Shown: positions 1 to 62,099 of the stretch, piece after piece | Layout of the letters: every line of letters starts with the position of its first letter | Position numbering within the stretch: the first letter of the stretch is position 1 | Assembly: GCA_902625895.1 (NCBI GenBank) | Contig: CACODD010000003.1 | Location: forward strand, 1 to 62,099 | Length of the DNA: 62,099 nucleotides | Direction: 5' to 3' | Source of the DNA: an uncultured Alphaproteobacteria bacterium | GTDB lineage: Bacteria > Pseudomonadota > Alphaproteobacteria > Methylaequorales > Methylaequoraceae | Notes under the pieces: generated by a model | Database searches by the model: none | Told to the model about the DNA's origin: nothing | What the model saw: only the letters and a program-made list of their open reading frames with translations | Made by a program: the position numbers and the translations under genes

Positions 1-1557
1 CCGGGTGGTCCAGGAGATTTTGGTCCGGGTGGTCCAGGAGATTTTGCTCCTGGCGGTCCCGGAGATCCTGGACTTCCAGGCGGTCCAGGTATGCCTGGAG
101 GCCCAGGACTTCCAGGTGGCCCTAATTTTGATCCCGGTCCAGCAGGCCCAGGTGGCCCAGGTATTCCAGGTCCAGGTGGTGGCCCTAATTTTGATCCCGG
201 TCCAGCAGGCCCAGGTGGCCCAGGTATTCCAGGTCCAGGTGGTGGCCCTAATTTTGATCCCGGTCCAGCAGGCCGAGGTCCAGTCCCTGTATCTGCTCCA
301 ATTGGTAAGTTCTTGCCACCCGGTTCTTTTTTACCTCCGGGCACTATTCAACAACCAGGCGCATATATTCCTGCGGGAGTAGACGGATTTGCACCAATTG
401 CACCTGTTACTACAGCGCCTGTTCTTGGAACAGGATTTGCCGGCGGTACAGATGACGGTGGTTTTCATGGTGGCTCTGGTAGTCATGGGAGTTCTGATCA
501 AGGCCCAGGTGGTGGTCCTGGAGATACAGGTCCAGGTGGTCCCGCAGATTTTGGTCCTGGTGGTCCTATGGATATGGCTTTTGGTGCTGGCGGCCCAGGA
601 GATTTTGGTCCTGCTGGCTTTGGTCCTGCTGGCTTTGGTCCTCCTGGCTTTGGTCCTGGTGGTCCTGGAGGCTTTGCTCCTGGAGGCTTTGGTCCTGGAG
701 GCTTTGGTCCTGGAGGCTTTGGTCCTGGAGGCTTTGGTCCAGGTCAATTTGGACCAGGCGGCTTCGACCCATATGCTTCTGGTCCTGGAGCACCTGCTGG
801 AAATTTTTATTATGAAGATTCTAGCATGTTTGATAATTTTGGAGAAGCAGAAGATACCGGATATGCAAGTGGAAGTGGAAGTGGAAGTGGAAGTGGAAGC
901 AGTGCAACTACATACGTAGGATCAAATAGTGTTGATAGCGTTGATAAATCTTCCGAAACTGCCGCGTGGCGCTTTGAGGGTTACAGCGGTGCAGATATTT
1001 TTAAAGGTGGATCAGGTAATGACGTCTTCTGGGGAGCAATTGATGGTGATACTTTAACTGGTAATGCTGGACAAGATGTTTTTTATTTTGGGGATTTGAC
1101 TGAAGGAACTGATACAATAACTGACTTCACAATTGGAGCCGGTGGTGATGTTTTAAAGTTTTCTACTTCTGTACAAACAAGCTCGTACACAAGAGATGCA
1201 TCGCTTGTCAATGTTACTGCAGCTAACGGTTCAACTTACAATATGGCATTAAATTCAAATGTTCTTCCATCAATTTTTAATTTTTCATCACAATTTGCAT
1301 CATCAAACACAACAACTGGCGTTAAAAACCAACTCACAGGTTTCAAAGTTACGACTGATGGTTCTACTGCAATTTCAAATGCAACTGATTTTATTATCGT
1401 AACAGGAAGTTCAAGCCCAAATAATGGTTATGTGTATGGATGGTCAGACCAGGGAAATGGTGTTATCGACAATGGAGAACTTTTCGGCCTAGCAGTCTTA
1501 ACTGGTGTTGACACTGATAACATTGGGGCAACAAATTTTGCTTTTGGTCCAATATAA
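1..1557 (+). CDS. Gly/Pro-rich repeat protein with C-terminal RTX-type calcium-binding repeats; type I secretion cargo candidate (5' end cut by window edge)
   Basis: Frame 1 is open from nt 1 ([11 protein letters not shown]...), so the ATG at 91 is internal. It has GPGGF/GFGPA arrays and (GS)5. These are followed by [10 protein letters not shown] / [10 protein letters not shown] nonapeptide-type repeats and a TDTITDF..GGDVL tail that recurs in the next ORF. Confidence 0.8.
118..273 (+). repeat. Tandem 63-bp coding repeat, about 2.5 perfect copies (unit [21 protein letters not shown])
   Basis: Copies at 118-180 and 181-243 are identical by eye. A third copy starts at 244 and diverges near 273. 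Confidence 0.9.
607..765 (+). repeat. Array of about ten 15-bp units (ggtcctggaggcttt and variants) encoding GPGGF/GPAGF pentapeptides
   Basis: Direct reading: ggtcctgctggcttt x2, ggtcctcctggcttt, ggtcctggaggcttt x4, plus degenerate flanking units. Confidence 0.9.
871..900 (+). repeat. Hexanucleotide (ggaagt)n microsatellite encoding (GS)5
   Basis: ggaagt x4 then ggaagc, inside the CDS. Confidence 0.9.
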
Positions 1558-1637
1558 AGTTTCTAAACAATAGAGCTTTTAGCTAAATAAATTTCCTTTT
1601 AGGTCGTAAATATAATATTAACAGTGGTTCGTGGAAT

Positions 1638-4331
1638 GTGCATAATGAAAATCAAATAAATGTCATTAATAAAAATAACAAAGTAGACACACTCCGATCA
1701 TCAATTGAAGATTTAAGAGATAAACTTTTTATCAATAACCTTAAAAAAGATCTTCTAGAATTTATTGATACAAATATTGAACTAGATAAAAGCAATTATC
1801 ACTTAAAAATCCCAATAATCAAAGATGCTCCATCTTGGTTTCCGAAAGCTTACTTGTCAAAAACGCAAACGGATTTAATTGCAACATCAGTTGATGGTGA
1901 AGAGTTAATTTTTTTTGATTATTTTACAAATCACAGACTTCCATCTATTCAAACCGAAAATGGTTTAAATTTTCATGGAGGTTTAGTAGATAGGTTGGCT
2001 GGTTCATTAGCAAAAGGTCAGTATGTTCAGGCGTCTCTTGATGGTGAATTATCTATAGGAGAAGTGTCGAGTTTAACGGGCGTAGCCAAAGCAAAACGAG
2101 TTGACGGCAACGAATTTAACTTATCAAATGGTGACCCTGTATTTCAGGGAGATACAATAACAGTTTCAAATTCTGGTGCGGTTGGTCTCACATTTTTGGA
2201 TAAAACCACCTTATCTTTATCTGAAGGTGGAAAGATGCTTTTAGATGAGTTGGTTTATAATCCTGAAAATGGGGATGGGAATATGACTATCGATATGGTT
2301 GAAGGTGCATTCAGTTTTATAAGCGGTGAGATAGCAAAAACTGGAGAGGATGCTATGACTATAAAAACACCTGTTGCAACGATTGGAATTAGAGGAACTA
2401 CAGTAGCTGGTAAAGCTGCAGTAGAAGGAAACGAGAACTCATTTACATTGCTTCAGGACGCTGATGGAGGAGTAGGGCAAATATCCGTAAGTAATGCTGG
2501 GGGTATACAAATATTAGAACAAGTTGGAGCAACCACAAGTATAGCTAGTTTTAATGCTCCCCCACCTCCGCCAGTTATATTAAGCGCCGCACAGATTCAA
2601 GCTAATTATGGAACAGCTTTAAACGTTTTACCACCGACACCAACTGTTCCACCCACGCCACAACAAGCGCCACCACCACAAGAGCAACAGCTAGAAGAAG
2701 CTCAAGAAGAAGTTTCAGAAGAAGAATCTGATGAAGAAGCAGAAGAAGCTTCTCAAGAAGTTCCCGAAGAAGAAGGTTCTTTAGAAGAGGAGGAGGAATT
2801 AGCTGAAGGGGAGGAACCAGCAGAAGAAGAATTAGCAAGAGCTGAGGAAGGTTTGTCTGAGGAAGATGCACCAGAGGACCGAGTGCCTGCAGGAGAAGAT
2901 GTGGCAGCGGAAGAAGACGGAGCTCCACCACCTGAGGAAGTTCAGCCTGACAGTGACGAACAAGCTGCTCGAGAGGCTTTTGATACTGCACTTGCAACTG
3001 GAGCATCTCCTGAACAAGCAATGGCCGAAGCAGCGGCAACAGTTGGTTTTGATGATTCTGTGGCCGGAGAATCAGCACTAGAAAGTGTGCAATTAGGGGA
3101 GTCAGGACCACCACTAGGTAACGATGCGTTGGGAGGAGCTCCTTTTACACAAACATTTGCTCCTGGAGTTGGAAGCCCAATATTAGGTCTGCCACTTGGA
3201 CCTACACCTATGAACGTTGGTCAAGAGTCTGTAATGATACCGGTTTTTGGTATGGGACCAGCATTTGGACCTGCAGCCATGGATGCATTTGGAGGTCAGT
3301 TAAGTGGAAGATTTGAAAACTTTCTTCAAGGTGCTTCTGGTTTTGGAGACGAAATTTTTGGAGTTTTGGATGCAAATCCATACAGTCTTTCTGAAACAGA
3401 ATCTTTTACAAGTTATTTTTTTGACGATCCATCACTCTATGATGATTATAAGAAACAAGATTTTGATCAATCAACACAAATCTCAAGTTCACCAACAACA
3501 AATACTTTTGATGGTACAAATTTAAACGACACTATTGATAAATCTTCTGAAACCGCAAGTGTTATAATAAATGGATTAGATGGAGCTGATACACTTGAAG
3601 GAGGAATAAATAATGACACAATTAATGGAGGTGATGGGATTGACAAACTAGTTGGTAATCAAGGTGATGATGTTTTAAGAGGTGATGAAGGTAATGATTT
3701 TATTTTTGGAGGTGAAGGGAATGACAAATTGATTGGAGGTTTGGGCGATGATGAACTTAACGGTGGTGACCAAGATGATATAATTGTTGGAGGCCTGGGT
3801 AGTGATACCCTTTATGGAAATGATGGTGATGACAAATTTTATTATGAACCAGGTCACATAGATGGAACTTCAAAAGATGAAATAATTGACTTTAGAGCGA
3901 GCGGTAATGATTTGATTGTAGGTTCTCAAGCTCCCTCGTCAGCTTATAATCGAAGTTTAATACACACAGACTCGTCTCAGTTCGGTAGTAACTATGATAT
4001 TACTAGTAACTCCAATGAGTTACCCTACGTATTCAATTTTACTAATGATTTAACAACAGCCGTTGCTGAGAGTTCTTCTGCTCTTGCTAATCATTTCACT
4101 GGTTTTTCAATAAGTGTAAGTGGTAGTGGAACTAATGATTTTGAAAATGAATCAATGTATATAAGCGTAGGTGACGGAACAAGCACATATATTTGGTTTT
4201 GGACTGATACTAATAATCATCACGGGATGATAGCTGATAGCGAACTTGAACCATTAGCTAAATTAAGTAATTATGATAATGATAATTTAACTGGTAACGA
4301 ATTTGTATTCCAAACAATTTCTGGAGTTTAA
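1638..4331 (+). CDS. Large RTX protein: FecR-like domain, Pro-rich segment, about 130-aa poly-acidic (Glu) block, GGxGxD nonapeptide repeats and a C-terminal T1SS-type tail
   Basis: GTG start; there is no in-frame ATG nearby. GDTITVS..LSLSEGGKM..TPVATIGIRGTT resembles the FecR fold. GGINNDTINGGDGIDKLVGNQGDDVLRGDEGNDFIFGGEGNDKLIGGLGDDELNGG are classic RTX repeats. The IIDF..SGNDL and LPYVFNF tail is paralogous to ORF 1-1557. Confidence 0.8.
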   Translation: MHNENQINVINKNNKVDTLRSSIEDLRDKLFINNLKKDLLEFIDTNIELDKSNYHLKIPIIKDAPSWFPKAYLSKTQTDLIATSVDGEELIFFDYFTNHRLPSIQTENGLNFHGGLVDRLAGSLAKGQYVQASLDGELSIGEVSSLTGVAKAKRVDGNEFNLSNGDPVFQGDTITVSNSGAVGLTFLDKTTLSLSEGGKMLLDELVYNPENGDGNMTIDMVEGAFSFISGEIAKTGEDAMTIKTPVATIGIRGTTVAGKAAVEGNENSFTLLQDADGGVGQISVSNAGGIQILEQVGATTSIASFNAPPPPPVILSAAQIQANYGTALNVLPPTPTVPPTPQQAPPPQEQQLEEAQEEVSEEESDEEAEEASQEVPEEEGSLEEEEELAEGEEPAEEELARAEEGLSEEDAPEDRVPAGEDVAAEEDGAPPPEEVQPDSDEQAAREAFDTALATGASPEQAMAEAAATVGFDDSVAGESALESVQLGESGPPLGNDALGGAPFTQTFAPGVGSPILGLPLGPTPMNVGQESVMIPVFGMGPAFGPAAMDAFGGQLSGRFENFLQGASGFGDEIFGVLDANPYSLSETESFTSYFFDDPSLYDDYKKQDFDQSTQISSSPTTNTFDGTNLNDTIDKSSETASVIINGLDGADTLEGGINNDTINGGDGIDKLVGNQGDDVLRGDEGNDFIFGGEGNDKLIGGLGDDELNGGDQDDIIVGGLGSDTLYGNDGDDKFYYEPGHIDGTSKDEIIDFRASGNDLIVGSQAPSSAYNRSLIHTDSSQFGSNYDITSNSNELPYVFNFTNDLTTAVAESSSALANHFTGFSISVSGSGTNDFENESMYISVGDGTSTYIWFWTDTNNHHGMIADSELEPLAKLSNYDNDNLTGNEFVFQTISGV

Positions 4332-4383
4332 GATGTTATATGTTTATTTTGAAGGTAAGAGAGTGATATTATAAAATAATATT

Positions 4384-5973
4384 ATGAAGTTTTGGTTTCA
4401 CATATTAAAAGAAAGTAACTCTCTAAATACTATTCTTTTATTGACTTTTTTTATCACTATAATGGGTTTATTAAGCCCAATCTTTATCATTCACATTTTT
4501 AATAGATATATCGCATTTGGCCTTCAGGGAACATTGTTTTTTCTATTATCAGGTGCTCTTTTAGTTGCAGTATTCGAGTATATATTTAGGAATATTAGGA
4601 GTAAAATCTTATGTGAACTTCTCATAAATCCAATAAAATTTTTTAAATTAGACCTAATCAAAACATTTTTTGAGAGAGAAAATAAAACCTCAAAAAGAAA
4701 TTTTGTTGAAATAATTGATTTCAACAATAATTTTTTTCAATTCTTATCACCTAAAGTTCAGTCAAATATTCTCGACTCAATTTTTGCAACTTTGATTATT
4801 ATTATTCTTTTTTTTCTGGACCTATTATTAGCAACAATTTTTTTAATTCTTGTTATTATTTTCTTGTTGTTGCAACAAAGATTAATAAAAAATAAAAATC
4901 TAAACCTGGAAAAATTAAATTTATCTAAGAATGATAAATTAATAATTAAAGAGATTGGAACTAATCAAGAGCTTTTAAAATCTACTTTAGCATTTAAATA
5001 TTCTGGATATTATCTAGAAAATTACTTAAATAAAAAATTAAAAATTGACTCTTCAACTGCAAATTTTGATGCTCAACAAATATCCACAACCAGTTTTTTT
5101 GTTTTGCTATCATCAATTATTACAATTGGATTTGGGAGTATCTTTGTCGTGAATGGGAATCTTTCTATTGGTAGCCTGATAGGATTCAACATATTTGCTA
5201 CTCGAGCTTTGGGTACAATTTCATCGGCACAAAATTCATATTCTATCATTGAGAGAACAAATATGTATCTTAATGATTGCCAAGATTTTTTCAAAAACTC
5301 TAAAAATAGAGTTGAGGGTATGCAACTAAGTAAAATTATAGGGAATTATAAACTTAAAAATATCAACTATTCTTTCGATAATGATAATAAGTATATAATT
5401 AAAAATTTCTCTGCTAATTTTAATTCTTCAGAAATTTCAGTTATTAGCGGAGCGAATGGCTCCGGAAAGACCACAATTGCAAAATTGCTCATGGGACTAA
5501 TTAATCCAGAATCTGGAGATATTTTATTAGATGAAACTAATTTGGAGAAACTATCATTGCAATGGTATAAGAATAAAGTAGCTTATATACCTGAAGATGT
5601 TGAAGTGTTAAATTCATCAATTTTAAATAATATTTTAATATCCAACCCTGATCTGAATGAACAAGAGGTTAGTAGACTGCTTCAAAATGTTGGATTAGAT
5701 AAAGAGTTAAAAAAATCAGATTTAACAATAACTGATTCTATAAATAAAAATTATTCAAAAGGGATTTTAAAAAAAATACATATTGCACGGTCGATTTCAA
5801 AAACCTATCAAGTTTATATTTTTGATGATCCGTTATTATATCTAGATAAATTAGGTAAAAATATGGTGCTGAAATTGATAGCCTCATTAAAAAGAGCTGG
5901 AAAAACCGTAATTTGTTTTTCAGAAGATTCTGAAATTATTAAACTAAGTGATAAACAAACTAATTTAGGGTGA
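4384..5973 (+). CDS. T1SS-type ABC exporter (TMD+NBD, no N-terminal peptidase/CLD domain) with non-canonical NBD motifs
   Basis: Hydrophobic N-terminal half. Walker A is GANGSGKTT. The signature position reads YSKGI, Walker B reads IFDDP and the H-loop position reads SED. It sits directly upstream of the HlyD gene. Confidence 0.8.
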   Translation: MKFWFHILKESNSLNTILLLTFFITIMGLLSPIFIIHIFNRYIAFGLQGTLFFLLSGALLVAVFEYIFRNIRSKILCELLINPIKFFKLDLIKTFFERENKTSKRNFVEIIDFNNNFFQFLSPKVQSNILDSIFATLIIIILFFLDLLLATIFLILVIIFLLLQQRLIKNKNLNLEKLNLSKNDKLIIKEIGTNQELLKSTLAFKYSGYYLENYLNKKLKIDSSTANFDAQQISTTSFFVLLSSIITIGFGSIFVVNGNLSIGSLIGFNIFATRALGTISSAQNSYSIIERTNMYLNDCQDFFKNSKNRVEGMQLSKIIGNYKLKNINYSFDNDNKYIIKNFSANFNSSEISVISGANGSGKTTIAKLLMGLINPESGDILLDETNLEKLSLQWYKNKVAYIPEDVEVLNSSILNNILISNPDLNEQEVSRLLQNVGLDKELKKSDLTITDSINKNYSKGILKKIHIARSISKTYQVYIFDDPLLYLDKLGKNMVLKLIASLKRAGKTVICFSEDSEIIKLSDKQTNLG

Positions 5974-5977
5974 AAAG

Positions 5978-7249
5978 ATGACAGAGAAATGGGTAAAATG
6001 GAATTTATTTAAAAACGATGAAAAACCAAAAAACGTTATTAGTAAAAGACTTAAAGTATCATTAATTCTTTTCTCACTTATTTTTTTGCTACTAGTGAAT
6101 TTAAAAATTATTGAGGTATTAAGCTTAGCTGACGGAAAAATAATACCCCAAGGAAGAATGAAGTATGTACAACATTTGGAAGGTGGAATAGTTGAAGAAA
6201 TATTAATTAGTGAAGGTGAAAAGGTTGAGATAAATCAACCTTTGGTTATTTTATCGAAAGAAAAAGCAAGCTCTGAATTTGAGGAGATTAACTCAAGACT
6301 TAAATCAATTGATCTGTCGATACTAAGAGTTAATTCTGAAATAAATTCTAATAATTCAATAGAAATTCCTGAAAATAAAAATGACTTATTTGATGAGGAA
6401 TTAGTAAAATCTGAAAATGAACTTTTTCAAAGTAGAAGAAAAGCAATCAACTCTGAAATAAAGTCAAAGAAAGCAAGTATTGATAAAGCTAATAAAAATC
6501 TCAAAAATTTAAAAAAAAGATTAACAATCGTAAAAGAACAAGAAGATATCAGTCAAAAATTATTAGAAGTCGAGGCAACAAATAGGTTAAAGCATTTAGA
6601 AATTTTAAGAGAAAGGCAAGAGGTTGAAGGAAGTATCGACGAACAACAATCTATAATTGATTTGAGCAAGAATGACTTAGAAAAAGTGCAAAACAATTAT
6701 ATAGAAGAATTAAATATCGAGTTGTCACAGTACAAAAAAGAAAAAGAGGAACTTAATAAAAGAATTCAGAAATATTCAGACAGCTTAAATAGAACCGTTT
6801 TAAAAAGCCCTGTATCTGGAACAGTAAAACTTGTGTCAGTAAATTCTAAGGGAGCTATAGTCGCTCCTGGCGTGACTGTTGTTGAAATTGTACCTGAAAA
6901 TGAAAAACTAATAATTGAGGCAAAATTACCTTTATCAGAAATTGGATACGTAAAAAAAAATCTTGAAGCAAAAATTAGACTGAATACACCTGAAGGCTCT
7001 AGGTTTAGATCAATAAAAGGGAAAGTTGTATTTGTAGGCGCTGACAGAATTTCTGGTAAAGATGAAGAGGGTTTTTATTTAGTCAAGGTGGAAACCTCTG
7101 AAAACTCTTTTGCACGAAAAAACGAGGAATATAAACTTTTGTCTGGTGTTCCAGTTATGGTTGGTATTATAACTGGTAAAAGAAGTTTTATGGATTATTT
7201 CTTAACGCCTTTTATAACCGGTGCAAGCTTTGCATTATCTGAAAGGTAA
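5978..7249 (+). CDS. HlyD-family type I secretion membrane fusion (periplasmic adaptor) protein
   Basis: N-terminal TM segment, GKIIPQGR..VQHLEGGIV lipoyl-like start, long coiled-coil region, and C-terminal SGTV..PG..V.IVP and GKRS..DYFL motifs typical of T1SS adaptors. Confidence 0.85.
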   Translation: MTEKWVKWNLFKNDEKPKNVISKRLKVSLILFSLIFLLLVNLKIIEVLSLADGKIIPQGRMKYVQHLEGGIVEEILISEGEKVEINQPLVILSKEKASSEFEEINSRLKSIDLSILRVNSEINSNNSIEIPENKNDLFDEELVKSENELFQSRRKAINSEIKSKKASIDKANKNLKNLKKRLTIVKEQEDISQKLLEVEATNRLKHLEILRERQEVEGSIDEQQSIIDLSKNDLEKVQNNYIEELNIELSQYKKEKEELNKRIQKYSDSLNRTVLKSPVSGTVKLVSVNSKGAIVAPGVTVVEIVPENEKLIIEAKLPLSEIGYVKKNLEAKIRLNTPEGSRFRSIKGKVVFVGADRISGKDEEGFYLVKVETSENSFARKNEEYKLLSGVPVMVGIITGKRSFMDYFLTPFITGASFALSER

Positions 7250-7250
7250 A

Positions 7251-7550
7251 TTATTTTACAGAAGATTTGGAAATTGTTTCAGATTTGAAAATTACGCCGT
7301 TTTTTTGAGAATTGAGTTTTAAATGTTTGTAAAGCTCATCAAAAATAACATTTCCTTTTCTTTCTTTGACAATGAGAGTAAGAATGTCTGCTTCACTAGC
7401 ATCACCAAATTGCTGTATGTCAAACATATCTGTGGCTCTACCATTAGCATAACCGACTGAAATAACGTCTGAGTTTTCAGAAAACTTTTTAACAACTTTT
7501 TGTCCTAAACCTTTTTTTATTAAGCCACCAATTTCAACAAACTTTGACAT
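7251..7550 (-). CDS. Small hypothetical protein, possibly a second divergent PII-like partner
   Basis: 99-aa ORF 2 nt downstream of the PII-like gene. The C-terminal ILTLIV..GVIFKSE pattern loosely resembles the PII beta-alpha-beta fold. The functional call is weak. Confidence 0.45.
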   Translation of the reverse strand: MSKFVEIGGLIKKGLGQKVVKKFSENSDVISVGYANGRATDMFDIQQFGDASEADILTLIVKERKGNVIFDELYKHLKLNSQKNGVIFKSETISKSSVK

Positions 7551-7552
7551 AT

Positions 7553-7909
7553 TTATCCTCCAGCTCGTTTAATGACATCTTTAGGTATATATGTCGCAAC
7601 TCTGTCAAGTTTAACCATCCACATTATGCCTTTACCAGGTGTATCAAGATTTCCGGCTAAATACATTGATTCAAAGACTCTGTTCGATTGTTCTTTAGAA
7701 ACTATAATTCTTATTATTTCTTTTTGTTCATCTATAGTTACTCCAAGAAGTCCCATTCTATCCCTAATGCCTGTACCCCTGGCATAATTAATTGTTGCAC
7801 CTTGGGCTCCAACACTGGTGGCAGCATCTATGATTTTGTCGGCTAGACCACTTTCAACAACACAAGTGATTAAAAAAACGTCTGTTAAATAAGTGATATC
7901 TCTGGCCAT
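7553..7909 (-). CDS. PII-like (GlnB-fold) signal transduction protein
   Basis: 118 aa. The layout (FLITCVVESGLADKIIDAA..GAQGATI..ARG.G, ..IIRIIVS......VFESM...) matches PII-family proteins that accompany DUF1538 membrane proteins. Confidence 0.65.
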   Translation of the reverse strand: MARDITYLTDVFLITCVVESGLADKIIDAATSVGAQGATINYARGTGIRDRMGLLGVTIDEQKEIIRIIVSKEQSNRVFESMYLAGNLDTPGKGIMWMVKLDRVATYIPKDVIKRAGG

Positions 7910-7925
7910 AATTTTTTCCTTTTAG

Positions 7926-9623
7926 TTATTTTTTTTGTTTAAATTGTATATATAGTCCCATTAGGAGTACAGCAAGAATTGGACAAATACTTGCCATTGA
8001 TAGAATACCAAAACCTTCAGTGGCGGATACAGCATTTCCTAGACCCAGACCCATAGCCAGAACAAGTGGTACGGTTACCGGGCCGGTTGTGACTCCAGCG
8101 CTGTCCCAGGCGACATTAACAAATTCTTCAGTTGAAAAGTAAGTTAAAATAATTGCAAGAAGATAAAGTGGTATTAAAACGGTTGCTAAGTCAAAAGCAA
8201 ATACAATTTTTCCAACACCTAAGGCTATCCCAAATGCAACACCCCCGGCAACGCTATACATTAACATTGACTTTTTGAAAGCACCATTGGTAAGCTCTTG
8301 AACTGTCAAACCAAGGGCATTAAGTGCTGGCTCAGCAAGTGTTGCTCCAAATCCTAAGAGCCAAGCAAAAAGAATTACTATAGTTAAACCCAATAATTCG
8401 TTATAAATTGGTGATACTTCACTTATTGGGACTTCCATAAAGGCAGCAGGAAGATTGGTTCCAGCTTGTCCACCTATAGCTCCTAAACCATATGTGAGTC
8501 CTATATTGAAGACACACATCCCAACAATGGACAAAGTTAACCCATAAGTTGTTATCATGTTGTTAGGAAGTTTAGATCTAAGGATTATAAAAAGCACAAT
8601 CATTAAAAATATCACAAGTGGAAGTATCGCTCGAACTCCTCCAATAATTTCAACAAACGGGGTTTGTGACCATTTAGAAACCTCTCCTATGGTCATATCT
8701 GAAACCATACTAGTCGAAGCAATTATTTCCTCAACTGAGATTGTCTGAGAAACATGTATAGCGAGAATCAGAACAGCTATAATTGGAAATAATGAAGCCA
8801 TTGTAACGACGCCGAAACCAGAAAGAGATGAATCTCCTTTACCAGCTGATGCTGCAATTCCAATACCTAGTGATAGCACAAGAGGTACAGTAACTGGTCC
8901 AGTTGTAACAGCACCACAATCCCAAGCTAATCCGAGAATAGTTCTTAAATCAGGATTACTCCATACATATGCAGTAAGAATTATTGTTGGTGTAAGAGCT
9001 GCATAAATCATAGGTTTTAGAGACCAACCTTTGACAAACCTAATCGTTCCAATTATGGCTGCTAGTCCAACACCAGCACCGACCATTACAACTAAGGTTT
9101 CACTTCTATTATTTAGTATCTCATACAGATACGGTGCGTCCTGAGGGTTTATTGATGAACCAAATGCTTTGAGTGCTCCAATAGCTGGTTCCGCATAAGT
9201 TACCCCCACCCCAAGTATTCCAATAATAATTAAAACAAGAACCATTGGTGCTTTTTTTGGTAATGTATCACCAATTACATTGCCAAATGGCATTAAACCG
9301 GTTTTAAGACCTTCCATAAAAATTGCTAGGCCTATTATTACTGCAATTAATCCTAGACAAATTGTTGTCGCTGAAGAGATTGGTTGTCTTAAAATTAAAA
9401 GTTGAAACAGAAATAAATATGCTGCAAGTGGAACAACAGCTTTAATTTGTTCCATAACTCTAGAAATCGTGTAAGGTGCTAATAAAGTAAGTGCCTTGGC
9501 AGGTGATACTTTTATTTTCTGAGGCTTTAGTGATTTTCCTTTAGCTGCCTTCGGCGTAAGAAGGTTATAACTTAAAGATTTATGATTTATCTCTGATTCG
9601 TGAATGTAATCGGAATATTTCAT
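7926..9623 (-). CDS. Polytopic membrane protein with internal duplication (two DUF1538-like halves)
   Basis: The motif AWDCGAVTTGPVTVPLVLSLGIG recurs as AWDSAGVTTGPVTVPLVLAMGLG about 270 aa later. The protein has many TM segments. Confidence 0.7.
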   Translation of the reverse strand: MKYSDYIHESEINHKSLSYNLLTPKAAKGKSLKPQKIKVSPAKALTLLAPYTISRVMEQIKAVVPLAAYLFLFQLLILRQPISSATTICLGLIAVIIGLAIFMEGLKTGLMPFGNVIGDTLPKKAPMVLVLIIIGILGVGVTYAEPAIGALKAFGSSINPQDAPYLYEILNNRSETLVVMVGAGVGLAAIIGTIRFVKGWSLKPMIYAALTPTIILTAYVWSNPDLRTILGLAWDCGAVTTGPVTVPLVLSLGIGIAASAGKGDSSLSGFGVVTMASLFPIIAVLILAIHVSQTISVEEIIASTSMVSDMTIGEVSKWSQTPFVEIIGGVRAILPLVIFLMIVLFIILRSKLPNNMITTYGLTLSIVGMCVFNIGLTYGLGAIGGQAGTNLPAAFMEVPISEVSPIYNELLGLTIVILFAWLLGFGATLAEPALNALGLTVQELTNGAFKKSMLMYSVAGGVAFGIALGVGKIVFAFDLATVLIPLYLLAIILTYFSTEEFVNVAWDSAGVTTGPVTVPLVLAMGLGLGNAVSATEGFGILSMASICPILAVLLMGLYIQFKQKK

Positions 9624-9660
9624 AGTTTACCATAACATATTGTAGAAATTAATAAAATCT

Positions 9661-10128
9661 TTATTCAACATGACTTGTTGACCTCTCTAATCTGTAAAGA
9701 ATTTGTTTTGTTATTTTTTTTATTATTTGATTCTCTGACTCTATTATCTGATCTATTTCATCATGTGAATAAAGTACATTTTGAAACTCATTTCTTTTAG
9801 CAAGTTCTTTACATAAATTTAAAATTACCTTTTGGGCGGCCTTTGAACCAGAATTAATTAGCTCATCAAGATTTTCTTTACTAATAGATATTAACTCTGT
9901 AGATTGAGCTGATGTAATAGTTGCACTTCTGTTTTGTTTTAATATCAAAGCCATTTCACCAAAAACCTCTCCATCTCTCATAGATCCAACTTTTTTTCCG
10001 TCAACTAGTACATCAAGGACTCCAGAAACTATCATGTATGCTTTATCACCTTTGTCTCCTTGATTAAAAAGCGTCTCACCTTCTAACATCAAAATTTTTG
10101 TTGTTTTTCCATGACTAACTTCTTTCAA
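9661..10128 (-). CDS. Stand-alone cyclic-nucleotide-binding domain protein
   Basis: The phosphate-binding cassette FGEMALILKQNRSATITS is present. A short helical tail (QILYRLE) follows and there is no HTH. Confidence 0.8.
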   Translation of the reverse strand: MKEVSHGKTTKILMLEGETLFNQGDKGDKAYMIVSGVLDVLVDGKKVGSMRDGEVFGEMALILKQNRSATITSAQSTELISISKENLDELINSGSKAAQKVILNLCKELAKRNEFQNVLYSHDEIDQIIESENQIIKKITKQILYRLERSTSHVE

Positions 10129-10565
10129 GAAAATATCCTTTGAGATAATCTATAGTGAATCTGTAAAGCTAAAGCTCTTATTACGTTAGGAGAGTCCTTA
10201 GTTAGCTTTACAAGATCGGCTTTGGTAACTGGAAGTTTTTGGTTATCGGATTTTCCTAATTCCTTTGACATTTCATTAATTACTTTATGAAGATCTATGT
10301 TGGAGGATAATAAAATAGCTTCCAACGCCTTTCTTTTTATTTCAACGATTTCACTTGGTACAATAGCTTTTATACTCGCAGTTCTATTTTCATTAAGAAT
10401 TAAAGACAATTCTCCAAAGATTTCACCTGTTTCAATTTTCCCTATTTTTTTTCCTTCAATTTCTGCAACTAATCCACCTGAGACAACTAAAAAGGCTGTT
10501 TCTCCTTTATCTCCCTCTCGAACAATATATTGATCTGGAAGAACTCTTATCTTTTTTAAACTCAT
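10125..10565 (-). CDS. Stand-alone cyclic-nucleotide-binding domain protein (paralog of the next gene)
   Basis: FGELSLILNENRTASIKA cassette and a QIHYRLS tail. It overlaps the downstream paralog by 4 nt (ATGA). Confidence 0.8.
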   Translation of the reverse strand: MSLKKIRVLPDQYIVREGDKGETAFLVVSGGLVAEIEGKKIGKIETGEIFGELSLILNENRTASIKAIVPSEIVEIKRKALEAILLSSNIDLHKVINEMSKELGKSDNQKLPVTKADLVKLTKDSPNVIRALALQIHYRLSQRIFS

Positions 10566-10578
10566 TTAAACCTTTTTT

Positions 10579-12954
10579 TTATTTAGAAGTTGCAACAAAA
10601 ACACCATCCCAATCTTTTGGGGGAGGATGCTTTTTATATTCATTAATTCTTTCTGTCATCATTTCATAGTAATCTTTCATTAAACTTTTACAAAGTGTTT
10701 TTGCCTGAGTCATTTCCTCGATAGCATCTTTCCAATTTTGATTAAAATAGAGATTTAAAACATTTTTATGCTTTTTTTCAAGATTTTTGAAATCAACACT
10801 ATTTTTAAAACTTGGATCACCAAGCAAACAAAAAATTGATACAGCTTCTTTTTTTCCTTTTACTGCTAACATATCAAGTTGGAGCGTAGCATAAGTATCT
10901 TTAACAGCATCGTTTGTTTCTTGCCCAATAACTGTTTTAACTCCATAACCTTTTGATTGACCTTCAAGACGTGATGCTAGATTGACTGCGTCTCCCAATA
11001 CTGAATAGTCAAATCTTTGATCTGACCCCATATTTCCAACAACACAACCTCCAGTATTTAGTCCAATTCCAATTTTCAATTCCAAAAAATCTTTATTTTC
11101 TGACTTTGCTTCCTGTTCTCTTATATCGTTAAGTTCCTTAAGTGCTTTGTGCATGCTCAATGCTGCTTCACAAGAAACTTGCTCGTGTTTATCGACATCT
11201 ATAGGTGCATTCCAAAAAGCCATAATACAATCACCCATATATTTATCTATTGTTCCATTTTTATTTATGATTTCATTTGTAAGAGGAGTTAAAAATCTAT
11301 TTATAAGTTTTGTAAGGCCTTGAGGATCGGATTTAAAAGCTTCTGAAATTGTTGTAAAACCTCTTACATCACAAAAAAGAAATGTCATTTTTTTTGTTTC
11401 TCCACCCAACACTAATTTATCAGGATCTTCAGCTAATTGCTCTACTAAAGCAGGGGATAGATATTGAGAAAATGCACCCCTTATTTGTTTTTTCTCATTG
11501 GCATCTCGTAAGTAGTTTGCAAAGGTGTTACTAAAATAAATTACAAAAGTTGTTACACCTGCAAAGGTTGGATCAAATAAAGTTTTATGTTCAGTAAATA
11601 ACCTTACACTAATATAAAATGCAGAACTTATTATGGTTACAAGTAATGAAATATTTACAATTGGACCAAACCTTAATGCAGACACTGTAATAAATAATGC
11701 AAGCAAAATTGTAAAGAGTGCTTCATAAAATTTCATATTTGCACCAGATTTCAAAAAAGGTGATCCTGAAATTTTAACTTTGTTTTTTTCAATTATTGCT
11801 TCTTCTTCACTTAAACCTTTTTTTAATGCTTCTTTATAAACTTTTTCAGAATTTTTTGTAGATGTATAATAAAGAATTGCTGAAATGACTGTATCAATAA
11901 GATTTGCATGAATTTCAACACCTGGCATTCTTTCATCGACTGGAGTGGGTCTAATATCCTTTAATCCAGTGGCCGATGTGCCTAATATACCAAGTTTTCC
12001 TTGTAATCTATCTTTGCCAACCCTTCCTTTAATTATATCCACTGCACTTACATAATATCTTGATTTACCTTCTTTAACTTTTCCAGCATCTGAATCACCA
12101 TAATAAATCCACACTCTACCATTCTCATCAGTCGGAATAGCAGCATTACCAATAGCTTTAGTTTGAATTATTATTTCTTTAATTCCCGTCAAACCTGTCC
12201 TAGTGGCAATACTATTTCCTTGAAACGCAACCCTTATCATATCAAGTCCAAGAGTTGGTCTGATTTCACCTGCAACATTTGATATTAAGGGTACTCTTCT
12301 AATAATTCCATCTGGTTCCTGTGCAACTGAAACTGTACCAGATCCAGAGGCAGCTTTTTCAAACTCTGTCACATTAGCAAGTAATCCAGGATAAGATATC
12401 AACCATTCCTTTGGATTTTTACCTTTGCCAACAAAAACTTTTACAGATGAATCGTTTATATCATTTCTGTTTGCATCACCTTCTACATCCAAGCCAGAGT
12501 GCCCGATTACTACAGGAAAGTCACTCATAGCTTCAGTGGCTAAAAACTCATTAGAAGGAAGTTCACTTAATAATTTTGCAATAGTTGGATTTCGTTTTTC
12601 TAAATCTTGAGAAATTAAGTCAGGTGAAGTTCTGTCTTTTTCTGCAAAGAGAACATCTAGACCTAAAACAAGCATACCTGACTCTTTAGATTTTTTAAAA
12701 AGATCAGCAAGTACAGTTCTTGGCCATGGCCATTGACCGATTTCTCTTAGAGATTTTTCGTCAATATCTACAATTACGGAGTAAGTTTGACCGTCTGTAG
12801 ATCTTGGAAATTTTTTTTGAAGAACATCAAAATATTTAAGTCGTAGAACTTCTACTATTTCAGGATCAGCTATTCGAATCAAACCAAAAAGAATTGCCAT
12901 TACTAAAGAGGCAATAGTAACAATAAGTCTAAAACTTAGCTTTAATTTAATCAT
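10579..12954 (-). CDS. CHASE2-domain class III adenylate/guanylate cyclase (Lys/Asp pair suggests adenylate cyclase)
   Basis: N-terminal TM, a large periplasmic-type domain, then 3 TM segments. The catalytic domain reads FLFCDVRGFT..DKYMGDCIMAFWNAP..FDYSVLGDAVNLASRLE. Confidence 0.9.
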   Translation of the reverse strand: MIKLKLSFRLIVTIASLVMAILFGLIRIADPEIVEVLRLKYFDVLQKKFPRSTDGQTYSVIVDIDEKSLREIGQWPWPRTVLADLFKKSKESGMLVLGLDVLFAEKDRTSPDLISQDLEKRNPTIAKLLSELPSNEFLATEAMSDFPVVIGHSGLDVEGDANRNDINDSSVKVFVGKGKNPKEWLISYPGLLANVTEFEKAASGSGTVSVAQEPDGIIRRVPLISNVAGEIRPTLGLDMIRVAFQGNSIATRTGLTGIKEIIIQTKAIGNAAIPTDENGRVWIYYGDSDAGKVKEGKSRYYVSAVDIIKGRVGKDRLQGKLGILGTSATGLKDIRPTPVDERMPGVEIHANLIDTVISAILYYTSTKNSEKVYKEALKKGLSEEEAIIEKNKVKISGSPFLKSGANMKFYEALFTILLALFITVSALRFGPIVNISLLVTIISSAFYISVRLFTEHKTLFDPTFAGVTTFVIYFSNTFANYLRDANEKKQIRGAFSQYLSPALVEQLAEDPDKLVLGGETKKMTFLFCDVRGFTTISEAFKSDPQGLTKLINRFLTPLTNEIINKNGTIDKYMGDCIMAFWNAPIDVDKHEQVSCEAALSMHKALKELNDIREQEAKSENKDFLELKIGIGLNTGGCVVGNMGSDQRFDYSVLGDAVNLASRLEGQSKGYGVKTVIGQETNDAVKDTYATLQLDMLAVKGKKEAVSIFCLLGDPSFKNSVDFKNLEKKHKNVLNLYFNQNWKDAIEEMTQAKTLCKSLMKDYYEMMTERINEYKKHPPPKDWDGVFVATSK

Positions 12955-14675
12955 GGTTCTGCAAAACTATTACCAAGAGTTCTTATGAGTGGATAAATAA
13001 AATACGTAATTAATCTTCTTTGCCCAACTCTAAACTTTCCTGAAACTTTCATTCCTGGCATTAAATTAAATCCTGGAGGAATATCTTTTAACTCATTTTC
13101 TGTTATTTGAGCCCTAGCTCTATAAAAATTTCCAGGTTTTCCATCGACATCTTTATCAATTGTGTCAGCAGAAACATAAATAAGCTTTCCTTTTAATTCA
13201 CCATGTTTTTGTGCTGGAAGAGCATTAAGTTGAATTTTAACAGATGTATCCGGAATTAGTTTACTAATATCAGAAGGGTCAACATCAAAAACAGTTAATA
13301 ACTCCACACCTGTTGGTACCAATGTTACAACACTTTTACCTGGTGTTATTACTGCTCCAGGGTATAGAGAATGAAGGTCTAGAATCATTCCGTCAGAAGG
13401 CGCTCTGACCACGACATCAGTTTGTTGTCTTTCAAGTTTTTTAACATCCTCTTGTAGCGACATTCTTTGATCTTCTAACCCAACAAGCTCATCGTTTATT
13501 CCTCCAAAAAATTGGCTGTTATATTCTTTTCTATTAGATTTTAATTCGCTTAGTTTATTGCTAGTTTTTGTAAATTCTTTTTCTAAAGATAACCTTTTAT
13601 TTTTTTCAGCTAAAACTTGTGACTCTGCTACAAGATCAAGTTCAAACAACTCCAACTTTGAATCTTCCAGCTGTTTTTGTATATCAAGTTGTTCCTTGAT
13701 AAACTTTAAATCGTCTTCAGTGGAACCTATTTGTTGATCTAATGAAGCAATCTTTGCTAAATATTGGTCTTTTTTATCTTTAAAGATTCGACTTTGTCTT
13801 TCGTCATTTGGATTTGCAACCGAAACATTATTTCTTAACAATGACTGCTTTCTTAGTCTATCAATTTTTGAATTTACAACTGAAAGCTGATAATCAAGTT
13901 TCATTTTATCGGCTCTTTGTAGTGTAGCATCGAAAGTTACGAGTGGGTCTCCTTGATTTACACTCTCGCCTTTTTTTACAAGTATTTCTTTGACAACAGA
14001 ATTATAGTTTGATTGTACCTCTACATTTGGGACAACGGTGGTAATCTTTCCAGAAGCAGAAATTGTAGTGTCAATTTCCGAAATAGTGCCCCAAGTAATT
14101 AAAAATAAAATAAGGAAACCAAATGAATAGACTGACATTTTTACTGAACTTGGTACCTGCTTTGTTTTAATTCTATCAATGTCGTCATCAAATTCATCTA
14201 ATAATTCACTCATCATTTTTTTTTTTGATCTATTTTCTTTTTCTTCCTCAGTTAAAACTTCTTCTTGATCTTTGTTATTCTCATTTTCATTTCCAGATTC
14301 AAAAGCATCCACAGATAATTTTTCGTTTGCATTTCTGGCATAGCTTGCAAGTTGCTGCATCATATTGAAAGCTGTTTGTGGAGAGTTTTTGAGATATCCT
14401 AGTAAAGCATTTTGATCAATTTCTTTTACCGTTGTCTCAACTGTCGCTCTTGCCATTGCACTTCTTGGTTGTTTGTCAATTAATGCCATTTCTCCAAACA
14501 ACGCACCTTTTTCAAGTATTGACAGAGTTACGTATTCGTCACCGTTGAATTTGCATACCTCTATTTTCCCTTTTACTATTTGATAGGCATAGTCACCAAC
14601 TTCACCTTCTCTAAAAAGCACATCACCAGCAGCTAAATTTCTAACAGCGGGTTGAATATTTTTTTTTTCAGCCAT
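12951..14675 (-). CDS. HlyD-family T1SS adaptor with N-terminal cyclic-nucleotide-binding domain
   Basis: Residues 1-125 form a cNMP domain (FGEMALIDKQPRSAMARA). An acidic linker and a TM follow. The rest has HlyD features (GKITTVVPN, coiled coil, GMILDL..PGAVITPG, RRLITYFIYP). Confidence 0.85.
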   Translation of the reverse strand: MAEKKNIQPAVRNLAAGDVLFREGEVGDYAYQIVKGKIEVCKFNGDEYVTLSILEKGALFGEMALIDKQPRSAMARATVETTVKEIDQNALLGYLKNSPQTAFNMMQQLASYARNANEKLSVDAFESGNENENNKDQEEVLTEEEKENRSKKKMMSELLDEFDDDIDRIKTKQVPSSVKMSVYSFGFLILFLITWGTISEIDTTISASGKITTVVPNVEVQSNYNSVVKEILVKKGESVNQGDPLVTFDATLQRADKMKLDYQLSVVNSKIDRLRKQSLLRNNVSVANPNDERQSRIFKDKKDQYLAKIASLDQQIGSTEDDLKFIKEQLDIQKQLEDSKLELFELDLVAESQVLAEKNKRLSLEKEFTKTSNKLSELKSNRKEYNSQFFGGINDELVGLEDQRMSLQEDVKKLERQQTDVVVRAPSDGMILDLHSLYPGAVITPGKSVVTLVPTGVELLTVFDVDPSDISKLIPDTSVKIQLNALPAQKHGELKGKLIYVSADTIDKDVDGKPGNFYRARAQITENELKDIPPGFNLMPGMKVSGKFRVGQRRLITYFIYPLIRTLGNSFAEP

Positions 14676-14680
14676 TTAAA

Positions 14681-16852
14681 TTACCCGGCCTTTTTTAAAG
14701 ATTTAATTTTGTTTTCAACACCTAAAATAGACATTTGCTTATTATACGTCTTACCAAAATAGCCTGAGGTCTGTCTAAGTTCTTCAAAAGAACCTTGTTG
14801 AGATATTTTTCCTTTTTCAAGTACAAAGATTTTATTACAAAGTCGAAGGTGCCAAACTCTGTTTGACACGATAATAATCGTTCTACCAAGAGCAATATCT
14901 GATAATGCATCATATAATTTTATTTCACTATCAACGTCAAAACCTGTGAAAGCATCATCTAGTATCATGATACGAGGGTTTCTAATAAGTGCTCTAGCGA
15001 TTGCTAGTTTCTGTCTTAAACCAGTTGCTAGGTTTGTAGCGTTTTCTTCAAGAAATGTTTCATATCCATCGGGATAAGACTCTATTTCTTCATGCGCAAA
15101 AACTTTTTTGGCAGCCCACGTTATCCTGTCCATAGAAGAATTTGGCATTGCACTTGCTATTGTTTCTCTTATTGTTCCAGGAAAAAAATAACTATCTGTT
15201 CCGACCAATGAAACCTGTGATCTTACATGACTAAGGTCCAGTAAACGAAGATCTATATTATCAAGGGCTACGATGCCAGCTTGCGGTCTATACAAACCTT
15301 GAATCAGTTTTGCAATGGTACTTTTCCCACAGCCACTTTTACCAGTGATACCAATTATTTGTCTTGGATTAATTTCAATATCAACATCATTTAATACTTT
15401 TGTATTATCGTCGTAGCCGAACTCAACATTTTTAAAAGTAACCTGTCCCATTAGTTGAGGTTTTTGGCCCTTAACAGTTGTTTCGGAGTTTGCATCCACT
15501 ATTCCTGATATGATCTGAAGAGACTGAACTAATTTTGTTATTTCTGTTTTAAGAGTAACTAGATCAATTATTGGTTTTGAAACTCTGCCGGCTAGCATAT
15601 TAAAACCTACTAAAATTCCAGCTGAAAGAGAACCAGAAAATACAAGATGCACCCCAACAAAAATGACCATCGCTGTCATTAGTTGATTTATGGTTGATGA
15701 AATGTTGTTTAAAACTGCTGACTTTTTTTGCATTTCTTCATTTGCAATAATATAATTAGCTTCCAAATCTCTCCACTGATCTTTTAAATTAGGCTCAAGA
15801 GCAAGTCCCTTTACATTCTCAATTCCGTTAACAGCAACAGAAATAAATTCTTGTCTTTTTGATTCAGCCTTACTTAAACCAGCGAGTGAGTCTCTTTGTT
15901 TTTTCGAGTAAAACATTGATGCTAAAGCTCCTAAAATACTGAATGAAAACACAACAATAAATAGTAATGGACTATAAAAAAATAAAATTGGAACAAAAAC
16001 AAGTAAACTAATTGAGTCTAGTGCTGTTGAGAAAACTTTTTGAGTCAGAAGGCTTTTGATCTGAGATATTTGACCTGTGAATCTCAAAAAAGTTGCTGAT
16101 TCTTTGTGAAACCTTTGCATTGGTAAAGCAATTAATTTTTCAAAAACTTTAACTGAAAGTTTGGCTTCAACTTTTTGTGAGAAAAAATCAAGAAGATATG
16201 ATTTTAAATACCCAAGTATTCCATTAAATACATACGCAACAACTACACCTGAAGTTATAACATATAAAGTTGAATAAGCTTCATAGTTTACAACCTTATC
16301 CAAAACTAACATCATGAAAACAGCCGGTATAACTGCGAAAATGTTTAAAATCAAAGCTACGATTACAACTTGAACCATAACAGATTTGTTCCTAAATGAC
16401 TCGCCAATTAACCATCCAATTTTTAATTCGCTGTCTTCTTCGAATTTTTTCAGTTTAGCTTTAAGAAGTATTACTTCTCCGTTCCAGCCTTTTTTTAATT
16501 CTTTTAAATTAATTTGTTGAGGTTTAGGACTGGTAACACCAGTATCAAGGCATAAAACTGACTTATCATCATCTTTTTCACCTTGAATAACTCTTAAAGC
16601 TATTATGTATCTTCCATTTTTAAGTCTTAAGATTTGTTGTTTTTTAGATAAGAGCTTTACTAGTTCTTTATCGCTAATTTTGGTTGCTTTTGCTTTTAAA
16701 TCAAAGGATTGAGCTAGTTCACACATTTCAGTGGTTCTAAGCTCTCTATCTTCAATTTGAAATCTTTCTGGAATATCATTTGGACCAATATGAACCCCTA
16801 GTTGTCTTGCAACTAGAATAATTGATTTTTGAGAACCTCGCATCGCTTCCAT
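14681..16852 (-). CDS. HlyB-like T1SS ABC exporter with N-terminal C39-like domain (no catalytic Cys) and non-canonical NBD motifs
   Basis: The N-terminus aligns by eye with the HlyB CLD (GPNDIPERF, LKAKATKISDKEL, GRYIIALRV). Walker A is GKSGCGKST. The signature reads LATGL, Walker B reads ILDDA and the H-loop reads SNR. Confidence 0.9.
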   Translation of the reverse strand: MEAMRGSQKSIILVARQLGVHIGPNDIPERFQIEDRELRTTEMCELAQSFDLKAKATKISDKELVKLLSKKQQILRLKNGRYIIALRVIQGEKDDDKSVLCLDTGVTSPKPQQINLKELKKGWNGEVILLKAKLKKFEEDSELKIGWLIGESFRNKSVMVQVVIVALILNIFAVIPAVFMMLVLDKVVNYEAYSTLYVITSGVVVAYVFNGILGYLKSYLLDFFSQKVEAKLSVKVFEKLIALPMQRFHKESATFLRFTGQISQIKSLLTQKVFSTALDSISLLVFVPILFFYSPLLFIVVFSFSILGALASMFYSKKQRDSLAGLSKAESKRQEFISVAVNGIENVKGLALEPNLKDQWRDLEANYIIANEEMQKKSAVLNNISSTINQLMTAMVIFVGVHLVFSGSLSAGILVGFNMLAGRVSKPIIDLVTLKTEITKLVQSLQIISGIVDANSETTVKGQKPQLMGQVTFKNVEFGYDDNTKVLNDVDIEINPRQIIGITGKSGCGKSTIAKLIQGLYRPQAGIVALDNIDLRLLDLSHVRSQVSLVGTDSYFFPGTIRETIASAMPNSSMDRITWAAKKVFAHEEIESYPDGYETFLEENATNLATGLRQKLAIARALIRNPRIMILDDAFTGFDVDSEIKLYDALSDIALGRTIIIVSNRVWHLRLCNKIFVLEKGKISQQGSFEELRQTSGYFGKTYNKQMSILGVENKIKSLKKAG

Positions 16853-16884
16853 GAGGATATAATATATTAATTTTTAATTTAATC

Positions 16885-16917
16885 AAAAAAAAAACCCCCT
16901 TAGAAACTCTAAGAGGG
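16885..16917 (-). terminator. Rho-independent terminator between the P/G/M/D-rich gene and the ABC exporter gene
   Basis: Minus strand: CCCTCTTAG-AGTTT-CTAAGGGGG (9-bp stem with one G-U) followed by T10. Confidence 0.75.
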
Positions 16918-16941
16918 TTTTTTATCTATAGAAGTATAGGT

Positions 16942-18102
16942 TTAAACTACCTCACCACCGTCATTTGGGTCGTCTGGTGGCGGAGGTACATCGGCTGGCA
17001 TATCACCAGGCATTGGCCCAGGATCTCCAGGAGGAGGCCCTTCTGGACCTTGATGTGCTCCTGCATCGTCCATGTGAGTATGCATATCACCCATTCCATC
17101 TGGAGGAGGCATATCACCTGGACCACCAGGTCCGCCATCCATTGGCCCTGGTTGACCCATCGGATCACCTGGAGGCATATCACCTGGTGGCGGTCCACCA
17201 GCTGGCCCACCTTCACCAAATAATGGATCTGGCCCTTCACCACCAGGAGGTGGCGGAGGCATTCCGTCTCCATCCATATCCATGCCTGGAGGTGGTCCGT
17301 CAGGTCCCATTGTCCCTGGTCCCATATCAGGAGGAGGAGTTCCTGGTCCGAATTCTGGTCCACCTGCCATATCACCTGGAGGAGGTCCATCTGGTCCTGG
17401 CCCAAAACCGCCCTCTGGATTAGGTGGTTCTCCCATAGGAGGTCCCATTGGTTCTCCATCTGGTCCAAAAGCTGGCCCATCTGGTTGAGGTCCGCCTGCC
17501 ATATCACCTGGAGGAGGTCCGTCTGGTCCCATTCCGCCTGGTCCCATATCACCTGGAGGAGGTCCGTCTGGTCCCATTCCACCTGGTCCCATCTCACCTG
17601 GAGGAGGTCCATCTGGTCCCATTCCAGCTGGTCCCATATCAGTCATTGGTCCTGGTTCCCATGCACCTGGCATAGCACCAGGATCGAATTCTGGTCCACC
17701 TGGAAAATCACCATAAGGTGGTGCTCCATCCATCATTGGACCAAAATCCTCTGGTGGTGGAGGGAAATCGCCTGCCATGTCCATACAAGGCATATCACCG
17801 GGAAACTCTGCCATATGAAAATCTAACGCACCGCCAACAGCATCAAATGCATCCATTGGAGGTGAATCAGGATTTGCTGCCATATGAGCATCAAAAGCAC
17901 CCTGTGCAACGTCTGCGATATTATCCATCATTTCTTTTGGCATACCAGCATCCGCCATAAAATTCATTGCTGCTCCCATACCTTCTCCGAAGGCTGCACT
18001 AGGGTCAGCAGCGAAGTCAGCCGCTTGAAATGGACCCATAGCTGCATCGCCAGCGGCTTCAGCAAAAGCTTCCATTTCAGGTGGCAAAACAAATTCTGCC
18101 AT
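16942..18102 (-). CDS. Pro/Gly/Met/Asp-rich low-complexity protein (no signal peptide, no RTX repeats); possible T1SS cargo
   Basis: 386-aa ORF with AAGGA 8 nt upstream of the ATG. The N-terminal about 110 aa are non-repetitive. The rest is built from GPDGPPPGDMGPGGM-type repeats. A terminator follows immediately. Confidence 0.75.
   Translation of the reverse strand: MAEFVLPPEMEAFAEAAGDAAMGPFQAADFAADPSAAFGEGMGAAMNFMADAGMPKEMMDNIADVAQGAFDAHMAANPDSPPMDAFDAVGGALDFHMAEFPGDMPCMDMAGDFPPPPEDFGPMMDGAPPYGDFPGGPEFDPGAMPGAWEPGPMTDMGPAGMGPDGPPPGEMGPGGMGPDGPPPGDMGPGGMGPDGPPPGDMAGGPQPDGPAFGPDGEPMGPPMGEPPNPEGGFGPGPDGPPPGDMAGGPEFGPGTPPPDMGPGTMGPDGPPPGMDMDGDGMPPPPPGGEGPDPLFGEGGPAGGPPPGDMPPGDPMGQPGPMDGGPGGPGDMPPPDGMGDMHTHMDDAGAHQGPEGPPPGDPGPMPGDMPADVPPPPDDPNDGGEVV
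17495..17641 (-). repeat. About three tandem 45-bp units encoding GGMGPDGPPPGDMGP
   Basis: Units at 17495-17539, 17540-17584 and 17585-17629 are near-identical. A partial fourth follows, and dispersed copies occur elsewhere in the ORF. Confidence 0.85.
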
Positions 18103-18215
18103 AATAAATTCCTTTATTAAATTGTAAGATTAAATTGTGTTAATACTTTAAAAAGTCGATACAGTCTAGTTTAACAATATTTTATTTTTTTATTTTAAGC
18201 AAGCTTTAATTAATT

Positions 18216-19541
18216 TTACTTTTCAATTGTTTCGAAATTGAGAATTCCGCATAGTTTTAATAATTCGAAGGATGAAATAATAAGTTGATATTGTGCGTTC
18301 ACTAAATTTGATTCAGAATTTGTTAGTTCTTTTTGTGCATCTAAAATTTCTAATGTTGTTCTGGTACCAACACTTGCTTCTTTAGTTACTCCCTCAACTG
18401 CCATTAAATTTGACTCAACCGAAACCTCAAGAGAATCTATACTTGATTTTGAACTTTCTATTTTCTTCCATGCCGAATTAATTTGAAATTGTAAGTCAAG
18501 TTTTTTTGTCTCAATTGATTTAATGACGGTGAGAGCAGAATCTTTGGATTTTTCTAAATTCAAAAAATTATGTCCTTTGTTAAATAATGGAACTGTAACA
18601 TTTGCAGTTACTGAGAATGAATCTGTTCTTTCAACCGTTCTTGAGGAATCAAGTGATTTTCCTACTGAACCAGACAAAGAAAATTCTGGTGCAAAATTTA
18701 AATTATTTTTTCTTACATCCAATTTTGAGTTCATAAGTTGTAATTTTAATTTTCTATAATCTGGGTTCTTTTCTAAGCCTGTTTTTATTGAATCGTCCAA
18801 AGATTTTGGAAGTTTTGGTATTTGACCAAATTTTAACCAATCTTTTGGATTGGCGTCGACAATTTGGGCATTATTGGAATCAAACCATTTAATATCCGGA
18901 TCTCTTCCGACAATTGTTTTAAAATCAGAAATTGAAATTTCTAAGTTATTTTCAGCCTCTATTCTCTTTGAAGTAGCACCTGCTAATCTTGCTTTAGCCT
19001 GAAAAACGTCAGTTTTAGTAACATCTTTAAATTCGAATCGCTTTTCTGCAGCATTTAGTTTTTTTTCAAGAGTTTCTTCGTTCCTTTTTGAAACATCTAA
19101 AAGAAAATAATCCTTTAGAACAGTATAATAGGCTTTACTAGCTTTAAATAAAACATCTTGGACTGTTGCGTAAAAGGTTAACTTTGCGATGTTCACGTTA
19201 TTTTTAGCTTGCTTGAAATTTATAGCCTTTGTGTAACCTAAAGGTTGAGATAAATCTAAGTCGAACGTAGTTGGGTTGATAGCGCTATCATTAATTCGAG
19301 ATGTATCAGGGTTGCTTTTTGAAATTTTCCTTCCTTGTGATGCAGATAAATCAAGAGATGGTAGAAAATCTGTTTTTGAAATTTTTAAATCTTTTTCTGA
19401 AATTTTCAGTTCTGTTTTACTTTTTTCAATGTCGGGATAAAACTTATATGCATCTTTTAAAACATCGGAGAGTTCTTCAGAAATTGAAATAATAGGAAAA
19501 AATATTGATGCTAAGATAGCCAGATTAAGTTTGGATTTCAC
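18216..19541 (-). CDS. tolC: TolC-family outer membrane efflux/secretion protein
   Basis: Signal peptide, two-repeat architecture, typical N-terminal L.D.L..AY..YPDI and LPSLDLSAS motifs, 441 aa. Confidence 0.85.
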   Translation of the reverse strand: MKSKLNLAILASIFFPIISISEELSDVLKDAYKFYPDIEKSKTELKISEKDLKISKTDFLPSLDLSASQGRKISKSNPDTSRINDSAINPTTFDLDLSQPLGYTKAINFKQAKNNVNIAKLTFYATVQDVLFKASKAYYTVLKDYFLLDVSKRNEETLEKKLNAAEKRFEFKDVTKTDVFQAKARLAGATSKRIEAENNLEISISDFKTIVGRDPDIKWFDSNNAQIVDANPKDWLKFGQIPKLPKSLDDSIKTGLEKNPDYRKLKLQLMNSKLDVRKNNLNFAPEFSLSGSVGKSLDSSRTVERTDSFSVTANVTVPLFNKGHNFLNLEKSKDSALTVIKSIETKKLDLQFQINSAWKKIESSKSSIDSLEVSVESNLMAVEGVTKEASVGTRTTLEILDAQKELTNSESNLVNAQYQLIISSFELLKLCGILNFETIEK

Positions 19542-19667
19542 TTTTAAATTTCCATTTCCTCAAATTTATTTAATATTAAAGTAACTTCGAATTAACAACA
19601 ACATTTAAAACAAAAATTTAAATTTTTCGCTTTTAATTCACCAATTCATATATTATAAGCAGATTAT

Positions 19668-19744
<77 letters not shown>

Positions 19745-19790
19745 TAAAGTTTTTGGAAAGCATTAATATTGACCTTTATGGGAGAAAGTT

Positions 19791-20399
19791 ATGTTTAAAA
19801 ATTATTTTGTTGCAATTTTTATCAATGTAATTGGATTTTCCGCTTCTGCAAACGATTATTTTAAAGCTCTAGAGCTTTTTAATAAAAAAATGATAGAACA
19901 AGCTATAATTCACTTTAAGAAAGTTGCTGAAGATGAAAATAATGAAAAAAGAAGTGATGCTATGTTTAATATTGCTTTGATTTATGACAATGGTTTTGGG
20001 ATACAAACTGATAAAACTAGAGCACTTTATTATTACGAATCAGCTTCACAACTATCAAATAAGTATGCTTTATTTAATTTAGGTTGGATGTACTATAATG
20101 GAGAAAACGTTAACAAAGACGTTTTCAAAGCATTCGAATTATATAAAATGTCTTCAGACTTCGGTCATCCGAGAGCTATGTATAATTTAGCTAATATGCA
20201 TTTTACAGGAACGGGAACTGTTAAAGATTTAAAAATGGCTTATAAATTATTTTTGAAATCTAAGATGCATGGAATCAAAGAAAGTGAATATTTTATTGAA
20301 CAAATTGCAATTTCTTTAAAACCTGAGGAGTTAACTCTACTTAATAAAGAGTTTGAATCATTGATAGAAAAAAAGATTGTTTTACCTCCTATAAATTAA
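19791..20399 (+). CDS. Sel1-repeat (TPR-like) secreted protein
   Basis: Signal peptide plus repeated A...Y..ga..G...A.fnLg.mY..G motifs (NIALIYDNGFG, NLGWMYYNGENV, NLANMHFTGTG). Confidence 0.8.
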   Translation: MFKNYFVAIFINVIGFSASANDYFKALELFNKKMIEQAIIHFKKVAEDENNEKRSDAMFNIALIYDNGFGIQTDKTRALYYYESASQLSNKYALFNLGWMYYNGENVNKDVFKAFELYKMSSDFGHPRAMYNLANMHFTGTGTVKDLKMAYKLFLKSKMHGIKESEYFIEQIAISLKPEELTLLNKEFESLIEKKIVLPPIN

Positions 20400-20645
20400 A
20401 TATATATCTTACTAATACTAATATTAAGTAAAATGAAATTAGGAAGCATAGAATAACTTTTGAAAACTTATTTTTTTTAAACTTTAAAAAAAATTTGTAA
20501 GTCAGGTATGTATCAATAATTGCAAGTATAAATGCCAAAAAGTAGATATTCATTTAATAAATAAACTATATTATTAAAATAAATTTTTATAAATATAGTT
20601 TTTTGTTATATTTAAACTAATTCCTCCCCAATATAAATCATATTA

Positions 20646-20667
20646 AGGCGCTTTTCTAAAAGCGCCT
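20646..20667. terminator. Hairpin (aggcgctt-ttctaa-aagcgcct) overlapping the stop codon of the minus-strand ORF; T-rich tail on the plus strand
   Basis: 8-11 bp GC-containing stem in an otherwise AT-rich spacer, followed by tttttattttc. Confidence 0.45.
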
Positions 20668-20988
20668 TTTTATTTTCTCACAGTCATAACGTTTAATATA
20701 TTGATCTTTGTATGTTATCCATTTGTTCGTAGAAATATTGAAGGTACTTCTAGTATTAAAAATATTATTATTAAAAACAATTTCATTTCTGCCAAATAAA
20801 ACCACATTATCAAAAACTCCGCCCGAATAATTTACTATAGTCTGATCTTTAAAGTTAACAATTTTTGAAAAATCTCTACTCAATCCTATGTCTAAGGAGG
20901 AGTTTATTTCTGAACATACAAGTTTAAAGTCTTGGCTTATTAAAGACTTGTTAAATAATAAAATTATAATTGTCAAAATTCTAATCAT
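20656..20988 (-). CDS. Small secreted hypothetical protein (two-Cys)
   Basis: 110-aa ORF with an N-terminal signal-like segment. I recognise no family. Confidence 0.5.
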   Translation of the reverse strand: MIRILTIIILLFNKSLISQDFKLVCSEINSSLDIGLSRDFSKIVNFKDQTIVNYSGGVFDNVVLFGRNEIVFNNNIFNTRSTFNISTNKWITYKDQYIKRYDCEKIKRRF

Positions 20989-21000
20989 ATTTAAATAATT

Positions 21001-21077
<77 letters not shown>

Positions 21078-21142
21078 CCTGTAAGACTATTTATACATAA
21101 AGATACTAGAGATTGAAATATTTCTTTTTTTTACTTTATTAT

Positions 21143-22024
21143 TTAAAATGTAAATACTTTTTTTAATTTTTTTTTGATTATATCAAATTTTCTTTTAATT
21201 TCTTTAGTGTACGGAGATTTCATAACATTATCATTCAACAAACATTCGTACATTTTTTCAGTCAGAGAATCAGAGCGGTTTGGACGAATAATATTTAAAT
21301 AATTAATTTTTTTTTTTATTTGATTTAATTTTTTCTTTACATCTATTTTTTTTAAATTTTTGTAAGACTCTAACACTTCATCACACCACAAAAACTTAAG
21401 TTCATAACGTGAGTTAATTTTACTGTAAGTTAAAATTTTTGGTTTTTCTAACTTACTTGAATCAAATCTGGACAGTTTATTATTAATTTGATCGATATAA
21501 TCTAAAGAATTTTCAATATATTTTAATGCATTTTTTTTTTCACGATTATATTTCTGTTCGATTTTTCTCGTGTCTTTTCCGATCACATTATTGAAAGGAT
21601 CATAAAAATTTATTTCTATACTATCTTTAAATTTTATTTTTTTTTGCTTTAAGTTATTTTCTTTTGCACTCAAATTGAAACACTTAATTATATCTGGGTG
21701 AGAGAGGTCAGGTTTTATAACTGAAATTTTTGAATAAAAATTCTTCATCGCCATTAACACATTTAAAACTTCTTTTTTTTCTATATTTTTTTGAGATCTT
21801 ATAATTTTCTTTGACCATTTCAGGTGAACATTAAAGTGATTTAACATAAAATTTGAAGTTTCCCAATGATTAGACTTTTTCTTTTTAGAAAATATCTGGT
21901 AAAAAAAAAATTTTTCTTGGAATTCATTCCATTCTTCAATAGAGATTTGAATATCCTTTAATGCTTGTTCTTTGTATGGTTTTAAAAAATTACTTTTTTT
22001 TTGATTTTGAAGAACGTTTGTCAT
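21143..22024 (-). CDS. Lys-rich hypothetical protein
   Basis: 293-aa ORF with no recognisable motifs. Confidence 0.5.
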   Translation of the reverse strand: MTNVLQNQKKSNFLKPYKEQALKDIQISIEEWNEFQEKFFFYQIFSKKKKSNHWETSNFMLNHFNVHLKWSKKIIRSQKNIEKKEVLNVLMAMKNFYSKISVIKPDLSHPDIIKCFNLSAKENNLKQKKIKFKDSIEINFYDPFNNVIGKDTRKIEQKYNREKKNALKYIENSLDYIDQINNKLSRFDSSKLEKPKILTYSKINSRYELKFLWCDEVLESYKNLKKIDVKKKLNQIKKKINYLNIIRPNRSDSLTEKMYECLLNDNVMKSPYTKEIKRKFDIIKKKLKKVFTF

Positions 22025-22310
22025 TTTTTTTTCTCATTATAAAGACTGGAAATAATGTTATAAACGAAATTACAAGTGAAGCTATTAAAATAACAATCAT
22101 CCAGTATGTGGTTGCGATTTTTTCACAAAGATCTTTATTAGGTAAAGAGAACTCTTCGTTACATTTTTCGTAGTTATTGAATAGGTGAGGAATAAGTTGT
22201 GTATCTGAAAAGTAAATTATTTTAATTAAGTATACAAAAGAAATTAAAAAAAGCGCTAGAAAAATAAGGCCTATCACGCATAGAAGGAGTCTCAGAAGGA
22301 AAAAAATCAT
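21990..22310 (-). CDS. Small membrane protein, hypothetical
   Basis: 106 aa with two hydrophobic segments. It overlaps the next ORF by 35 nt. Confidence 0.4.
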   Translation of the reverse strand: MIFFLLRLLLCVIGLIFLALFLISFVYLIKIIYFSDTQLIPHLFNNYEKCNEEFSLPNKDLCEKIATTYWMIVILIASLVISFITLFPVFIMRKKNDKRSSKSKKK

Positions 22311-22333
22311 CTTTTTTTATTATGAATATGTTT

Positions 22334-22939
22334 CTAATTTTTGATTTTATATTCTAATTCATTGACATGTCTTTGAAATTTATCTTTAAGTGTTTTGTGA
22401 TTTTTTAAGAATTTTTTTAATTTATTACAAAGTGTTTTGTAGTACCACAAGATATCATTTGTTGTTTGTATATGATTTTTCCATAATTTTTTTCCAATTT
22501 TATTATGGTCGTTTATCATACAGCTAACGCTATGAAGTTTATCACATAAAATTACAAATAAAGAAGATTGAGATTTTTTCTGAATTGTTTCCAAATATTC
22601 TTTTTTTTTTTCAAGCCATTGATGATTCTGGTTATCCAAATCCTCGCAATCAGAACATTGTTTTACTATATTGAAAACTTTAATACCAAATTTTTTTTTT
22701 ATTAAATTTGACTTTTTATTTATATCTTCTAACTCAAAATAATCGTGAATTAATGCTGCAATTGCCTCATCAGTATTTCCGTTATTTTCTATGATTAAAT
22801 TACTAACAGATGATAAATAGTTAAAATATGGAAATTTTATACCTTTTCTGTATTTATGCCTATAAAAGTTATATGAAAAGTCTAATGCTCTTTTATACTG
22901 TATTAAGTCTAATTTCCTCATGTTATAATTAAATATCAA
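22334..22939 (-). CDS. HD-domain protein related to SpoT/RelA-type (p)ppGpp hydrolase domains (small alarmone hydrolase-like)
   Basis: AIAALIHDYFE (HD) and LCDKLHSV motifs are spaced as in the SpoT hydrolase fold. The upstream PY..H position reads FPYFNYL, so the His is not conserved. Confidence 0.5.
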   Translation of the reverse strand: MIFNYNMRKLDLIQYKRALDFSYNFYRHKYRKGIKFPYFNYLSSVSNLIIENNGNTDEAIAALIHDYFELEDINKKSNLIKKKFGIKVFNIVKQCSDCEDLDNQNHQWLEKKKEYLETIQKKSQSSLFVILCDKLHSVSCMINDHNKIGKKLWKNHIQTTNDILWYYKTLCNKLKKFLKNHKTLKDKFQRHVNELEYKIKN

Positions 22940-22990
22940 AAAGATTATAATTTAATGTTCAGAAGAGTAATATCAGTATTGGAAATCTTT

Positions 22991-24007
22991 TTAAATGTTT
23001 TTGTAAAAATTATTTAAAGTTTCAACGTGTGTTACAGCTGCTTTTGCAGAACCCTCTAGATTGTACCCTCCCTCTAAAATTGACAGAAGTCTTCCATTGC
23101 AATGGTTTTCGGCTATTTGCAGCGCAATTGTTGTAAGTGTTTTAAATCCTTTATCTGAAATGTCAAAGCAACCAAGAGGGTCATCTTTTCTACTATCAAA
23201 TCCAGCCGATATTAAAATAAAATCAGGTTTAAAAATATTTGCTCTCTTTACTAAAATATTTTCATAAGTACTTATAATTTTTTTATCAGTTGTACCGCAA
23301 GGAAGGTGAATATTAACATTAAACCCTTTACCTTTTCCACTTCCTGTTCTGTCAGGTGATCCAGTTCTAGGATAGGCGTTTGCATCATGAGTTGAAAAGA
23401 AAAGAACTGAAGGATCATTATAAAAGAATAATTCTGTCGAATTTCCATGATGATAGTCCCAATCAATGATAAGGATCTTCCTTAATTTATATTTACTTTG
23501 TATATATTTAGCTGATATTGCAATATGATTATAAAAACAAAATCCTTCGTGTTTACCAGTATTTAGGGCATGATGACCAGGTGGACGCACTGCACAAAAA
23601 ATATTTTTATGCTTGTTTTTCATAATTTCGTCGATACCTTGCAAACAACCTTTAACTGCGGTTAGTGATGATTTCTCACCAATTGGATACTTACTCTTTA
23701 AAGACTTAATATGATAATTTGAATGGATAGTCTTTACCCAATTTTTTTCTTTTGTTTTTAGATTGATTTCACGAATCAAAATTCCCAACTTTTTCTTTTT
23801 TAGTAATTTTATTAATTCTATAATTCTTTCTGGTTTCTCTGGATGATCAATTGAGATTAAATGATTTAGTACAATATCGTGCGTCAAAACTCCTGTTTGA
23901 TTCCGTTTGTTAAAATTTGCAAATAGACTATTGAAAAACTTTATTTTAAAAAAGAAAAAAAAAATAGTAAAACAAGAAAACAGCAAAAATTTTCTTTTTT
24001 TTTTCAT
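22991..24007 (-). CDS. Histone deacetylase-family amidohydrolase (acetylpolyamine/acetoin-utilisation type)
   Basis: Motifs RPPGHHA, IIDWDYHHGNST, ISAGFD and LEGGYN are present. The N-terminal 30 aa are hydrophobic, which is an unusual membrane-anchor or signal-like feature. Confidence 0.85.
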   Translation of the reverse strand: MKKKRKFLLFSCFTIFFFFFKIKFFNSLFANFNKRNQTGVLTHDIVLNHLISIDHPEKPERIIELIKLLKKKKLGILIREINLKTKEKNWVKTIHSNYHIKSLKSKYPIGEKSSLTAVKGCLQGIDEIMKNKHKNIFCAVRPPGHHALNTGKHEGFCFYNHIAISAKYIQSKYKLRKILIIDWDYHHGNSTELFFYNDPSVLFFSTHDANAYPRTGSPDRTGSGKGKGFNVNIHLPCGTTDKKIISTYENILVKRANIFKPDFILISAGFDSRKDDPLGCFDISDKGFKTLTTIALQIAENHCNGRLLSILEGGYNLEGSAKAAVTHVETLNNFYKNI

Positions 24008-24013
24008 TTAAAA

Positions 24014-24610
24014 TTATCTCTTTAATTGAAATATTGATTCATAAGTAGTTTCGTAGATTCTTTCTATTAAATTTTCAAGGGCTTTTTGTCCTGATTTAAC
24101 TGCACCACTCTGTAAATTACAATTAAGAAAAATATTCTTTTCCCAATTCATACTTGAAGAAATGTCATTTGTGACGCTTTTTGAGGAATTTGAGACCTGA
24201 ATTTTGATATCTAATGTAATTTGGTACATCCCAGTATTTCTGATTGTTTCAAATTTTGAGTTTCCTTTAAAATCATAAAAAGAAATTTGAGAAACAAAAC
24301 CACTTCTTTCTATTTTTTCTTTTTCTAATTTTTGATCAACTATTTCAAAATCTTTGAACATCTTATAAACTAAATTTTCAATTGATTTCTTGATTGGTTT
24401 CTCAAAGTTTAATTTTACTGCCCAGGATTCACAGTCTTCAGATTTAATTAGATTAATTTGGTTGAAGTTTTCTTTAGAAATAAAGATTGCATGCTTTCCC
24501 TCTATTTTTGCTGTAGGAGGAGGAGAAACATCCGAGATATTTGATTTATCAAAATTTTTAGCGCAACCTAGAATAAGAAAAAATGAACATATAAAAAAAA
24601 TTTTTTTCAC
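24014..24610 (-). CDS. Lipoprotein, hypothetical
   Basis: Lipobox FLILGC at residues 10-16. Confidence 0.6.
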   Translation of the reverse strand: MKKIFFICSFFLILGCAKNFDKSNISDVSPPPTAKIEGKHAIFISKENFNQINLIKSEDCESWAVKLNFEKPIKKSIENLVYKMFKDFEIVDQKLEKEKIERSGFVSQISFYDFKGNSKFETIRNTGMYQITLDIKIQVSNSSKSVTNDISSSMNWEKNIFLNCNLQSGAVKSGQKALENLIERIYETTYESIFQLKR

Positions 24611-24656
24611 AATATTTAGATTACAATAATTAAAAACATTATTAAAACGAAAATTT

Positions 24657-24690
24657 AAATACGTAGGACTTGAAATTTGCCTACGTATTT
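24657..24690 (-). terminator. Perfect 11-bp hairpin (aaatacgtagg / cctacgtattt) with a T-rich tail on the minus strand
   Basis: Read directly from the sequence. It lies downstream of a candidate small minus-strand ORF (24706-24870). Confidence 0.45.
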
Positions 24691-24989
24691 AAGAAGAATA
24701 AAGTTTTACTTCTTTGAATATTTATATCCCCATCTGTTTTCAGATGCGTCCCAAACTCTGTTTGTTTCTTTTGGTATTTTTACAAAAAAGTTGTTAAACT
24801 TTATTATATTATTGGTTAATAACATACTGTTCACTCCATTAAAGTTAATTAGCATGTACTTTTGACGCATGTACTATGCGCCACTTTTAAACCATGTGGA
24901 TGGTATTATTAATATACAAATATTTTAGCAAATTACAACAATTAATAAATATTTGATGAATTTCATAAATTGATAGCTTTAAAATATTC

Positions 24990-25424
24990 ATGTTTCAGTT
25001 TTATACTTTTAAAAGAGTTTACAGAGGTGTTGAATATCCACAAGAGAACTATATTCTATTAATCATGATTTTGTTTTTTCTGATATCTTTTTTTTCTATA
25101 CCGGTATATGCAGGTGAAATTGACGGGAAAGGTATAATTTGTGATGTATATGGAGATACTGTGGGATATTTCTTTGAAAGTGACAGAGCTTTTGAATATA
25201 AGATCGCTGGAGGAGATAAAGGGTTAGAGGTTGTAAAAAAAGATGTGGGAAAATATTATACAAATGAAAATTCAATTTTCATAAATGAAATTAAAATTAA
25301 TAGAAAAGATTTAAAATATCAAAAATTCTCTTCATTTAGAGGTGACTGTAAGCCTTATGACAATTTTAATTCCTTCAAAGAGGGATTTAATATAGAAAAA
25401 CTTATTGAGGACAACAAAATTTAA
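24990..25424 (+). CDS. Small secreted hypothetical protein (paralog of 28566-29036)
   Basis: A signal-like segment ends in PVYAGE. An alternative start at 25065 is possible. It shares GKG[IL].C, FFESD/YFESD, R[KR]DL and C-terminal NKI with ORF 28566. Confidence 0.6.
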   Translation: MFQFYTFKRVYRGVEYPQENYILLIMILFFLISFFSIPVYAGEIDGKGIICDVYGDTVGYFFESDRAFEYKIAGGDKGLEVVKKDVGKYYTNENSIFINEIKINRKDLKYQKFSSFRGDCKPYDNFNSFKEGFNIEKLIEDNKI

Positions 25425-25841
25425 ATGAAAAGTTTCAATCTAACCTATGCAGCATTTTTATTTCCAGCTATTCCTTTGATGATGCTTACCTTTGGAAATA
25501 GGTGGATTGCAATTAGCAAGCTAATTAGACAAATGCATAAGGATTTAATTGATAAACGAAAACAACAAAGTAAATCAGCACCTAAATATTTGGTTCAAAT
25601 TAAAATTTTAAGTTTGAGACTTAAATATGTAAAATATATGCAATTATTTTCAGGAATAGCTTTTATCATTAACCTTTTGACAATTTTCTTTGGAATGATT
25701 GGAAGCATAATTGCGCCTTATTTGTTTGCATTAGCTTTATTAATTTTTTCAACTGCTTTGTTTATTTTTCTTATTGAAATTAATTTAAGTAGCCGTGCTC
25801 TTAAAACACACCTTGAAGATTTAGAAGAAAAAAAAAAATAA
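25425..25841 (+). CDS. Membrane protein, DUF2721-like
   Basis: 138 aa. FPAIPLMMLTFGNRWIAISKLIRQMHKDL plus two C-terminal TM segments resemble the DUF2721 layout. The start abuts the previous stop codon. Confidence 0.5.
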   Translation: MKSFNLTYAAFLFPAIPLMMLTFGNRWIAISKLIRQMHKDLIDKRKQQSKSAPKYLVQIKILSLRLKYVKYMQLFSGIAFIINLLTIFFGMIGSIIAPYLFALALLIFSTALFIFLIEINLSSRALKTHLEDLEEKKK

Positions 25842-25901
25842 TTTTTAATACACTTGTTAATTTTATCTTGTGTTTTTTTTTTTTAATATTAAAAAACTAA
25901 T

Positions 25902-26522
25902 ATGATTTTTGTAAGGCTTACAGTTCTGTTACTTCTATTTTCAGGAAATTTAAAAGCTTCTGAGTTTAGTTCTCGAGAAGTTTTCAATAAACTTCTTAAG
26001 GGTTTTTATAAAAATGAAATATATAAATGTAACTATGTAAATAAATCGTGGAGTACTGGTTTTGAGCAGTATCCTTATGGAATGGTCTTAAATAGCAGCG
26101 CATTTAAGAGTATATTGGTTTTTAACAACAGAAATGTTGTAGGGACATTATGGCCAAATATTGGAGAAATATCATTGGAAAGAGGCGTAAGAAAGTATCA
26201 ATTATGGAAAAAAAATAAAAATGATGAATATGAATTACTTAATTCAGATTATCTAGATGATACAAGCAGTGCTGATATAAATCTAAAATCTGAAACAAAT
26301 TCGAATTATAAAGTATACTTTGATAACAAAACATTAAAAATTGGTGTAAAACACTGGATAACAGATTTTTACAGTTGCCAAAAAATTGAATCATCGAATT
26401 TTGCAAAAAAAAAATTAATCGATATCTTTGTTAATCAAAACGAATATGTAAAAAAAGATTTCGCGTATAGAGAGAAAAACCCAAGTTTATTCACAAATAA
26501 TATTGAACTCCTTGCAAATTAA
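25902..26522 (+). CDS. Secreted hypothetical protein
   Basis: 206 aa with a signal peptide (LLLFSGNLKASE). Confidence 0.55.
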   Translation: MIFVRLTVLLLLFSGNLKASEFSSREVFNKLLKGFYKNEIYKCNYVNKSWSTGFEQYPYGMVLNSSAFKSILVFNNRNVVGTLWPNIGEISLERGVRKYQLWKKNKNDEYELLNSDYLDDTSSADINLKSETNSNYKVYFDNKTLKIGVKHWITDFYSCQKIESSNFAKKKLIDIFVNQNEYVKKDFAYREKNPSLFTNNIELLAN

Positions 26523-26621
26523 TGTAGTAGAATTGTGGTAGAAATTGTATTTATTAAAGAAATCTAAATTTATTTTGTGGTTACTTCATTAAAAACTATA
26601 TTTATGTGATAGATATTTAAT

Positions 26622-26792
26622 ATGAAAAAAGTTAATTTTGGAATTGCATTGCTGATTTTTGTAATACTGTTTCTTTCAATATTCTACGCTAAGGTTAACA
26701 ATAGCTTTTTAGAGATTGATGAGCAGTTAGAAGTTATAAACTCGAAATTGGATCACATAGAATATGATCTGCACGAATTGGAAGAAAAATAA
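26622..26792 (+). CDS. Candidate 56-aa single-pass membrane protein (not in ORF track)
   Basis: MKKVNFGIALLIFVILFLSIFYA... followed by an acidic coiled-coil-like tail. Translated codon by codon from the sequence. There is no strong SD. Confidence 0.35.
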   Translation: MKKVNFGIALLIFVILFLSIFYAKVNNSFLEIDEQLEVINSKLDHIEYDLHELEEK

Positions 26793-26813
26793 TATCAATT
26801 AATTAAGTTTGAC

Positions 26814-27014
26814 TTAAATTTTAAGATTAACAGCTGAATTTTTTCCATTTTCTTCAGCGATTTCAAATGTTATGTCTTGGCCTTCTTCTAGATTATCAAT
26901 GCCTGAGCTTTTTAAAGCTGTCTTGTGAACAAAAACGTCTTTAGATCCGTCTTCGGGTTGAATAAATCCATAACCTTTTTTGAAATTAAACCATTTAACT
27001 TTACCTTTTATCAT
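26814..27014 (-). CDS. Cold-shock protein (CspA family)
   Basis: [18 protein letters not shown] (RNP1) and DVFVH (RNP2). AAGGAG lies upstream. Confidence 0.95.
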
Positions 27015-27293
27015 TTTTCTCCTTATCTTAAAATGAACTTAGATAATAAACTCCTAAGTGCACTAAATAAATTAAATTGAATCTAAATGATATTCCAAAA
27101 GATAGATATTATTGTAGGAGTCAATGCAATTTATTTATTTCATTATAACTAAGTTCTAGTAATTAGATAGTTTTAATATTTAAAAAAGCAATCATTAATA
27201 TTTTTATTTGAAAGCCACCTTGCTTTTGCTTCAATATAAAATTTACTATTACAAGGTGGTAAAGTTAAAGTAATAGAAATTTTTAAAAAGAAA

Positions 27294-27641
27294 ATGAAAA
27301 AGTTAATAATTTTTATGTATTTTTTTGGTTTTGGCCTGTTATCTGAGGATTTCTGTGTTGTTCCTAATATTTTGGATAACAACAAACAGATCCTAAATTG
27401 CAATGATAAACAGTTACTTTTTGGTTATATTAAATTCAAATCAAAACAAAATAATTTAAAATTCATTTTAAACAAAGAGTTAAAAGAGTATGTACCTTAT
27501 AGTTATAAGTCAGAAATTTTGACTTTTATCAGAAATAATTGTTATAAAAAATCTTTAAAAATAAAAACTATTACAAACTTCAATAGTAAACTAGAAGAAT
27601 ATTTTAATGAAATTATTATAGAATGCAGATATAAATTATGA
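27294..27641 (+). CDS. Small secreted hypothetical protein
   Basis: Signal-like N-terminus. Its stop overlaps the next start (ATGA). Confidence 0.5.
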   Translation: MKKLIIFMYFFGFGLLSEDFCVVPNILDNNKQILNCNDKQLLFGYIKFKSKQNNLKFILNKELKEYVPYSYKSEILTFIRNNCYKKSLKIKTITNFNSKLEEYFNEIIIECRYKL

Positions 27642-27772
27642 CAAATGACGACGATGTAGAGTTACAGGTTTGCAAAAAATGTGATGCGCCATTACCTTGC
27701 GATGCTTCAAGGTTAAATTATTTTAATTTAAATACTTACATTTGTGATGACTGTTACAATCAGCTGTCGTAG
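27638..27772 (+). CDS. Candidate 44-aa zinc-ribbon mini-protein (not in ORF track)
   Basis: MTNDDDVELQVCKKCDAPLPCD...YICDDCYNQLS has a CxxC...CxxC arrangement. An ATGA overlap links it to the upstream ORF. Confidence 0.4.
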   Translation: MTNDDDVELQVCKKCDAPLPCDASRLNYFNLNTYICDDCYNQLS

Positions 27773-27773
27773 C

Positions 27774-27953
27774 ATGAGAATAAGAGAGCAAAGAAGTTGT
27801 TTTAGGTGTGGCAAATTGTTTTCTGAATTATTTCGATGCAAATATGACGAAAAAGGTAATTGGGTATTTCTTTGTAAAAACTGTTTAGAGGAATCGAAGT
27901 TGAATAATTTATTTTATCAATATGGTGGAACTTGGAAATCAAAAAAAAGATAG
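27774..27953 (+). CDS. 59-aa zinc-ribbon mini-protein
   Basis: MRIREQRSCFRCGK...FLCKNCLEE has a CxxC...CxxC arrangement. It starts 1 nt after the previous stop. The track ORF 27744 start is probably too far upstream. Confidence 0.5.
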   Translation: MRIREQRSCFRCGKLFSELFRCKYDEKGNWVFLCKNCLEESKLNNLFYQYGGTWKSKKR

Positions 27954-27966
27954 AAAAATAAAAATC

Positions 27967-28539
27967 ATGTGTGGCAGATACGTACTTTATTCAAAAGAGA
28001 AATTTAAAAATAAATATAATATAAATATAAGCCCAAATTATAACATTTCGCCTAATCAAAAAGTGTTTGTAATTGATCAAAACATGAATATTATGAAACT
28101 AAAGTGGGGTATTAGAGCGGAATGGAACAGTTCCTTAATTATTAACGCAAGATCGGAAACAATTGATATCAAAAAATCTTTTGTTAGCCTAAATAGATGT
28201 GTTTTTATAAGTGATGGTTATTATGAGTGGAAGAGAAGTGGAAAACTAAAGACTCCGTTTTATCATTATGTTCCAAATAGTTTTTTGTATTTTGCTGGCC
28301 TTTGCAATAACGTAGGTTGTGTTGTCGTTACCATGGATAGTTTTCAATACCTTTCAACGGTTCATAGAAGGCAGCCATTTTTTTTAAAAGAAAATCAAAT
28401 TGATTCATGGATTAAAAATGATAGAAGTAGTATTATGTTTGATGATGTAATAAATTATCATCAAGTATCAACTGAAGTTAATAAAATATGGTGTAACTCG
28501 AACGATTTGATAAATGAAATCGAAGATAAAGCTCAATAA
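27967..28539 (+). CDS. SOS-response-associated peptidase (SRAP/YedK family, abasic-site processing)
   Basis: It starts with MCGRY (catalytic Cys2). The motifs NISPNYNISPNQ, NARSET and YYEW are present. Confidence 0.85.
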   Translation: MCGRYVLYSKEKFKNKYNINISPNYNISPNQKVFVIDQNMNIMKLKWGIRAEWNSSLIINARSETIDIKKSFVSLNRCVFISDGYYEWKRSGKLKTPFYHYVPNSFLYFAGLCNNVGCVVVTMDSFQYLSTVHRRQPFFLKENQIDSWIKNDRSSIMFDDVINYHQVSTEVNKIWCNSNDLINEIEDKAQ

Positions 28540-28565
28540 TAACATATACTTACTAAATATATCTA

Positions 28566-29036
28566 ATGCTTAAGGTCATAAAAATAATTTTTATCACGCT
28601 TTGCATAAACTTTCTAGTGCATGTTGAACTTCAAAGTAGACCTGTTGGTAAAGGCTTATCGTGTTTTCCTGAAAAAAATTCGATCAATAATAATTATGAA
28701 TCATTTCGTGGATTATATTTCGAATCAGACAATTCAATTAGAGTAGTAAGTTTCAAAAGTAAAAATAAATCTCTTAAAATTATTTCAAAACTTACTCCTT
28801 ATAAAATTTCTGAGAATTCTGTAAAATTTAAAATAAAGTTTATTTGGTATGGGAATATTTCTTTTGAAGAATTTACTTTGGGAAGAAGAGACCTTGAACT
28901 AAATCATGAAATAAATAATAAAAACAGGATTTTGAAGTGTAAAATTCTAGATGGGGAGTTTATGCCAGAAATGATAGAGCTAAAGAATTTCTTTCAATTG
29001 AAATTCGATGATGGTTTAAAATCAAATAAAATATAA
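28566..29036 (+). CDS. Small secreted hypothetical protein (paralog of 24990-25424)
   Basis: Signal peptide plus the motifs shared with ORF 24990 (listed under that feature). Confidence 0.6.
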   Translation: MLKVIKIIFITLCINFLVHVELQSRPVGKGLSCFPEKNSINNNYESFRGLYFESDNSIRVVSFKSKNKSLKIISKLTPYKISENSVKFKIKFIWYGNISFEEFTLGRRDLELNHEINNKNRILKCKILDGEFMPEMIELKNFFQLKFDDGLKSNKI

Positions 29037-29066
29037 AAAAAAAGCCTGACTTAATTAAGTCAGGCT
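29035..29066 (-). terminator. Rho-independent terminator for the PqqA-like gene (palindrome agcctgacttaattaagtcaggct plus T9 on the minus strand)
   Basis: 24-nt perfect palindrome at 29043-29066, flanked by the A9 run at 29035-43, which reads as a T-run on the minus strand. Confidence 0.7.
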
Positions 29067-29094
29067 CATTAAATACATGAAAATCTTTAACTAT

Positions 29095-29172
29095 TTACTT
29101 TTCAGCGCAAGCGTAAGAATTGATTTCAAGTCCTACTGAGATTTCAGAAATAGTTGGTTTTGTCCAAGCCAT
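29095..29172 (-). CDS. pqqA: PqqA-like coenzyme PQQ precursor peptide (25 aa; not in ORF track)
   Basis: The reverse complement translates to MAWTKPTISEISVGLEINSYACAEK. It has W.KP and the Glu-x3-Tyr pair (EINSY). AGGAG lies 6 nt upstream and a terminator lies directly downstream. Confidence 0.75.
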   Translation of the reverse strand: MAWTKPTISEISVGLEINSYACAEK

Positions 29173-29324
29173 TGTATACTCCTTTTATATTAATATTAAT
29201 AATTGTTTACAATATATTAGTTTAATCTTAATTAACTCTGATAAGCTTGTTCATAATTGGTTAATATTGAAAAGTCTCGAAAATATAGTTTTGTTGGTGT
29301 TTTGTTTATGACAATTAATGGAAT

Positions 29325-29356
29325 AATAAAGAGAATGAAGTATCATTCTCTTTATT
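29325..29356 (-). terminator. Perfect 14-bp hairpin (aataaagagaatga / tcattctctttatt) just downstream of ORF 29365-29607
   Basis: Read directly from the sequence. The loop is agta and there is no clear T-run. Confidence 0.45.
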
Positions 29357-29364
29357 ACTGCAGA

Positions 29365-29607
29365 TTAGTTGTTTAGAAGTGCAAGAGCTCTGTCAAAGAT
29401 CTCTTCAGCGTTATCAAGCTCACCAATTTCTAACTTTTCAACTGCTTGAGATCTGAGACTAGATATCTTTGCAAAAGTTTCTGTGTTGATTGAACTTTTA
29501 TCTGAAAATAACTTTGAATCAACTTCAGCCATTTTTTGATAAGGACAAGCTTCAGCACTTGTTGAAATGACAAAAGCAGCAGCTAAGCATAAAATAATTT
29601 TTTTCAT
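29365..29607 (-). CDS. Small secreted helical protein, hypothetical
   Basis: 80 aa with the signal peptide MKKIILCLAAAFVISTSAEA. Confidence 0.55.
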   Translation of the reverse strand: MKKIILCLAAAFVISTSAEACPYQKMAEVDSKLFSDKSSINTETFAKISSLRSQAVEKLEIGELDNAEEIFDRALALLNN

Positions 29608-29808
29608 AGTTAATCCTTTGTTAAGTATTTAAGATAGTATGTAAAATTTTTTTTTCTATCATTATTTTTTTAAGTTGTATTTTAATGTAAACTCAAACAC
29701 TGCAAATTGTTTTTTTTAACTTTTTACTCATAAATTAGCTAAAAACATTTTTTTTTAAATTCTTTTGTAAATAAGTAAAATCTAAAAAATTAAAAAGGTA
29801 TAAATTTA

Positions 29809-30645
29809 ATGGAATTCACTGGAAGTAAAAATTATATTTCGACGAACGATTTAACTATCGCCGTAAATGCCTCAATTGCACTGGAAAAACCATTATTGGT
29901 TAAAGGAGAACCAGGTACTGGTAAGACCGAGTTAGCAAGACAGATTGCTAGTAGTTTAAAATTAAAAATAATTGAATGGAGCATAAAGTCCACAACCAAG
30001 GCACAGCAAGGCTTATATGAGTACGATGCTGTCAGTAGATTAAGAGACAGTCAGCTTGGAGAAGAAATAAAAGACATTTCTAAGTATATTAAAAAAGGTA
30101 AAATATGGGAATCTTTTGAAACAACAAAAAAATCAGTTCTTTTAATTGATGAAATAGACAAAGCTGATATTGAGTTTCCCAATGATTTACTTCAAGAATT
30201 GGATAAAATGGAGTTTTACATATACGAAACTGGTGAAGTTGTTAAAGCTAATCATAGACCGATAATAATCATAACATCCAATAATGAAAAAGAACTTCCT
30301 GAGGCGTTTTTAAGGAGATGTTTTTTCCACTATATTCAATTCCCTGAAATTAACACACTCAGAAAGATTGTTGAAGTTCATTTTCCAGACATAAAAAAAT
30401 CATTATTAGAAACGGCACTTAAAAAATTTTTTCAGATAAGAGAAGTTCCAGGATTAAAAAAGAAACCATCTACATCAGAGGCTCTCGATTGGATAAAACT
30501 TTTATTAGTAGAAGATTTGGACTCAAAAGATTTGAAATCAGACGGAAAAAACATTTTACCAAAGCTTCATGGGGCATTGCTAAAAAATGAACAAGATATT
30601 CAACTTTTTGAACAATTAGCGTTTATGTCAAGAAGAGAAGATTAA
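29809..30645 (+). CDS. MoxR-like AAA+ ATPase (AAA_5 / CoxD-like)
   Basis: Walker A GEPGTGKT and Walker B LLIDEIDKA. The size of about 280 aa is typical. It is paired with a VWA gene. Confidence 0.85.
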   Translation: MEFTGSKNYISTNDLTIAVNASIALEKPLLVKGEPGTGKTELARQIASSLKLKIIEWSIKSTTKAQQGLYEYDAVSRLRDSQLGEEIKDISKYIKKGKIWESFETTKKSVLLIDEIDKADIEFPNDLLQELDKMEFYIYETGEVVKANHRPIIIITSNNEKELPEAFLRRCFFHYIQFPEINTLRKIVEVHFPDIKKSLLETALKKFFQIREVPGLKKKPSTSEALDWIKLLLVEDLDSKDLKSDGKNILPKLHGALLKNEQDIQLFEQLAFMSRRED

Positions 30646-30649
30646 GTTT

Positions 30650-31846
30650 ATGTTTTTAGATTTTTTCTTTAAATTAAAAAATGCCAAAATACCTGTATCG
30701 CTAAATGAATTTTTAAATCTTCTCAATGCTTTAGATAATCAGATAATTTCATATGACGTAAATGCATTTTATTTTTTGGCAAGAACTTGTTTAATAAAAG
30801 ACGAAAAACTTTTTGATAAGTTTGACTTGGTTTTTGGTGAATATTTCAAGTCAATTGAAAGAATTGAATTAGAAGATGTGATGTCATCCATGGATATCCC
30901 TGATGATTGGATTAAACAAATGTTTAACAGATATTTCACTGAAGACGAAATTAACAAAATCAAATCTCAAGGTGGTATTGAAAAACTTTTAAAAACTTTA
31001 AAACAAAGATTAAAAGATCAAAAAAAAAGACATCATGGCGGAAATAAATGGATTGGAACCTCTGGAACTTCTCCATTCGGAGCATATGGATATAATCCTG
31101 AGGGCATAAGAATGGGCCAAGATAAAAGACGTCATGGTAAGGCAATAAAAGTTTGGGATAAAAGGATTTTTAAAGATTTTGATAATACCAAGGAATTTAA
31201 TAATAGAAGTTTTAAAGTAGCTTTAAAGAAACTAAGACAATGGGCTAGAACTGGAATTAACCAGGAGTTGGATATTGAGGAAACAATATCAGATACTGCA
31301 AAAAATGGGGTTTTGAACATTAAAACTAAAAGAGAAAGAGAAAATTCAATTAAAGTTTTATTGTTCTTAGATGTTGGTGGGTCCATGGACAGTCACATTG
31401 AGCAAGTTGAACAACTTTTTTCAGCTGCTAGTAATGTATTTAAAAATCTTCATTATTTTTATTTCCATAACTGCTTATACGAGGGTATTTGGAAAAATAA
31501 TAATAGAAGATGGAATGAAAGGTTACTAACTTATGATGTTATAAGGACTTATGGAAAAGAGTTTAAATGTATTTTTGTTGGAGATGCAACTATGAGTCCA
31601 TACGAAATTGTGATTCCAGGCGGTGGTAATGAACATTTTAATGATGAACCGGGAAGAATCTGGTTGGAAAGAGCTATTACCCAATGGCCGTCATATATAT
31701 GGATAAATCCTGTTGTCGAAAAATACTGGGAGTATTCAGAATCCACAATGATAATAAAAGATATCTTTCAAAATCGGATGGTACCGTTAACGTTAGAAGG
31801 GATTGATAAAGCAACGAAAATCCTGGCACAACCAAATTTTAATTGA
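30650..31846 (+). CDS. VWA-domain protein (CoxE-like partner of the MoxR ATPase)
   Basis: It starts 4 nt after the ATPase stop. LLFLDVGGSMDS is a MIDAS-type DxSxS motif. The size is about 400 aa. Confidence 0.8.
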   Translation: MFLDFFFKLKNAKIPVSLNEFLNLLNALDNQIISYDVNAFYFLARTCLIKDEKLFDKFDLVFGEYFKSIERIELEDVMSSMDIPDDWIKQMFNRYFTEDEINKIKSQGGIEKLLKTLKQRLKDQKKRHHGGNKWIGTSGTSPFGAYGYNPEGIRMGQDKRRHGKAIKVWDKRIFKDFDNTKEFNNRSFKVALKKLRQWARTGINQELDIEETISDTAKNGVLNIKTKRERENSIKVLLFLDVGGSMDSHIEQVEQLFSAASNVFKNLHYFYFHNCLYEGIWKNNNRRWNERLLTYDVIRTYGKEFKCIFVGDATMSPYEIVIPGGGNEHFNDEPGRIWLERAITQWPSYIWINPVVEKYWEYSESTMIIKDIFQNRMVPLTLEGIDKATKILAQPNFN

Positions 31847-31853
31847 GAAATTA

Positions 31854-32057
31854 TTATTTTTTTATTATTAAATTTTTCTTATTTTTAGTTTCTTGTTTAT
31901 TTTTTTTTTCAAAATCAGTAGGTTGTACTTTAATTGAGTATGAATTGTTTTCCTTACCGTAATTTGATCTTACTGAATCAAAAAAGTTATTATTAGAATA
32001 AACAGTAGAAAAAAACAGGACTAGGTTTAGGAATATTAAAATTTTCATTGTAATCAC
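31854..32057 (-). CDS. Small secreted hypothetical protein
   Basis: 67 aa with a signal-like N-terminus. Confidence 0.4.
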   Translation of the reverse strand: MITMKILIFLNLVLFFSTVYSNNNFFDSVRSNYGKENNSYSIKVQPTDFEKKNKQETKNKKNLIIKK

Positions 32058-32130
32058 GTAATAATTTCACTAATAACTTCAATAAAAATTTTAATTTGTG
32101 ATAATAATGAATAACTGAAAGTTTTATAAA

Positions 32131-32391
32131 ATGAATGAAAAAGTAAATATATTCTTTAAAAATATCGATTACTGGAGATGGTTTGGTTTTTTTTTAGCAG
32201 TAATCGGAGCTTATGTACTAGGAAATGCAAAAGTATCGTCTCAATCAATTGGTTGGATAATATGTAGTTTCTCCTGCCTCATTTGGATAATTATGGGAAT
32301 AAAAGATAAAGATATACCAAGAACTTTAATGGAAGTAATGTATTTTGTGATTGGCATAAGAGCAACAATTAATTGGCTCGACTTTATATAA
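32131..32391 (+). CDS. Small membrane protein, hypothetical
   Basis: 86 aa with 2-3 hydrophobic, Trp-rich segments. Confidence 0.45.
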   Translation: MNEKVNIFFKNIDYWRWFGFFLAVIGAYVLGNAKVSSQSIGWIICSFSCLIWIIMGIKDKDIPRTLMEVMYFVIGIRATINWLDFI

Positions 32392-32463
32392 TTTGGTGTA
32401 AATCTAAATCCAATAAAAAATTAAAAAGATTTTATGAAATTATTGTCTTTAATTTTGAGGGCA

Positions 32464-32472
32464 GGGGGGGGG
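32464..32472. repeat. G9 homopolymer tract 24 nt upstream of the GIY-YIG gene start
   Basis: gagggcaggggggggg read directly from the sequence. It is striking in an AT-rich spacer. Confidence 0.9.
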
Positions 32473-32495
32473 AAAATCATATATAATATTTTAAT

Positions 32496-32768
32496 ATGAA
32501 GAACTGGTGGGTCTACATAATCCAATGTCGGAATAAAAGTTTGTATACAGGTATTACAACTGATGTCGAACGACGACTGCATGAACACCAAAACGATAAC
32601 AAAAAAGCATCTAAGTATTGTGTGAGACTTCGTCCACTTAAACTGGTTTACAAAAGTTCAGCTTATGAAAATAAAAGTGATGCATCCAAAGAAGAGTATC
32701 GTATTAAAAAATTATGTCATAAAGATAAACTTAAAATTATAAAAAAAAATTATGAACGAACTAGCTGA
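32496..32768 (+). CDS. GIY-YIG nuclease-domain protein (YhbQ/UPF0213-like)
   Basis: WVYIIQCRNKSLYTGITTDVERRLHEH matches the GIY-YIG core. Confidence 0.85.
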   Translation: MKNWWVYIIQCRNKSLYTGITTDVERRLHEHQNDNKKASKYCVRLRPLKLVYKSSAYENKSDASKEEYRIKKLCHKDKLKIIKKNYERTS

Positions 32769-34566
32769 AACTCTTGAAAATGTATTTGGGTTTTACTCTT
32801 TTAGACCAGGGCAAGAGGAAATTATTAATCATTTAATGCAGAAGAAAAAACTGTTAGCAGTTATGCCCACAGGAGCAGGAAAATCTTTATGCTTTCAACT
32901 TCCAGCTTTGCTCTTTGAAAATCAGACTATTGTAGTGTCTCCACTTTTAGCTCTTATGGATGACCAAGTTATTGGCTTGAAGGATTTGGGTGTTAAGGCT
33001 GAGCGTGTTCACTCAGGAATGACTGAGTTAAAGAGGGAACAAGTATGGGAAGATTTTAAAAATAAAAAGATTAAAATTTTATATATTTCGCCTGAATCAT
33101 TAATGCGTAATGAAATGATATCTGCAATAAAGCCATTGAACATTAGTATGTTTGTGGTTGACGAAGCTCACTGTATTTCTAAATGGGGGAGTGATTTTAG
33201 ACGAGAATATGAGCTCCTAAAAGAACTTCAAAATCATTTTCCTGAAGCAGTTATTTCAGCATTTACTGCAACAGCTGATGAGGAAACACGTTCTGACATA
33301 AATAACAAATTAACTAATGGCAAAGGTAAAATATTTCTTTATGGTTTTAATCGTCCTAACCTCTCTTTAGCTGTGCAACAAAAAACAAAAAATTGGAAAG
33401 CTCAACTCTTTGAGTTTTTAGAAAATCGAAAAAATCAATCAGGTATTGTGTATTGTTTGTCTCAAAAACTCACCGAACAATGTTCTGAATTTTTGAAATC
33501 AGAGGGATTCAATGCCTACCCGTTTCATGCTGGATTAGATACTCAGGTAAAAATTGAAACCCAAAATAAATTTATGACAGAAGACAATGTTGTAGTTTGT
33601 GCAACAATAGCTTTCGGGATGGGAATTGATAAAGCTGACGTTAGATACATTGTTCATATAAGTTTACCAAGTAGTATGGAAGCTTTCTATCAAGAAATTG
33701 GTAGAGCAGGGCGAGACGGTTTGGAGGCTGACACATTGCTAATTTTTGGTTTACAGGATTTATTTCAACGCAAACGTTTTATTGATATGAGCGATGCCGA
33801 TGATAGCTTTAAAATAAAAGAGCATAAACGATTAGACGCATTGATTGCGTATTGTGATTCTGCTACTTGTAGGCGTCAAACACTATTGTCATATTTTAAA
33901 GAAACCTGCGAAACATGTGGTAAGTGTGATAATTGTCTTAACCCACCTCAAATGATTGAAGGAACAGAGTATGCACAAATGGTTTTATCAGCTGTATATC
34001 GTACAGGTCAATATTTTGGTTCGGGACATATAGTTGATATACTGAGAGGGGTTTTAAGCGATAAAGTTAAGGCAAAAGGACACGATACAATTAAAACATT
34101 TGGAGTAGGGGAAACAGCGACGGCTGATTTTTGGAAAATATTTATTCGTCAGATGGTGTCAGCGAACTATCTGCTAATTAATATTCAGAGTTATGGTGCA
34201 TTACAAATTACTCCAAAAGGTGAAATGGTTCTTAGAGGAGAGGACGAATATTTTTATCGTAAGATTGAATTTAATCAACCGAAAAAAGAAAAAAGAATTA
34301 AACCTGAAACTATTGATACTGAAACACTTGATGATGAAAAAGAATTATTCTCGGCATTAAAATCAAAACGCTTGGAATTGGCTCGCAAAAGGCGAGTTCC
34401 TGCTTACATAATTTTCCCAGATGCCACTCTCCATCAAATGCTACTTCATAAACCTCAAACAATCGGGGAGATGGGAAAGCTAAATGGAGTAGGGCCACAA
34501 AAATTGGAAAAATATGGCGAAGCTTTTTTATCTATTATAACAAACGAAAAATATTCAAATGATTAA
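32752..34566 (+). CDS. recQ: ATP-dependent DNA helicase RecQ
   Basis: FRPGQEEII, MPTGAGKSLCFQ, DEAHCISKWG, TATA and the Zn-binding C..C..C..C are present. A C-terminal HRDC-like region (RRVPAYIIFPDATL) follows. Confidence 0.95.
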   Translation: MNELAETLENVFGFYSFRPGQEEIINHLMQKKKLLAVMPTGAGKSLCFQLPALLFENQTIVVSPLLALMDDQVIGLKDLGVKAERVHSGMTELKREQVWEDFKNKKIKILYISPESLMRNEMISAIKPLNISMFVVDEAHCISKWGSDFRREYELLKELQNHFPEAVISAFTATADEETRSDINNKLTNGKGKIFLYGFNRPNLSLAVQQKTKNWKAQLFEFLENRKNQSGIVYCLSQKLTEQCSEFLKSEGFNAYPFHAGLDTQVKIETQNKFMTEDNVVVCATIAFGMGIDKADVRYIVHISLPSSMEAFYQEIGRAGRDGLEADTLLIFGLQDLFQRKRFIDMSDADDSFKIKEHKRLDALIAYCDSATCRRQTLLSYFKETCETCGKCDNCLNPPQMIEGTEYAQMVLSAVYRTGQYFGSGHIVDILRGVLSDKVKAKGHDTIKTFGVGETATADFWKIFIRQMVSANYLLINIQSYGALQITPKGEMVLRGEDEYFYRKIEFNQPKKEKRIKPETIDTETLDDEKELFSALKSKRLELARKRRVPAYIIFPDATLHQMLLHKPQTIGEMGKLNGVGPQKLEKYGEAFLSIITNEKYSND

Positions 34567-35206
34567 AATCATAAACGTTTTTATTATGTTATTTTTGGTT
34601 GTAAGTATTTCTAAAGCTAAATCTCCTGAAGAAATGATTAAAGAATCAATTGCAAACTATCCTGGAAAATGTCCATGTCCTTATTCGATAATGAGTAACG
34701 GCAAAAAATGTGGAAAAAGAAGTGCATATTCCAAACCTGGTGGTTACGAGCCATTGTGCTATGTTTCAGATATTACAGTTGCAAAAAATAATAGTGGAGG
34801 AATTCAAGAAAAGATAAGAATTATTGATGGAGATACTATCCATATAAATAAAATTAAATATAGACTTCACGGGATTGATGCACCTGAAATGAAGCAATTA
34901 TGCAAAATAAAAGAAAAAAATTACAAATGTGGGGTCAAATCAAAAAAATTTTTAGCTTCTCTGATTGGTAAACAATCAGTGAAGTGTAATCACAAAGACA
35001 AAGATAGATACAAACGAATTGTTGCTGAATGTTTTGCAGGTGAAACCAACCTTAATAAAGAACTAGTAAGAAATGGGTGGGCCCTTGCTTACAGAGATTA
35101 TTCCAAAGACTATGTTATTGATGAAGAATATGCTCAAGAAAATAATCTAGGTATGTGGAAAGGAACATTTATTCACCCAAAAAAATGGAGAAGAATTAAT
35201 AGATGA
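34559..35206 (+). CDS. Secreted thermonuclease (staphylococcal nuclease/SNase-like) with a Cys-rich N-terminal module
   Basis: Signal peptide, then CPCPY...KCGKRSAYSKPGG, then the SNase core IDGDTI..YRLHGIDAPE...GWA. Confidence 0.8.
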   Translation: MIKIINVFIMLFLVVSISKAKSPEEMIKESIANYPGKCPCPYSIMSNGKKCGKRSAYSKPGGYEPLCYVSDITVAKNNSGGIQEKIRIIDGDTIHINKIKYRLHGIDAPEMKQLCKIKEKNYKCGVKSKKFLASLIGKQSVKCNHKDKDRYKRIVAECFAGETNLNKELVRNGWALAYRDYSKDYVIDEEYAQENNLGMWKGTFIHPKKWRRINR

Positions 35207-35481
35207 AAAATATACAGGGCACTGATTTTCAAAAAATGGTGTGGTTAGAGATAACAAAAATTCCTAAAGGGAAAACAATCACTTATAAGAAACTTGCAAT
35301 GAAAATAGGTAAGCCCAAAGCCTATCGTGCTGTTGCTAATGCATGTGCTAAGAATCCATTATTAGAAATAATTCCATGTCACAGAGTTATTAGGGAAGAC
35401 GGAAAAATGGCAGGATATAAAGGAAAAAAGGGAATAGAAAGAAAAAAAAGACTTCTTAAAAGTGAAGGCGTAAAATTATAA
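35203..35481 (+). CDS. Methylated-DNA-protein-cysteine methyltransferase, short form (DNA-binding/active-site domain only)
   Basis: The IPCHRVI active-site motif is present. The 92-aa protein overlaps the previous stop by 4 nt. Confidence 0.85.
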   Translation: MKNIQGTDFQKMVWLEITKIPKGKTITYKKLAMKIGKPKAYRAVANACAKNPLLEIIPCHRVIREDGKMAGYKGKKGIERKKRLLKSEGVKL

Positions 35482-35566
35482 AAATGACGATACCAAGGAG
35501 AAGGAACTGCATTCATTCACGAGAAAATTTACAATAAACAAATTAAGTAATGCGTGTTTATTCATT

Positions 35567-35770
35567 TCATTTCTTTAAAAATATTAATATCAAACTAATA
35601 ACTACACTTACAACAATACAAGTCACTATTGGAAAATAAAAAGAAGAGTTTTCTTTTTTAATAACAATATCACCTGGCAATCTTCCAAATCCAATATCTC
35701 TAAAAAATGGATACAATAACCCGAAAACAATAAATAGTAACCCAATGATGATTAGCGACTTTTGAACCAT
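35567..35770 (-). CDS. DUF2905-like small membrane protein
   Basis: FGRLPGDI motif between two TM segments, 67 aa. Confidence 0.6.
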   Translation of the reverse strand: MVQKSLIIIGLLFIVFGLLYPFFRDIGFGRLPGDIVIKKENSSFYFPIVTCIVVSVVISLILIFLKK

Positions 35771-35832
35771 AATTTAATTTTATGCTTAAAAAATCATTTG
35801 AAAACTAAATTTGTATTTATTAATATTTAATT

Positions 35833-36126
35833 ATGAAAAATATAGTTATAATTTCACTTTTTCTAGGGCTTACTTCCTGTTCAAGTATCGATAACAAAAC
35901 AATTGGCAATACGCTAGGTGCAGCTGCAGGTGGAGTTATTGGTGCTCAATTTGGAGCTGGAACTGGCAAACTATTCATGACAGCTATCGGTGCTGGTTTA
36001 GGATCCTTGGTTGGTGGTGAGATAGCAGATGAATTGTCTGTAGACAAAGTAAAAAAGAAATGTGAAGAGTTGGGCTTTGAAGAAAACACTCCAGAGTTTC
36101 AAAATTGTTTAAATAAACTTAAATAA
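35833..36126 (+). CDS. Glycine-zipper lipoprotein (17-kDa surface antigen-like)
   Basis: Lipobox LGLTSC and glycine zipper GAAAGGVIGAQFGAGTG..IGAGLGSLVGG. Confidence 0.7.
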   Translation: MKNIVIISLFLGLTSCSSIDNKTIGNTLGAAAGGVIGAQFGAGTGKLFMTAIGAGLGSLVGGEIADELSVDKVKKKCEELGFEENTPEFQNCLNKLK

Positions 36127-36177
36127 ATATCTTATCATTGCTTGAGTTTTGTAATTTATATTCATATATGATTCTAT

Positions 36178-36801
36178 ATGATAAAATTCCTATCATCTTT
36201 AGTTATTACAATTCTTCTTTTGTCATGTGCAGTAGAAAAAGAAAAACTTACAGAAAATGTTGGTAAATATGTTCCACCAAATATTGATGATACTAATTTT
36301 AAAAATTCCGTAATTACTAATAAAAATTTTGACGAAACTTGGACCTCTGTACTTGATTTTGTAAATGATTCTTTTTTTAAAATCGAAGACCTTGAGCAAG
36401 ATCTTGGATTATTAACGTTATCATTTGGTTCAAAAGAAACTGAAAATTTTATAGATTGTGGTGATTTTGAGTATACTCTTTTTTTTACTGGTGAAGAATT
36501 TAAAGGTTCTTATATTGATTATGCTAAAAGCGGCTTACTGGCAGTACTTGAGGCAAAAATGAATATCAATATACAAAAAATTGATAACGAATCCACAAAA
36601 ATAAGTATTAACACAAACTATACATACTCAACACAACATGCACTTGGTTATTACGACCCTAAGCTTAACCAAACTTATAGTTTTGAATCAGGAGGCTATC
36701 AAACCATAGATGTTATCAATCCTATTAAAGGAAGTATTCCAACACGAACCTGTAAATCAACTAACTTTGCAGAGACTGCAATTTTTAATGCAATTAAGTA
36801 A
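36178..36801 (+). CDS. Lipoprotein, hypothetical
   Basis: Lipobox LLLSC, 207 aa. Confidence 0.55.
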   Translation: MIKFLSSLVITILLLSCAVEKEKLTENVGKYVPPNIDDTNFKNSVITNKNFDETWTSVLDFVNDSFFKIEDLEQDLGLLTLSFGSKETENFIDCGDFEYTLFFTGEEFKGSYIDYAKSGLLAVLEAKMNINIQKIDNESTKISINTNYTYSTQHALGYYDPKLNQTYSFESGGYQTIDVINPIKGSIPTRTCKSTNFAETAIFNAIK

Positions 36802-36845
36802 GGTTTCTAAGTAGTTTTTAAAGAAGTTAGTTTATAAAAAAAAAA

Positions 36846-37094
36846 TTAGACTAGATTTTCATCTTTAGGTGATGATGGAACTTTTTTTTCCCACTCAAAC
36901 TCTTCAATATGTTTTTCCATCTCTTGAAATATATTTTGAATCTCATTAAACCCATCACCAACAAATCCTACGAACTGAAAAATAGGAATTAGAAACATAA
37001 CAATGGTTAAAATAATAATTATGCTAATAGGAATGAATATGAGTTTAAATGCATTTCGTTCAAACCATTTGAATATTTTAAGCAAGTCTTTCAT
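36846..37094 (-). CDS. Small membrane protein, hypothetical
   Basis: 82 aa with one long hydrophobic segment. Confidence 0.4.
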   Translation of the reverse strand: MKDLLKIFKWFERNAFKLIFIPISIIIILTIVMFLIPIFQFVGFVGDGFNEIQNIFQEMEKHIEEFEWEKKVPSSPKDENLV

Positions 37095-37258
37095 AAAATT
37101 AACTGGTTGCTACTAGTGTTAAATTTTTAGAATAGTTGCATTAAAAAAATTAAAATTAAAAAAAATAAAACTCACCCTAAAAGCGTTTTTCCTTATTTAA
37201 TTAAACTTTAATATTAATTAAAATTCAAGATATCACTACTTTATCTGTCTTAAAAACT

Positions 37259-37459
37259 TTATTTATCCCATGGAAACCATCGTGGTTTACCAAAAAATAA
37301 ATACCATAATAATGCGGGAAAAGATGAGAAAATAGCTCCGACGATAAAGAGTAAAAGTAAACCTGCCTCAGCATTGTTAAATGCCATAATCAAAATAAAT
37401 CCCACTATCCAAAAAAGATAATGTGTAATTATCATAAATCTTTCAAAAAATTCTTTCAT
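37259..37459 (-). CDS. Small membrane protein, hypothetical
   Basis: 66 aa with two hydrophobic segments. Confidence 0.4.
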   Translation of the reverse strand: MKEFFERFMIITHYLFWIVGFILIMAFNNAEAGLLLLFIVGAIFSSFPALLWYLFFGKPRWFPWDK

Positions 37460-37634
37460 TATTAATTACACTTTCCGTACCTTGTTACTGTAACCTTTTT
37501 TTCATGCTAAATAATAATAAATTACATACACAATGAATGTCTATATAGAAATTTTGGTGAGGTCTTTAATTTGTAGCCCCAGTGTAGTCTAAACTGATTT
37601 CCATGAATGTAGGTTTTATGAAACCCTTGGTGAG

Positions 37635-37710
37635 TGGTGCCGCTTGAGAGATTTGAACTCCCGACCCACTGATTACAAATCAGTTGCTCTACCAACTGAG
37701 CTAAAGCGGC
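37635..37710 (-). tRNA. tRNA-Thr (anticodon UGU)
   Basis: The reverse complement GCCGCTTTAGCTCAGTTGGTAGAGCAACTGATTTGTAATCAGT...AAGCGGCACCA folds as a cloverleaf. The anticodon loop is TTTGTAA. Confidence 0.9.
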
Positions 37711-37749
37711 ATAAGAAATCAAATTACATAAAAATTATTTTTTTTCAAC

Positions 37750-37989
37750 CTAATTTTGTGGAGGCTCAAATGGCAACTCGTCTTCAACATTATTCTCATT
37801 AGTCTCCATATTTTCGTTATTATTTGGATTGACAAAAGAACTAGGCGTGCACTGCTTCATTACAACTTGAGCAAAAAGAGATTCTTTACATTTTACCCAT
37901 GGTGGTGCTTCTCTATTTCTTCCAAAATAAAATGAACTTATCGTAAGAATTAATATTAAAACTGAGATTATCCACATACCTCTAGACAT
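37750..37989 (-). CDS. Small membrane-anchored hypothetical protein
   Basis: 79 aa with an N-terminal TM. It begins 2 nt after the panD stop. Confidence 0.5.
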   Translation of the reverse strand: MSRGMWIISVLILILTISSFYFGRNREAPPWVKCKESLFAQVVMKQCTPSSFVNPNNNENMETNENNVEDELPFEPPQN

Positions 37990-37991
37990 GA

Positions 37992-38390
37992 CTATATTGA
38001 AACCACATTATTACGTTGAATAGGAATTGAAGATTTAATTTTATCAATGATATTAGAATCATTTTTGAAATAAATAAGTTTTGGAGTGTGTTTTTTAATA
38101 TCTTTCTTGTTTATCTCTGCATATGTACAGATTATAACTTTATCGTTTTTGTTACCCTTAAAGGCAGCAGCGCCATTGAGTGTGATTATACCACTTCCGC
38201 TTTCAGCTTTGATGGCGTAAGTGGTGAATCTTTCTCCATTTACTAAATTATAAATATGAATCATTTCATATTCTGAAATATCAGCAGCATCTAACAATTC
38301 ACTATCAATTGCACATGAACCTTCGTAATCAAGGTGGGTATTTGTAATTGTTGCTCTGTGAAGCTTCGATTTTAAAATGCTAATTTTCAT
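37992..38390 (-). CDS. panD: Aspartate 1-decarboxylase
   Basis: KLHRATIT..LDYEGSCAID (Gly-Ser self-cleavage site) and FTTYAI are present. The start is moved to the second Met (MKISIL) by comparison with the PanD N-terminus. Confidence 0.95.
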   Translation of the reverse strand: MKISILKSKLHRATITNTHLDYEGSCAIDSELLDAADISEYEMIHIYNLVNGERFTTYAIKAESGSGIITLNGAAAFKGNKNDKVIICTYAEINKKDIKKHTPKLIYFKNDSNIIDKIKSSIPIQRNNVVSI

Positions 38391-38454
38391 AAATGTAACT
38401 AAAAACATAATGATGATGGATAATCAACAAAAAATATAATATAATATACTGTTT

Positions 38455-40272
38455 ATGAAATTAAGAAGATGGCAACAAAAAGTAATTGATGAATTTCCTG
38501 AAATTACAAAAAATTATAAGAAATTTATCTTAAAAGCTCCAACAGGTGCTGGCAAAACTGTTCTAGCAAGTGAAATAATCAATAGATTTTATAAAAATAA
38601 AAAAATAGTTGTTCTTTGTCATAGATTAGTTTTGTTAGAACAGCTTGAAAAAGGGTTATCTACTGATCACAAAGTTAAAAAACTTGGTCTATCTGAAGAG
38701 GGGACTCCATTTGATAATTATGACGTTTTAATTTCTACAAATTTAAGGTCCAGAGATTTCCTTCAAAATGCAATTAAACATTGTGATTTACTTATTATTG
38801 ACGAGGCACACAGGGTTTCTCCTAATGGACAAGCTTACAAGGAATTACTTGATCAATTTGACAAAGAATCTGCAGAACAATCTAAACTTCTTGGTCTAAC
38901 GGCCTCTCCTGAGAGAAGAACGGGTGATCAAAAAGATCAATTAGGTTTAGCATTTGATGCAATAATAGATTGTGCTGACATAGAGGAGTTAATCAAAGAA
39001 GGGGTCCTTGTTCCAGCTGATTATAGATCGTTTTTTATTCACGATTTAGAACTCGATAATATGGATATTTCCACGGGCGATTTTCCAATAGAACAATTAT
39101 CTAATGCAATCATTAAGTCGTCAATGATTGAGTATGCCATAAATATATATCTTGGAGAAACAAAAAAAATGAAAGACAAACCTATTTCTGCATGGTTTTG
39201 TCCAGATATTTTAGTTGCTGAGGAAACCAAAAAGCAGGTAGCAGATAAAAATCTCAATGTTGAGTTAATAACAGCTAAAACTCCAATTAAAGAGAGATTA
39301 GAGATACTAAAAAAGCATGAAGTTGGTGATCTTGAGTGTTTGATTTCTGTAGGAGTTCTCTCTGAAGGGTGGGATAACCCAAATTGTAATATTATTGTCC
39401 ATCTAAGGCCAACTTTATCAAAAGTATTTTGGGGACAATCAGTTGGACGGGGTTTAAGGTCGGCTGAGGGAAAGACTAAATGTTTGGTTATAGATGTAAG
39501 TTCAAACTTCACAACGTTTGGCCCTGTTGAACAACTAAAGTGGAAACTAATGAATCATCGAAAATCCTACTTAGAATTTAAAAATAGATTTAATTGGGTA
39601 AGTAAACAGCAATTTGTAAAAGACAGAGATTACACGTATTTACTCTGTGAAGGACCCAGTGACACTGGGAAAAGATGTTCACTTGTATACAAAAAAAAAC
39701 AACTTTCAGACGAGGCATGTCCGATATGTAAGTCTTATGCTTCAACAGATCTTTATAAAGATAATAAGATTGAAAAACCTAAAAATGATAACAGTCTTCA
39801 CAAAATCTTTTTTGAAAAAGTACCTAAAATTTTTGAGGATATGAATAAAAATATATGGCAAAATATGGAATCTACAGCTTGGCGAGATGCTAATATTTAT
39901 GAAAAACTGTTCTTAACATTTTGTTTGGCTTTTGACTTTGTATCAGGTGAAATGACTAATTCTGAACATGAGTTCTGGAACTTAACCTTGGATGCTGAAA
40001 AAAAAATACGAGAGTTTTTATTTAAAAAAGAAATTACTATTCCACAGCAGGAAGAATTTATATTTACTACATTAGCAGACGGATTAAGTAAAGGCAGAGT
40101 GATAAGACCAGTGCAAACAAACTATGGTATTGCTTTATGTGGTGAAAATTTTGTTAAAAATTCAAGTGACGAAAACGAAAGAAAGTTTCAAAAGGCTTTA
40201 CAAGTAATTGAAAGAATTGCTGCGATGGGTGTAACTAATACAGAGGAACTACCATACTATAAGATAAACTAA
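38455..40272 (+). CDS. Superfamily-2 DEAD/DEAH-box helicase (restriction-enzyme Res-subunit-like core) with a zinc ribbon and an uncharacterised C-terminal domain
   Basis: APTGAGKT (motif I), IIDEAHRV (II), GLTASP (III) and QSVGRGLR (VI) are present. CEGPSDTGKRC...CPIC follows, then about 170 aa with no recognisable motif. Confidence 0.75.
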   Translation: MKLRRWQQKVIDEFPEITKNYKKFILKAPTGAGKTVLASEIINRFYKNKKIVVLCHRLVLLEQLEKGLSTDHKVKKLGLSEEGTPFDNYDVLISTNLRSRDFLQNAIKHCDLLIIDEAHRVSPNGQAYKELLDQFDKESAEQSKLLGLTASPERRTGDQKDQLGLAFDAIIDCADIEELIKEGVLVPADYRSFFIHDLELDNMDISTGDFPIEQLSNAIIKSSMIEYAINIYLGETKKMKDKPISAWFCPDILVAEETKKQVADKNLNVELITAKTPIKERLEILKKHEVGDLECLISVGVLSEGWDNPNCNIIVHLRPTLSKVFWGQSVGRGLRSAEGKTKCLVIDVSSNFTTFGPVEQLKWKLMNHRKSYLEFKNRFNWVSKQQFVKDRDYTYLLCEGPSDTGKRCSLVYKKKQLSDEACPICKSYASTDLYKDNKIEKPKNDNSLHKIFFEKVPKIFEDMNKNIWQNMESTAWRDANIYEKLFLTFCLAFDFVSGEMTNSEHEFWNLTLDAEKKIREFLFKKEITIPQQEEFIFTTLADGLSKGRVIRPVQTNYGIALCGENFVKNSSDENERKFQKALQVIERIAAMGVTNTEELPYYKIN

Positions 40273-40278
40273 GAAGTG

Positions 40279-40569
40279 TTAGTTAGGTTCGTAAATGCAA
40301 ATTAAAGTGAAAGCGCTACCTCTTTTATGTATAATATTAACTTCATCTTTTGTTATTATTGTATGCTTAAGGTTACATAATTTTACAATCAATTCCTCTT
40401 CTCTTACTTTTATGTCAAAATAAAGAAGTAACTTATCACCTTTATCGCATATTTTTAATTTTTCTTGAATTTCATTTTCGGATTTAATGATTGGTGGTTT
40501 GCAAATCTTTTTTGCTATACTCAATTTTGATGTAAGTAAAATAAAGAAAATTATAAAAATTTTTTGCAT
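40279..40569 (-). CDS. Small secreted Cys-containing hypothetical protein
   Basis: 96 aa with a signal peptide. Confidence 0.45.
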   Translation of the reverse strand: MQKIFIIFFILLTSKLSIAKKICKPPIIKSENEIQEKLKICDKGDKLLLYFDIKVREEELIVKLCNLKHTIITKDEVNIIHKRGSAFTLICIYEPN

Positions 40570-42239
40570 TATATTATTGCAGAAACCTTACCCAAATGTT
40601 TTGTTAACTTCATATTTTCACTATAATCGACAGGAACACCTATTATTGCCGGACCTTTTTGTTTAAAAGCTTCATTAAGAGCTGGTATGAATTGGTCTGC
40701 AGAGTGCACCTGTTTTCCCCACATACCAAAAGATTTTGCTAACTCAAGAAAATTTGGATTATCAAATTTAAGATCAGAATGCTCACCTTTAAATTGAACT
40801 TGTTGTTTCCATTTTATTAATCCGTATTCACCGTCTAACCAAACAACAGCAACAATATTTATTTTCTTTCTTACAGCAGTTTCTAAATCTTGTACATTCA
40901 TGAGGAATCCAGCATCACCATTTACTGAGAGAACTTTTCTATCTGGAAATGCCATTTTTGCTCCAATTGAACCAGGAAGAGCAAAACCCATTGTACAAAA
41001 TCCGTTGGAGATTAGACATGTATTTGGATTGACACAATTATACTCTCTAGCAACCCACATCTTATGAGCTCCAACGTCTGAAAGGATAATATCATGTTCG
41101 TCGAGTACTTTCTTTATGTCTGCCAAGACTCTTTGTGGTTTCATTGGAAATGAGTTATCTTCATTATTTTTATCTAAATGATTTAACATTTTTGATCTTA
41201 ATTTTTTTCTTGAATCGATGTTGAACAATGGTAATTGACTTCTAGAAACTTTATTTATTAAAGCTAAATTGAGTTGATATAGAGCGCCTGCTAAATCTGC
41301 AATAATTTCAACGTTAGGAAGATAGTCTCTGTCTACTTCTGCGGGAGTATAATCAATGTGAATAATCTTCTTTTCTCTCCCCTCAATTCTATTCCATGCT
41401 GACGGGGAATATTCAACGAGATCGTAACCTACAGCAATTACTAAATCTGATTCGTCAATTGCCAAATTGTTGTAATCACCACTTCCAAGTCCAATAGTAA
41501 ATAGGGAATGTTTGTCTTTGAAAGAAACTGATCCTTTGCCCATAAAAGTATTGATTACTCCGATTCCTAAGTTCTCTACTAACACTCTTAGTCTGTTAGA
41601 AGCTCTTTTACGTATGGTTCCGTTACCAGCTAGGATGATTGGATTTTTTGCATCCAAAATAAGATTAAGTGCCATTTCAATTGCCCTATTATCAGCTGCT
41701 GGTCTTCTTATTAAAGACGGTTTGATTGGTGTATCTTTTATTTCTTCTTTTGCAATATCCTCTGGAAATTCAACAACGGTTACGCCTGGTTTCTCGGTTT
41801 CAGCGACCTTAAAAGCTTTTCGTACTACTTCAGTAATATTTTTAGGGGACAATATTGTCTGCGCCCATTTTGATATCGGGTGAACCATGCTTATTGAATC
41901 CATAATTTGGTGACTTTCTTTGTGAAGTCTATTTGTAGATCCTTGTCCAATTATTGCTACTACTGGGGATCTATCCATGTTAGCATCTGCTAACCCTGTC
42001 ATAAGGTTAGTCACACCAGGACCAAGTGTAGATAAACAAACTCCTGCTTTACCAGTTAATCTCCCGTATGCATCGGCCATAAAAGCAGCTGCTTGTTCGT
42101 GTCTACATAAAATAAATTCTATCTTTTTACTTTTTTTTAAGGAAATCATAAAATCAGCATTTTCTTCTCCAGGAACTCCAAATATCCGAGTTACCCCTTC
42201 CTCTTCAAGACATTTTACGAATAATTCTGATGCTTTCAT
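40569..42239 (-). CDS. Thiamine-diphosphate enzyme, catabolic acetolactate synthase (AlsS)-like
   Basis: GVTRIFGVPGEEN, RHEQAAAFMADAYGRLTGK and the ThDP motif GDAGF...N are present. AGGAG precedes the Met at 42239, so I prefer that start over 42257. Confidence 0.8.
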   Translation of the reverse strand: MKASELFVKCLEEEGVTRIFGVPGEENADFMISLKKSKKIEFILCRHEQAAAFMADAYGRLTGKAGVCLSTLGPGVTNLMTGLADANMDRSPVVAIIGQGSTNRLHKESHQIMDSISMVHPISKWAQTILSPKNITEVVRKAFKVAETEKPGVTVVEFPEDIAKEEIKDTPIKPSLIRRPAADNRAIEMALNLILDAKNPIILAGNGTIRKRASNRLRVLVENLGIGVINTFMGKGSVSFKDKHSLFTIGLGSGDYNNLAIDESDLVIAVGYDLVEYSPSAWNRIEGREKKIIHIDYTPAEVDRDYLPNVEIIADLAGALYQLNLALINKVSRSQLPLFNIDSRKKLRSKMLNHLDKNNEDNSFPMKPQRVLADIKKVLDEHDIILSDVGAHKMWVAREYNCVNPNTCLISNGFCTMGFALPGSIGAKMAFPDRKVLSVNGDAGFLMNVQDLETAVRKKINIVAVVWLDGEYGLIKWKQQVQFKGEHSDLKFDNPNFLELAKSFGMWGKQVHSADQFIPALNEAFKQKGPAIIGVPVDYSENMKLTKHLGKVSAII

Positions 42240-42260
42240 TTCTTTTCTCCTTTGCAAATC

Positions 42261-43640
42261 TCATTTTCTTAAAACTAACATTTTATCTATTTGCATGTCA
42301 TGCATAGAATATTTCATACCACCGATTCCGTGACCAGAGTTTTTAAGACCAGCAAATGGCATCCAGTCCACCCTAAATGCTGTATGATCGTTATGAAAAA
42401 CTGAAGAGGCGTTTATTTTTGCGTAGAATTGTAAAAGCTCATCTATTTGGTTTGTAAAAATTGATGTCTGAAATGAAACATTTACTGAATTAGCATCACG
42501 AATAGCGTTTTCTAAATTTTCATATTCATTAATTGTTACAACTGGACCGAATACTTCAAATTGAGAAATTTTATCTTCCTTTTTTGGGTTTAAAATTATG
42601 GTTTTGTCATACGTAGATTCAGATAAAATTTTACCTCCTAAAATCAACTCTGAACCGTTTTCAATTGATTCTCCTACCCATTGGTTCACACGTTTAATTT
42701 CGGAGTTTCTAATCAATGGACCTACAACTGTTTTTTTGTCCATAGGATCGCCTAAATGCACTTTTTTGACTTCTTCTTTAAATTTTTCAATAAAACTATC
42801 CGATATAGTTTTGCTTAAATATATCCTCTGAACTGATACGCAAACTTGACCAGCATGGTAAAAACCTCCTCTTGCTATACTCTTTGCACACAAATTTAAA
42901 TCGCTATTTTTTGTGATAAAGGTAGGTGCCATTCCTCCATGCTCAAGAGAACAACGTGTTCCAGGTGCTAATTTAGAACGTAAGAACCATCCAACTTTAC
43001 TTGAACCAATAAATGAAAAAAAATCTATTCTTTTATCTGAAACTAACTTTGTAGCTAAATCTAAATTTTCAGGCATTACAAAGTGACATCTATTTTTTGG
43101 CAAACCAGCTTCATATAGCATTTCAACAATTTTAAGACAAGATAGTGGAGTATCTTCTGCTGGTTTAACAATTACGGGACAACCCACGGCTATTGCTGGA
43201 ATTACTTGATGAATAATTAAATTAAATGGATGGTTAAATGCACTTATCGCAAGTACTACACCAATTGGTTCTTTTTGTGTAAATGCAATTCTATTTGAAG
43301 AAGCTTCGTTTATATTCATTGGAATAACCGAACCACTCTCTGATTTTAAAACTTCTATGCAAGATTCAACACCCTCAGCACCCCTTTTAATTTCAATTAT
43401 TGAGTCGGAAATTGGTTTACCACCCTCAGATGTTGCAAGTTCGGCTAAACTTTGAGAATTTTCTTGTATAATTTTAATAAAATATTTTAAAACATTAATT
43501 CGTTCTTTGGGAGGAAAATCTTCACCCTTATTAACAGAAACCCTGCAAACTTCTTGAACAATATCCTCAATTTGTGAGGAGTTATGAGTTTTAACTGTTC
43601 CCACAGTTTCATTGTTCCAAGGAGATTTAACTTCAAGCAT
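42261..43640 (-). CDS. Aldehyde dehydrogenase family protein
   Basis: About 460 aa. VIVKPAEDTP, LEHGGMAP and GQVCVSVQR are at the positions of the ALDH Glu/Cys active-site motifs. Confidence 0.85.
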   Translation of the reverse strand: MLEVKSPWNNETVGTVKTHNSSQIEDIVQEVCRVSVNKGEDFPPKERINVLKYFIKIIQENSQSLAELATSEGGKPISDSIIEIKRGAEGVESCIEVLKSESGSVIPMNINEASSNRIAFTQKEPIGVVLAISAFNHPFNLIIHQVIPAIAVGCPVIVKPAEDTPLSCLKIVEMLYEAGLPKNRCHFVMPENLDLATKLVSDKRIDFFSFIGSSKVGWFLRSKLAPGTRCSLEHGGMAPTFITKNSDLNLCAKSIARGGFYHAGQVCVSVQRIYLSKTISDSFIEKFKEEVKKVHLGDPMDKKTVVGPLIRNSEIKRVNQWVGESIENGSELILGGKILSESTYDKTIILNPKKEDKISQFEVFGPVVTINEYENLENAIRDANSVNVSFQTSIFTNQIDELLQFYAKINASSVFHNDHTAFRVDWMPFAGLKNSGHGIGGMKYSMHDMQIDKMLVLRK

Positions 43641-43723
43641 ACTATTTATTATTTACATTATGAAAAGATTAATTTTATAATAGACATTGTTAATTACAAC
43701 AAAATATTGAATAGGACTAATAA

Positions 43724-44209
43724 ATGCCATCTTTCGACATAGTATCAAAAGTAGATATAGCTGAAGTAGACAACGCACTAAATGGAGCAATGAGAGAAAT
43801 AACGAGCCGATATGATTTTAAGAATAGTGAATCAAAAATAATAAGAGTTGACAATCAAATTGAACTGATGGCTGAAGATCAATATAAAATAGATCAAGTT
43901 CAGCAAATTTTTAGAACCCATCTTGTCAAAAGAAAGCTTTCATCTGGTTCTTTTCAATTTTCAAAAGTAGAGGATGCGAGGGGAGGAATGTTAAGACAAA
44001 AATCTCCAATTATTCAGGGAATTGACAAAGATATTTCTCAAATCATAAATAAAACGATTAAAAACTCTAAGCTTAAAGTTCAGGTTTCAATTCGAGGAGA
44101 TGAACTTAGAGTTTCAAGCAATAAAAGAGACTTACTTCAAAAAACTATTGAAATGACTAAAGAATTGGATTTAAAACAACCGTTACAATTTATTAATTTT
44201 AGAGATTGA
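43724..44209 (+). CDS. yajQ: YajQ-family nucleotide (c-di-GMP)-binding protein
   Basis: MPSFDIVSKVD..EVDNA......RYDFK is the canonical YajQ N-terminus. The protein is 161 aa. Confidence 0.9.
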   Translation: MPSFDIVSKVDIAEVDNALNGAMREITSRYDFKNSESKIIRVDNQIELMAEDQYKIDQVQQIFRTHLVKRKLSSGSFQFSKVEDARGGMLRQKSPIIQGIDKDISQIINKTIKNSKLKVQVSIRGDELRVSSNKRDLLQKTIEMTKELDLKQPLQFINFRD

Positions 44210-44387
44210 ATTGGCATAAATATTTCATAGGATTTGCATGAAAAAAAAAGACGATACATTTAAAAAACTATTGGATAATTCCACAAATACTTTTGTTGAT
44301 AAGTTAGCATCACTAAAATACGTAAGTAAAAAAGATTCTAAGCTTTTATCATCTGTTGTTTCAGGAATTTTAAAGAAAAAAAAATAA

Positions 44388-45155
44388 TTATTTTTTAACA
44401 ACAAAAAAAGCTACACCTTGATGCCAATCACTGTTTTCGCCTATGAACAGCGAACTCGAGTTATCGGTAGTGGTTTTAATTTCTAATTTAGATATAATTT
44501 TCAATTTTTCATTGTTGATTGAGTCCAAAGTACCTTTTCTAACTTGCTCCCAGTTCCAATCATCAACAATTAATATAAACTTCTTTGTTAACGAGGGTAA
44601 AACTAATTTAATTGCATCATAATGATCCTGATAATGGTGAGATCCATCGTAAAAATAAATGTTTATATCGTTAAAATTTTGAAAATTAACTTTTCTGAAA
44701 TCTTTTTCTATAATTTGAATTGAAATATTTTCATTTAAAAATTTTTTTAAATTTTTTTTAAAAATTTCTTTTGAATCAAGGTCTGTTGAAAAATTTTGAG
44801 ACCAATCATCTATGCATGTAATGTTTACTTTATTGTCATAACATACTGAGCATGCACTAGAGCCAAGCCAAGAACCAATTTCAAGATATTTTGGATCCTT
44901 AAAATTTTTGATTAGATTATTCATCATTACTCTAAATTTTCTACCTGACAATCCCTTCATTTTTTTAACATCATCACGTAATTTTGATTTGCCAGAAATT
45001 GCACCTCTAAAAGAATTTTCAATAACTTTTGAAAAGGCATCATTTTCATCTCCCGAGAAGTTAATTGTTGTTTCATCTATAGAAAAAACATGATTTATGA
45101 TATTCATCATTTTTTTTTTCTTTTTCAGTCGTATTTTTGTTTGAATACTTTCCAT
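44388..45155 (-). CDS. Class I SAM-dependent methyltransferase
   Basis: LEIGSWLGSSA (motif I-like) and IYFYDGSHHY are present. The real start may be the MMNII Met pair at 45110/45107. Confidence 0.6.
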   Translation of the reverse strand: MESIQTKIRLKKKKKMMNIINHVFSIDETTINFSGDENDAFSKVIENSFRGAISGKSKLRDDVKKMKGLSGRKFRVMMNNLIKNFKDPKYLEIGSWLGSSACSVCYDNKVNITCIDDWSQNFSTDLDSKEIFKKNLKKFLNENISIQIIEKDFRKVNFQNFNDINIYFYDGSHHYQDHYDAIKLVLPSLTKKFILIVDDWNWEQVRKGTLDSINNEKLKIISKLEIKTTTDNSSSLFIGENSDWHQGVAFFVVKK

Positions 45156-45174
45156 AATGAATTAAGTTTAATTA

Positions 45175-46335
45175 ATGAATAATCTCTCAAAATGTAATAA
45201 TATAAATGATTTTAGAAAACTAGCCAAAAGTAAATTACCTTTTCCAATTTTTCATTATATAGATGGCGGTGCTGACGATGAAACGACTCTAAAAAGAAAT
45301 ACTAAATCATTCGAAGATTGTGATTTAGTTCCAAATGTATTAAGAGGAGTTGAGAATATTGATTTATCAATTAAGTTGTTTGGTAAAACAATTGACTTAC
45401 CTTTTTTTCTTTCACCAACAGCACTACAACGTCTTTTTCATTATGAAGGTGAAATGGCAGTTGGTCAGGCAGCTGAGTCTTTTAATACTTTTTTTGGCAT
45501 ATCTTCTCTCTCAACAGTTTCAGCTAGCGAAATAAGCAAATTAAAGGGACCAAAAATTTTCCAACTCTACTACCATAAAGATAAAGAACTAACAAAAAAT
45601 ATGATTGATGAATGCAAAGAGAAAAAATTTGACGCACTAGCATTAACAGTGGATACAATAACAGGAGGAAATAGAGAAAGAGATTTAAAAACTGGTTTCA
45701 CCTCTCCACCTAAATTTACTTTAAAAAGTATTTTTAGTTATGCAACGTCGCCTTCTTGGACTTTAAATTATTTAGTTAGGAAAAAATTTGATCTTCCTTT
45801 TTTGAGTGATTACGTTGGGGAAGGTACAAAGTTCGCAGTATCTGTGAGTGACTATTTTAGTACAATGTTGGATCAAAGTATGTCATGGAAAAATGCTGAA
45901 GAAATAAGAAAATATTGGAATGGTCCTTTTTGCCTTAAAGGAATAATGTCTGTAGAAGACGCGAAAAAAGCTGTTAAGATTGGTGCTTCTGCAATAATGA
46001 TATCAAATCATGGAGGACGTCAACTCGACGGATCAAGGTCTCCATTTGATCAACTAAAAGAAATTCTTGATGCAGTCGGAGGAAAAATAGAAGTTATTTG
46101 TGATGGAGGTATAAGAAGAGGAACGCACATTCTCAAAGCTTTATCTCTAGGAGCTAATGCGTGTTCTGGCGGAAGATTGTATTTATACGCTTTGGCAGCA
46201 GCAGGAAGAGAGGGGGTTGAAAAAACTCTAGAAAACCTCCAAAATGAATTAATTAGAAATATGAAGTTGTTAGGGTGTAAAAAAATTTCTGAATTAAATC
46301 GTGACAATGTTCGTTTTAGAAATGTTAAAGACTAA
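45175..46335 (+). CDS. FMN-dependent alpha-hydroxy-acid dehydrogenase (L-lactate dehydrogenase/glycolate oxidase family)
   Basis: The SNHGGRQLD and DGGIRRG motifs are present. The protein is 386 aa. Confidence 0.9.
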   Translation: MNNLSKCNNINDFRKLAKSKLPFPIFHYIDGGADDETTLKRNTKSFEDCDLVPNVLRGVENIDLSIKLFGKTIDLPFFLSPTALQRLFHYEGEMAVGQAAESFNTFFGISSLSTVSASEISKLKGPKIFQLYYHKDKELTKNMIDECKEKKFDALALTVDTITGGNRERDLKTGFTSPPKFTLKSIFSYATSPSWTLNYLVRKKFDLPFLSDYVGEGTKFAVSVSDYFSTMLDQSMSWKNAEEIRKYWNGPFCLKGIMSVEDAKKAVKIGASAIMISNHGGRQLDGSRSPFDQLKEILDAVGGKIEVICDGGIRRGTHILKALSLGANACSGGRLYLYALAAAGREGVEKTLENLQNELIRNMKLLGCKKISELNRDNVRFRNVKD

Positions 46336-47323
46336 TTTTAATAAAACTTTTTATCTTTTAGCAATTTTTATTTTTCTGCAACCGACCTATTCATTAGGTA
46401 AAAGTGCTGATTCACCCGATCTTGATAAATTTCAAAAAAATAAAATATCCTGGAATGAGTGGATTTTAAAAACCAAGAATGATCTTAAAAACAAAAATTA
46501 CAAGGATAATACTTTAAATTATCTTGATAATATTAAATTTAATCCAAGGGTCATTGAGTTAGACAGAAAACAGCCTGAATTCAGACTAACTTTTGACAAA
46601 TATTTAAAAAATGTTGTTAATACAAAAAGTAGAAAAAAAATTAATGAACAATATTATAAAAACAAGACACTACTTAAGAAAATCGAGTTAGAATTTAATG
46701 TAAGTGCTAAAATTTTATCAGCTTTATGGGGGATTGAAACTTCATTTGGCAAACATACGGGTAAAATGGACATAATCAGATCTTTAGCATCCTTAGCATA
46801 TGATGGAAGAAGAAAAGAATTTTTTACCAAAGAACTCGAGAACGCACTAAATATACTCGAAAGTAATCATTTTGAAAGAAATTCATTCAAGGGTTCATGG
46901 GCTGGCGCATTTGGTCAAACTCAATTTATGCCAAGTACTTTTTTAAAACATGCAATTGATTTTGATGGTGATTCAAGAGTAAATCTATTTAAAAAACCCG
47001 ATGCATTGGCATCTGGCGCAAATTATTTAAAAAAAATTGGCTGGAATAACAATTTGCAATGGGGTGAAGAAATAAATATTCAATTAACAGATGCATTGAG
47101 AAAATTAGCAAAAAATAAAGTTTATAAAGATATTACTTTTTGGTCAGGTAATGGAATCAAATTAAAAAAAGAATATGGCCAATCTAAACTTAAACTCGTT
47201 ATTCCTGATTCAAATTATAATGAATGTTATCTTGTTTCAAAAAACTATGATGTTATATTAAATTGGAATAGGTCTAATTATTTCGCATTAACAGTATTTT
47301 TATTCTCTGATGAAATTAAATAA
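46322..47323 (+). CDS. Lytic murein transglycosylase (MltB/SLT_2-like)
   Basis: WGIETSFG and GAFGQTQFMPSTF are present. The start is ambiguous (46301 GTG, 46307 or 46322 ATG). Confidence 0.85.
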   Translation: MLKTNFNKTFYLLAIFIFLQPTYSLGKSADSPDLDKFQKNKISWNEWILKTKNDLKNKNYKDNTLNYLDNIKFNPRVIELDRKQPEFRLTFDKYLKNVVNTKSRKKINEQYYKNKTLLKKIELEFNVSAKILSALWGIETSFGKHTGKMDIIRSLASLAYDGRRKEFFTKELENALNILESNHFERNSFKGSWAGAFGQTQFMPSTFLKHAIDFDGDSRVNLFKKPDALASGANYLKKIGWNNNLQWGEEINIQLTDALRKLAKNKVYKDITFWSGNGIKLKKEYGQSKLKLVIPDSNYNECYLVSKNYDVILNWNRSNYFALTVFLFSDEIK

Positions 47324-48212
47324 AATTTTTACCTCCTTGAAATTTCAAATCATTTTCTTGATTCCATTTTTTTTATTGGGGTGTTCTGAAGCAACATTTC
47401 TTGTTAATTCTGCAAAAAGAATAGGAACATGGGGAGATGAACCGATATATAAAATAGGTACTCCATATAAGATTAATGGTAAATGGTACTATCCAGCTGT
47501 TGATTATGACTATGAAGAAATTGGCATTGCATCATGGTATGGACCAGGGTTTCATGGGAAAAAAACAGCAAATGGAGAAATTTTTGACCAAAACAAGGTT
47601 TCTGCGGCACATAGAACATTACCAATGCCTTCAATAGTAAGAGTTACTAATCTTGAAAATGGAAAAGTACTCCCAAAGGTAAGAGTAAATGACAGGGGGC
47701 CTTTTGCTGGAAACAGAATAATTGATTTATCAAAAAAAGCTGCACAAGAACTGGGTTTTGTGAATACAGGGATAGCTAAAGTAAAAGTTGAAATTTTGGA
47801 AAATGAGTCAAGAGAACATGCATTAGTTAATTCAGGTAATAAAATAACAAAAGTTGAGTCTGCTGAAATTAAAGAAATTAAGAAAACAGAAATCGCAAAT
47901 AATTTTGATAAGCATAAAATCAAAAAAAAAGAGAAAAAAAAATCGCAAAATGAAGACTTTGACGAGCAAAACTCTATTTTAAGTGATAAACAATTAGCTA
48001 TTCAAGTTGGCGCATTCACTGATCACAGAAATGCTAAATCATTAACTCAAAAACTATCAAACTTTCAAGCATATATTGAAAGGACTTTTGTAAATAATAA
48101 GTATTTGTATAGAGTTAGGATAGGACCGATAGAAAGTCTAAATTTAGCCGAAAATATAAAAAAAAAACTTTTTGAATTAGGTTACACTGCGAGCCATTTA
48201 ATAGTAAATTAA
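47310..48212 (+). CDS. rlpA: Septal-ring lytic transglycosylase RlpA family protein with a C-terminal SPOR domain
   Basis: Lipobox FFLLGC, DPBB core ASWYG..FHGKKTANGE.FD..AH.TLP..S.VRVTN, and a SPOR-like IQVGAF...A tail. Confidence 0.9.
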   Translation: MKLNKIFTSLKFQIIFLIPFFLLGCSEATFLVNSAKRIGTWGDEPIYKIGTPYKINGKWYYPAVDYDYEEIGIASWYGPGFHGKKTANGEIFDQNKVSAAHRTLPMPSIVRVTNLENGKVLPKVRVNDRGPFAGNRIIDLSKKAAQELGFVNTGIAKVKVEILENESREHALVNSGNKITKVESAEIKEIKKTEIANNFDKHKIKKKEKKKSQNEDFDEQNSILSDKQLAIQVGAFTDHRNAKSLTQKLSNFQAYIERTFVNNKYLYRVRIGPIESLNLAENIKKKLFELGYTASHLIVN

Positions 48213-48213
48213 A

Positions 48214-49353
48214 ATGAAATTCTTTTTAATACCTTTTTTCGTTTCTTGTTTATTTAATTATAAGGCTTTTTCACTAGACACAATTGCAAAACAAGCAATA
48301 CTTTATGATTATGAAACCAAAACAATAATTTTCGAAAAAAACTCAGAAGAACTCATGTCACCAAGCTCTATGAGCAAGATTATGACAATCTATTATGTTT
48401 TTAAAAAAATTAAAGATGGTGATTTAAAACTAACAGATAAATTTAAAGTAAGTAAGAAAGCCTGGAAGAAGGGTGGTTCAAAAATGTTTGTAAACGTTAA
48501 TACAATGGTTTCTGTTGAGGATTTAATAAGAGGAATAATTGTTCAATCTGGAAATGATGCCTGTATAGCTATAGCAGAAGGGATATCAGGAAGTGAATCA
48601 CTTTTTGCAGAAGAATTAAACCTTCTTGCTAAAGAAATGGGAATGATGAACTCAAACTTCACTAATTCAACTGGTTGGCCAGACCCAGACCATTTGACAA
48701 CAATACAAGATCTACTGACATTGACAGTAAGAACTATTGAAGATTTTCCAGAACTTTACTATTATTATGCTGAGAAAGAATTTACTTACAGTGGAATTAG
48801 ACAATTAAATAGGAATCCATTGTTATTTAACGAAATTAATGCTGACGGTCTAAAAACTGGACATACATCTTTAGGAGGCTATGGTCTAGTTGCATCTGTT
48901 TTAAAAAATAATCGAAGGTTAATTCTTATATTAAATGGTTTAAAACGAAATAAAGATAGAAGTGATGAGTCAGAAAGATTGATTAAAGTAGGTTTCAATC
49001 AATATAAAGTTATTGATCTTTTTAACAAAAATCAAACAATTACAAATCTTCAGGTCTGGGGTGGGAGGAAAAAAAATGTGAATGTGTATTCGAAAGAGAA
49101 TGTAAATCTTACTGTACCCAAAAGAATAAAAAAAGATTTAGTATTTACCATTAAACATTATAAACCATTACTAGCTCCTATTGAAAAAGATCAAAAAGTT
49201 GCTGATTTAATTGTTAAAAATAAAAACTCAGAAATTATTAAAAAATTTGAACTTTTTTCTAAGAATGAAATCAAAAAAATGTCTTTCTTTTCCAAAGTTT
49301 ATAATAACTTAAAATTTTTGTTACTTGGTGACAGTATTTTTAAAACAAAATGA
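48214..49353 (+). CDS. D-alanyl-D-alanine carboxypeptidase (PBP5/6 class)
   Basis: SMSK (SxxK), SGND (SxN) and KTGHT (KTG) are present, with a signal peptide. Confidence 0.9.
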   Translation: MKFFLIPFFVSCLFNYKAFSLDTIAKQAILYDYETKTIIFEKNSEELMSPSSMSKIMTIYYVFKKIKDGDLKLTDKFKVSKKAWKKGGSKMFVNVNTMVSVEDLIRGIIVQSGNDACIAIAEGISGSESLFAEELNLLAKEMGMMNSNFTNSTGWPDPDHLTTIQDLLTLTVRTIEDFPELYYYYAEKEFTYSGIRQLNRNPLLFNEINADGLKTGHTSLGGYGLVASVLKNNRRLILILNGLKRNKDRSDESERLIKVGFNQYKVIDLFNKNQTITNLQVWGGRKKNVNVYSKENVNLTVPKRIKKDLVFTIKHYKPLLAPIEKDQKVADLIVKNKNSEIIKKFELFSKNEIKKMSFFSKVYNNLKFLLLGDSIFKTK

Positions 49354-49988
49354 AGAAATTTATAACTTTTGAAGGTGGGGAAGGAACTGGAAAATCAACC
49401 CAAGCTAAATTGTTGTCAAAATCATTATCATCTGTTAATGAAAATAATTTGCTTACAAGAGAACCGGGCGGGACTAAAATATCTGATAAGATAAGAAAAA
49501 TTTTAGTAGAAGGCAAAAGTAGTAATATTTCGTCTGATGTTGAATTACTTTTAATTTATGCATCAAGACATCAACATCTAAAAGAAAAAATAATTCCATC
49601 GTTAAAAGAAAAAACAGTAATTTGTGATAGGTATATTCATTCAACAATTTCGTATCAATTTGAAATAAAAAATTTCGCTAAAAAATTTGATTTTTTTCAC
49701 CAAAATTTTGCTTTTAATTTAATGCCTGACTTAACAATTCTATTAGACTTATCTCCAGATGTCGGTCTTAAAAGAAGTCTAAAGATTAAAAACAAAGAAA
49801 CTAGGTTTGAAAAAAAAGATAAAATCTATCATGAAAAGATTAGACAAAATTTTTTAAAATTGAGTAAAAAATACAAAAATATGTATAAAATTGATGCATC
49901 TTTATCTAAAAAAGTTATCCATAAAGAAATAGTTGATCACATAAATAAATTATTATTTTTTAAACGCAAACTACCTTGTGTAATTTAA
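49350..49988 (+). CDS. tmk: Thymidylate kinase
   Basis: FITFEGGEGTGKSTQ P-loop, TREPGGT, and DRY. Confidence 0.95.
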   Translation: MKKFITFEGGEGTGKSTQAKLLSKSLSSVNENNLLTREPGGTKISDKIRKILVEGKSSNISSDVELLLIYASRHQHLKEKIIPSLKEKTVICDRYIHSTISYQFEIKNFAKKFDFFHQNFAFNLMPDLTILLDLSPDVGLKRSLKIKNKETRFEKKDKIYHEKIRQNFLKLSKKYKNMYKIDASLSKKVIHKEIVDHINKLLFFKRKLPCVI

Positions 49989-49990
49989 TC

Positions 49991-50875
49991 ATGAAACACC
50001 CAACTAAAATTATTGGACATAACGAGCAATTAAAGATTTTAAATGAAAGTTATCGTGTAAAATTTCCACATGCTTGGATTTTTAATGGAATGAAAGGAGT
50101 AGGGAAGTATTCAACTGCGGTTAATTTCGCAAGATCGGTTTGTAAAATAGAAAGAAGTTACACTCAAAATCTATTTGAAATAAATTCTGAAGAAAACCCT
50201 GTGTTGGTAGACGATATAAGATTACTTATTAATCAAATAAACCTGACCAATGCAAATGAAAATCAAAATTGCTTTGTAATTATTGATAATGCTAACAGTT
50301 TGAATTTTAATTCATATAATGCAATGTTAAAAACAATAGAAGATCCACCTTCTAATACTATCATAATCATTATTTCCCATGACATTAAAAGAATCCCAAA
50401 AACAATATCATCTAGGTGTATTAAACTTGATTTTAAACCTTTGAGTGAAAAAGATATGTCTGAATTCTGTAAACATAACAAAATCGAGTGTAAGCATTTT
50501 GACCTAGAAAAAAATTACTTTTTAACAAATGGAAGTATCGAAAAGCTTTTTTTTTTGATAAGTGAGGAAGGAAAAATTATTCAGGAATATTTTGATAAGT
50601 TTGAAAAGAATAAAAGTTTCAAGATGTCTGAATTTGAGTCGTTCTATGACCTTATAGCTCATAATTATGATAAATTGTTTTCTTCGATAATGAACCATAT
50701 ATTTTTTGTCCAAAAGAGAAGGTTTCTAAAGTATTATCAAAATAGAACTTATATAAAAAAAATTTTAATATTTTTTTCAAATATTAGAATTCTTTATACT
50801 CAAAATTTAAATATTGATAAAAAAAAGGAATTATACTACTTACTTTCAGAATATATCAAAACAAATGAATATTAA
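49991..50875 (+). CDS. holB: DNA polymerase III delta-prime subunit
   Basis: GHNEQ...HAWIFNGMKGVGK, LKTIEDPP and SRC are present. I prefer the ATG at 49991 over the TTG at 49976. Confidence 0.85.
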   Translation: MKHPTKIIGHNEQLKILNESYRVKFPHAWIFNGMKGVGKYSTAVNFARSVCKIERSYTQNLFEINSEENPVLVDDIRLLINQINLTNANENQNCFVIIDNANSLNFNSYNAMLKTIEDPPSNTIIIIISHDIKRIPKTISSRCIKLDFKPLSEKDMSEFCKHNKIECKHFDLEKNYFLTNGSIEKLFFLISEEGKIIQEYFDKFEKNKSFKMSEFESFYDLIAHNYDKLFSSIMNHIFFVQKRRFLKYYQNRTYIKKILIFFSNIRILYTQNLNIDKKKELYYLLSEYIKTNEY

Positions 50876-52394
50876 AAAAACTTATATCACTACACCAATT
50901 TTTTATGTTAATGATCTTCCACATATTGGACACGCATATACAAGTATTATATGTGATACTGTAGCAAGATTTAACAAATTAGAAGGCAAGGAAATACTTT
51001 TTACAACTGGTACAGACGAACATGGAATGAAAGTTGAAAAAGCAGCTAAATTAAAAGGTGAAATACCTCAAGACTTTGTGGATAAAGTTTCTCAAAATTT
51101 CAAAAATCTTTCTCAAACTCTTGGAATAATAAATACTGATTTTATTAGAACCACAGAAAAAAGACATAAAAATTCAGCTATTTACTTTTGGAACGAACTC
51201 TTAAAAAACAACCAAATATATAAAAGCAAATATAGTGGTTGGTATTCAGTTAAGGACGAATCTTATTATCAAGATAAAGAGTTGATTAAAAAAGGTGACG
51301 TCTATACAACAAAAGACGGAAGTAAGGTTGACTGGATTGAGGAGGAGAGCTTTTTTTTCAAGTTATCAGAATGGCAGGAAAAATTATTAAATTTTTATGA
51401 AGAAAATCCAGATTTTGTAATGCCTAAATCCAGAATGAATGAAGTTAAAAGCTTCGTTAAAGGAGGATTAAAAGATTTATCGATTTCAAGAACAAGTTTT
51501 GATTGGGGAATAAAAGTTCCTGAATCTGAACATATCATGTACGTTTGGATCGATGCACTTACAAATTATTTGACTTCGATTGGTTATCCAAATATCACAG
51601 ATGAAAAAATGGAGTATTGGGAAAATTGCATTCATATAATTGGAAAAGACATATTAAAGTTTCATGCAATTTATTGGCCTGCTATGTTAATGGCAATAAA
51701 CCATACTTTGCCTAAAACTATATTTGCACATGGATGGTGGACAAATGAAGGAAAAAAAATATCAAAGTCTTCGGGAAACACAATTGATCCAAATCAAATG
51801 ATTGAAAAATTTGGTTTGGATCAACTGAGATATTTTCTTTTAAGAGAAGTACCTCTAGGAAATGATGGTGATTTTTCAGAAGCTTCTTTAATTAATAGAA
51901 TAAATTCAGATTTATCAAATAATCTTGGGAACTTAATTCAAAGAGTTGTAAAATTTATTAATAAAAATTTCGATAATTCTGTTCCAAATTCATTGAGAGA
52001 AGAAGCCGACGGAATAAAACTTATATGTCAAGGTTATGAAATCATATTACTTGTAAAAAAGAAAATGAAGGAATTCCAGATCAGCAAATGTCTTGAAGAT
52101 ATTTTCTTCTACATAGATGAATTAAATAAATATATGGACGAAAGTCAGCCTTGGAATAGTTTTAAAATAGATCCAAAAAAAGCAGGAAAAGATTTATCAA
52201 TTCTTATCGAATGTTTTAGAATTATTGGAATTATACTTCAGCCATTTGTTCCAAATGCTTCCAAAAAGATTTTAGATATTTTAAATATAAATAATGAGTC
52301 AAGAGGGTTTGATAATCTCAATTCGGAAAATATACTTATGAGTGACCATATGCTAAATAAACCCTCGCCAATATTTCCAAGATATGAAAAATAA
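50865..52394 (+). CDS. metG: Methionyl-tRNA synthetase
   Basis: YITTPIFYVNDLPHIGHAY (HIGH) and KISKS (KMSKS) are present. The start is set at MNIKKTY. Confidence 0.95.
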   Translation: MNIKKTYITTPIFYVNDLPHIGHAYTSIICDTVARFNKLEGKEILFTTGTDEHGMKVEKAAKLKGEIPQDFVDKVSQNFKNLSQTLGIINTDFIRTTEKRHKNSAIYFWNELLKNNQIYKSKYSGWYSVKDESYYQDKELIKKGDVYTTKDGSKVDWIEEESFFFKLSEWQEKLLNFYEENPDFVMPKSRMNEVKSFVKGGLKDLSISRTSFDWGIKVPESEHIMYVWIDALTNYLTSIGYPNITDEKMEYWENCIHIIGKDILKFHAIYWPAMLMAINHTLPKTIFAHGWWTNEGKKISKSSGNTIDPNQMIEKFGLDQLRYFLLREVPLGNDGDFSEASLINRINSDLSNNLGNLIQRVVKFINKNFDNSVPNSLREEADGIKLICQGYEIILLVKKKMKEFQISKCLEDIFFYIDELNKYMDESQPWNSFKIDPKKAGKDLSILIECFRIIGIILQPFVPNASKKILDILNINNESRGFDNLNSENILMSDHMLNKPSPIFPRYEK

Positions 52395-53190
52395 AATAGT
52401 TGATTCACATTGTCATTTAAATTTTGACGATTTTAAAGATGATCTTGATAATGTGATTAAAAATGCGAAAGATAAAGATGTAGATTACATGCTTAATATA
52501 TCAGTTAATCTTGAAAAGTTTGAAGAGATTTACAATTTAACTCAAAAATATAAAAATGTTTGGTGTACCACTGGAGTTCATCCAAATAATGTTCCAATAA
52601 AGCTAGATATTCAAAATATTACAAAACTTAAATCTCAATTGTTGAAAAATTTACTGAAAAAGAAAGTTGTGGGTATTGGTGAAACTGGACTGGATTATTA
52701 TAGAAGTTTAGAAAACAAGCAAAATCAAATAGATTTTTTTGAAACACACATGCAAGTCTCTGGGGAAACAAATTCTCCAACTGTAATTCATACTAGAAAT
52801 GCAGATGAAGATACAATTTTCTTTCTAAATCATTTTGTAAAAAAATACAATTCTATAGGTCTAATACACTGTTTTTCGTCTGGTAAATCTCTTGCTAATT
52901 GTGCATTAGATAACGGTTTTTACATATCTTTTTCTGGAGTTATCACCTTTGATAAGGCAGACGAAATTAGAAAAATAGTTAAGTATGTTCCCTTAAATAA
53001 AATTCTTGTAGAAACAGATTCACCATACCTTGCTCCTGTACCTAAAAGAGGCAAAAGAAACGAGCCTGCATTCACGAAATATACATTAGAACAAATAGCA
53101 AAAATTAAGAAAATTGATACCGAAGAGGTCGCTAACGAAACTACAAGAAATTTTTTTAATTTATTTTCAAAGGCTAAAGATGCAACTTGA
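52384..53190 (+). CDS. TatD-family metal-dependent hydrolase/DNase
   Basis: VDSHCHL, IGETGLDY, HTR and ETDSPYL motifs are present. Confidence 0.9.
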   Translation: MKNKIVDSHCHLNFDDFKDDLDNVIKNAKDKDVDYMLNISVNLEKFEEIYNLTQKYKNVWCTTGVHPNNVPIKLDIQNITKLKSQLLKNLLKKKVVGIGETGLDYYRSLENKQNQIDFFETHMQVSGETNSPTVIHTRNADEDTIFFLNHFVKKYNSIGLIHCFSSGKSLANCALDNGFYISFSGVITFDKADEIRKIVKYVPLNKILVETDSPYLAPVPKRGKRNEPAFTKYTLEQIAKIKKIDTEEVANETTRNFFNLFSKAKDAT

Positions 53191-53956
53191 AATAACAGTT
53201 TTGGGTTGCGGAAGTTCTTCTGGTGTACCAGCAATTGGAAACAATTGGGGTGATTGTAACCCAAAGAACCCTAAAAATAGGAGGCTTAGATCGTCCATTT
53301 TAATTAAATCTCCTAGCGTATCAATATTAGTTGATGCTACTCCAGATTTGAGACAACAACTTTTGAATGCAAATGTTAAAAATTTGGACGCAGTCTTAAT
53401 TACTCATTGTCACGCAGACCATATCAATGGTATTGATGACTTTAGATTTTTAAACGTCTTAATGAAAAAAGATTTAAATTTGTATGCTACTAGAGAAAAT
53501 ATAGAAGAAATTAGAAGTAGATTTGCATATGTTTTTGATAAACTATCTCCCAAGGCCAACGGTTTTTATTATAAACCGTGTTTAATTCCAAATGAAATAA
53601 ATGGATCATTTAAAGTTAAAAATTTAGATATTTTGAGTTTTCAGCAAGATCATGGCTTTGGATTATCAACGGGATTTAGGATAAATAATTTTGCTTATTG
53701 TTCGGACGTTTTTGATATAAGTCCAGATATTTTAAAAAAACTCGAAAAATTAGATTTATGGATTGTAGATTGTCTAAGATTTGAACCACATAAATCTCAT
53801 GCACATTACGATAAAGTTATGAAATGGATAGAAATTATTAAACCAAAAAAAACTATTCTAACTCACATGAACTACGAAGTTGATTACGATCATATCAACT
53901 CGCTTTGTCCTGATAATTGTCAACCTGCATACGATGGACTAAAATTGATTGTTTAA
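53180..53956 (+). CDS. MBL-fold metallo-hydrolase
   Basis: ITVLGCGSSSGVP and THCHADHING (HxHxDH) are present. The start is set at MQLEI. Confidence 0.85.
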   Translation: MQLEITVLGCGSSSGVPAIGNNWGDCNPKNPKNRRLRSSILIKSPSVSILVDATPDLRQQLLNANVKNLDAVLITHCHADHINGIDDFRFLNVLMKKDLNLYATRENIEEIRSRFAYVFDKLSPKANGFYYKPCLIPNEINGSFKVKNLDILSFQQDHGFGLSTGFRINNFAYCSDVFDISPDILKKLEKLDLWIVDCLRFEPHKSHAHYDKVMKWIEIIKPKKTILTHMNYEVDYDHINSLCPDNCQPAYDGLKLIV

Positions 53957-54843
53957 TTATTTAAAATTATTTTTTCAAGTTTTAATATCTCTCCAAGGAA
54001 AGAAGTAACTGCCTTAATTCTTTGTAAATTGTATAAATTTTCATGAACAACTAACCAATACTCTCTCTTTATATTAACTAAATTTGGTAACACAGGAATT
54101 AAATCTTGATGATTTCTTGCTATAAAAGAGTGCAAGAGTCCCAACCCAACCCCTTTTTTAACAGCATGTAATTGAGAACGAAGGCTATTACTTGAAAATA
54201 CAACGTTAAGCTTGTTATTAATTTCTTTAAGATAATTTAATTCAGGAAACTCTATTAATTCGTCAACATAGCTAACGAAATTGTGACTATTTAAATCTTT
54301 TAAACTTTTGATATTCTTAATATCTTTCTTATAATTTTTAGATCCATATAGTTTTACGAAATAATCACATAACTTCCAAGATAAAAGTCTTCCTTTATTT
54401 GGTCGTGACAAAGATATAAGTACATCAGCCTCGTGGTTAGATAAACTTCTTGATTTTGTATCTGCAAGAAGTTCTATTTCAATTTCTGGGAATCTTTCAT
54501 AGAAAAGATTCAAGTTTTTACTTATTATTTCAACACCTAGTCCTTCTCCAACACTTAATCTAACCTTTCCTCTGATTTTAGGATTTGATTTTAAAAAATT
54601 ATCATTAATTTCAAATACTTCATTTTCAATCTTTTCAACATGTCTTAATAATTCAACTCCTTTTTCTGTCAAAATATATCCTTTGGGTGATTTATTAAAT
54701 AGATCAGATTCAATATTTTTCTCCAGCCTTGCAATTCTCCTTGCAATTGTGGTTGGTTCAACTTTTAATTTTTTCGAAGCTAGCTTTAACTTTGAACATC
54801 TAGAAAGTGCAAGAAAAGAACTCAAATCGTTCCAATTAAACAT
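53953..54843 (-). CDS. LysR-family transcriptional regulator
   Basis: The N-terminal wHTH (LSSFLALSRCSKLKLASKKLKVEPTTIARRIARLE) is followed by a substrate-binding domain. It is divergent from mmsA. Confidence 0.9.
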   Translation of the reverse strand: MFNWNDLSSFLALSRCSKLKLASKKLKVEPTTIARRIARLEKNIESDLFNKSPKGYILTEKGVELLRHVEKIENEVFEINDNFLKSNPKIRGKVRLSVGEGLGVEIISKNLNLFYERFPEIEIELLADTKSRSLSNHEADVLISLSRPNKGRLLSWKLCDYFVKLYGSKNYKKDIKNIKSLKDLNSHNFVSYVDELIEFPELNYLKEINNKLNVVFSSNSLRSQLHAVKKGVGLGLLHSFIARNHQDLIPVLPNLVNIKREYWLVVHENLYNLQRIKAVTSFLGEILKLEKIILNN

Positions 54844-54949
54844 GAAGATATAATATATTTAAAACTATTTTTTTAAAATGCTTTTTTGCATTTTTATAAT
54901 TCAAAAATTTAAATTGAAATGCAAATAGGTTAATGTAATCTTATCTTTA

Positions 54950-56455
54950 ATGGTAGAAAATTTAGGACATATAGTCAACGGAAAATCAATTCATGATTCT
55001 GGTGCTCCCATTGAAATTTTTAATCCTTCTAATGGCAAGATTATTTCAACTATTTCGAATGCTTCCGATAAAATAATTGAAAACACATTGAACAGTTCAA
55101 CAGAAGCGTTCAATGAATGGAAAAATTTTTCAATTGCTAAACGCTCTTCCATTTTATTCGAATACAAGGTCTTGCTAGAAAAAAATATACAGAAACTTGC
55201 GGAAATAATAAGTAAGGATTTAGGAAAAGTTCACGATGATGCAGTGGGTGAAATTAGAAGAGGTATTGAAAATGTAGAGTACGCCTGCGGTATAGGAGAA
55301 ATTTTAAAGGGAGAATTTAACAAAAATATTAGTACCTCTGTAGACTCATGGAGTGAATTTTCGCCATTGGGGCCCGTTCTAGGTATTACGCCATTCAACT
55401 TTCCTGCAATGGTTCCTCTATGGATGTTTCCACTTGCGATTGCTGCTGGAAATTCCTTTATTTTAAAACCTTCAGAAAAAGATCCACTTGGTTCTATGTT
55501 CATAGTTGAGCTATTTAATCAAACTAAAGCTCCTCGTGGACTCTTAAATTTATTAAATGGAGATAAGAGTGTAGTAAATAAGTTAATAAAAGATGATAGA
55601 ATAAAAGCTGTAAGTTTTGTGGGTTCAACACCTGTTGCTAAAAATATATATGAAACCTCTGCAATTTCAGGTAAAAGATGTCAAGCTCTTGGTGGTGCTA
55701 AGAATCATGCTTTGATTTTACCTGATGCTGATATAGATTATACAACAGATCAGCTAATATCTGCTGCTTACGGTTCGTCAGGTCAGCGTTGCATGGCTTT
55801 ATCTGTTGCGGTAGTTTTTTCAGATATAAAGAATGAATTTATCCAAGATCTCGAAAGAAAAGTGCAGAAATTAAAATTTGGATTTGATGATCTTCATTCT
55901 AATAGTTTTGGGCCATTAGTTTCAAAAGAGCATTTAGAATCGGTTAAAAATTATATAGACATGTCTGAAGAGGAGGGAGCCAGAGTTTTAATTGATGGGA
56001 GAGACTTTCTAAAAAGAAAAAATTCTAATAATGGTTATTTTCTTGGTCCCACTATTATTGACAATGTCAGTTCGAATATGAAATCATACCAGAATGAAAT
56101 ATTTGGTCCAGTTCTTCAAATTATCGAAGTGAAAAAATTGTCAGATGCAATCAAACTTATTAATAATAACAAATTTGGGAATGGATGTTGTATTTTCACG
56201 AGAAGTGGAGAACAAGCGAAATCCTTTTCTGAAAATGTAGAAATTGGAATGGTAGGTGTTAACATACCATTGCCGGTACCTACTTCATTCCACAGTTTCG
56301 GTGGGTGGAAGAATTCGCTATTTGGTGATCTTAATATCTATGGCCCAGATGGTGTAAGATTTTACACCCAAAGAAAAACGATTACTCAAAGATGGCCGAC
56401 TTCTGGTTCGTCAAAAGGAGTAGATTTATCAATGCCTAATAATTTAAAACAATAA
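54950..56455 (+). CDS. mmsA: Methylmalonate-semialdehyde dehydrogenase (CoA-acylating)
   Basis: About 500 aa ALDH with GNSFILKPSEKDP and SSGQRCMALSV, which are typical of MmsA. Confidence 0.85.
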   Translation: MVENLGHIVNGKSIHDSGAPIEIFNPSNGKIISTISNASDKIIENTLNSSTEAFNEWKNFSIAKRSSILFEYKVLLEKNIQKLAEIISKDLGKVHDDAVGEIRRGIENVEYACGIGEILKGEFNKNISTSVDSWSEFSPLGPVLGITPFNFPAMVPLWMFPLAIAAGNSFILKPSEKDPLGSMFIVELFNQTKAPRGLLNLLNGDKSVVNKLIKDDRIKAVSFVGSTPVAKNIYETSAISGKRCQALGGAKNHALILPDADIDYTTDQLISAAYGSSGQRCMALSVAVVFSDIKNEFIQDLERKVQKLKFGFDDLHSNSFGPLVSKEHLESVKNYIDMSEEEGARVLIDGRDFLKRKNSNNGYFLGPTIIDNVSSNMKSYQNEIFGPVLQIIEVKKLSDAIKLINNNKFGNGCCIFTRSGEQAKSFSENVEIGMVGVNIPLPVPTSFHSFGGWKNSLFGDLNIYGPDGVRFYTQRKTITQRWPTSGSSKGVDLSMPNNLKQ

Positions 56456-56466
56456 AAGGAGTAAAA

Positions 56467-57348
56467 ATGAAAAAGTTATTGATGATACTTGCGATAATAT
56501 CGCTTAATTTCTTAGATAAAACTGCCCACTCGGATGGTCACGTTGAGAAAGTATGGGAAACTGAAAAAGTTTTTGAATTACCAGAATCTGTAATCTATGA
56601 CCCAACAAATGATGTTCTTTATGTTTCAAACATTACAGATCATCCTTTTAAAAAAGATGGTACTGGGTATATTTCCAAACTTGGTCTTGATGGAACTATT
56701 ATAAAAAAAAAATGGATTAATAAACTTAATGCTCCTAAAGGGCTTACAATTAGTAATGATAAATTATATATCGCTGATGTTGATGAGCTAGTAGAAGTAG
56801 ACATCGCTACTGCTAAAGTTACAAATAAATATAAAGGTTATGGTTCAGTATGTATGAATGACGTTACTCATGATAAGTATGGTAATGTTTATGTGGGGGA
56901 TACATATAATGATACTATTTATAGATTAAATCAATTCGGACAACTTCCTGCATGGTTTTATAGTCCAGGGTTAGCGCCTAATGGAATTCACATTGATGAA
57001 GAAGATGGTAATTTGATAGTTGGAAGTTGGGGGGCAGTAATGGAAGGCTGGGGAACTCCAGAGCTCAAAGGAAGCTTAAAAAGTATTAATATTCACACCA
57101 AAAAAATGAAGAATTTAGGTAAGAAACCTATCGGTAATTTAGACGGTATAGAGTCCGATGGTAAAGGTTCATACTTCGTTACTGATTGGACTGGTGCAAA
57201 GCTTTACAATATTAATAAAAAGGGAAAATTCAAAGTAATAGCTGAAGTTGGTAAAGGTGCGGCTGATCATGAGGTTATTTTAGATAAGAATCTTATTATA
57301 ATTCCAGTAATGGCTGAAGGAAAGGTTATTGCACTAAAAGTCAAATAA
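56467..57348 (+). CDS. Secreted beta-propeller-like protein (SMP-30/gluconolactonase-like?)
   Basis: Signal peptide. Repeated hydrophobic-G-D/N blade-like motifs (LYVSN, LYIADV, VYVGDT, LIVGSWG, YFVTDW). The family call is tentative. Confidence 0.45.
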   Translation: MKKLLMILAIISLNFLDKTAHSDGHVEKVWETEKVFELPESVIYDPTNDVLYVSNITDHPFKKDGTGYISKLGLDGTIIKKKWINKLNAPKGLTISNDKLYIADVDELVEVDIATAKVTNKYKGYGSVCMNDVTHDKYGNVYVGDTYNDTIYRLNQFGQLPAWFYSPGLAPNGIHIDEEDGNLIVGSWGAVMEGWGTPELKGSLKSINIHTKKMKNLGKKPIGNLDGIESDGKGSYFVTDWTGAKLYNINKKGKFKVIAEVGKGAADHEVILDKNLIIIPVMAEGKVIALKVK

Positions 57349-57352
57349 GAAA

Positions 57353-58729
57353 ATGTCATCACAAAAACTTGGAATATTTAACAACTTATCAAAACCGTTT
57401 GTTAAATTAGTTGAAAGATATTACCCAGATGCATTTATTTTTGTAATCGTTTTGTCTGTGTTAACTTTTGCTTTGGCACTTGTTAGCACAGATTCCACTT
57501 CTATTGAAGTTTTGGAGGCTTGGGGTAATGGTCTTCCAAAGCTGTTTACATTTACTGCTCAAATTACAATAATAATGATATCGGCTCATGCTCTTGCTCA
57601 TACAAAGCCAGTTGAAAATATTTTATCTAAGATTGGATCTTACCCTAATTCGCAAATTCAAGCTTATGCTCTTGTTACATTTATTTCGGGGTTAGCAAGT
57701 TTATTTGCATGGTCTTTTGGATTAATTGTCGGCGGAATTATTTCAAAATTTGTAGCTATTGGATGCTCAAAGAAAAGAATTAGAATTCATTATCCTCTTT
57801 TAGTTGCATCTGCTTATTCTGGTTATGTAATTTGGCATATGGGGTATTCTTCTTCCGCGGCATTATTTGTATCCTCAAGCGGACACTCTTTAGAAGAACA
57901 AATAGGCATTCTCCCTGTTACAGAAACAATATTTACTAATTTTAATATAACGTTAGCAATAATAACTCTTGCGATTATAACAATCATAAATCCTTTAATG
58001 AGACCTACGAATAAAACAGAGATTAAAGAGATAGATCCAAATGTTTTTCGTTTTAGTAACAGTAAAGACGATGTGCAAAATCTAAACCAAAATAATAGAA
58101 CATTTGCACAAGCAATTGAAAACAATAGATTAATAAGTTTATTTGTAGGTTTTGTCTTATTGTTTTTCATTTTTTATATTTTTCATCAAAAAGGATTTTC
58201 CTTAGATTTAAACCTTGTGAGTTGGACATTTTTAGGGTTGGGACTTATTTTATCCAGTTCACCAATTCATTATGTGAAATTGGTTAATAATGCGGCAATA
58301 ACAGTCGGACCAATTATTCTTCAATATCCGTTTTATGCAGGAATAATGGGCATGATGTCAGATACTGGCCTAATAAATGTAGTAGCAGCAAAAATTTCTC
58401 AAATTTCTTCTGCTGAAACACTAGGTTTTTATTCCTTTTTATCGGGTGGCCTGGTAAATATGTTTATTCCTTCCGGCGGAGGGCAGTGGGCTGTTCAAGG
58501 TCCTGTTATGATAGAAGCTGCCAAGAATCTTAATGTAGAGCCCTATGTAGTGGTACTTGGAGTTGCTTATGGGGATCAGTGGACTAATATGATTCAACCT
58601 TTTTGGACCATACCACTTCTTGCAATAGCGGGACTTCATATGCGACAGATTATGGGTTATACCTTTGTAATATTTCTGATTACTGGTTTTTTATATGGAG
58701 GAGGAATGCTTTATTTAGGATCGGGTTAG
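57353..58729 (+). CDS. atoE: Short-chain fatty acid transporter (AtoE family)
   Basis: It is colinear by eye with E. coli AtoE (YPDAFIF, GHALA, YPLLVA.AY, FPFYAGI, PSGGGQW.VQGP, AYGDQWTNM.QPFW..P). Confidence 0.85.
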   Translation: MSSQKLGIFNNLSKPFVKLVERYYPDAFIFVIVLSVLTFALALVSTDSTSIEVLEAWGNGLPKLFTFTAQITIIMISAHALAHTKPVENILSKIGSYPNSQIQAYALVTFISGLASLFAWSFGLIVGGIISKFVAIGCSKKRIRIHYPLLVASAYSGYVIWHMGYSSSAALFVSSSGHSLEEQIGILPVTETIFTNFNITLAIITLAIITIINPLMRPTNKTEIKEIDPNVFRFSNSKDDVQNLNQNNRTFAQAIENNRLISLFVGFVLLFFIFYIFHQKGFSLDLNLVSWTFLGLGLILSSSPIHYVKLVNNAAITVGPIILQYPFYAGIMGMMSDTGLINVVAAKISQISSAETLGFYSFLSGGLVNMFIPSGGGQWAVQGPVMIEAAKNLNVEPYVVVLGVAYGDQWTNMIQPFWTIPLLAIAGLHMRQIMGYTFVIFLITGFLYGGGMLYLGSG

Positions 58730-58835
58730 TTTTTTTAAATATTCTTAATAATTATTTAACAAAAATGTAACAAAAAGATAACAAATAATTTTTAATGTGC
58801 TTTAATTATTAACTCATTTTAATGAAAGATAACTT

Positions 58836-60206
58836 ATGAAATACATAGTTTTTTTTAATCTTATTTTCTTTTTAATTTTTACCTCTAATACTTTACATTC
58901 TCAAGACAATTCATCAGAGATCGAGTTATTAAAAGAAAAAATAAAAAAAATTGAAACAGATCTAGATAATAATAAAAAAAATAAGGCATATTTTGAGAAG
59001 GGTAGAGGATTGCAAATAAAAAGCTCTGATGGAAAATACAGTTTTCAAATTAAAGGTAGAATCATGTATGACATTGCCACAGTACTTGATTATGAGACTA
59101 CTGATACAAACGGAACACAATTAACCTCAGACGTACACCATGGAGGGCTTGGGTCAGATTTCAGAAGAGTACGATTTTCAATTAGTGGGAATATCGGAGA
59201 TGGTTGGGGGTTTAATATTACTCCTGATCTTTCAGATGGAGGTGATGATAGCGAAAGTCGGGACTTAACTTTCAAGGAACTTTTTATTTCTAAGGCATTT
59301 AAAGGTTTAGGTACTGTTTTTATCGGAAATCACAAGGCTGCCGGAGGATTGCATGAAAGTACAAGCTCAAATAACTTAATGTTTCAAAGACCCCATCATA
59401 ATGAGATGATGAACTTTGGACACAGAACAGGCATACATTATGACTCATCTGGTGCTTTTAGTGATAGATTTCACTTTAGAACTTCCCTTTTTCATGGGAG
59501 TGAAATGGCTTTTGATCAGCGTATTAGCGAAGATGGACATGAAACATTTGGTTTTAGCGTAACCTCAAAATACGAGTTTTATAAAGATGAGTTGAAAAAT
59601 GCCTCTGCTTTTATTGGGGTAAATTATAGTTTTTTAGATTTAAGTAATTTTGTTGGTACCTACGGAGGTGATAGTGCACGAGCAAACTACATCCATATGT
59701 TTAATGATAGAGCTGTGGATGATGATAGTATGTCAGACACTAATACATTTAAATTTTTTGGTCCTCAATTGAGTGTAATTTACGGCCAATTTTTTGCACA
59801 AGCTGAATATCAATATGGAGAATATGAATACAGTACCAGAGTAGATGGGCAGACAGAAGATGATTTAAATGGTCACGGTGGGTCGCTAGGGATTGCATAC
59901 GCTCTAAGTGGAAAGTTTAAACATGATATGAGTAGAGGTGGATTGAGCTCTTTTATATGCGAAAAAAACTGTTTTATACCGAAATATCAATATGAAGCAA
60001 TTGATTTTTTAGATTATGGCAGCTTAACTGCTGACAGAGGTGGTGGAGCTGGACAATTACATACTTTTGGTTTTAATCATTACTTTAACTCTAATGTAAG
60101 GCTAATGGCTCACTATGTCTATGGGGATTACTCTTCTGATGACAGCCAAAGTTTAGATGAATCAAAAATTCAAACTTTACATGCAAGATTGCATCTTAAG
60201 TTTTAA
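58836..60206 (+). CDS. Outer-membrane porin (phosphate-selective porin O/P-like)
   Basis: Signal peptide, N-terminal coiled coil (IELLKEKIKKIE), alternating beta-strand pattern, and a C-terminal ...LHLKF. Confidence 0.7.
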   Translation: MKYIVFFNLIFFLIFTSNTLHSQDNSSEIELLKEKIKKIETDLDNNKKNKAYFEKGRGLQIKSSDGKYSFQIKGRIMYDIATVLDYETTDTNGTQLTSDVHHGGLGSDFRRVRFSISGNIGDGWGFNITPDLSDGGDDSESRDLTFKELFISKAFKGLGTVFIGNHKAAGGLHESTSSNNLMFQRPHHNEMMNFGHRTGIHYDSSGAFSDRFHFRTSLFHGSEMAFDQRISEDGHETFGFSVTSKYEFYKDELKNASAFIGVNYSFLDLSNFVGTYGGDSARANYIHMFNDRAVDDDSMSDTNTFKFFGPQLSVIYGQFFAQAEYQYGEYEYSTRVDGQTEDDLNGHGGSLGIAYALSGKFKHDMSRGGLSSFICEKNCFIPKYQYEAIDFLDYGSLTADRGGGAGQLHTFGFNHYFNSNVRLMAHYVYGDYSSDDSQSLDESKIQTLHARLHLKF

Positions 60207-60369
60207 AGATTCTTCATTGTTGATCTTTAAGAACTAAGATCTCTTTGTTACCTAATATTAAACAACAACTATAAATCTTGACATTGGAAAGGGTACAGTA
60301 ATAGCTGTTGGCATTAGTTTAAAGAATTCCATAAAGCAAGTCGTATAATATATATTATGTTAAATTATT

Positions 60370-61197
60370 TTATACCAAGCTCAAGGCATGTTCTTTTATT
60401 GAATCTAAGTCAACTGATTGGCTATAAGCAATAAAAGCTCCATTTCTAAAATTTTTCTTTCCATACAAAAATTTACAGATATCGTTATTTTCAAAACCAA
60501 GCAGATTGGCATTAGAAGTTTGAATTATTGAATGTCCAGCTGCGATATCCCATTCCATTGTTGTGCCGAACCTTACATAGAGATTAGCTTTTGAGTCAGC
60601 TATCATACAAAGTTTTAAAGAAGAACCTTTTTTTATTAAAGGATTCTCATAATTAATTTTAGATAAAAAATCCTCTGTTTTTTTATCTAAATGTGATCTG
60701 CTACAAACTATTGACAATTCAGCTGATTTAGATGAATTAATTATTTGTGCCTCATTTTTTATTAACCTGAACGAATTATAACCATTAGAATAATATTGTG
60801 TTTTTAGTACAGGAACATCAATAACTCCAATTTGTGGACGATTTTGTTGGATAAGTGCAATATTTACTGTAAATTCGCCGTTCTTATTTAAAAACTCTTT
60901 AGTACCGTCTAAAGGGTCAATTAATATAAATTCATCAAAATCGTTACAATCAGGGATTTGTGACTCTTCAGAAACCCTTGTAATAGACCTTAATTCCTTT
61001 TTGAGTATTTCAATTATTATTCTATTAGACTCAATGTCAGCTTTTGTTAAAGGAGTGTTGTCTTTTTTTATTGTCTTGGTTACTTGATCGCATTCATATA
61101 TTTCTAGAATTTTAGATGCAGCTTTGTTTGAAGCAAATCTAAATATTTCTGTTATTTCTTCAAAGTTATAATTTTTTATTGTATTTTTTTTTGGCAT
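60370..61197 (-). CDS. cysQ: 3'(2'),5'-bisphosphate nucleotidase / inositol monophosphatase family
   Basis: VSEES, IDPLDGTKEF and WDIAAGH motifs are present. Confidence 0.8.
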   Translation of the reverse strand: MPKKNTIKNYNFEEITEIFRFASNKAASKILEIYECDQVTKTIKKDNTPLTKADIESNRIIIEILKKELRSITRVSEESQIPDCNDFDEFILIDPLDGTKEFLNKNGEFTVNIALIQQNRPQIGVIDVPVLKTQYYSNGYNSFRLIKNEAQIINSSKSAELSIVCSRSHLDKKTEDFLSKINYENPLIKKGSSLKLCMIADSKANLYVRFGTTMEWDIAAGHSIIQTSNANLLGFENNDICKFLYGKKNFRNGAFIAYSQSVDLDSIKEHALSLV

Positions 61198-62099
61198 TAT
61201 ATAACTTTTATCAAAGTTCTTCCTCTTATTTTTCCCTTTAATATTTGATTAGATATGTCGCGCAAGTCATTGAAACTCTTGCTAATTTTTATTTTTTTTA
61301 GAATTCTTTTATCCAAGTATTTTTCTAAAAATTTCCATGCATTGACCCTTTTTTTATAACTAGCATAAACACAATCAATTCCAGATAAAGTTATATTTCT
61401 TAGTATAAACGGGTAAACAGTTGTATTTAATGTTGCACTTTTTGCTAAACCTGTACTAACTACAATCCCATCATACATTGTTTCAGCTAATATAGTAGAC
61501 AAGATTTCTCCACCAACAGTATCGATAGTCCCCTGCCACTTTTGTTTGGATAAAGGATTTTTTGAATAATTAAAAGTATCTCTTTTAATAATGCTTGAAG
61601 CACCCAATTCTTTTAAGAATTTTTCATCTTTATTTGTTAAAGCCACAACTTTATAATTCAAATTAGCCAATAAATTTACTGCAATACAACCAACACCTCC
61701 TGATGCACCTGTAACTAAAATATTATTTGTAGTTGGTTTTTTTACTTTTTTTAACAATTCCTGAACGCACAAAGCAGCAGTGTATCCTGCAGCTCCAATA
61801 ATCATCGTTTCTTGAAGTGAAAAGTTATTCGGTAAATGAATTAACCAATCACTTTTGACTTGCGCATACTCTGCGAATCCACCAAAATGTTTTTCTCCAA
61901 TACCCCACCCATTACATAAAACTTTGTCCCCCTTCTTGAATTTTTTTGAGTTGGATTTCACAACCACACCCGAGAAATCTGCCCCTGGAATCATTGGAAA
62001 TCGTTTAATAATTGGTGCTTTGTTAAGAATTGCCAAACCGTCTTTATAGTTAAAACTTGTGTAATGAATTTTAATTAATACGTTTCCTTCCATTAACTC
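61197..62099 (-). CDS. NADPH:quinone/acrylyl-CoA reductase family oxidoreductase (YhdH/AcuI-like), 5' end beyond the window
   Basis: The frame stays open to nt 62099 (..ELMEGNVLIK). VLIKIHYTSFNYKDGLA and GASGGVG are present, so the Met at 62093 is probably internal. Confidence 0.8.
   Translation of the reverse strand, partial: ELMEGNVLIKIHYTSFNYKDGLAILNKAPIIKRFPMIPGADFSGVVVKSNSKKFKKGDKVLCNGWGIGEKHFGGFAEYAQVKSDWLIHLPNNFSLQETMIIGAAGYTAALCVQELLKKVKKPTTNNILVTGASGGVGCIAVNLLANLNYKVVALTNKDEKFLKELGASSIIKRDTFNYSKNPLSKQKWQGTIDTVGGEILSTILAETMYDGIVVSTGLAKSATLNTTVYPFILRNITLSGIDCVYASYKKRVNAWKFLEKYLDKRILKKIKISKSFNDLRDISNQILKGKIRGRTLIKVI

What the first reader, a model, noticed from the sequence alone, without database searches (positions are those of the whole stretch)
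16942..18102. 386-aa Pro/Gly/Met/Asp-rich protein with 15-aa repeats and no recognisable secretion signal
Residues 1-110 are Ala/Asp/Phe/Met-rich and non-repetitive. The remaining about 275 aa are almost only P, G, D, M and E, with one Lys and no Arg by my reading. They include three near-identical 45-bp units (GGMGPDGPPPGDMGP, 17495-17641) and many dispersed GPDGPPPGDM copies. An HTHMDD motif lies near the C-terminus. The protein has no signal peptide, TM or GGxGxD repeats.

Its position (own SD, terminator, then ABC and adaptor) mimics a T1SS cargo gene. Met-rich and Asp/His-rich segments recall the Met motifs of Cu-handling proteins (CopA, PcoC, Ctr1). An extracellular or periplasmic metal-binding disordered polymer is one hypothesis; an elastic surface polymer related to the G/P proteins of locus 1 is another. 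I know of no described homologue.
Basis: partly seen in the sequence, partly recalled or inferred. Interest (0 to 1): 0.8.

Follow-up and report, generated by a model that had tools for sequence, protein, structure and literature searches.

The report
Disordered acidic cargo of a cAMP-gated secretion system
This is a real, conserved gene of an abundant ocean methanol-eating bacterium (TMED127/Methylaequorales). It encodes a very acidic, floppy proline/glycine/methionine-rich protein that is most likely the dedicated passenger of a type I secretion system gated by a cyclic nucleotide, and its job outside the cell is unknown.

Summary
Window 18102..16942 (minus strand) encodes a 386-aa protein with P 25%, G 22.5%, D 12%, M 11%, one Lys, no Arg and net charge about -67.

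It is a genuine gene:
- GC3 is 0.25 and codon usage matches the host.
- It is the only open frame in six orthologues.
- dN/dS is 0.04-0.37.

It belongs to an undescribed family with no Pfam, NCBIfam or PDB match. Nearly all members come from TMED127/Methylaequorales.

The protein has four parts:
- a duplicated helical-hairpin four-helix bundle (aa 8-98);
- a conserved Pro-rich linker;
- a length-variable PPPGDM-type repeat region;
- a length-conserved C-terminal module of about 48 aa.

Even distant relatives sit in the order TolC - this gene - terminator - HlyB-type ABC - cNMP-binding HlyD - CHASE2 cyclase.

Best reading: a non-RTX, disordered cargo of a cyclic-nucleotide-gated T1SS. The Cu "Mets-motif" idea gets no support, because MxxM and MxM are not enriched. 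A role in binding cations or metals remains untested inference.

Verdict: new variant of a known kind; interest 0.6.

The parts
16942..18102 (-). Whole CDS, 386 aa plus stop (stop codon 16942-16944)
   Evidence: ORF list and translation. GC1/GC2/GC3 = 0.79/0.60/0.25. It is the only frame without stops in six orthologues. dN/dS is 0.07-0.37 for the N-terminal domain and 0.04-0.33 for the C-terminus.
18110..18114 (-). Shine-Dalgarno-like AAGGA, 7 nt upstream of the ATG
   Evidence: Read directly from the sequence.
17803..18102 (-). N-terminal domain (aa 1-100): four-helix bundle made of two homologous helical hairpins, each starting with [LM]P[PK]EM. Net charge -17.
   Evidence: AF2 helices 8-27, 34-51, 56-76 and 82-97; mean pLDDT 80.9, pTM 0.71. 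Internal duplication by hhalign, probability 88%. No PDB fold match (best E = 2.6). Stand-alone paralogues of about 111 aa exist.
17635..17802 (-). Conserved Pro/Met/Asp/Phe-rich linker (aa 101-156), containing DMPC-DM, [FM]PP[PM]P-D[FM]G and PPYGDFPGG. Predicted disordered.
   Evidence: Invariant and near-invariant columns in alignments A1 and A2. pLDDT 39-52.
17236..17634 (-). Length-variable P/G/D/M repeat region (aa 157-289). It includes three tandem 15-aa units (17500-17634) and the conserved MDMDGDGMPPPPPG block (17242-17283), whose DMDGDG (17263-17280) fits DxDxDG.
   Evidence: TRF. Motif coordinates. Orthologue lengths 295-400 aa with all indels in frame. GDM and PPPG are enriched over shuffles.
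17179..17235 (-). Conserved block GPDPLFGEGGPAGGPPPGD (aa 290-308)
   Evidence: Kept in most TMED127-clade members in alignment A1. Coordinates.
16945..17094 (-). C-terminal module (aa 337-386), the candidate T1SS secretion signal. It comprises a helix-compatible amphipathic motif MGDMHTHMDDAGAH (17053-17094), a Pro-rich spacer, and the end PPPPDDPNDGGEVV (16945-16986).
   Evidence: The distance from the motif Met to the C-terminus is 42-45 aa in nearly all members (extremes 39-57), while total length ranges 200-400 aa. The two highest helical hydrophobic moments in aa 157-386 fall here. For comparison, the HlyA signal is the last 50-60 aa with a helix at 975-987 of 1024 (PMC8870123).
16889..16923 (-). 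Intrinsic-terminator-like hairpin plus T-run between the cargo gene and the ABC gene
   Evidence: A hairpin is found at the same place in L005, L003 and the distant L007, with different stem or loop sequences. It is weaker in L004.
18216..19541 (-). TolC-family outer-membrane protein
   Evidence: Pfam OEP, E = 8e-57. TIGR01844 scores 222.5 bits, just under its 225.15 cut-off.
14681..16852 (-). HlyB-type T1SS ABC transporter with an N-terminal C39-like domain that lacks the catalytic Cys region
   Evidence: TIGR01846 491.9 bits. Pfam Peptidase_C39 matches only from profile position 20. Best PDB relative is E. coli HlyB (7SGR/8DCK), E = 2.7e-101, residues 13-694 vs 16-692.
12951..14675 (-). HlyD-family adaptor with an N-terminal cyclic-nucleotide-binding domain (aa 12-97) ahead of its single TM segment, so the domain is cytoplasmic
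   Evidence: Pfam cNMP_binding E = 1.3e-19. TIGR01843 222.6 bits, above its cut-off of 208.65. The listed top 120 metagenome relatives are 83-99% identical.
10579..12954 (-). CHASE2-sensor class III nucleotidyl (adenylate/guanylate) cyclase, overlapping the HlyD stop
   Evidence: Pfam CHASE2 E = 2.7e-46 and Guanylate_cyc E = 2e-19. A CHASE2 gene occupies the same position in L007.
9661..10565 (-). Two small stand-alone cNMP-binding proteins (10125-10565 and 9661-10128)
   Evidence: Pfam cNMP_binding E = 2.5e-15 and 6.7e-18. Present in L003-L005.

Best explanation
The gene encodes the dedicated, non-RTX cargo of a HlyB/HlyD/TolC type I secretion system whose adaptor carries a cytoplasmic cyclic-nucleotide-binding domain.

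Proposed mechanism:
1. The cargo gene is its own transcription unit: SD, ORF, then a strong terminator. It is therefore probably made in excess over the transporter. (Anatomy shown; stoichiometry inferred.)
2. The length-conserved C-terminal module of about 48 aa acts as the uncleaved secretion signal and engages the ABC transporter. The module consists of an amphipathic Met-faced motif 42-45 residues from the end and an acidic-hydrophobic tail, -DD..[DE]VV. (Inferred by analogy with HlyA.)
3. Export is licensed by cAMP or cGMP. The co-operonic CHASE2 cyclase makes the nucleotide in response to an outside signal, and the HlyD N-terminal domain senses it. (Inferred from domain content.)
4. The chain of about 230 Pro/Gly-rich residues cannot fold, so it threads C-terminus first. 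(Inferred.)
5. Outside the cell it is an extended polyanion of about -67 charge, with almost no Lys or Arg and a low nitrogen cost. It most likely binds multivalent cations at or near the cell surface. (Inferred.)
6. The N-terminal four-helix bundle is the only folded part and leaves last. It is either the functional head or a stopper that keeps the chain tethered in the channel. (Inferred.)

Sub-confidences: real gene >0.95; T1SS cargo about 0.7; extracellular cation or metal binding about 0.3; any specific metal <0.15. The overall confidence of 0.55 refers to the cargo reading together with the export mechanism, not to the extracellular function.
For: The gene is real:
- GC3 is 0.25 against GC1 0.79, and codon usage equals that of host genes.
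- Six of six genomic orthologues are intact, and only this frame is open.
- dN/dS is 0.04-0.37.

Linkage to the secretion system:
- The order TolC - gene - ABC - cNMP-HlyD - cyclase - 2x cNMP is kept in L003-L005.
- It is also kept in the distant relative P0114/L007, and partly in P0112/L008.
- A 44.5% GC lineage carries an N-domain protein beside a C39-like ABC and a cNMP-HlyD (P0116/L009).
- Only 60 relatives were found among 1.84 billion representative proteins.

The transporter is a bona fide T1SS:
- The ABC is the closest match to E. coli HlyB, including its C39-like domain.
- HlyD passes the TIGR01843 cut-off.

The protein looks like a substrate:
- pI is about 4, there is one Cys, and there is no Sec signal or TM segment.
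- About 75% of the chain is predicted disordered.
- The C-terminal module keeps a constant length while total length ranges 200-400 aa. It holds the top hydrophobic moments of aa 157-386 and matches the position of the HlyA signal helix (PMC8870123).
- The terminator between cargo and ABC is conserved.
- N per residue is 1.057, against 1.314 for 13 other window proteins. The two neighbouring RTX secreted proteins score 1.11 and 1.20.
- The cargo diverges far faster than its flanks, as surface or extracellular proteins often do.
Against: - There is no direct evidence of expression or secretion. The per-gene transcript table of Glass et al. 2025 is cut, in the held copy, before the orthologue's contig. 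The gene is not among those the paper names above 10^4 TPM.
- HlyB-type transporters with a C39-like domain are known for RTX substrates, and this protein has no RTX array.
- AF2 does not predict a helix in the proposed signal motif (pLDDT 43-52).
- The signal region is very Pro-rich, unlike HlyA.
- A confidently predicted N-terminal bundle could block a T1SS, as N-terminal eGFP does (PMC4648471).
- Canonical metal motifs are not enriched.
- The DP..AF loops of the bundle look like ordinary helix caps (my reading), not binding loops.
- Many database copies are frameshifted in the repeats. Nearly all of these lie on contigs of 30 kb to 1.5 Mb, which I take to be long-read assemblies with indel errors. 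That reading is inferred, not shown.
Confidence: 0.55

Rival explanations
1. Surface-tethered polymer brush or adhesin with no specific metal role. The chain is exported C-terminus first, but the fast-folding N-terminal bundle cannot pass. The protein then stays lodged in the channel and displays an acidic Pro/Gly chain of about 200 aa. That chain could act as a hydration, anti-grazer or anti-phage layer, or as an elastic layer.
For: - The N-terminal domain is confidently folded, followed by a conserved 56-aa Pro-rich linker and a long disordered chain.
- A folded N-terminal passenger stalls the HlyA T1SS with the C-terminal part on the cell surface (PMC4648471).
- Repeat number varies between strains and the sequence turns over fast.
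- GPGGX-type units also occur in the neighbouring RTX protein.
Against: - There is no LapA-type retention-module match.
- No LapG/LapD-like genes occur in the operon.
- Permanent stalling would block the transporter.
- The strict conservation of Asp-Met pairs (48% of Met are preceded by Asp) goes beyond what a mere spacer needs.
Confidence: 0.2
2. It is not a cargo but a cytoplasmic accessory or regulator of the T1SS. The N-terminal bundle would bind the C39-like domain or the cNMP domain of HlyD. The acidic tail would act as a plug or a decoy for the real (RTX) substrates encoded elsewhere.
For: - The gene has conserved linkage with this transporter type, including in a lineage where the partner protein consists of tandem N-terminal domains (L009).
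- Stand-alone N-domain paralogues without a tail occur in non-secretion contexts, so the domain can work inside the cell.
- Two RTX proteins are encoded in the window.
Against: - Those RTX proteins have their own ABC and HlyD next to them (4384-7249).
- The length-conserved C-terminal module and acidic-hydrophobic end are unexplained by a cytoplasmic role.
- The low-nitrogen, Lys/Arg-free composition fits an exported, lost protein.
Confidence: 0.1
3. It is a precursor of a processed peptide or bacteriocin-like product. The N-terminal helical region would serve as a leader that the C39 domain of the ABC transporter recognises and removes.
For: - The ABC has a C39-family domain.
- cNMP-binding proteins are known companions of bacteriocin-type exporters (NCBIfam TIGR03896, weak hit; cyanobacterial examples in the list).
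Against: - The C39-like domain starts after the catalytic-Cys region and aligns with the inactive domain of HlyB.
- There is no Nif11/NHLP or double-glycine leader match.
- There are no modification enzymes in the operon.
- HlyD and the ABC score best as T1SS types.
Confidence: 0.03
4. It is a spurious or decaying ORF produced by a GC-rich low-complexity insert.
For: - Many database copies are frameshifted in the repeat region.
- Several other frames are also long and open across the repeats.
Against: - Purifying selection acts in this frame at both ends.
- This frame has zero stops in six of six orthologues, against 2-31 stops in each other frame.
- Codon usage is native.
- Synteny is conserved.
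- Frameshifted copies are concentrated on very long contigs, and at least one (P0032) returns to frame.
Confidence: 0.02

Closest known systems
E. coli HlyA / RTX substrates of HlyB-HlyD-TolC (T1SS with a C39-like domain)
   Same: - The cargo gene lies directly upstream of a HlyB-type ABC (E = 2.7e-101 to HlyB, including the C39-like domain) and a HlyD adaptor.
- The protein is acidic and Gly/Asp-rich, with no N-terminal signal.
- The candidate uncleaved signal lies in the last ~50 residues, with a helix-compatible motif at the same distance from the end as HlyA 975-987.
- A terminator sits between cargo and transporter genes. From memory, hlyA-hlyB has one too.
   Different: - There is no GGxGxDxUx beta-roll array.
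- There is no toxin or enzyme domain.
- About 75% of the chain is Pro-rich and disordered.
- The folded domain is N-terminal and helical.
- The adaptor carries a cNMP-binding domain and the operon a CHASE2 cyclase. No paper in the searched library linked these to a T1SS.
Ehrlichia chaffeensis tandem-repeat proteins TRP47/TRP120/TRP32 (PMC3417381)
   Same: They are tandem-repeat proteins of an alphaproteobacterium reported as T1SS substrates related to the RTX family (abstract). From memory, they are also acidic and largely disordered.
   Different: - From memory, they are Ser/Glu/Asp-rich rather than Pro/Gly/Met-rich.
- They are effectors of an intracellular pathogen.
- From memory, they are not encoded beside their transporter.
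- No sequence relationship was found: no search returned an Ehrlichia protein, though no direct comparison was run.
HasA hemophore (Serratia/Pseudomonas; from memory)
   Same: It is a non-RTX protein exported by a T1SS through a C-terminal signal. Its job is to capture a scarce metal cofactor outside the cell. It is the precedent for a T1SS-exported protein metallophore.
   Different: - HasA is a compact folded heme-binding protein that docks on a TonB-dependent receptor.
- It shares no sequence or fold similarity with this protein.
- No receptor partner was identified here.
LapA/MpIBP-type retained T1SS adhesins (from memory)
   Same: - They have a folded N-terminal module, a long repetitive exported region and a C-terminal signal.
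- Their surface display is controlled by a second messenger (c-di-GMP there, cNMP here).
   Different: - There is no retention-module match (NF033682 hits the neighbouring 897-aa RTX protein weakly, not this one).
- There are no LapG/LapD genes in the operon, no Ig-like repeats and no RTX.
SilE/PcoE and Met-rich regions of CopA/PcoC/CueO/Ctr1 (from memory)
   Same: They are Met- and His-containing, partly disordered, acidic segments. The single MHTHM motif here resembles HxxM/MxxH units.
   Different: - Mets motifs are not enriched over composition here.
- The His residues of the motif are not conserved across the family.
- There is no Sec signal, no copper-resistance gene context and no family match.

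Membership tests
T1SS substrate with C-terminal signal (HlyA/RTX group) | Encoded next to the ABC transporter, membrane-fusion protein and outer-membrane factor | tested here: met
   Window operon. The same order is found in L003-L005, in L007, and partly in L008.
T1SS substrate with C-terminal signal (HlyA/RTX group) | Partner ABC is of HlyB type with a catalytically inactive C39-like domain | tested here: met
   Best PDB match is HlyB over residues 13-694. The Pfam C39 match starts at profile position 20, and residues 1-12 contain no Cys.
T1SS substrate with C-terminal signal (HlyA/RTX group) | Uncleaved secretion signal in the last 50-60 residues | tested here: inconclusive
   The C-terminal module has a conserved length, an amphipathic-compatible motif and an acidic-hydrophobic end. 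No helix is predicted and there is no functional test.
T1SS substrate with C-terminal signal (HlyA/RTX group) | Tandem GGxGxDxUx nonapeptide (RTX) repeats | tested here: not met
   No HemolysinCabind hit. There are only three isolated GGxGxD hexamers at a 15-aa spacing. It is therefore not filed as an RTX protein.
T1SS substrate with C-terminal signal (HlyA/RTX group) | Acidic pI, few Cys, no Sec/Tat signal, no TM segment | tested here: met
   pI about 4.05, one Cys, maximum KD19 0.63, acidic N-terminus.
T1SS substrate with C-terminal signal (HlyA/RTX group) | Demonstrated transporter-dependent secretion | not testable with these tools
   This needs culture or heterologous expression.
Met-motif copper-handling proteins (CopA/PcoC/Ctr1/SilE/PcoE) | Clusters of MxxM/MxM or HxxM/MxxH motifs beyond composition | tested here: not met
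   MxxM 4, MxM 2 and MxxxM 5, against about 4.7 expected. There is one HxxM and one MxxH.
Met-motif copper-handling proteins (CopA/PcoC/Ctr1/SilE/PcoE) | Sequence-family match, or copper-resistance gene neighbourhood | tested here: not met
   Zero Pfam or NCBIfam families for the target. Of the window genes scanned, the neighbours are T1SS, cNMP, DUF1538, Sel1, HD and deacetylase genes.
Lanmodulin / EF-hand lanthanide- or Ca-binding proteins | Several 12-residue EF loops (DxDxDG....E; Pro at position 2 in lanmodulin) | tested here: not met
   There is one DxDxDG (aa 275-280) followed by MPPPPP, so position 12 is not Glu. There is no EF-hand family hit.
LapA-type retained T1SS adhesins | N-terminal retention module (NF033682) and LapG/LapD partners | tested here: not met
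   No NCBIfam hit for the target, and no such genes in the operon. The rest of the genome was not examined.
Collagen-like / elastomeric repeat proteins | Long (Gly-X-Y)n runs, or long GPGGX arrays | tested here: not met
   The longest G-X-Y run is 3 triplets. There are only two exact GPGGM units, at aa 172-176 and 187-191.
Double-glycine-leader peptides exported by peptidase-containing ABC transporters | Active C39 peptidase (catalytic Cys) and a GG-type or Nif11/NHLP leader | tested here: not met
   The C39-like domain lacks the Cys region. No leader-family hit was found, even at E <= 1.

The most novel reading that the evidence does not exclude
The protein is a T1SS-exported protein metallophore: a released or surface-tethered polyanionic chain. 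With it, the ocean's most transcriptionally active lanthanide-dependent methanol oxidiser would concentrate scarce multivalent metals at its surface, either lanthanides through carboxylates or copper through Asp-Met/His sites. Export would be switched on by a CHASE2/cAMP signal. This would fill the gap noted by Glass et al. 2025, who found no lanthanophore, lanmodulin or lanpepsy in TMED127. It would also be a first example of a cyclic-nucleotide-gated T1SS with a non-RTX disordered cargo.
Probability: 0.1. Interest if true: 0.9.

Novelty: new variant of a known kind. Interest (0 to 1): 0.6.

Why it matters
- **The organism.** TMED127/Methylaequorales are reported as the most transcriptionally active methanol oxidisers of oligotrophic surface oceans, with genomes of about 1.5 Mb (PMC12542740). 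In such a streamlined genome, about 9.9 kb is spent on this cargo, its transporter and a private cyclic-nucleotide circuit. The arrangement is conserved across the clade.
- **For T1SS biology.** This is a natural HlyB-type system whose apparent substrate has no RTX repeats and is almost entirely disordered. It also carries a short signal module of fixed length and an adaptor that reads a second messenger. That makes it a clean system for asking what a T1SS signal really is and how export can be gated.
- **For marine biogeochemistry.** It is a concrete, testable candidate for an extracellular cation- or metal-handling protein in an organism whose lanthanide scavenging route is unknown.
- **A practical point.** With one Lys and no Arg, the protein is essentially invisible to tryptic proteomics. 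Its absence from existing (meta)proteomes says nothing.

Tried and rejected
- **Family and fold searches.** Pfam and NCBIfam scans of the target gave zero families. Pfam on 17 N-domain sequences at E <= 1 gave only scattered, inconsistent weak hits. A PDB sequence search with the N-domain profile found nothing at E <= 10. Foldseek against PDB gave best E = 3.4 for the full model and 2.6 for the domain model, generic helical bundles only.
- **Homology with the locus-1 GP-rich RTX protein.** Rejected (BLASTP E = 1).
- **RTX reading of the GGMGPD hexamers.** Rejected.
- **Collagen-like reading.** Rejected.
- **Cu Mets-motif reading.** Not supported.
- **EF-hand or lanmodulin reading.** Rejected. 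There is a single incomplete DxDxDG. The DP..AF loops of the bundle look like ordinary Asp-Pro helix caps (my reading).
- **Eukaryote-like proline motifs.** DFPPPPED at aa 112-119 resembles an EVH1 ligand, and GMPPPPPG resembles a formin FH1 tract. Rejected as a conserved feature, because orthologues have [FM]PP[PM]P[PGED]D[FM] at the first site.
- **PopZ-like polar organiser.** No family match.
- **Expression look-up.** Table S5 of Glass et al. is truncated, in both held copies, before the relevant contig.
- **Widening the search.** The homologue search with the cNMP-HlyD listed only close (>=83%) TMED127 relatives, so it did not show what cargo more distant cNMP-HlyD systems carry.
- **Contig L013.** This 1,003-bp contig spans 81 nt upstream of the ATG to the foot of the terminator. 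I could not tell whether it is a transcript assembly.
Full report
**1. Observation**

The feature is a minus-strand ORF, 18102 to 16942, of 386 codons. Its composition is extreme: P 25.1%, G 22.5%, D 12.4%, M 11.1% and A 10.1%. It has 67 acidic residues against one Lys and no Arg. Thirteen other proteins of the window average P 3.5%, G 6.7%, M 2.3% and K 8.3%.

Tandem Repeats Finder reports a 45-bp unit with 3.2 copies and 94% matches at 17499-17641. GPDGPPPG occurs five times and PPPG eight times. GDM and PPPG are six standard deviations above composition-matched shuffles. MHTHMDDAGAH lies at aa 340-350. No 19-residue window is hydrophobic enough for a membrane segment, the N-terminus is acidic, and the pI is about 4.

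- Three GGxGxD hexamers are present (aa 174, 189, 287), although they are not RTX repeats.
- The N-terminal 100 residues are an internal duplication, not a unique sequence.

**2. It is a real gene**

- The local GC of 55% in a 31% GC window comes only from codon positions 1 and 2 (0.79 and 0.60). Position 3 is 0.25, and synonymous codon choice for Pro, Gly, Asp, Ala and Glu equals that of the host genes. The gene is therefore native, and this is the reading frame.
- Six genomic copies (the window, four single-cell genomes and one MAG) are all intact, at 295-386 aa. This frame has zero internal stops, while every other frame has 2-31.
- Pairwise dN/dS is 0.07-0.37 over the first 156 codons and 0.04-0.33 over the last 55.
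- About a third of the 51 database clusters look frameshifted inside the repeats. These lie almost entirely on contigs of 30 kb to 1.5 Mb, and at least one returns to frame. Short-read contigs and the single-cell genomes are intact. I read the frameshifts as long-read indel errors in C/G runs. This is an inference.

**3. Organism**

The window is 92% identical in DNA to single-cell genome AG-892-F10 across this region. Glass et al. 2025 (PMC12542740) name that genome "Methylaequor ceniphilum", of the order TMED127/Methylaequorales. They describe a streamlined (about 1.5 Mb), apparently obligate, lanthanide-dependent (XoxF5) methylotroph of oligotrophic surface oceans.

The paper found no lanthanophore, lanmodulin or lanpepsy genes. 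It suggests that unknown, highly transcribed genes may scavenge lanthanides.

**4. Anatomy of the protein**

Alignment of intact homologues and AlphaFold models give four parts.

(a) *Residues 8-98* form a four-helix bundle (pLDDT about 80-90, pTM 0.71 for the domain alone).
- The bundle is built from two homologous hairpins, each starting with [LM]P[PK]EM (hhalign probability 88%).
- It has no sequence or fold relative in the PDB and no Pfam family.
- The same domain exists as a stand-alone protein of about 111 aa in many marine metagenome clusters, in an unrelated gene context.
- In a 44.5% GC lineage it occurs as tandem copies (P0116).

(b) *Residues 101-156* are a conserved but disordered Pro/Met/Asp/Phe linker.

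(c) *Residues 157-289* are a fast-evolving repeat region.
- Its length varies between strains, and overall protein length ranges from 200 to 400 aa.
- Its recurrent core is PPPG[DE]M.
- Across the family, 48% of Met residues in the tails are preceded by Asp.

(d) *The last ~48 residues* form a module of conserved length.
- The Met of the x-S-H-M-D-D-A-G motif lies 42-45 residues from the C-terminus in nearly all members (range 39-57).
- The chain ends in PPPP-DD-x-[DE]-[VI]-[VGN].
- The 14-mer MGDMHTHMDDAGAH places M337, M340, M344 and A347 on one helical face (my reading of the sequence). The motif and the extreme C-terminus have the highest hydrophobic moments of the whole disordered part.

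**5. Context**

On the minus strand the order is as follows:

| Window position | Element | Evidence |
|---|---|---|
| 19668-19744 (+ strand) | tRNA-Pro(UGG) | |
| 18216-19541 | TolC | |
| 16942-18102 | this gene | |
| 16889-16923 | strong terminator-like hairpin | |
| 16859-16886 | promoter-like box | |
| 14681-16852 | ABC transporter | |
| 12951-14675 | HlyD adaptor | |
| 10579-12954 | CHASE2 class III nucleotidyl cyclase | |
| 9661-10565 | two small cNMP-binding proteins | |
| 7926-9623 | DUF1538 membrane protein | |

- The ABC transporter's best solved relative is E. coli HlyB over its whole length, including the inactive C39-like domain (E = 2.7e-101).
- The HlyD adaptor passes the T1SS model TIGR01843. 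It carries a cyclic-nucleotide-binding domain at its N-terminus, before the single TM segment, so the domain is cytoplasmic.
- This order is kept in L003-L005.
- It is also kept in L007, a relative whose flanking genes are only about 70% identical and whose cargo DNA no longer aligns. L007 keeps the tRNA-Pro and the terminator as well.
- L008 keeps TolC, the gene and the start of a C39-like ABC.
- L009 has the N-domain protein divergent from a C39-like ABC plus a cNMP-HlyD.
- The adaptor is 83-99% identical in the listed top 120 metagenome relatives. The cargo N-terminal domain drops to 55-60% identity and the tail is barely alignable. The cargo therefore evolves much faster than its machine.

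**6. Explanation**

The best-supported reading is that this is the dedicated cargo of that T1SS.

Shown:
- the genetic coupling;
- the HlyB-type machine;
- the substrate-like properties of the protein: acidic, no N-terminal signal, one Cys, mostly unfolded;
- a separately terminated cargo transcription unit;
- a C-terminal module whose length and two end-motifs are conserved while everything between varies.

Inferred by analogy:
- The C-terminal module is the secretion signal. In HlyA the information lies in the last 50-60 residues, with an amphipathic helix 37-49 residues from the end (PMC8870123).
- Export runs C-terminus first (PMC4648471).
- cAMP or cGMP made by the CHASE2 cyclase licenses export through the adaptor's cNMP domain.

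Inferred from composition:
- Outside the cell the chain is an extended polyanion.
- Its lack of Lys, Arg, Asn, Gln and His (1.057 N per residue against 1.314) fits a protein that is lost to the sea by a nutrient-limited cell.
- The costly Met residues, conserved as Asp-Met pairs, argue for a specific role.

I favour binding of multivalent cations at or near the cell surface, but nothing here tests it. Canonical Cu Mets motifs are not enriched. The His residues of the MHTHM motif vary across the family. Only one incomplete DxDxDG exists. The DP..AF loops of the bundle look like helix caps (my reading).

The fate of the N-terminal bundle is open. A folded N-terminal passenger stalls the HlyA system and leaves the C-terminal part on the surface. 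A naturally tethered brush is therefore a serious rival. So is a cytoplasmic accessory or plug role.

**7. Comparison with known systems**

The system works like a HlyA-type T1SS, but the cargo fails the RTX membership test. It cannot be filed with Cu Met-motif proteins, lanmodulin/EF-hand proteins, LapA-type adhesins, collagen-like proteins or double-glycine-leader precursors. Each of these fails at least one defining feature tested here.

The nearest analogues in logic are these:
- the tandem-repeat T1SS substrates of Ehrlichia (PMC3417381);
- the HasA hemophore, a non-RTX T1SS protein that fetches a metal cofactor (from memory);
- LapA, whose display is controlled by a second messenger (from memory).

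I found no paper that describes a T1SS combined with a cNMP-binding adaptor and a CHASE2 cyclase, or this protein family. NCBIfam does recognise a cNMP-binding companion of bacteriocin-type exporters (TIGR03896).

**8. Verdict**

This is a real, conserved, undescribed protein family. It is most likely a non-RTX disordered cargo of a cyclic-nucleotide-gated T1SS in an ecologically important marine methylotroph.

- Novelty: a new variant of a known kind.
- Interest: 0.6.
- Most novel reading not excluded: a secreted or tethered protein metallophore, perhaps for lanthanides. Its probability is about 0.1, and it would deserve about 0.9.
- Practical warning: the protein yields no usable tryptic peptides, so standard proteomics cannot speak to its expression.

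Noticed in passing
window 19668-19744 (+); L007 1-55: tRNA-Pro(UGG) lies immediately upstream of, and divergent from, the TolC gene of an operon that encodes a protein with 25% Pro (56% CCA codons). The tRNA sequence is 100% identical, and in the same place, in a relative whose flanking genes are only about 70% identical.
   Followed up: partly
window 16796-16818 (-); L005 9223-9245; L007 2626-2648: A hairpin with a 9-bp stem lies inside the 5' coding region of the ABC gene (codons ~12-19). Its stem is almost unchanged between the window, L005 and the distant L007, while the loop differs. It could be a translational or RNA-stability element, or it could simply reflect the conserved LVARQLG coding sequence.
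   Followed up: no
window 1-1557 (+): The locus-1 ORF is open from base 1, so it is cut by the window edge. Its Gly/Pro-rich N-terminal part contains (GPGGF)n-type pentapeptides. These are followed by RTX repeats and a C-terminal domain. It has no homology with the target beyond composition.
   Followed up: partly
window 1638-7249 (+): A second, separate T1SS is present. It comprises an 897-aa RTX protein with a FecR domain, a Glu-rich acidic stretch and a weak LapA retention-module hit (24 bits, cut-off 50). This is followed by a 529-aa ABC without a C39-like domain and a 423-aa HlyD. No TolC gene lies beside it, so the TolC at 18216-19541 may serve both systems.
   Followed up: partly
L010 2945-3283, L011, L012; proteins P0099, P0265 and more than 60 clusters: Stand-alone proteins of about 111 aa consist of the N-terminal four-helix domain alone. 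They contain Lys and conserved Cys. They are common in marine metagenomes and sit beside P-II and aminotransferase genes, not secretion genes. Their function is unknown.
   Followed up: partly
L009 3777-8633 (GCA_028344655.1, 44.5% GC): In a higher-GC lineage, a protein made of at least two tandem copies of the N-terminal domain is encoded divergently from a C39-like ABC and a cNMP-binding HlyD. The protein is very acidic, has no Pro/Gly tail as far as the contig goes, and is cut by the contig end. This suggests the helical domain, not the tail, is the constant partner of this transporter type.
   Followed up: partly
window 7926-10565 (-): Two small stand-alone cNMP-binding proteins and a 565-aa DUF1538 membrane protein follow the cyclase on the same strand. 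They may belong to the same cyclic-nucleotide circuit.
   Followed up: no
proteins P0005-P0007, P0014, P0029-P0033, P0038, P0041, P0047 (contigs 79 kb-1.5 Mb): Database copies of the gene on very long contigs are frameshifted inside the repeat region, whereas short-read and single-cell copies are intact. These are probably long-read homopolymer errors. Gene callers will therefore truncate this gene in many long-read MAGs.
   Followed up: partly
window 17746-17769 (aa 112-119, DFPPPPED) and 17242-17265 (aa 280-287, GMPPPPPG): Short proline motifs here match eukaryotic EVH1-ligand and formin FH1-like patterns. The first is not conserved in orthologues ([FM]PP[PM]P...), so it is probably coincidental.
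   Followed up: yes

Follow-up and report, generated by a model that had tools for sequence, protein, structure and literature searches.

An unlinked pqqA gene copy with its own upstream element and terminator in an uncultured low-GC alphaproteobacterium

Positions 29095-29172 of a 62,099-nucleotide stretch of DNA from an uncultured alphaproteobacterium (the window, meaning the whole stretch that was analysed) very probably hold an extra pqqA, the gene of the PQQ precursor peptide, as a functional copy transcribed on its own, with the PQQ enzymes encoded elsewhere in the genome. Judged from its sequence and conservation, the reading frame is a real, strongly conserved pqqA gene. Methylotrophs are already known to have unlinked and multi-copy pqqA genes, and the present gene is another instance; we found no description in the literature of multi-copy pqqA in this marine lineage. 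The finding leaves existing knowledge of how PQQ is made unchanged; what it contributes is a further lineage, of marine alphaproteobacteria with streamlined genomes, in which the PQQ precursor gene and not the enzymes has been multiplied.

Results and discussion

The pqqA gene and its family membership

The initial annotation had described a minus-strand reading frame of 25 codons with the hallmarks of PqqA, and the frame was found exactly as described.

29095-29172, minus strand: pqqA coding sequence, 25 codons plus TAA, encoding MAWTKPTISEISVGLEINSYACAEK (from the sequence and the ORF list)

The start codon ATG lies at 29172-29170 and the stop codon TAA at 29097-29095. The length, the W-x-K-P motif and the cross-link residues E16 and Y20, located within GLEINSY, are all present, and with 25 residues and a Glu-x-x-x-Tyr pair the peptide belongs to PqqA as the family is defined (about 20-30 residues with such a pair). 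When we scored the peptide with the Pfam and TIGRFAM models of PqqA, it passed both, reaching 33.5 bits with Pfam PF08042 (curated cut-off, the gathering score, 21.1) and 39.4 bits with the NCBIfam equivalog model TIGR02107 (cut-off 20). According to the TIGRFAMs authors, all detectable PqqA homologs are apparently PQQ precursors (PMC3531188). A degenerate DNA pattern of the PqqA core, W-x-K-P-x3-[DE]-x3-G-x-E-[IV]-[TN]-x-Y, matched the window once and matched none of 100 shuffles of the window. The 63-aa ORF on the opposite strand (29120-29311, plus), which had been called spurious, does exist and is not conserved, the same frame being closed after 31-37 codons in relatives.

Conservation in related genomes

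Relatives were collected with the DNA pattern for ...GLEIN[SC]YACA, one genome per species, which gave at least 119 loci. The low-GC loci (25-36% GC) belong to uncultured marine alphaproteobacteria, including GORG single-cell genomes (AG-...), the "Rickettsiales bacterium" MAGs MED657, MED652 and SP101, and "Pelagibacteraceae bacterium" TMED13, and the peptide is almost invariant among them (MAWTKP[M/T/I]ISEISVGLEINSYACAEK). In seven genomes the 8-kb blocks match the gene order of the window, with a DNA identity of 82-92%, so the nearest relatives are different species; the proteins of these blocks are mostly 80-98% identical to those of the window, with lower values for some small ORFs. Collinearity extends at lower identity to three more genomes, and in the more distant syntenic loci the neighbouring proteins fall to 46-85% identity. 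All ten syntenic loci encode the identical peptide with T7 at the same position, and every difference in the coding sequence across them is synonymous.

The same tendency is seen in the 76 copies of the 25-codon type, in which 49 distinct coding sequences encode seven peptides. Measured against the window, 402 nucleotide differences are synonymous and the amino acid is altered in 68 codons, position 7 accounting for 62 of these. Invariance is partly by construction at W3, K5, P6, E10 and G14-A23, which were set by the scan pattern, and the free positions (2, 4, 7-9, 11-13, 24 and 25) are nearly invariant too, except position 7. The gene is under purifying selection.

A second low-GC marine lineage, mostly deposited as 'Rhodospirillaceae', was also observed (L133, L154, L201, L212 and L140, from AG-919-A04, AG-896-G13, AG-422-C09, AG-919-G06 and a 'Pelagibacterales' MAG). 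It has a different peptide, MWKKPEIREVAVGLEINCYACAEL, and a single operon-linked copy among the matches listed, without the 28-nt upstream element described in the next section.

The cassette and its signals

The gene is accompanied by signals for translation, termination and, as a candidate, transcription initiation.

29179-29184, minus strand: Shine-Dalgarno sequence AAGGAG, with AGGAG at 29183-29179, 6 nt before the ATG
29035-29067, minus strand: intrinsic terminator, an 11-bp stem with a 4-nt loop (29067-29042), then a T-run to 29035
29227-29265, minus strand: conserved upstream element, with the core ATGAAC-N7-TCAG-N7-TAAG at 29254-29227 and the repeat ATTAAC at 29265-29260
29214-29219, minus strand: candidate -10 hexamer TAATAT, weak and inferred, 17 nt downstream of ATCAGA (29242-29237)
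29026-29272, minus strand: whole pqqA cassette of about 245 bp, from upstream element to terminator, common to unlinked copies

Both of the signals that had been reported from the sequence beforehand, AGGAG at 6 nt upstream and a hairpin with T9 after the stop codon, were located, the former with exact spacing and the latter with its 11-bp stem and nine T at 29067-29035. The Shine-Dalgarno sequence is kept as (A)AGGAG or TAGGAG with the same spacing in all syntenic loci and in most paralogous copies. The terminator, in which nine T follow the stem, was the sole such site in a terminator scan of 28500-29900. Its hairpin folds with -18.6 kcal/mol (z-score -4.0 versus shuffles) and is retained when 14 divergent copies are aligned, 5/12 pairs having changed in a compensatory way.

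These signals also bear on the question of whether the frame could be a chance open frame or a decaying pseudogene. It has only 25 codons, and ORF lists with a minimum of tens of codons omit it; however, the core pattern is absent from all 100 shuffles, both HMM scores exceed their cut-offs, the changes across species are solely synonymous, the Shine-Dalgarno sequence is conserved and the terminator covaries, and we give this explanation almost no credence. The 25-codon pqqA is thus omitted by lists with a length threshold, yet it is real and under strong selection, and annotation that applies the PqqA models should include it.

The region upstream of the gene reads ATTAAC-N5-ATGAAC-N6-ATCAGA-N4-ATTAAG in the window, with ATTAAC 11 bp upstream of the core, which gives four AT(N)A(A/G)N repeats with a phasing of about 11 bp. 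The core matches the window once, at an expectation by chance of 0.00. In the related low-GC genomes, the 28-nt form RTGAAY-N7-TCAG-N7-TAAK is found exactly upstream of 68 of the 79 pqqA copies, and most copies without the exact element have near-matches (for example, TCAT for TCAG). The 606 kb of related loci contain 67 matches, which is roughly the number of pqqA copies, and the element is almost confined there to sites before pqqA. From the start of the element to the ATG, the distance is 72-84 nt in nearly all unlinked copies and 93-98 nt in operon-linked copies.

We regard the upstream element as a candidate activator site plus promoter. The repeats would bind an activator of the OmpR/PhoB kind, which would stand in for a poor -35. 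At the candidate -10, 'aTAta' positions are conserved in the consensus of 74 copies. A generic sigma-70 scan gave no convincing promoter that was rightly placed, and one nearby match overlaps the start codon.

When paralogous loci were aligned with the window by blastn, unlinked copies aligned only over about 29026-29272, which indicates that the shared unit is the cassette of about 245 bp, and operon-linked copies aligned only over about 29085-29201. The operon-linked copies have a GC-rich hairpin before pqqB, mostly without a long T-run. Since the same upstream element precedes operon-linked and unlinked copies, one regulon is indicated, and the spare cassette is probably co-regulated with the other copies. 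The shared element gives a concrete starting point from which to trace the regulator of PQQ synthesis in this uncultured group.

Surroundings of the gene in the window

The window has about 30% GC and carries three tRNA genes and no rRNA; an Rfam scan of it gave nothing beyond the three tRNAs. It contains one pqqA copy. Neither pqqBCDE nor quinoprotein genes were found in the 62-kb window, and Pfam scans of about 60 window ORFs detected no PqqC or PqqC-like, PqqD, radical-SAM/SPASM or PQQ-propeller proteins. These scans agree with the initial annotation, which had noted the absence of pqqB/C/D/E and of a PQQ-dependent dehydrogenase from the window. An MBL-fold protein at 53114-53956 was considered as PqqB and rejected, as it scored 27.8 bits against the TIGR02108 cut-off of 245; it sits after tmk-holB-metG-tatD, a housekeeping cluster.

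The neighbours of pqqA are a SRAP peptidase and a convergent 156-aa ORF without assigned function. The next gene upstream, an 80-aa ORF (29365-29607) on the same strand, has a signal-peptide-like N-terminus and a hairpin of its own.

29325-29356, minus strand: AT-rich hairpin after the 80-aa ORF, separating that gene (29365-29607) from the pqqA unit

Close relatives also have this hairpin, L172 with an A-T pair replaced by G-C as the one compensatory change, and it probably ends the transcript of the 80-aa gene just ahead of the pqqA cassette. The 80-aa secreted protein was rejected as a partner of pqqA, having its own hairpin and no family match and being absent beside other copies.

Further upstream and divergent are genes for an AAA ATPase and a VWA partner (29809-31846, plus). 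The AAA protein (29809-30645) was considered as an MxaR/MoxR-type maturation ATPase of methanol dehydrogenase and rejected, with 19.4 bits against a bpMoxR cut-off of 27; it has generic AAA and AAA_5 matches only, with no NCBIfam model above its cut-off. Pfam scans found no mxa or xox genes in the window, and an MxaR-like system linked to pqqA has no support besides the conserved adjacency. The AAA ATPase (278 aa) and the VWA/CoxE-like protein (398 aa) adjoin pqqA in L144, L239, L207, L122 and L129 as well, and this adjacency persists in distant members of the lineage, in which the VWA protein is only 63-70% identical. It may be plain synteny.

Positions 1-19541 of the window encode two type I secretion sets (ABC transporter, HlyD-like protein and TolC-like OEP) with an 897-aa RTX/FecR-domain protein alongside. 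The same cluster encodes a CHASE2 adenylate/guanylate cyclase, and cyclic-nucleotide-binding domains are present in three of its proteins, one being an HlyD fusion. Two ORFs in this region (91-1557 and 16942-18102) have no Pfam match and lie in 2-kb stretches of 43-44% GC, compared with about 30% for the genome.

The PQQ pathway and pqqA copy number in relatives

The pathway genes were searched for in relatives by tblastn with PqqB, C, D and E of the Caenispirillum salinarum locus L136. Among the matches listed, 29 low-GC loci have pqq genes immediately after a further copy of pqqA, which is usually of the M7 variant. At least six genomes have both a window-syntenic copy and a pqqA with pqq genes on another contig; in most of the six these are pqqBCDE, and pqqBCD or pqqB alone is seen where the 8-kb slice ends.

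AG-891-J16: operon-linked copy L161, window-syntenic copy L184
AG-892-F10: operon-linked copy L182, window-syntenic copy L174
AG-903-D15: operon-linked copy L170, window-syntenic copy L188
AG-911-L17: operon-linked copy L176, window-syntenic copy L129
AG-404-M02: operon-linked copy L177, window-syntenic copy L122
AG-895-B20: operon-linked copy L146, window-syntenic copy L197

An orphan copy with the pathway elsewhere had been one of the two readings offered at the outset, and these six syntenic relatives support it. By analogy with them, pqqBCDE would be present elsewhere in this particular genome. Three of the closest genomes (CM1_5m.P40, AG-908-P05 and AG-359-F09) showed no operon-linked copy among the matches listed.

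The operon and its neighbours were examined in detail in one relative, AG-404-M02 (L177). Against the NCBIfam equivalog cut-offs (in brackets), its proteins scored 388 (245) bits for PqqB, 345 (240) for PqqC, 82 (46) for PqqD and 576 (381) for PqqE. On the opposite strand just past pqqE (L177:4433-7946, minus) are genes for a MoxJ-like binding protein (240 bits, cut-off 212), a cytochrome c of the methanol-metabolism type (below the model cut-off) and a PQQ dehydrogenase of the methanol/ethanol family (666 bits, cut-off 480) with the sequence DEWDYDG, which includes a DYD motif. The extra Asp of the DYD motif marks lanthanide-dependent XoxF-type enzymes. The dehydrogenase is of the xoxF type, and lanthanide dependence is probable from this motif.

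The relatives often have several pqqA copies. At least four were found in AG-903-D15, AG-915-O07, LRMED-289 and SD3109 bin 358, at least three in AG-908-P05, AG-359-F09, AG-911-L17, CM1_5m.P40, MED657, LRMED-288, AG-907-I19, AG-892-K07, AG-896-A16 and AG-337-E20, and at least two in eleven further genomes. Among the matches listed, pqq genes lie beside one copy in 19 of the 25 low-GC genomes with at least two copies, and beside only one copy per genome. The arrangement of methylotrophs, with several pqqA copies, a single pqqBCDE and a PQQ dehydrogenase, is thus found in relatives.

These counts also bear on a loss of pqqBCDE from this genome, by which pqqA would be a leftover or a peptide without a processing enzyme of its own. 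Streamlined marine genomes do shed pathways, and pqqBCDE was not seen in the 62-kb window. However, the cassette is intact, from the upstream element through the Shine-Dalgarno sequence to the terminator, relatives have exactly the same peptide, and the 19 of 25 multi-copy low-GC genomes with pqq genes beside one copy (among the matches listed) argue for a retained pathway; we consider such a loss very unlikely.

Another explanation is that the unlinked PqqA peptides have a role outside PQQ synthesis, for example as another modified peptide, a signal or a metal-binding peptide, and have only their ancestry in common with the operon copy. In its favour, pqqA lies at least 25 kb from any pqq gene, the locus-specific T7 variant is kept across species, most other copies being M7, and the authors of PMC11317620 speculate on PqqA in an alternative lanthanide uptake system. 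The window peptide differs from the operon-linked copy in one leader residue, T7 versus M7; however, this sole difference is at a freely varying leader position, and the operon-linked copy itself has T7 in TMED13, SP101 and MED652. In addition, Pfam scans found no other maturase nearby, and the upstream element common to operon-linked and unlinked copies points to one regulon. We therefore hold a separate role to be very unlikely and retain an extra PQQ precursor gene as the preferred reading.

Proposed mechanism

If the gene at 29095-29172 is an extra pqqA copy, its transcription, its translation, the processing of its product by distant enzymes and its role in dosage could proceed as follows. 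A short monocistronic mRNA would start downstream of the conserved upstream element and end at the intrinsic terminator, and the strong Shine-Dalgarno sequence would lead to translation of the 25-aa peptide. PqqD would bind the N-terminal part of the peptide, the radical-SAM enzyme PqqE would cross-link Glu16 and Tyr20, and after proteolysis PqqB and PqqC would complete PQQ. The cofactor would then be used by a periplasmic alcohol dehydrogenase of the xoxF type, which is probably lanthanide-dependent. Since one PqqA is consumed for each PQQ, several co-regulated gene copies would increase the supply of substrate. The multiplied pqqA fits the view that PqqA, consumed one-for-one, can limit cofactor supply.

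Comparison with known systems

Several of these features have precedents. In Methylophilaceae, a single pqqBCDE set goes with 3-12 copies of pqqA (PMC4109929), and Methylovorus sp. MP688 has five copies, with the supply of PqqA being rate-determining according to work cited in PMC11317620. The lineage studied here resembles them in having dispersed pqqA copies, a single enzyme set and xoxF, presumably in an organism that oxidises methanol or other alcohols, and it is from these systems that the idea of precursor supply limiting PQQ comes (PMC4109929; for MP688, as reported in the work cited in PMC11317620). In contrast to the present organism, they are betaproteobacterial and their peptide is of another type, MWTKP..(F/L)G(F/L)EVT.Y. 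We found no description in the literature of the 28-nt upstream element for Methylophilaceae or MP688 genomes.

A second precedent is Methylorubrum extorquens AM1, in which the orphans pqqA2 and pqqA3 are under separate regulation and react to how much lanthanide is available (PMC11317620). Like the lineage studied here, AM1 is an alphaproteobacterium with unlinked pqqA copies in addition to a pqqA-containing operon. However, AM1 is a high-GC methylotroph of soil and plants with a large genome, whereas the genome here has about 30% GC, its lineage's peptides are near-identical, and one upstream element is common to all copies including the operon copy.

Compared with the canonical pqqABCDE operons of Klebsiella pneumoniae and Caenispirillum salinarum (L136), the window gene has the same length class, W-x-K-P leader and E-x3-Y core, passes the same HMMs and likewise has a hairpin after the stop codon. 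Unlike the operon-linked genes, it is not followed by pqqB, and its hairpin is a full terminator with a T-run.

With respect to the identity of the lineage, a 2025 study described an uncultured alphaproteobacterial "Clade X", formerly placed under Rickettsiales, which has the most highly expressed xoxF5 in ocean metatranscriptomes (PMC11996626). The lineage studied here fits this description and might be "Clade X".

Copies of pqqA in phages

The peptide gene is also widespread on viral contigs. Scans of IMG/VR with the general PqqA pattern and with the window-type pattern gave at least 120 contigs each, all with 29-44% GC. On these contigs (L001-L120 and L240 onwards; for example, L007, L013, L032 and L002) pqqA stands alone, and no pqqBCDE was found beside it among the contigs listed. 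Among the matches listed of the general scan, the commonest peptide is a 23-residue type and the other is the window type, ...EISVGLEINSYACAEK; the leader of the phage peptides varies, and none is identical to the chromosomal peptide among the matches listed. In three contigs with the window type, the neighbours identified by PHROGs are T7-like phage modules, namely primase/helicase, DNA polymerase, ribonucleotide reductase, portal, major head protein and holin. The possibility that the viral contigs were misfiled host fragments was rejected, as they have no synteny with the window. A tblastn search of cultured phage genomes with MAWTKPTISEISVGLEINSYACAEK gave no significant match.

The host-type upstream element is present in 0/120 of the phage pqqA copies listed. 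Eleven copies have a conserved small bulged hairpin of their own upstream, with covariation from CTG/CAG to CCG/CGG, in which the element AGTGGACTGCGGTC...GACAACCAGCACT lies 25-50 nt before the phage Shine-Dalgarno sequence.

Phage-type upstream hairpin: L084, L013, L017, L057, L038, L007, L099, L116, L103 and L009, and the genome locus L121

No Rfam family corresponds to this hairpin, and the chromosomal copies lack it.

Phage-borne pqqA has one precedent, in Lake Baikal viruses of Methylophilaceae (PMC7678222). As in those viruses, the phage contigs here carry the precursor gene without the enzymes, which was read there as a boost of host PQQ (PMC7678222). The window copy differs from the Lake Baikal phage pqqA in being chromosomal and syntenic across species and in having the host-type upstream element.

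These phage copies raise the question of whether the window copy is itself cargo of a phage or another mobile element and not a host gene. The same class of pqqA occurs on more than 120 viral contigs, and the 21-29 kb around the window copy is AT-rich, has many small domainless ORFs and starts beside a tRNA-Arg gene. However, the locus is syntenic across at least 10 species, the window copy has the host-type element that none of the 120 listed phage copies has, and no phage peptide is identical to the host peptide among the matches listed. In addition, the window proteins gave only unrelated weak matches with the phage loci, and no phage structural or integrase genes or attachment-site repeats were seen bounding the cassette. 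Mobile cargo is therefore highly improbable, and a host-encoded extra copy of pqqA remains our reading.

That so many phage contigs carry pqqA suggests that the supply of PQQ is important in infection; these copies and the shared operator are parts worth following. A broader picture can be drawn only tentatively, and we would sooner doubt it than rely on it. In this picture, the marine low-GC lineage, abundant and perhaps "Clade X", might control its PQQ supply mainly via the precursor, with 3-4 cassettes of about 245 bp per genome on a private 28-nt operator, whose repeats phased at 11 bp would suggest a dedicated response regulator. Phages of such hosts might repeatedly have acquired the same peptide gene, which would keep PQQ-dependent and probably lanthanide-dependent alcohol oxidation running in infection.

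Three of the loci are worth describing individually. The viral contig L116, which carries pqqA, ends beside an alphaproteobacterial two-piece (permuted) tmRNA gene (L116:5906-6194, minus), and this position suggests a phage integrated in an alphaproteobacterial host. A phage-type pqqA is also present in L214, from a 'Yeosuana sp.' MAG, and in L121, from a 'Maricaulis sp.' MAG. The peptide of L214 equals that of the viral contig L002, and L121 has the phage-type upstream hairpin; both are probably phage contigs binned into unrelated MAGs.
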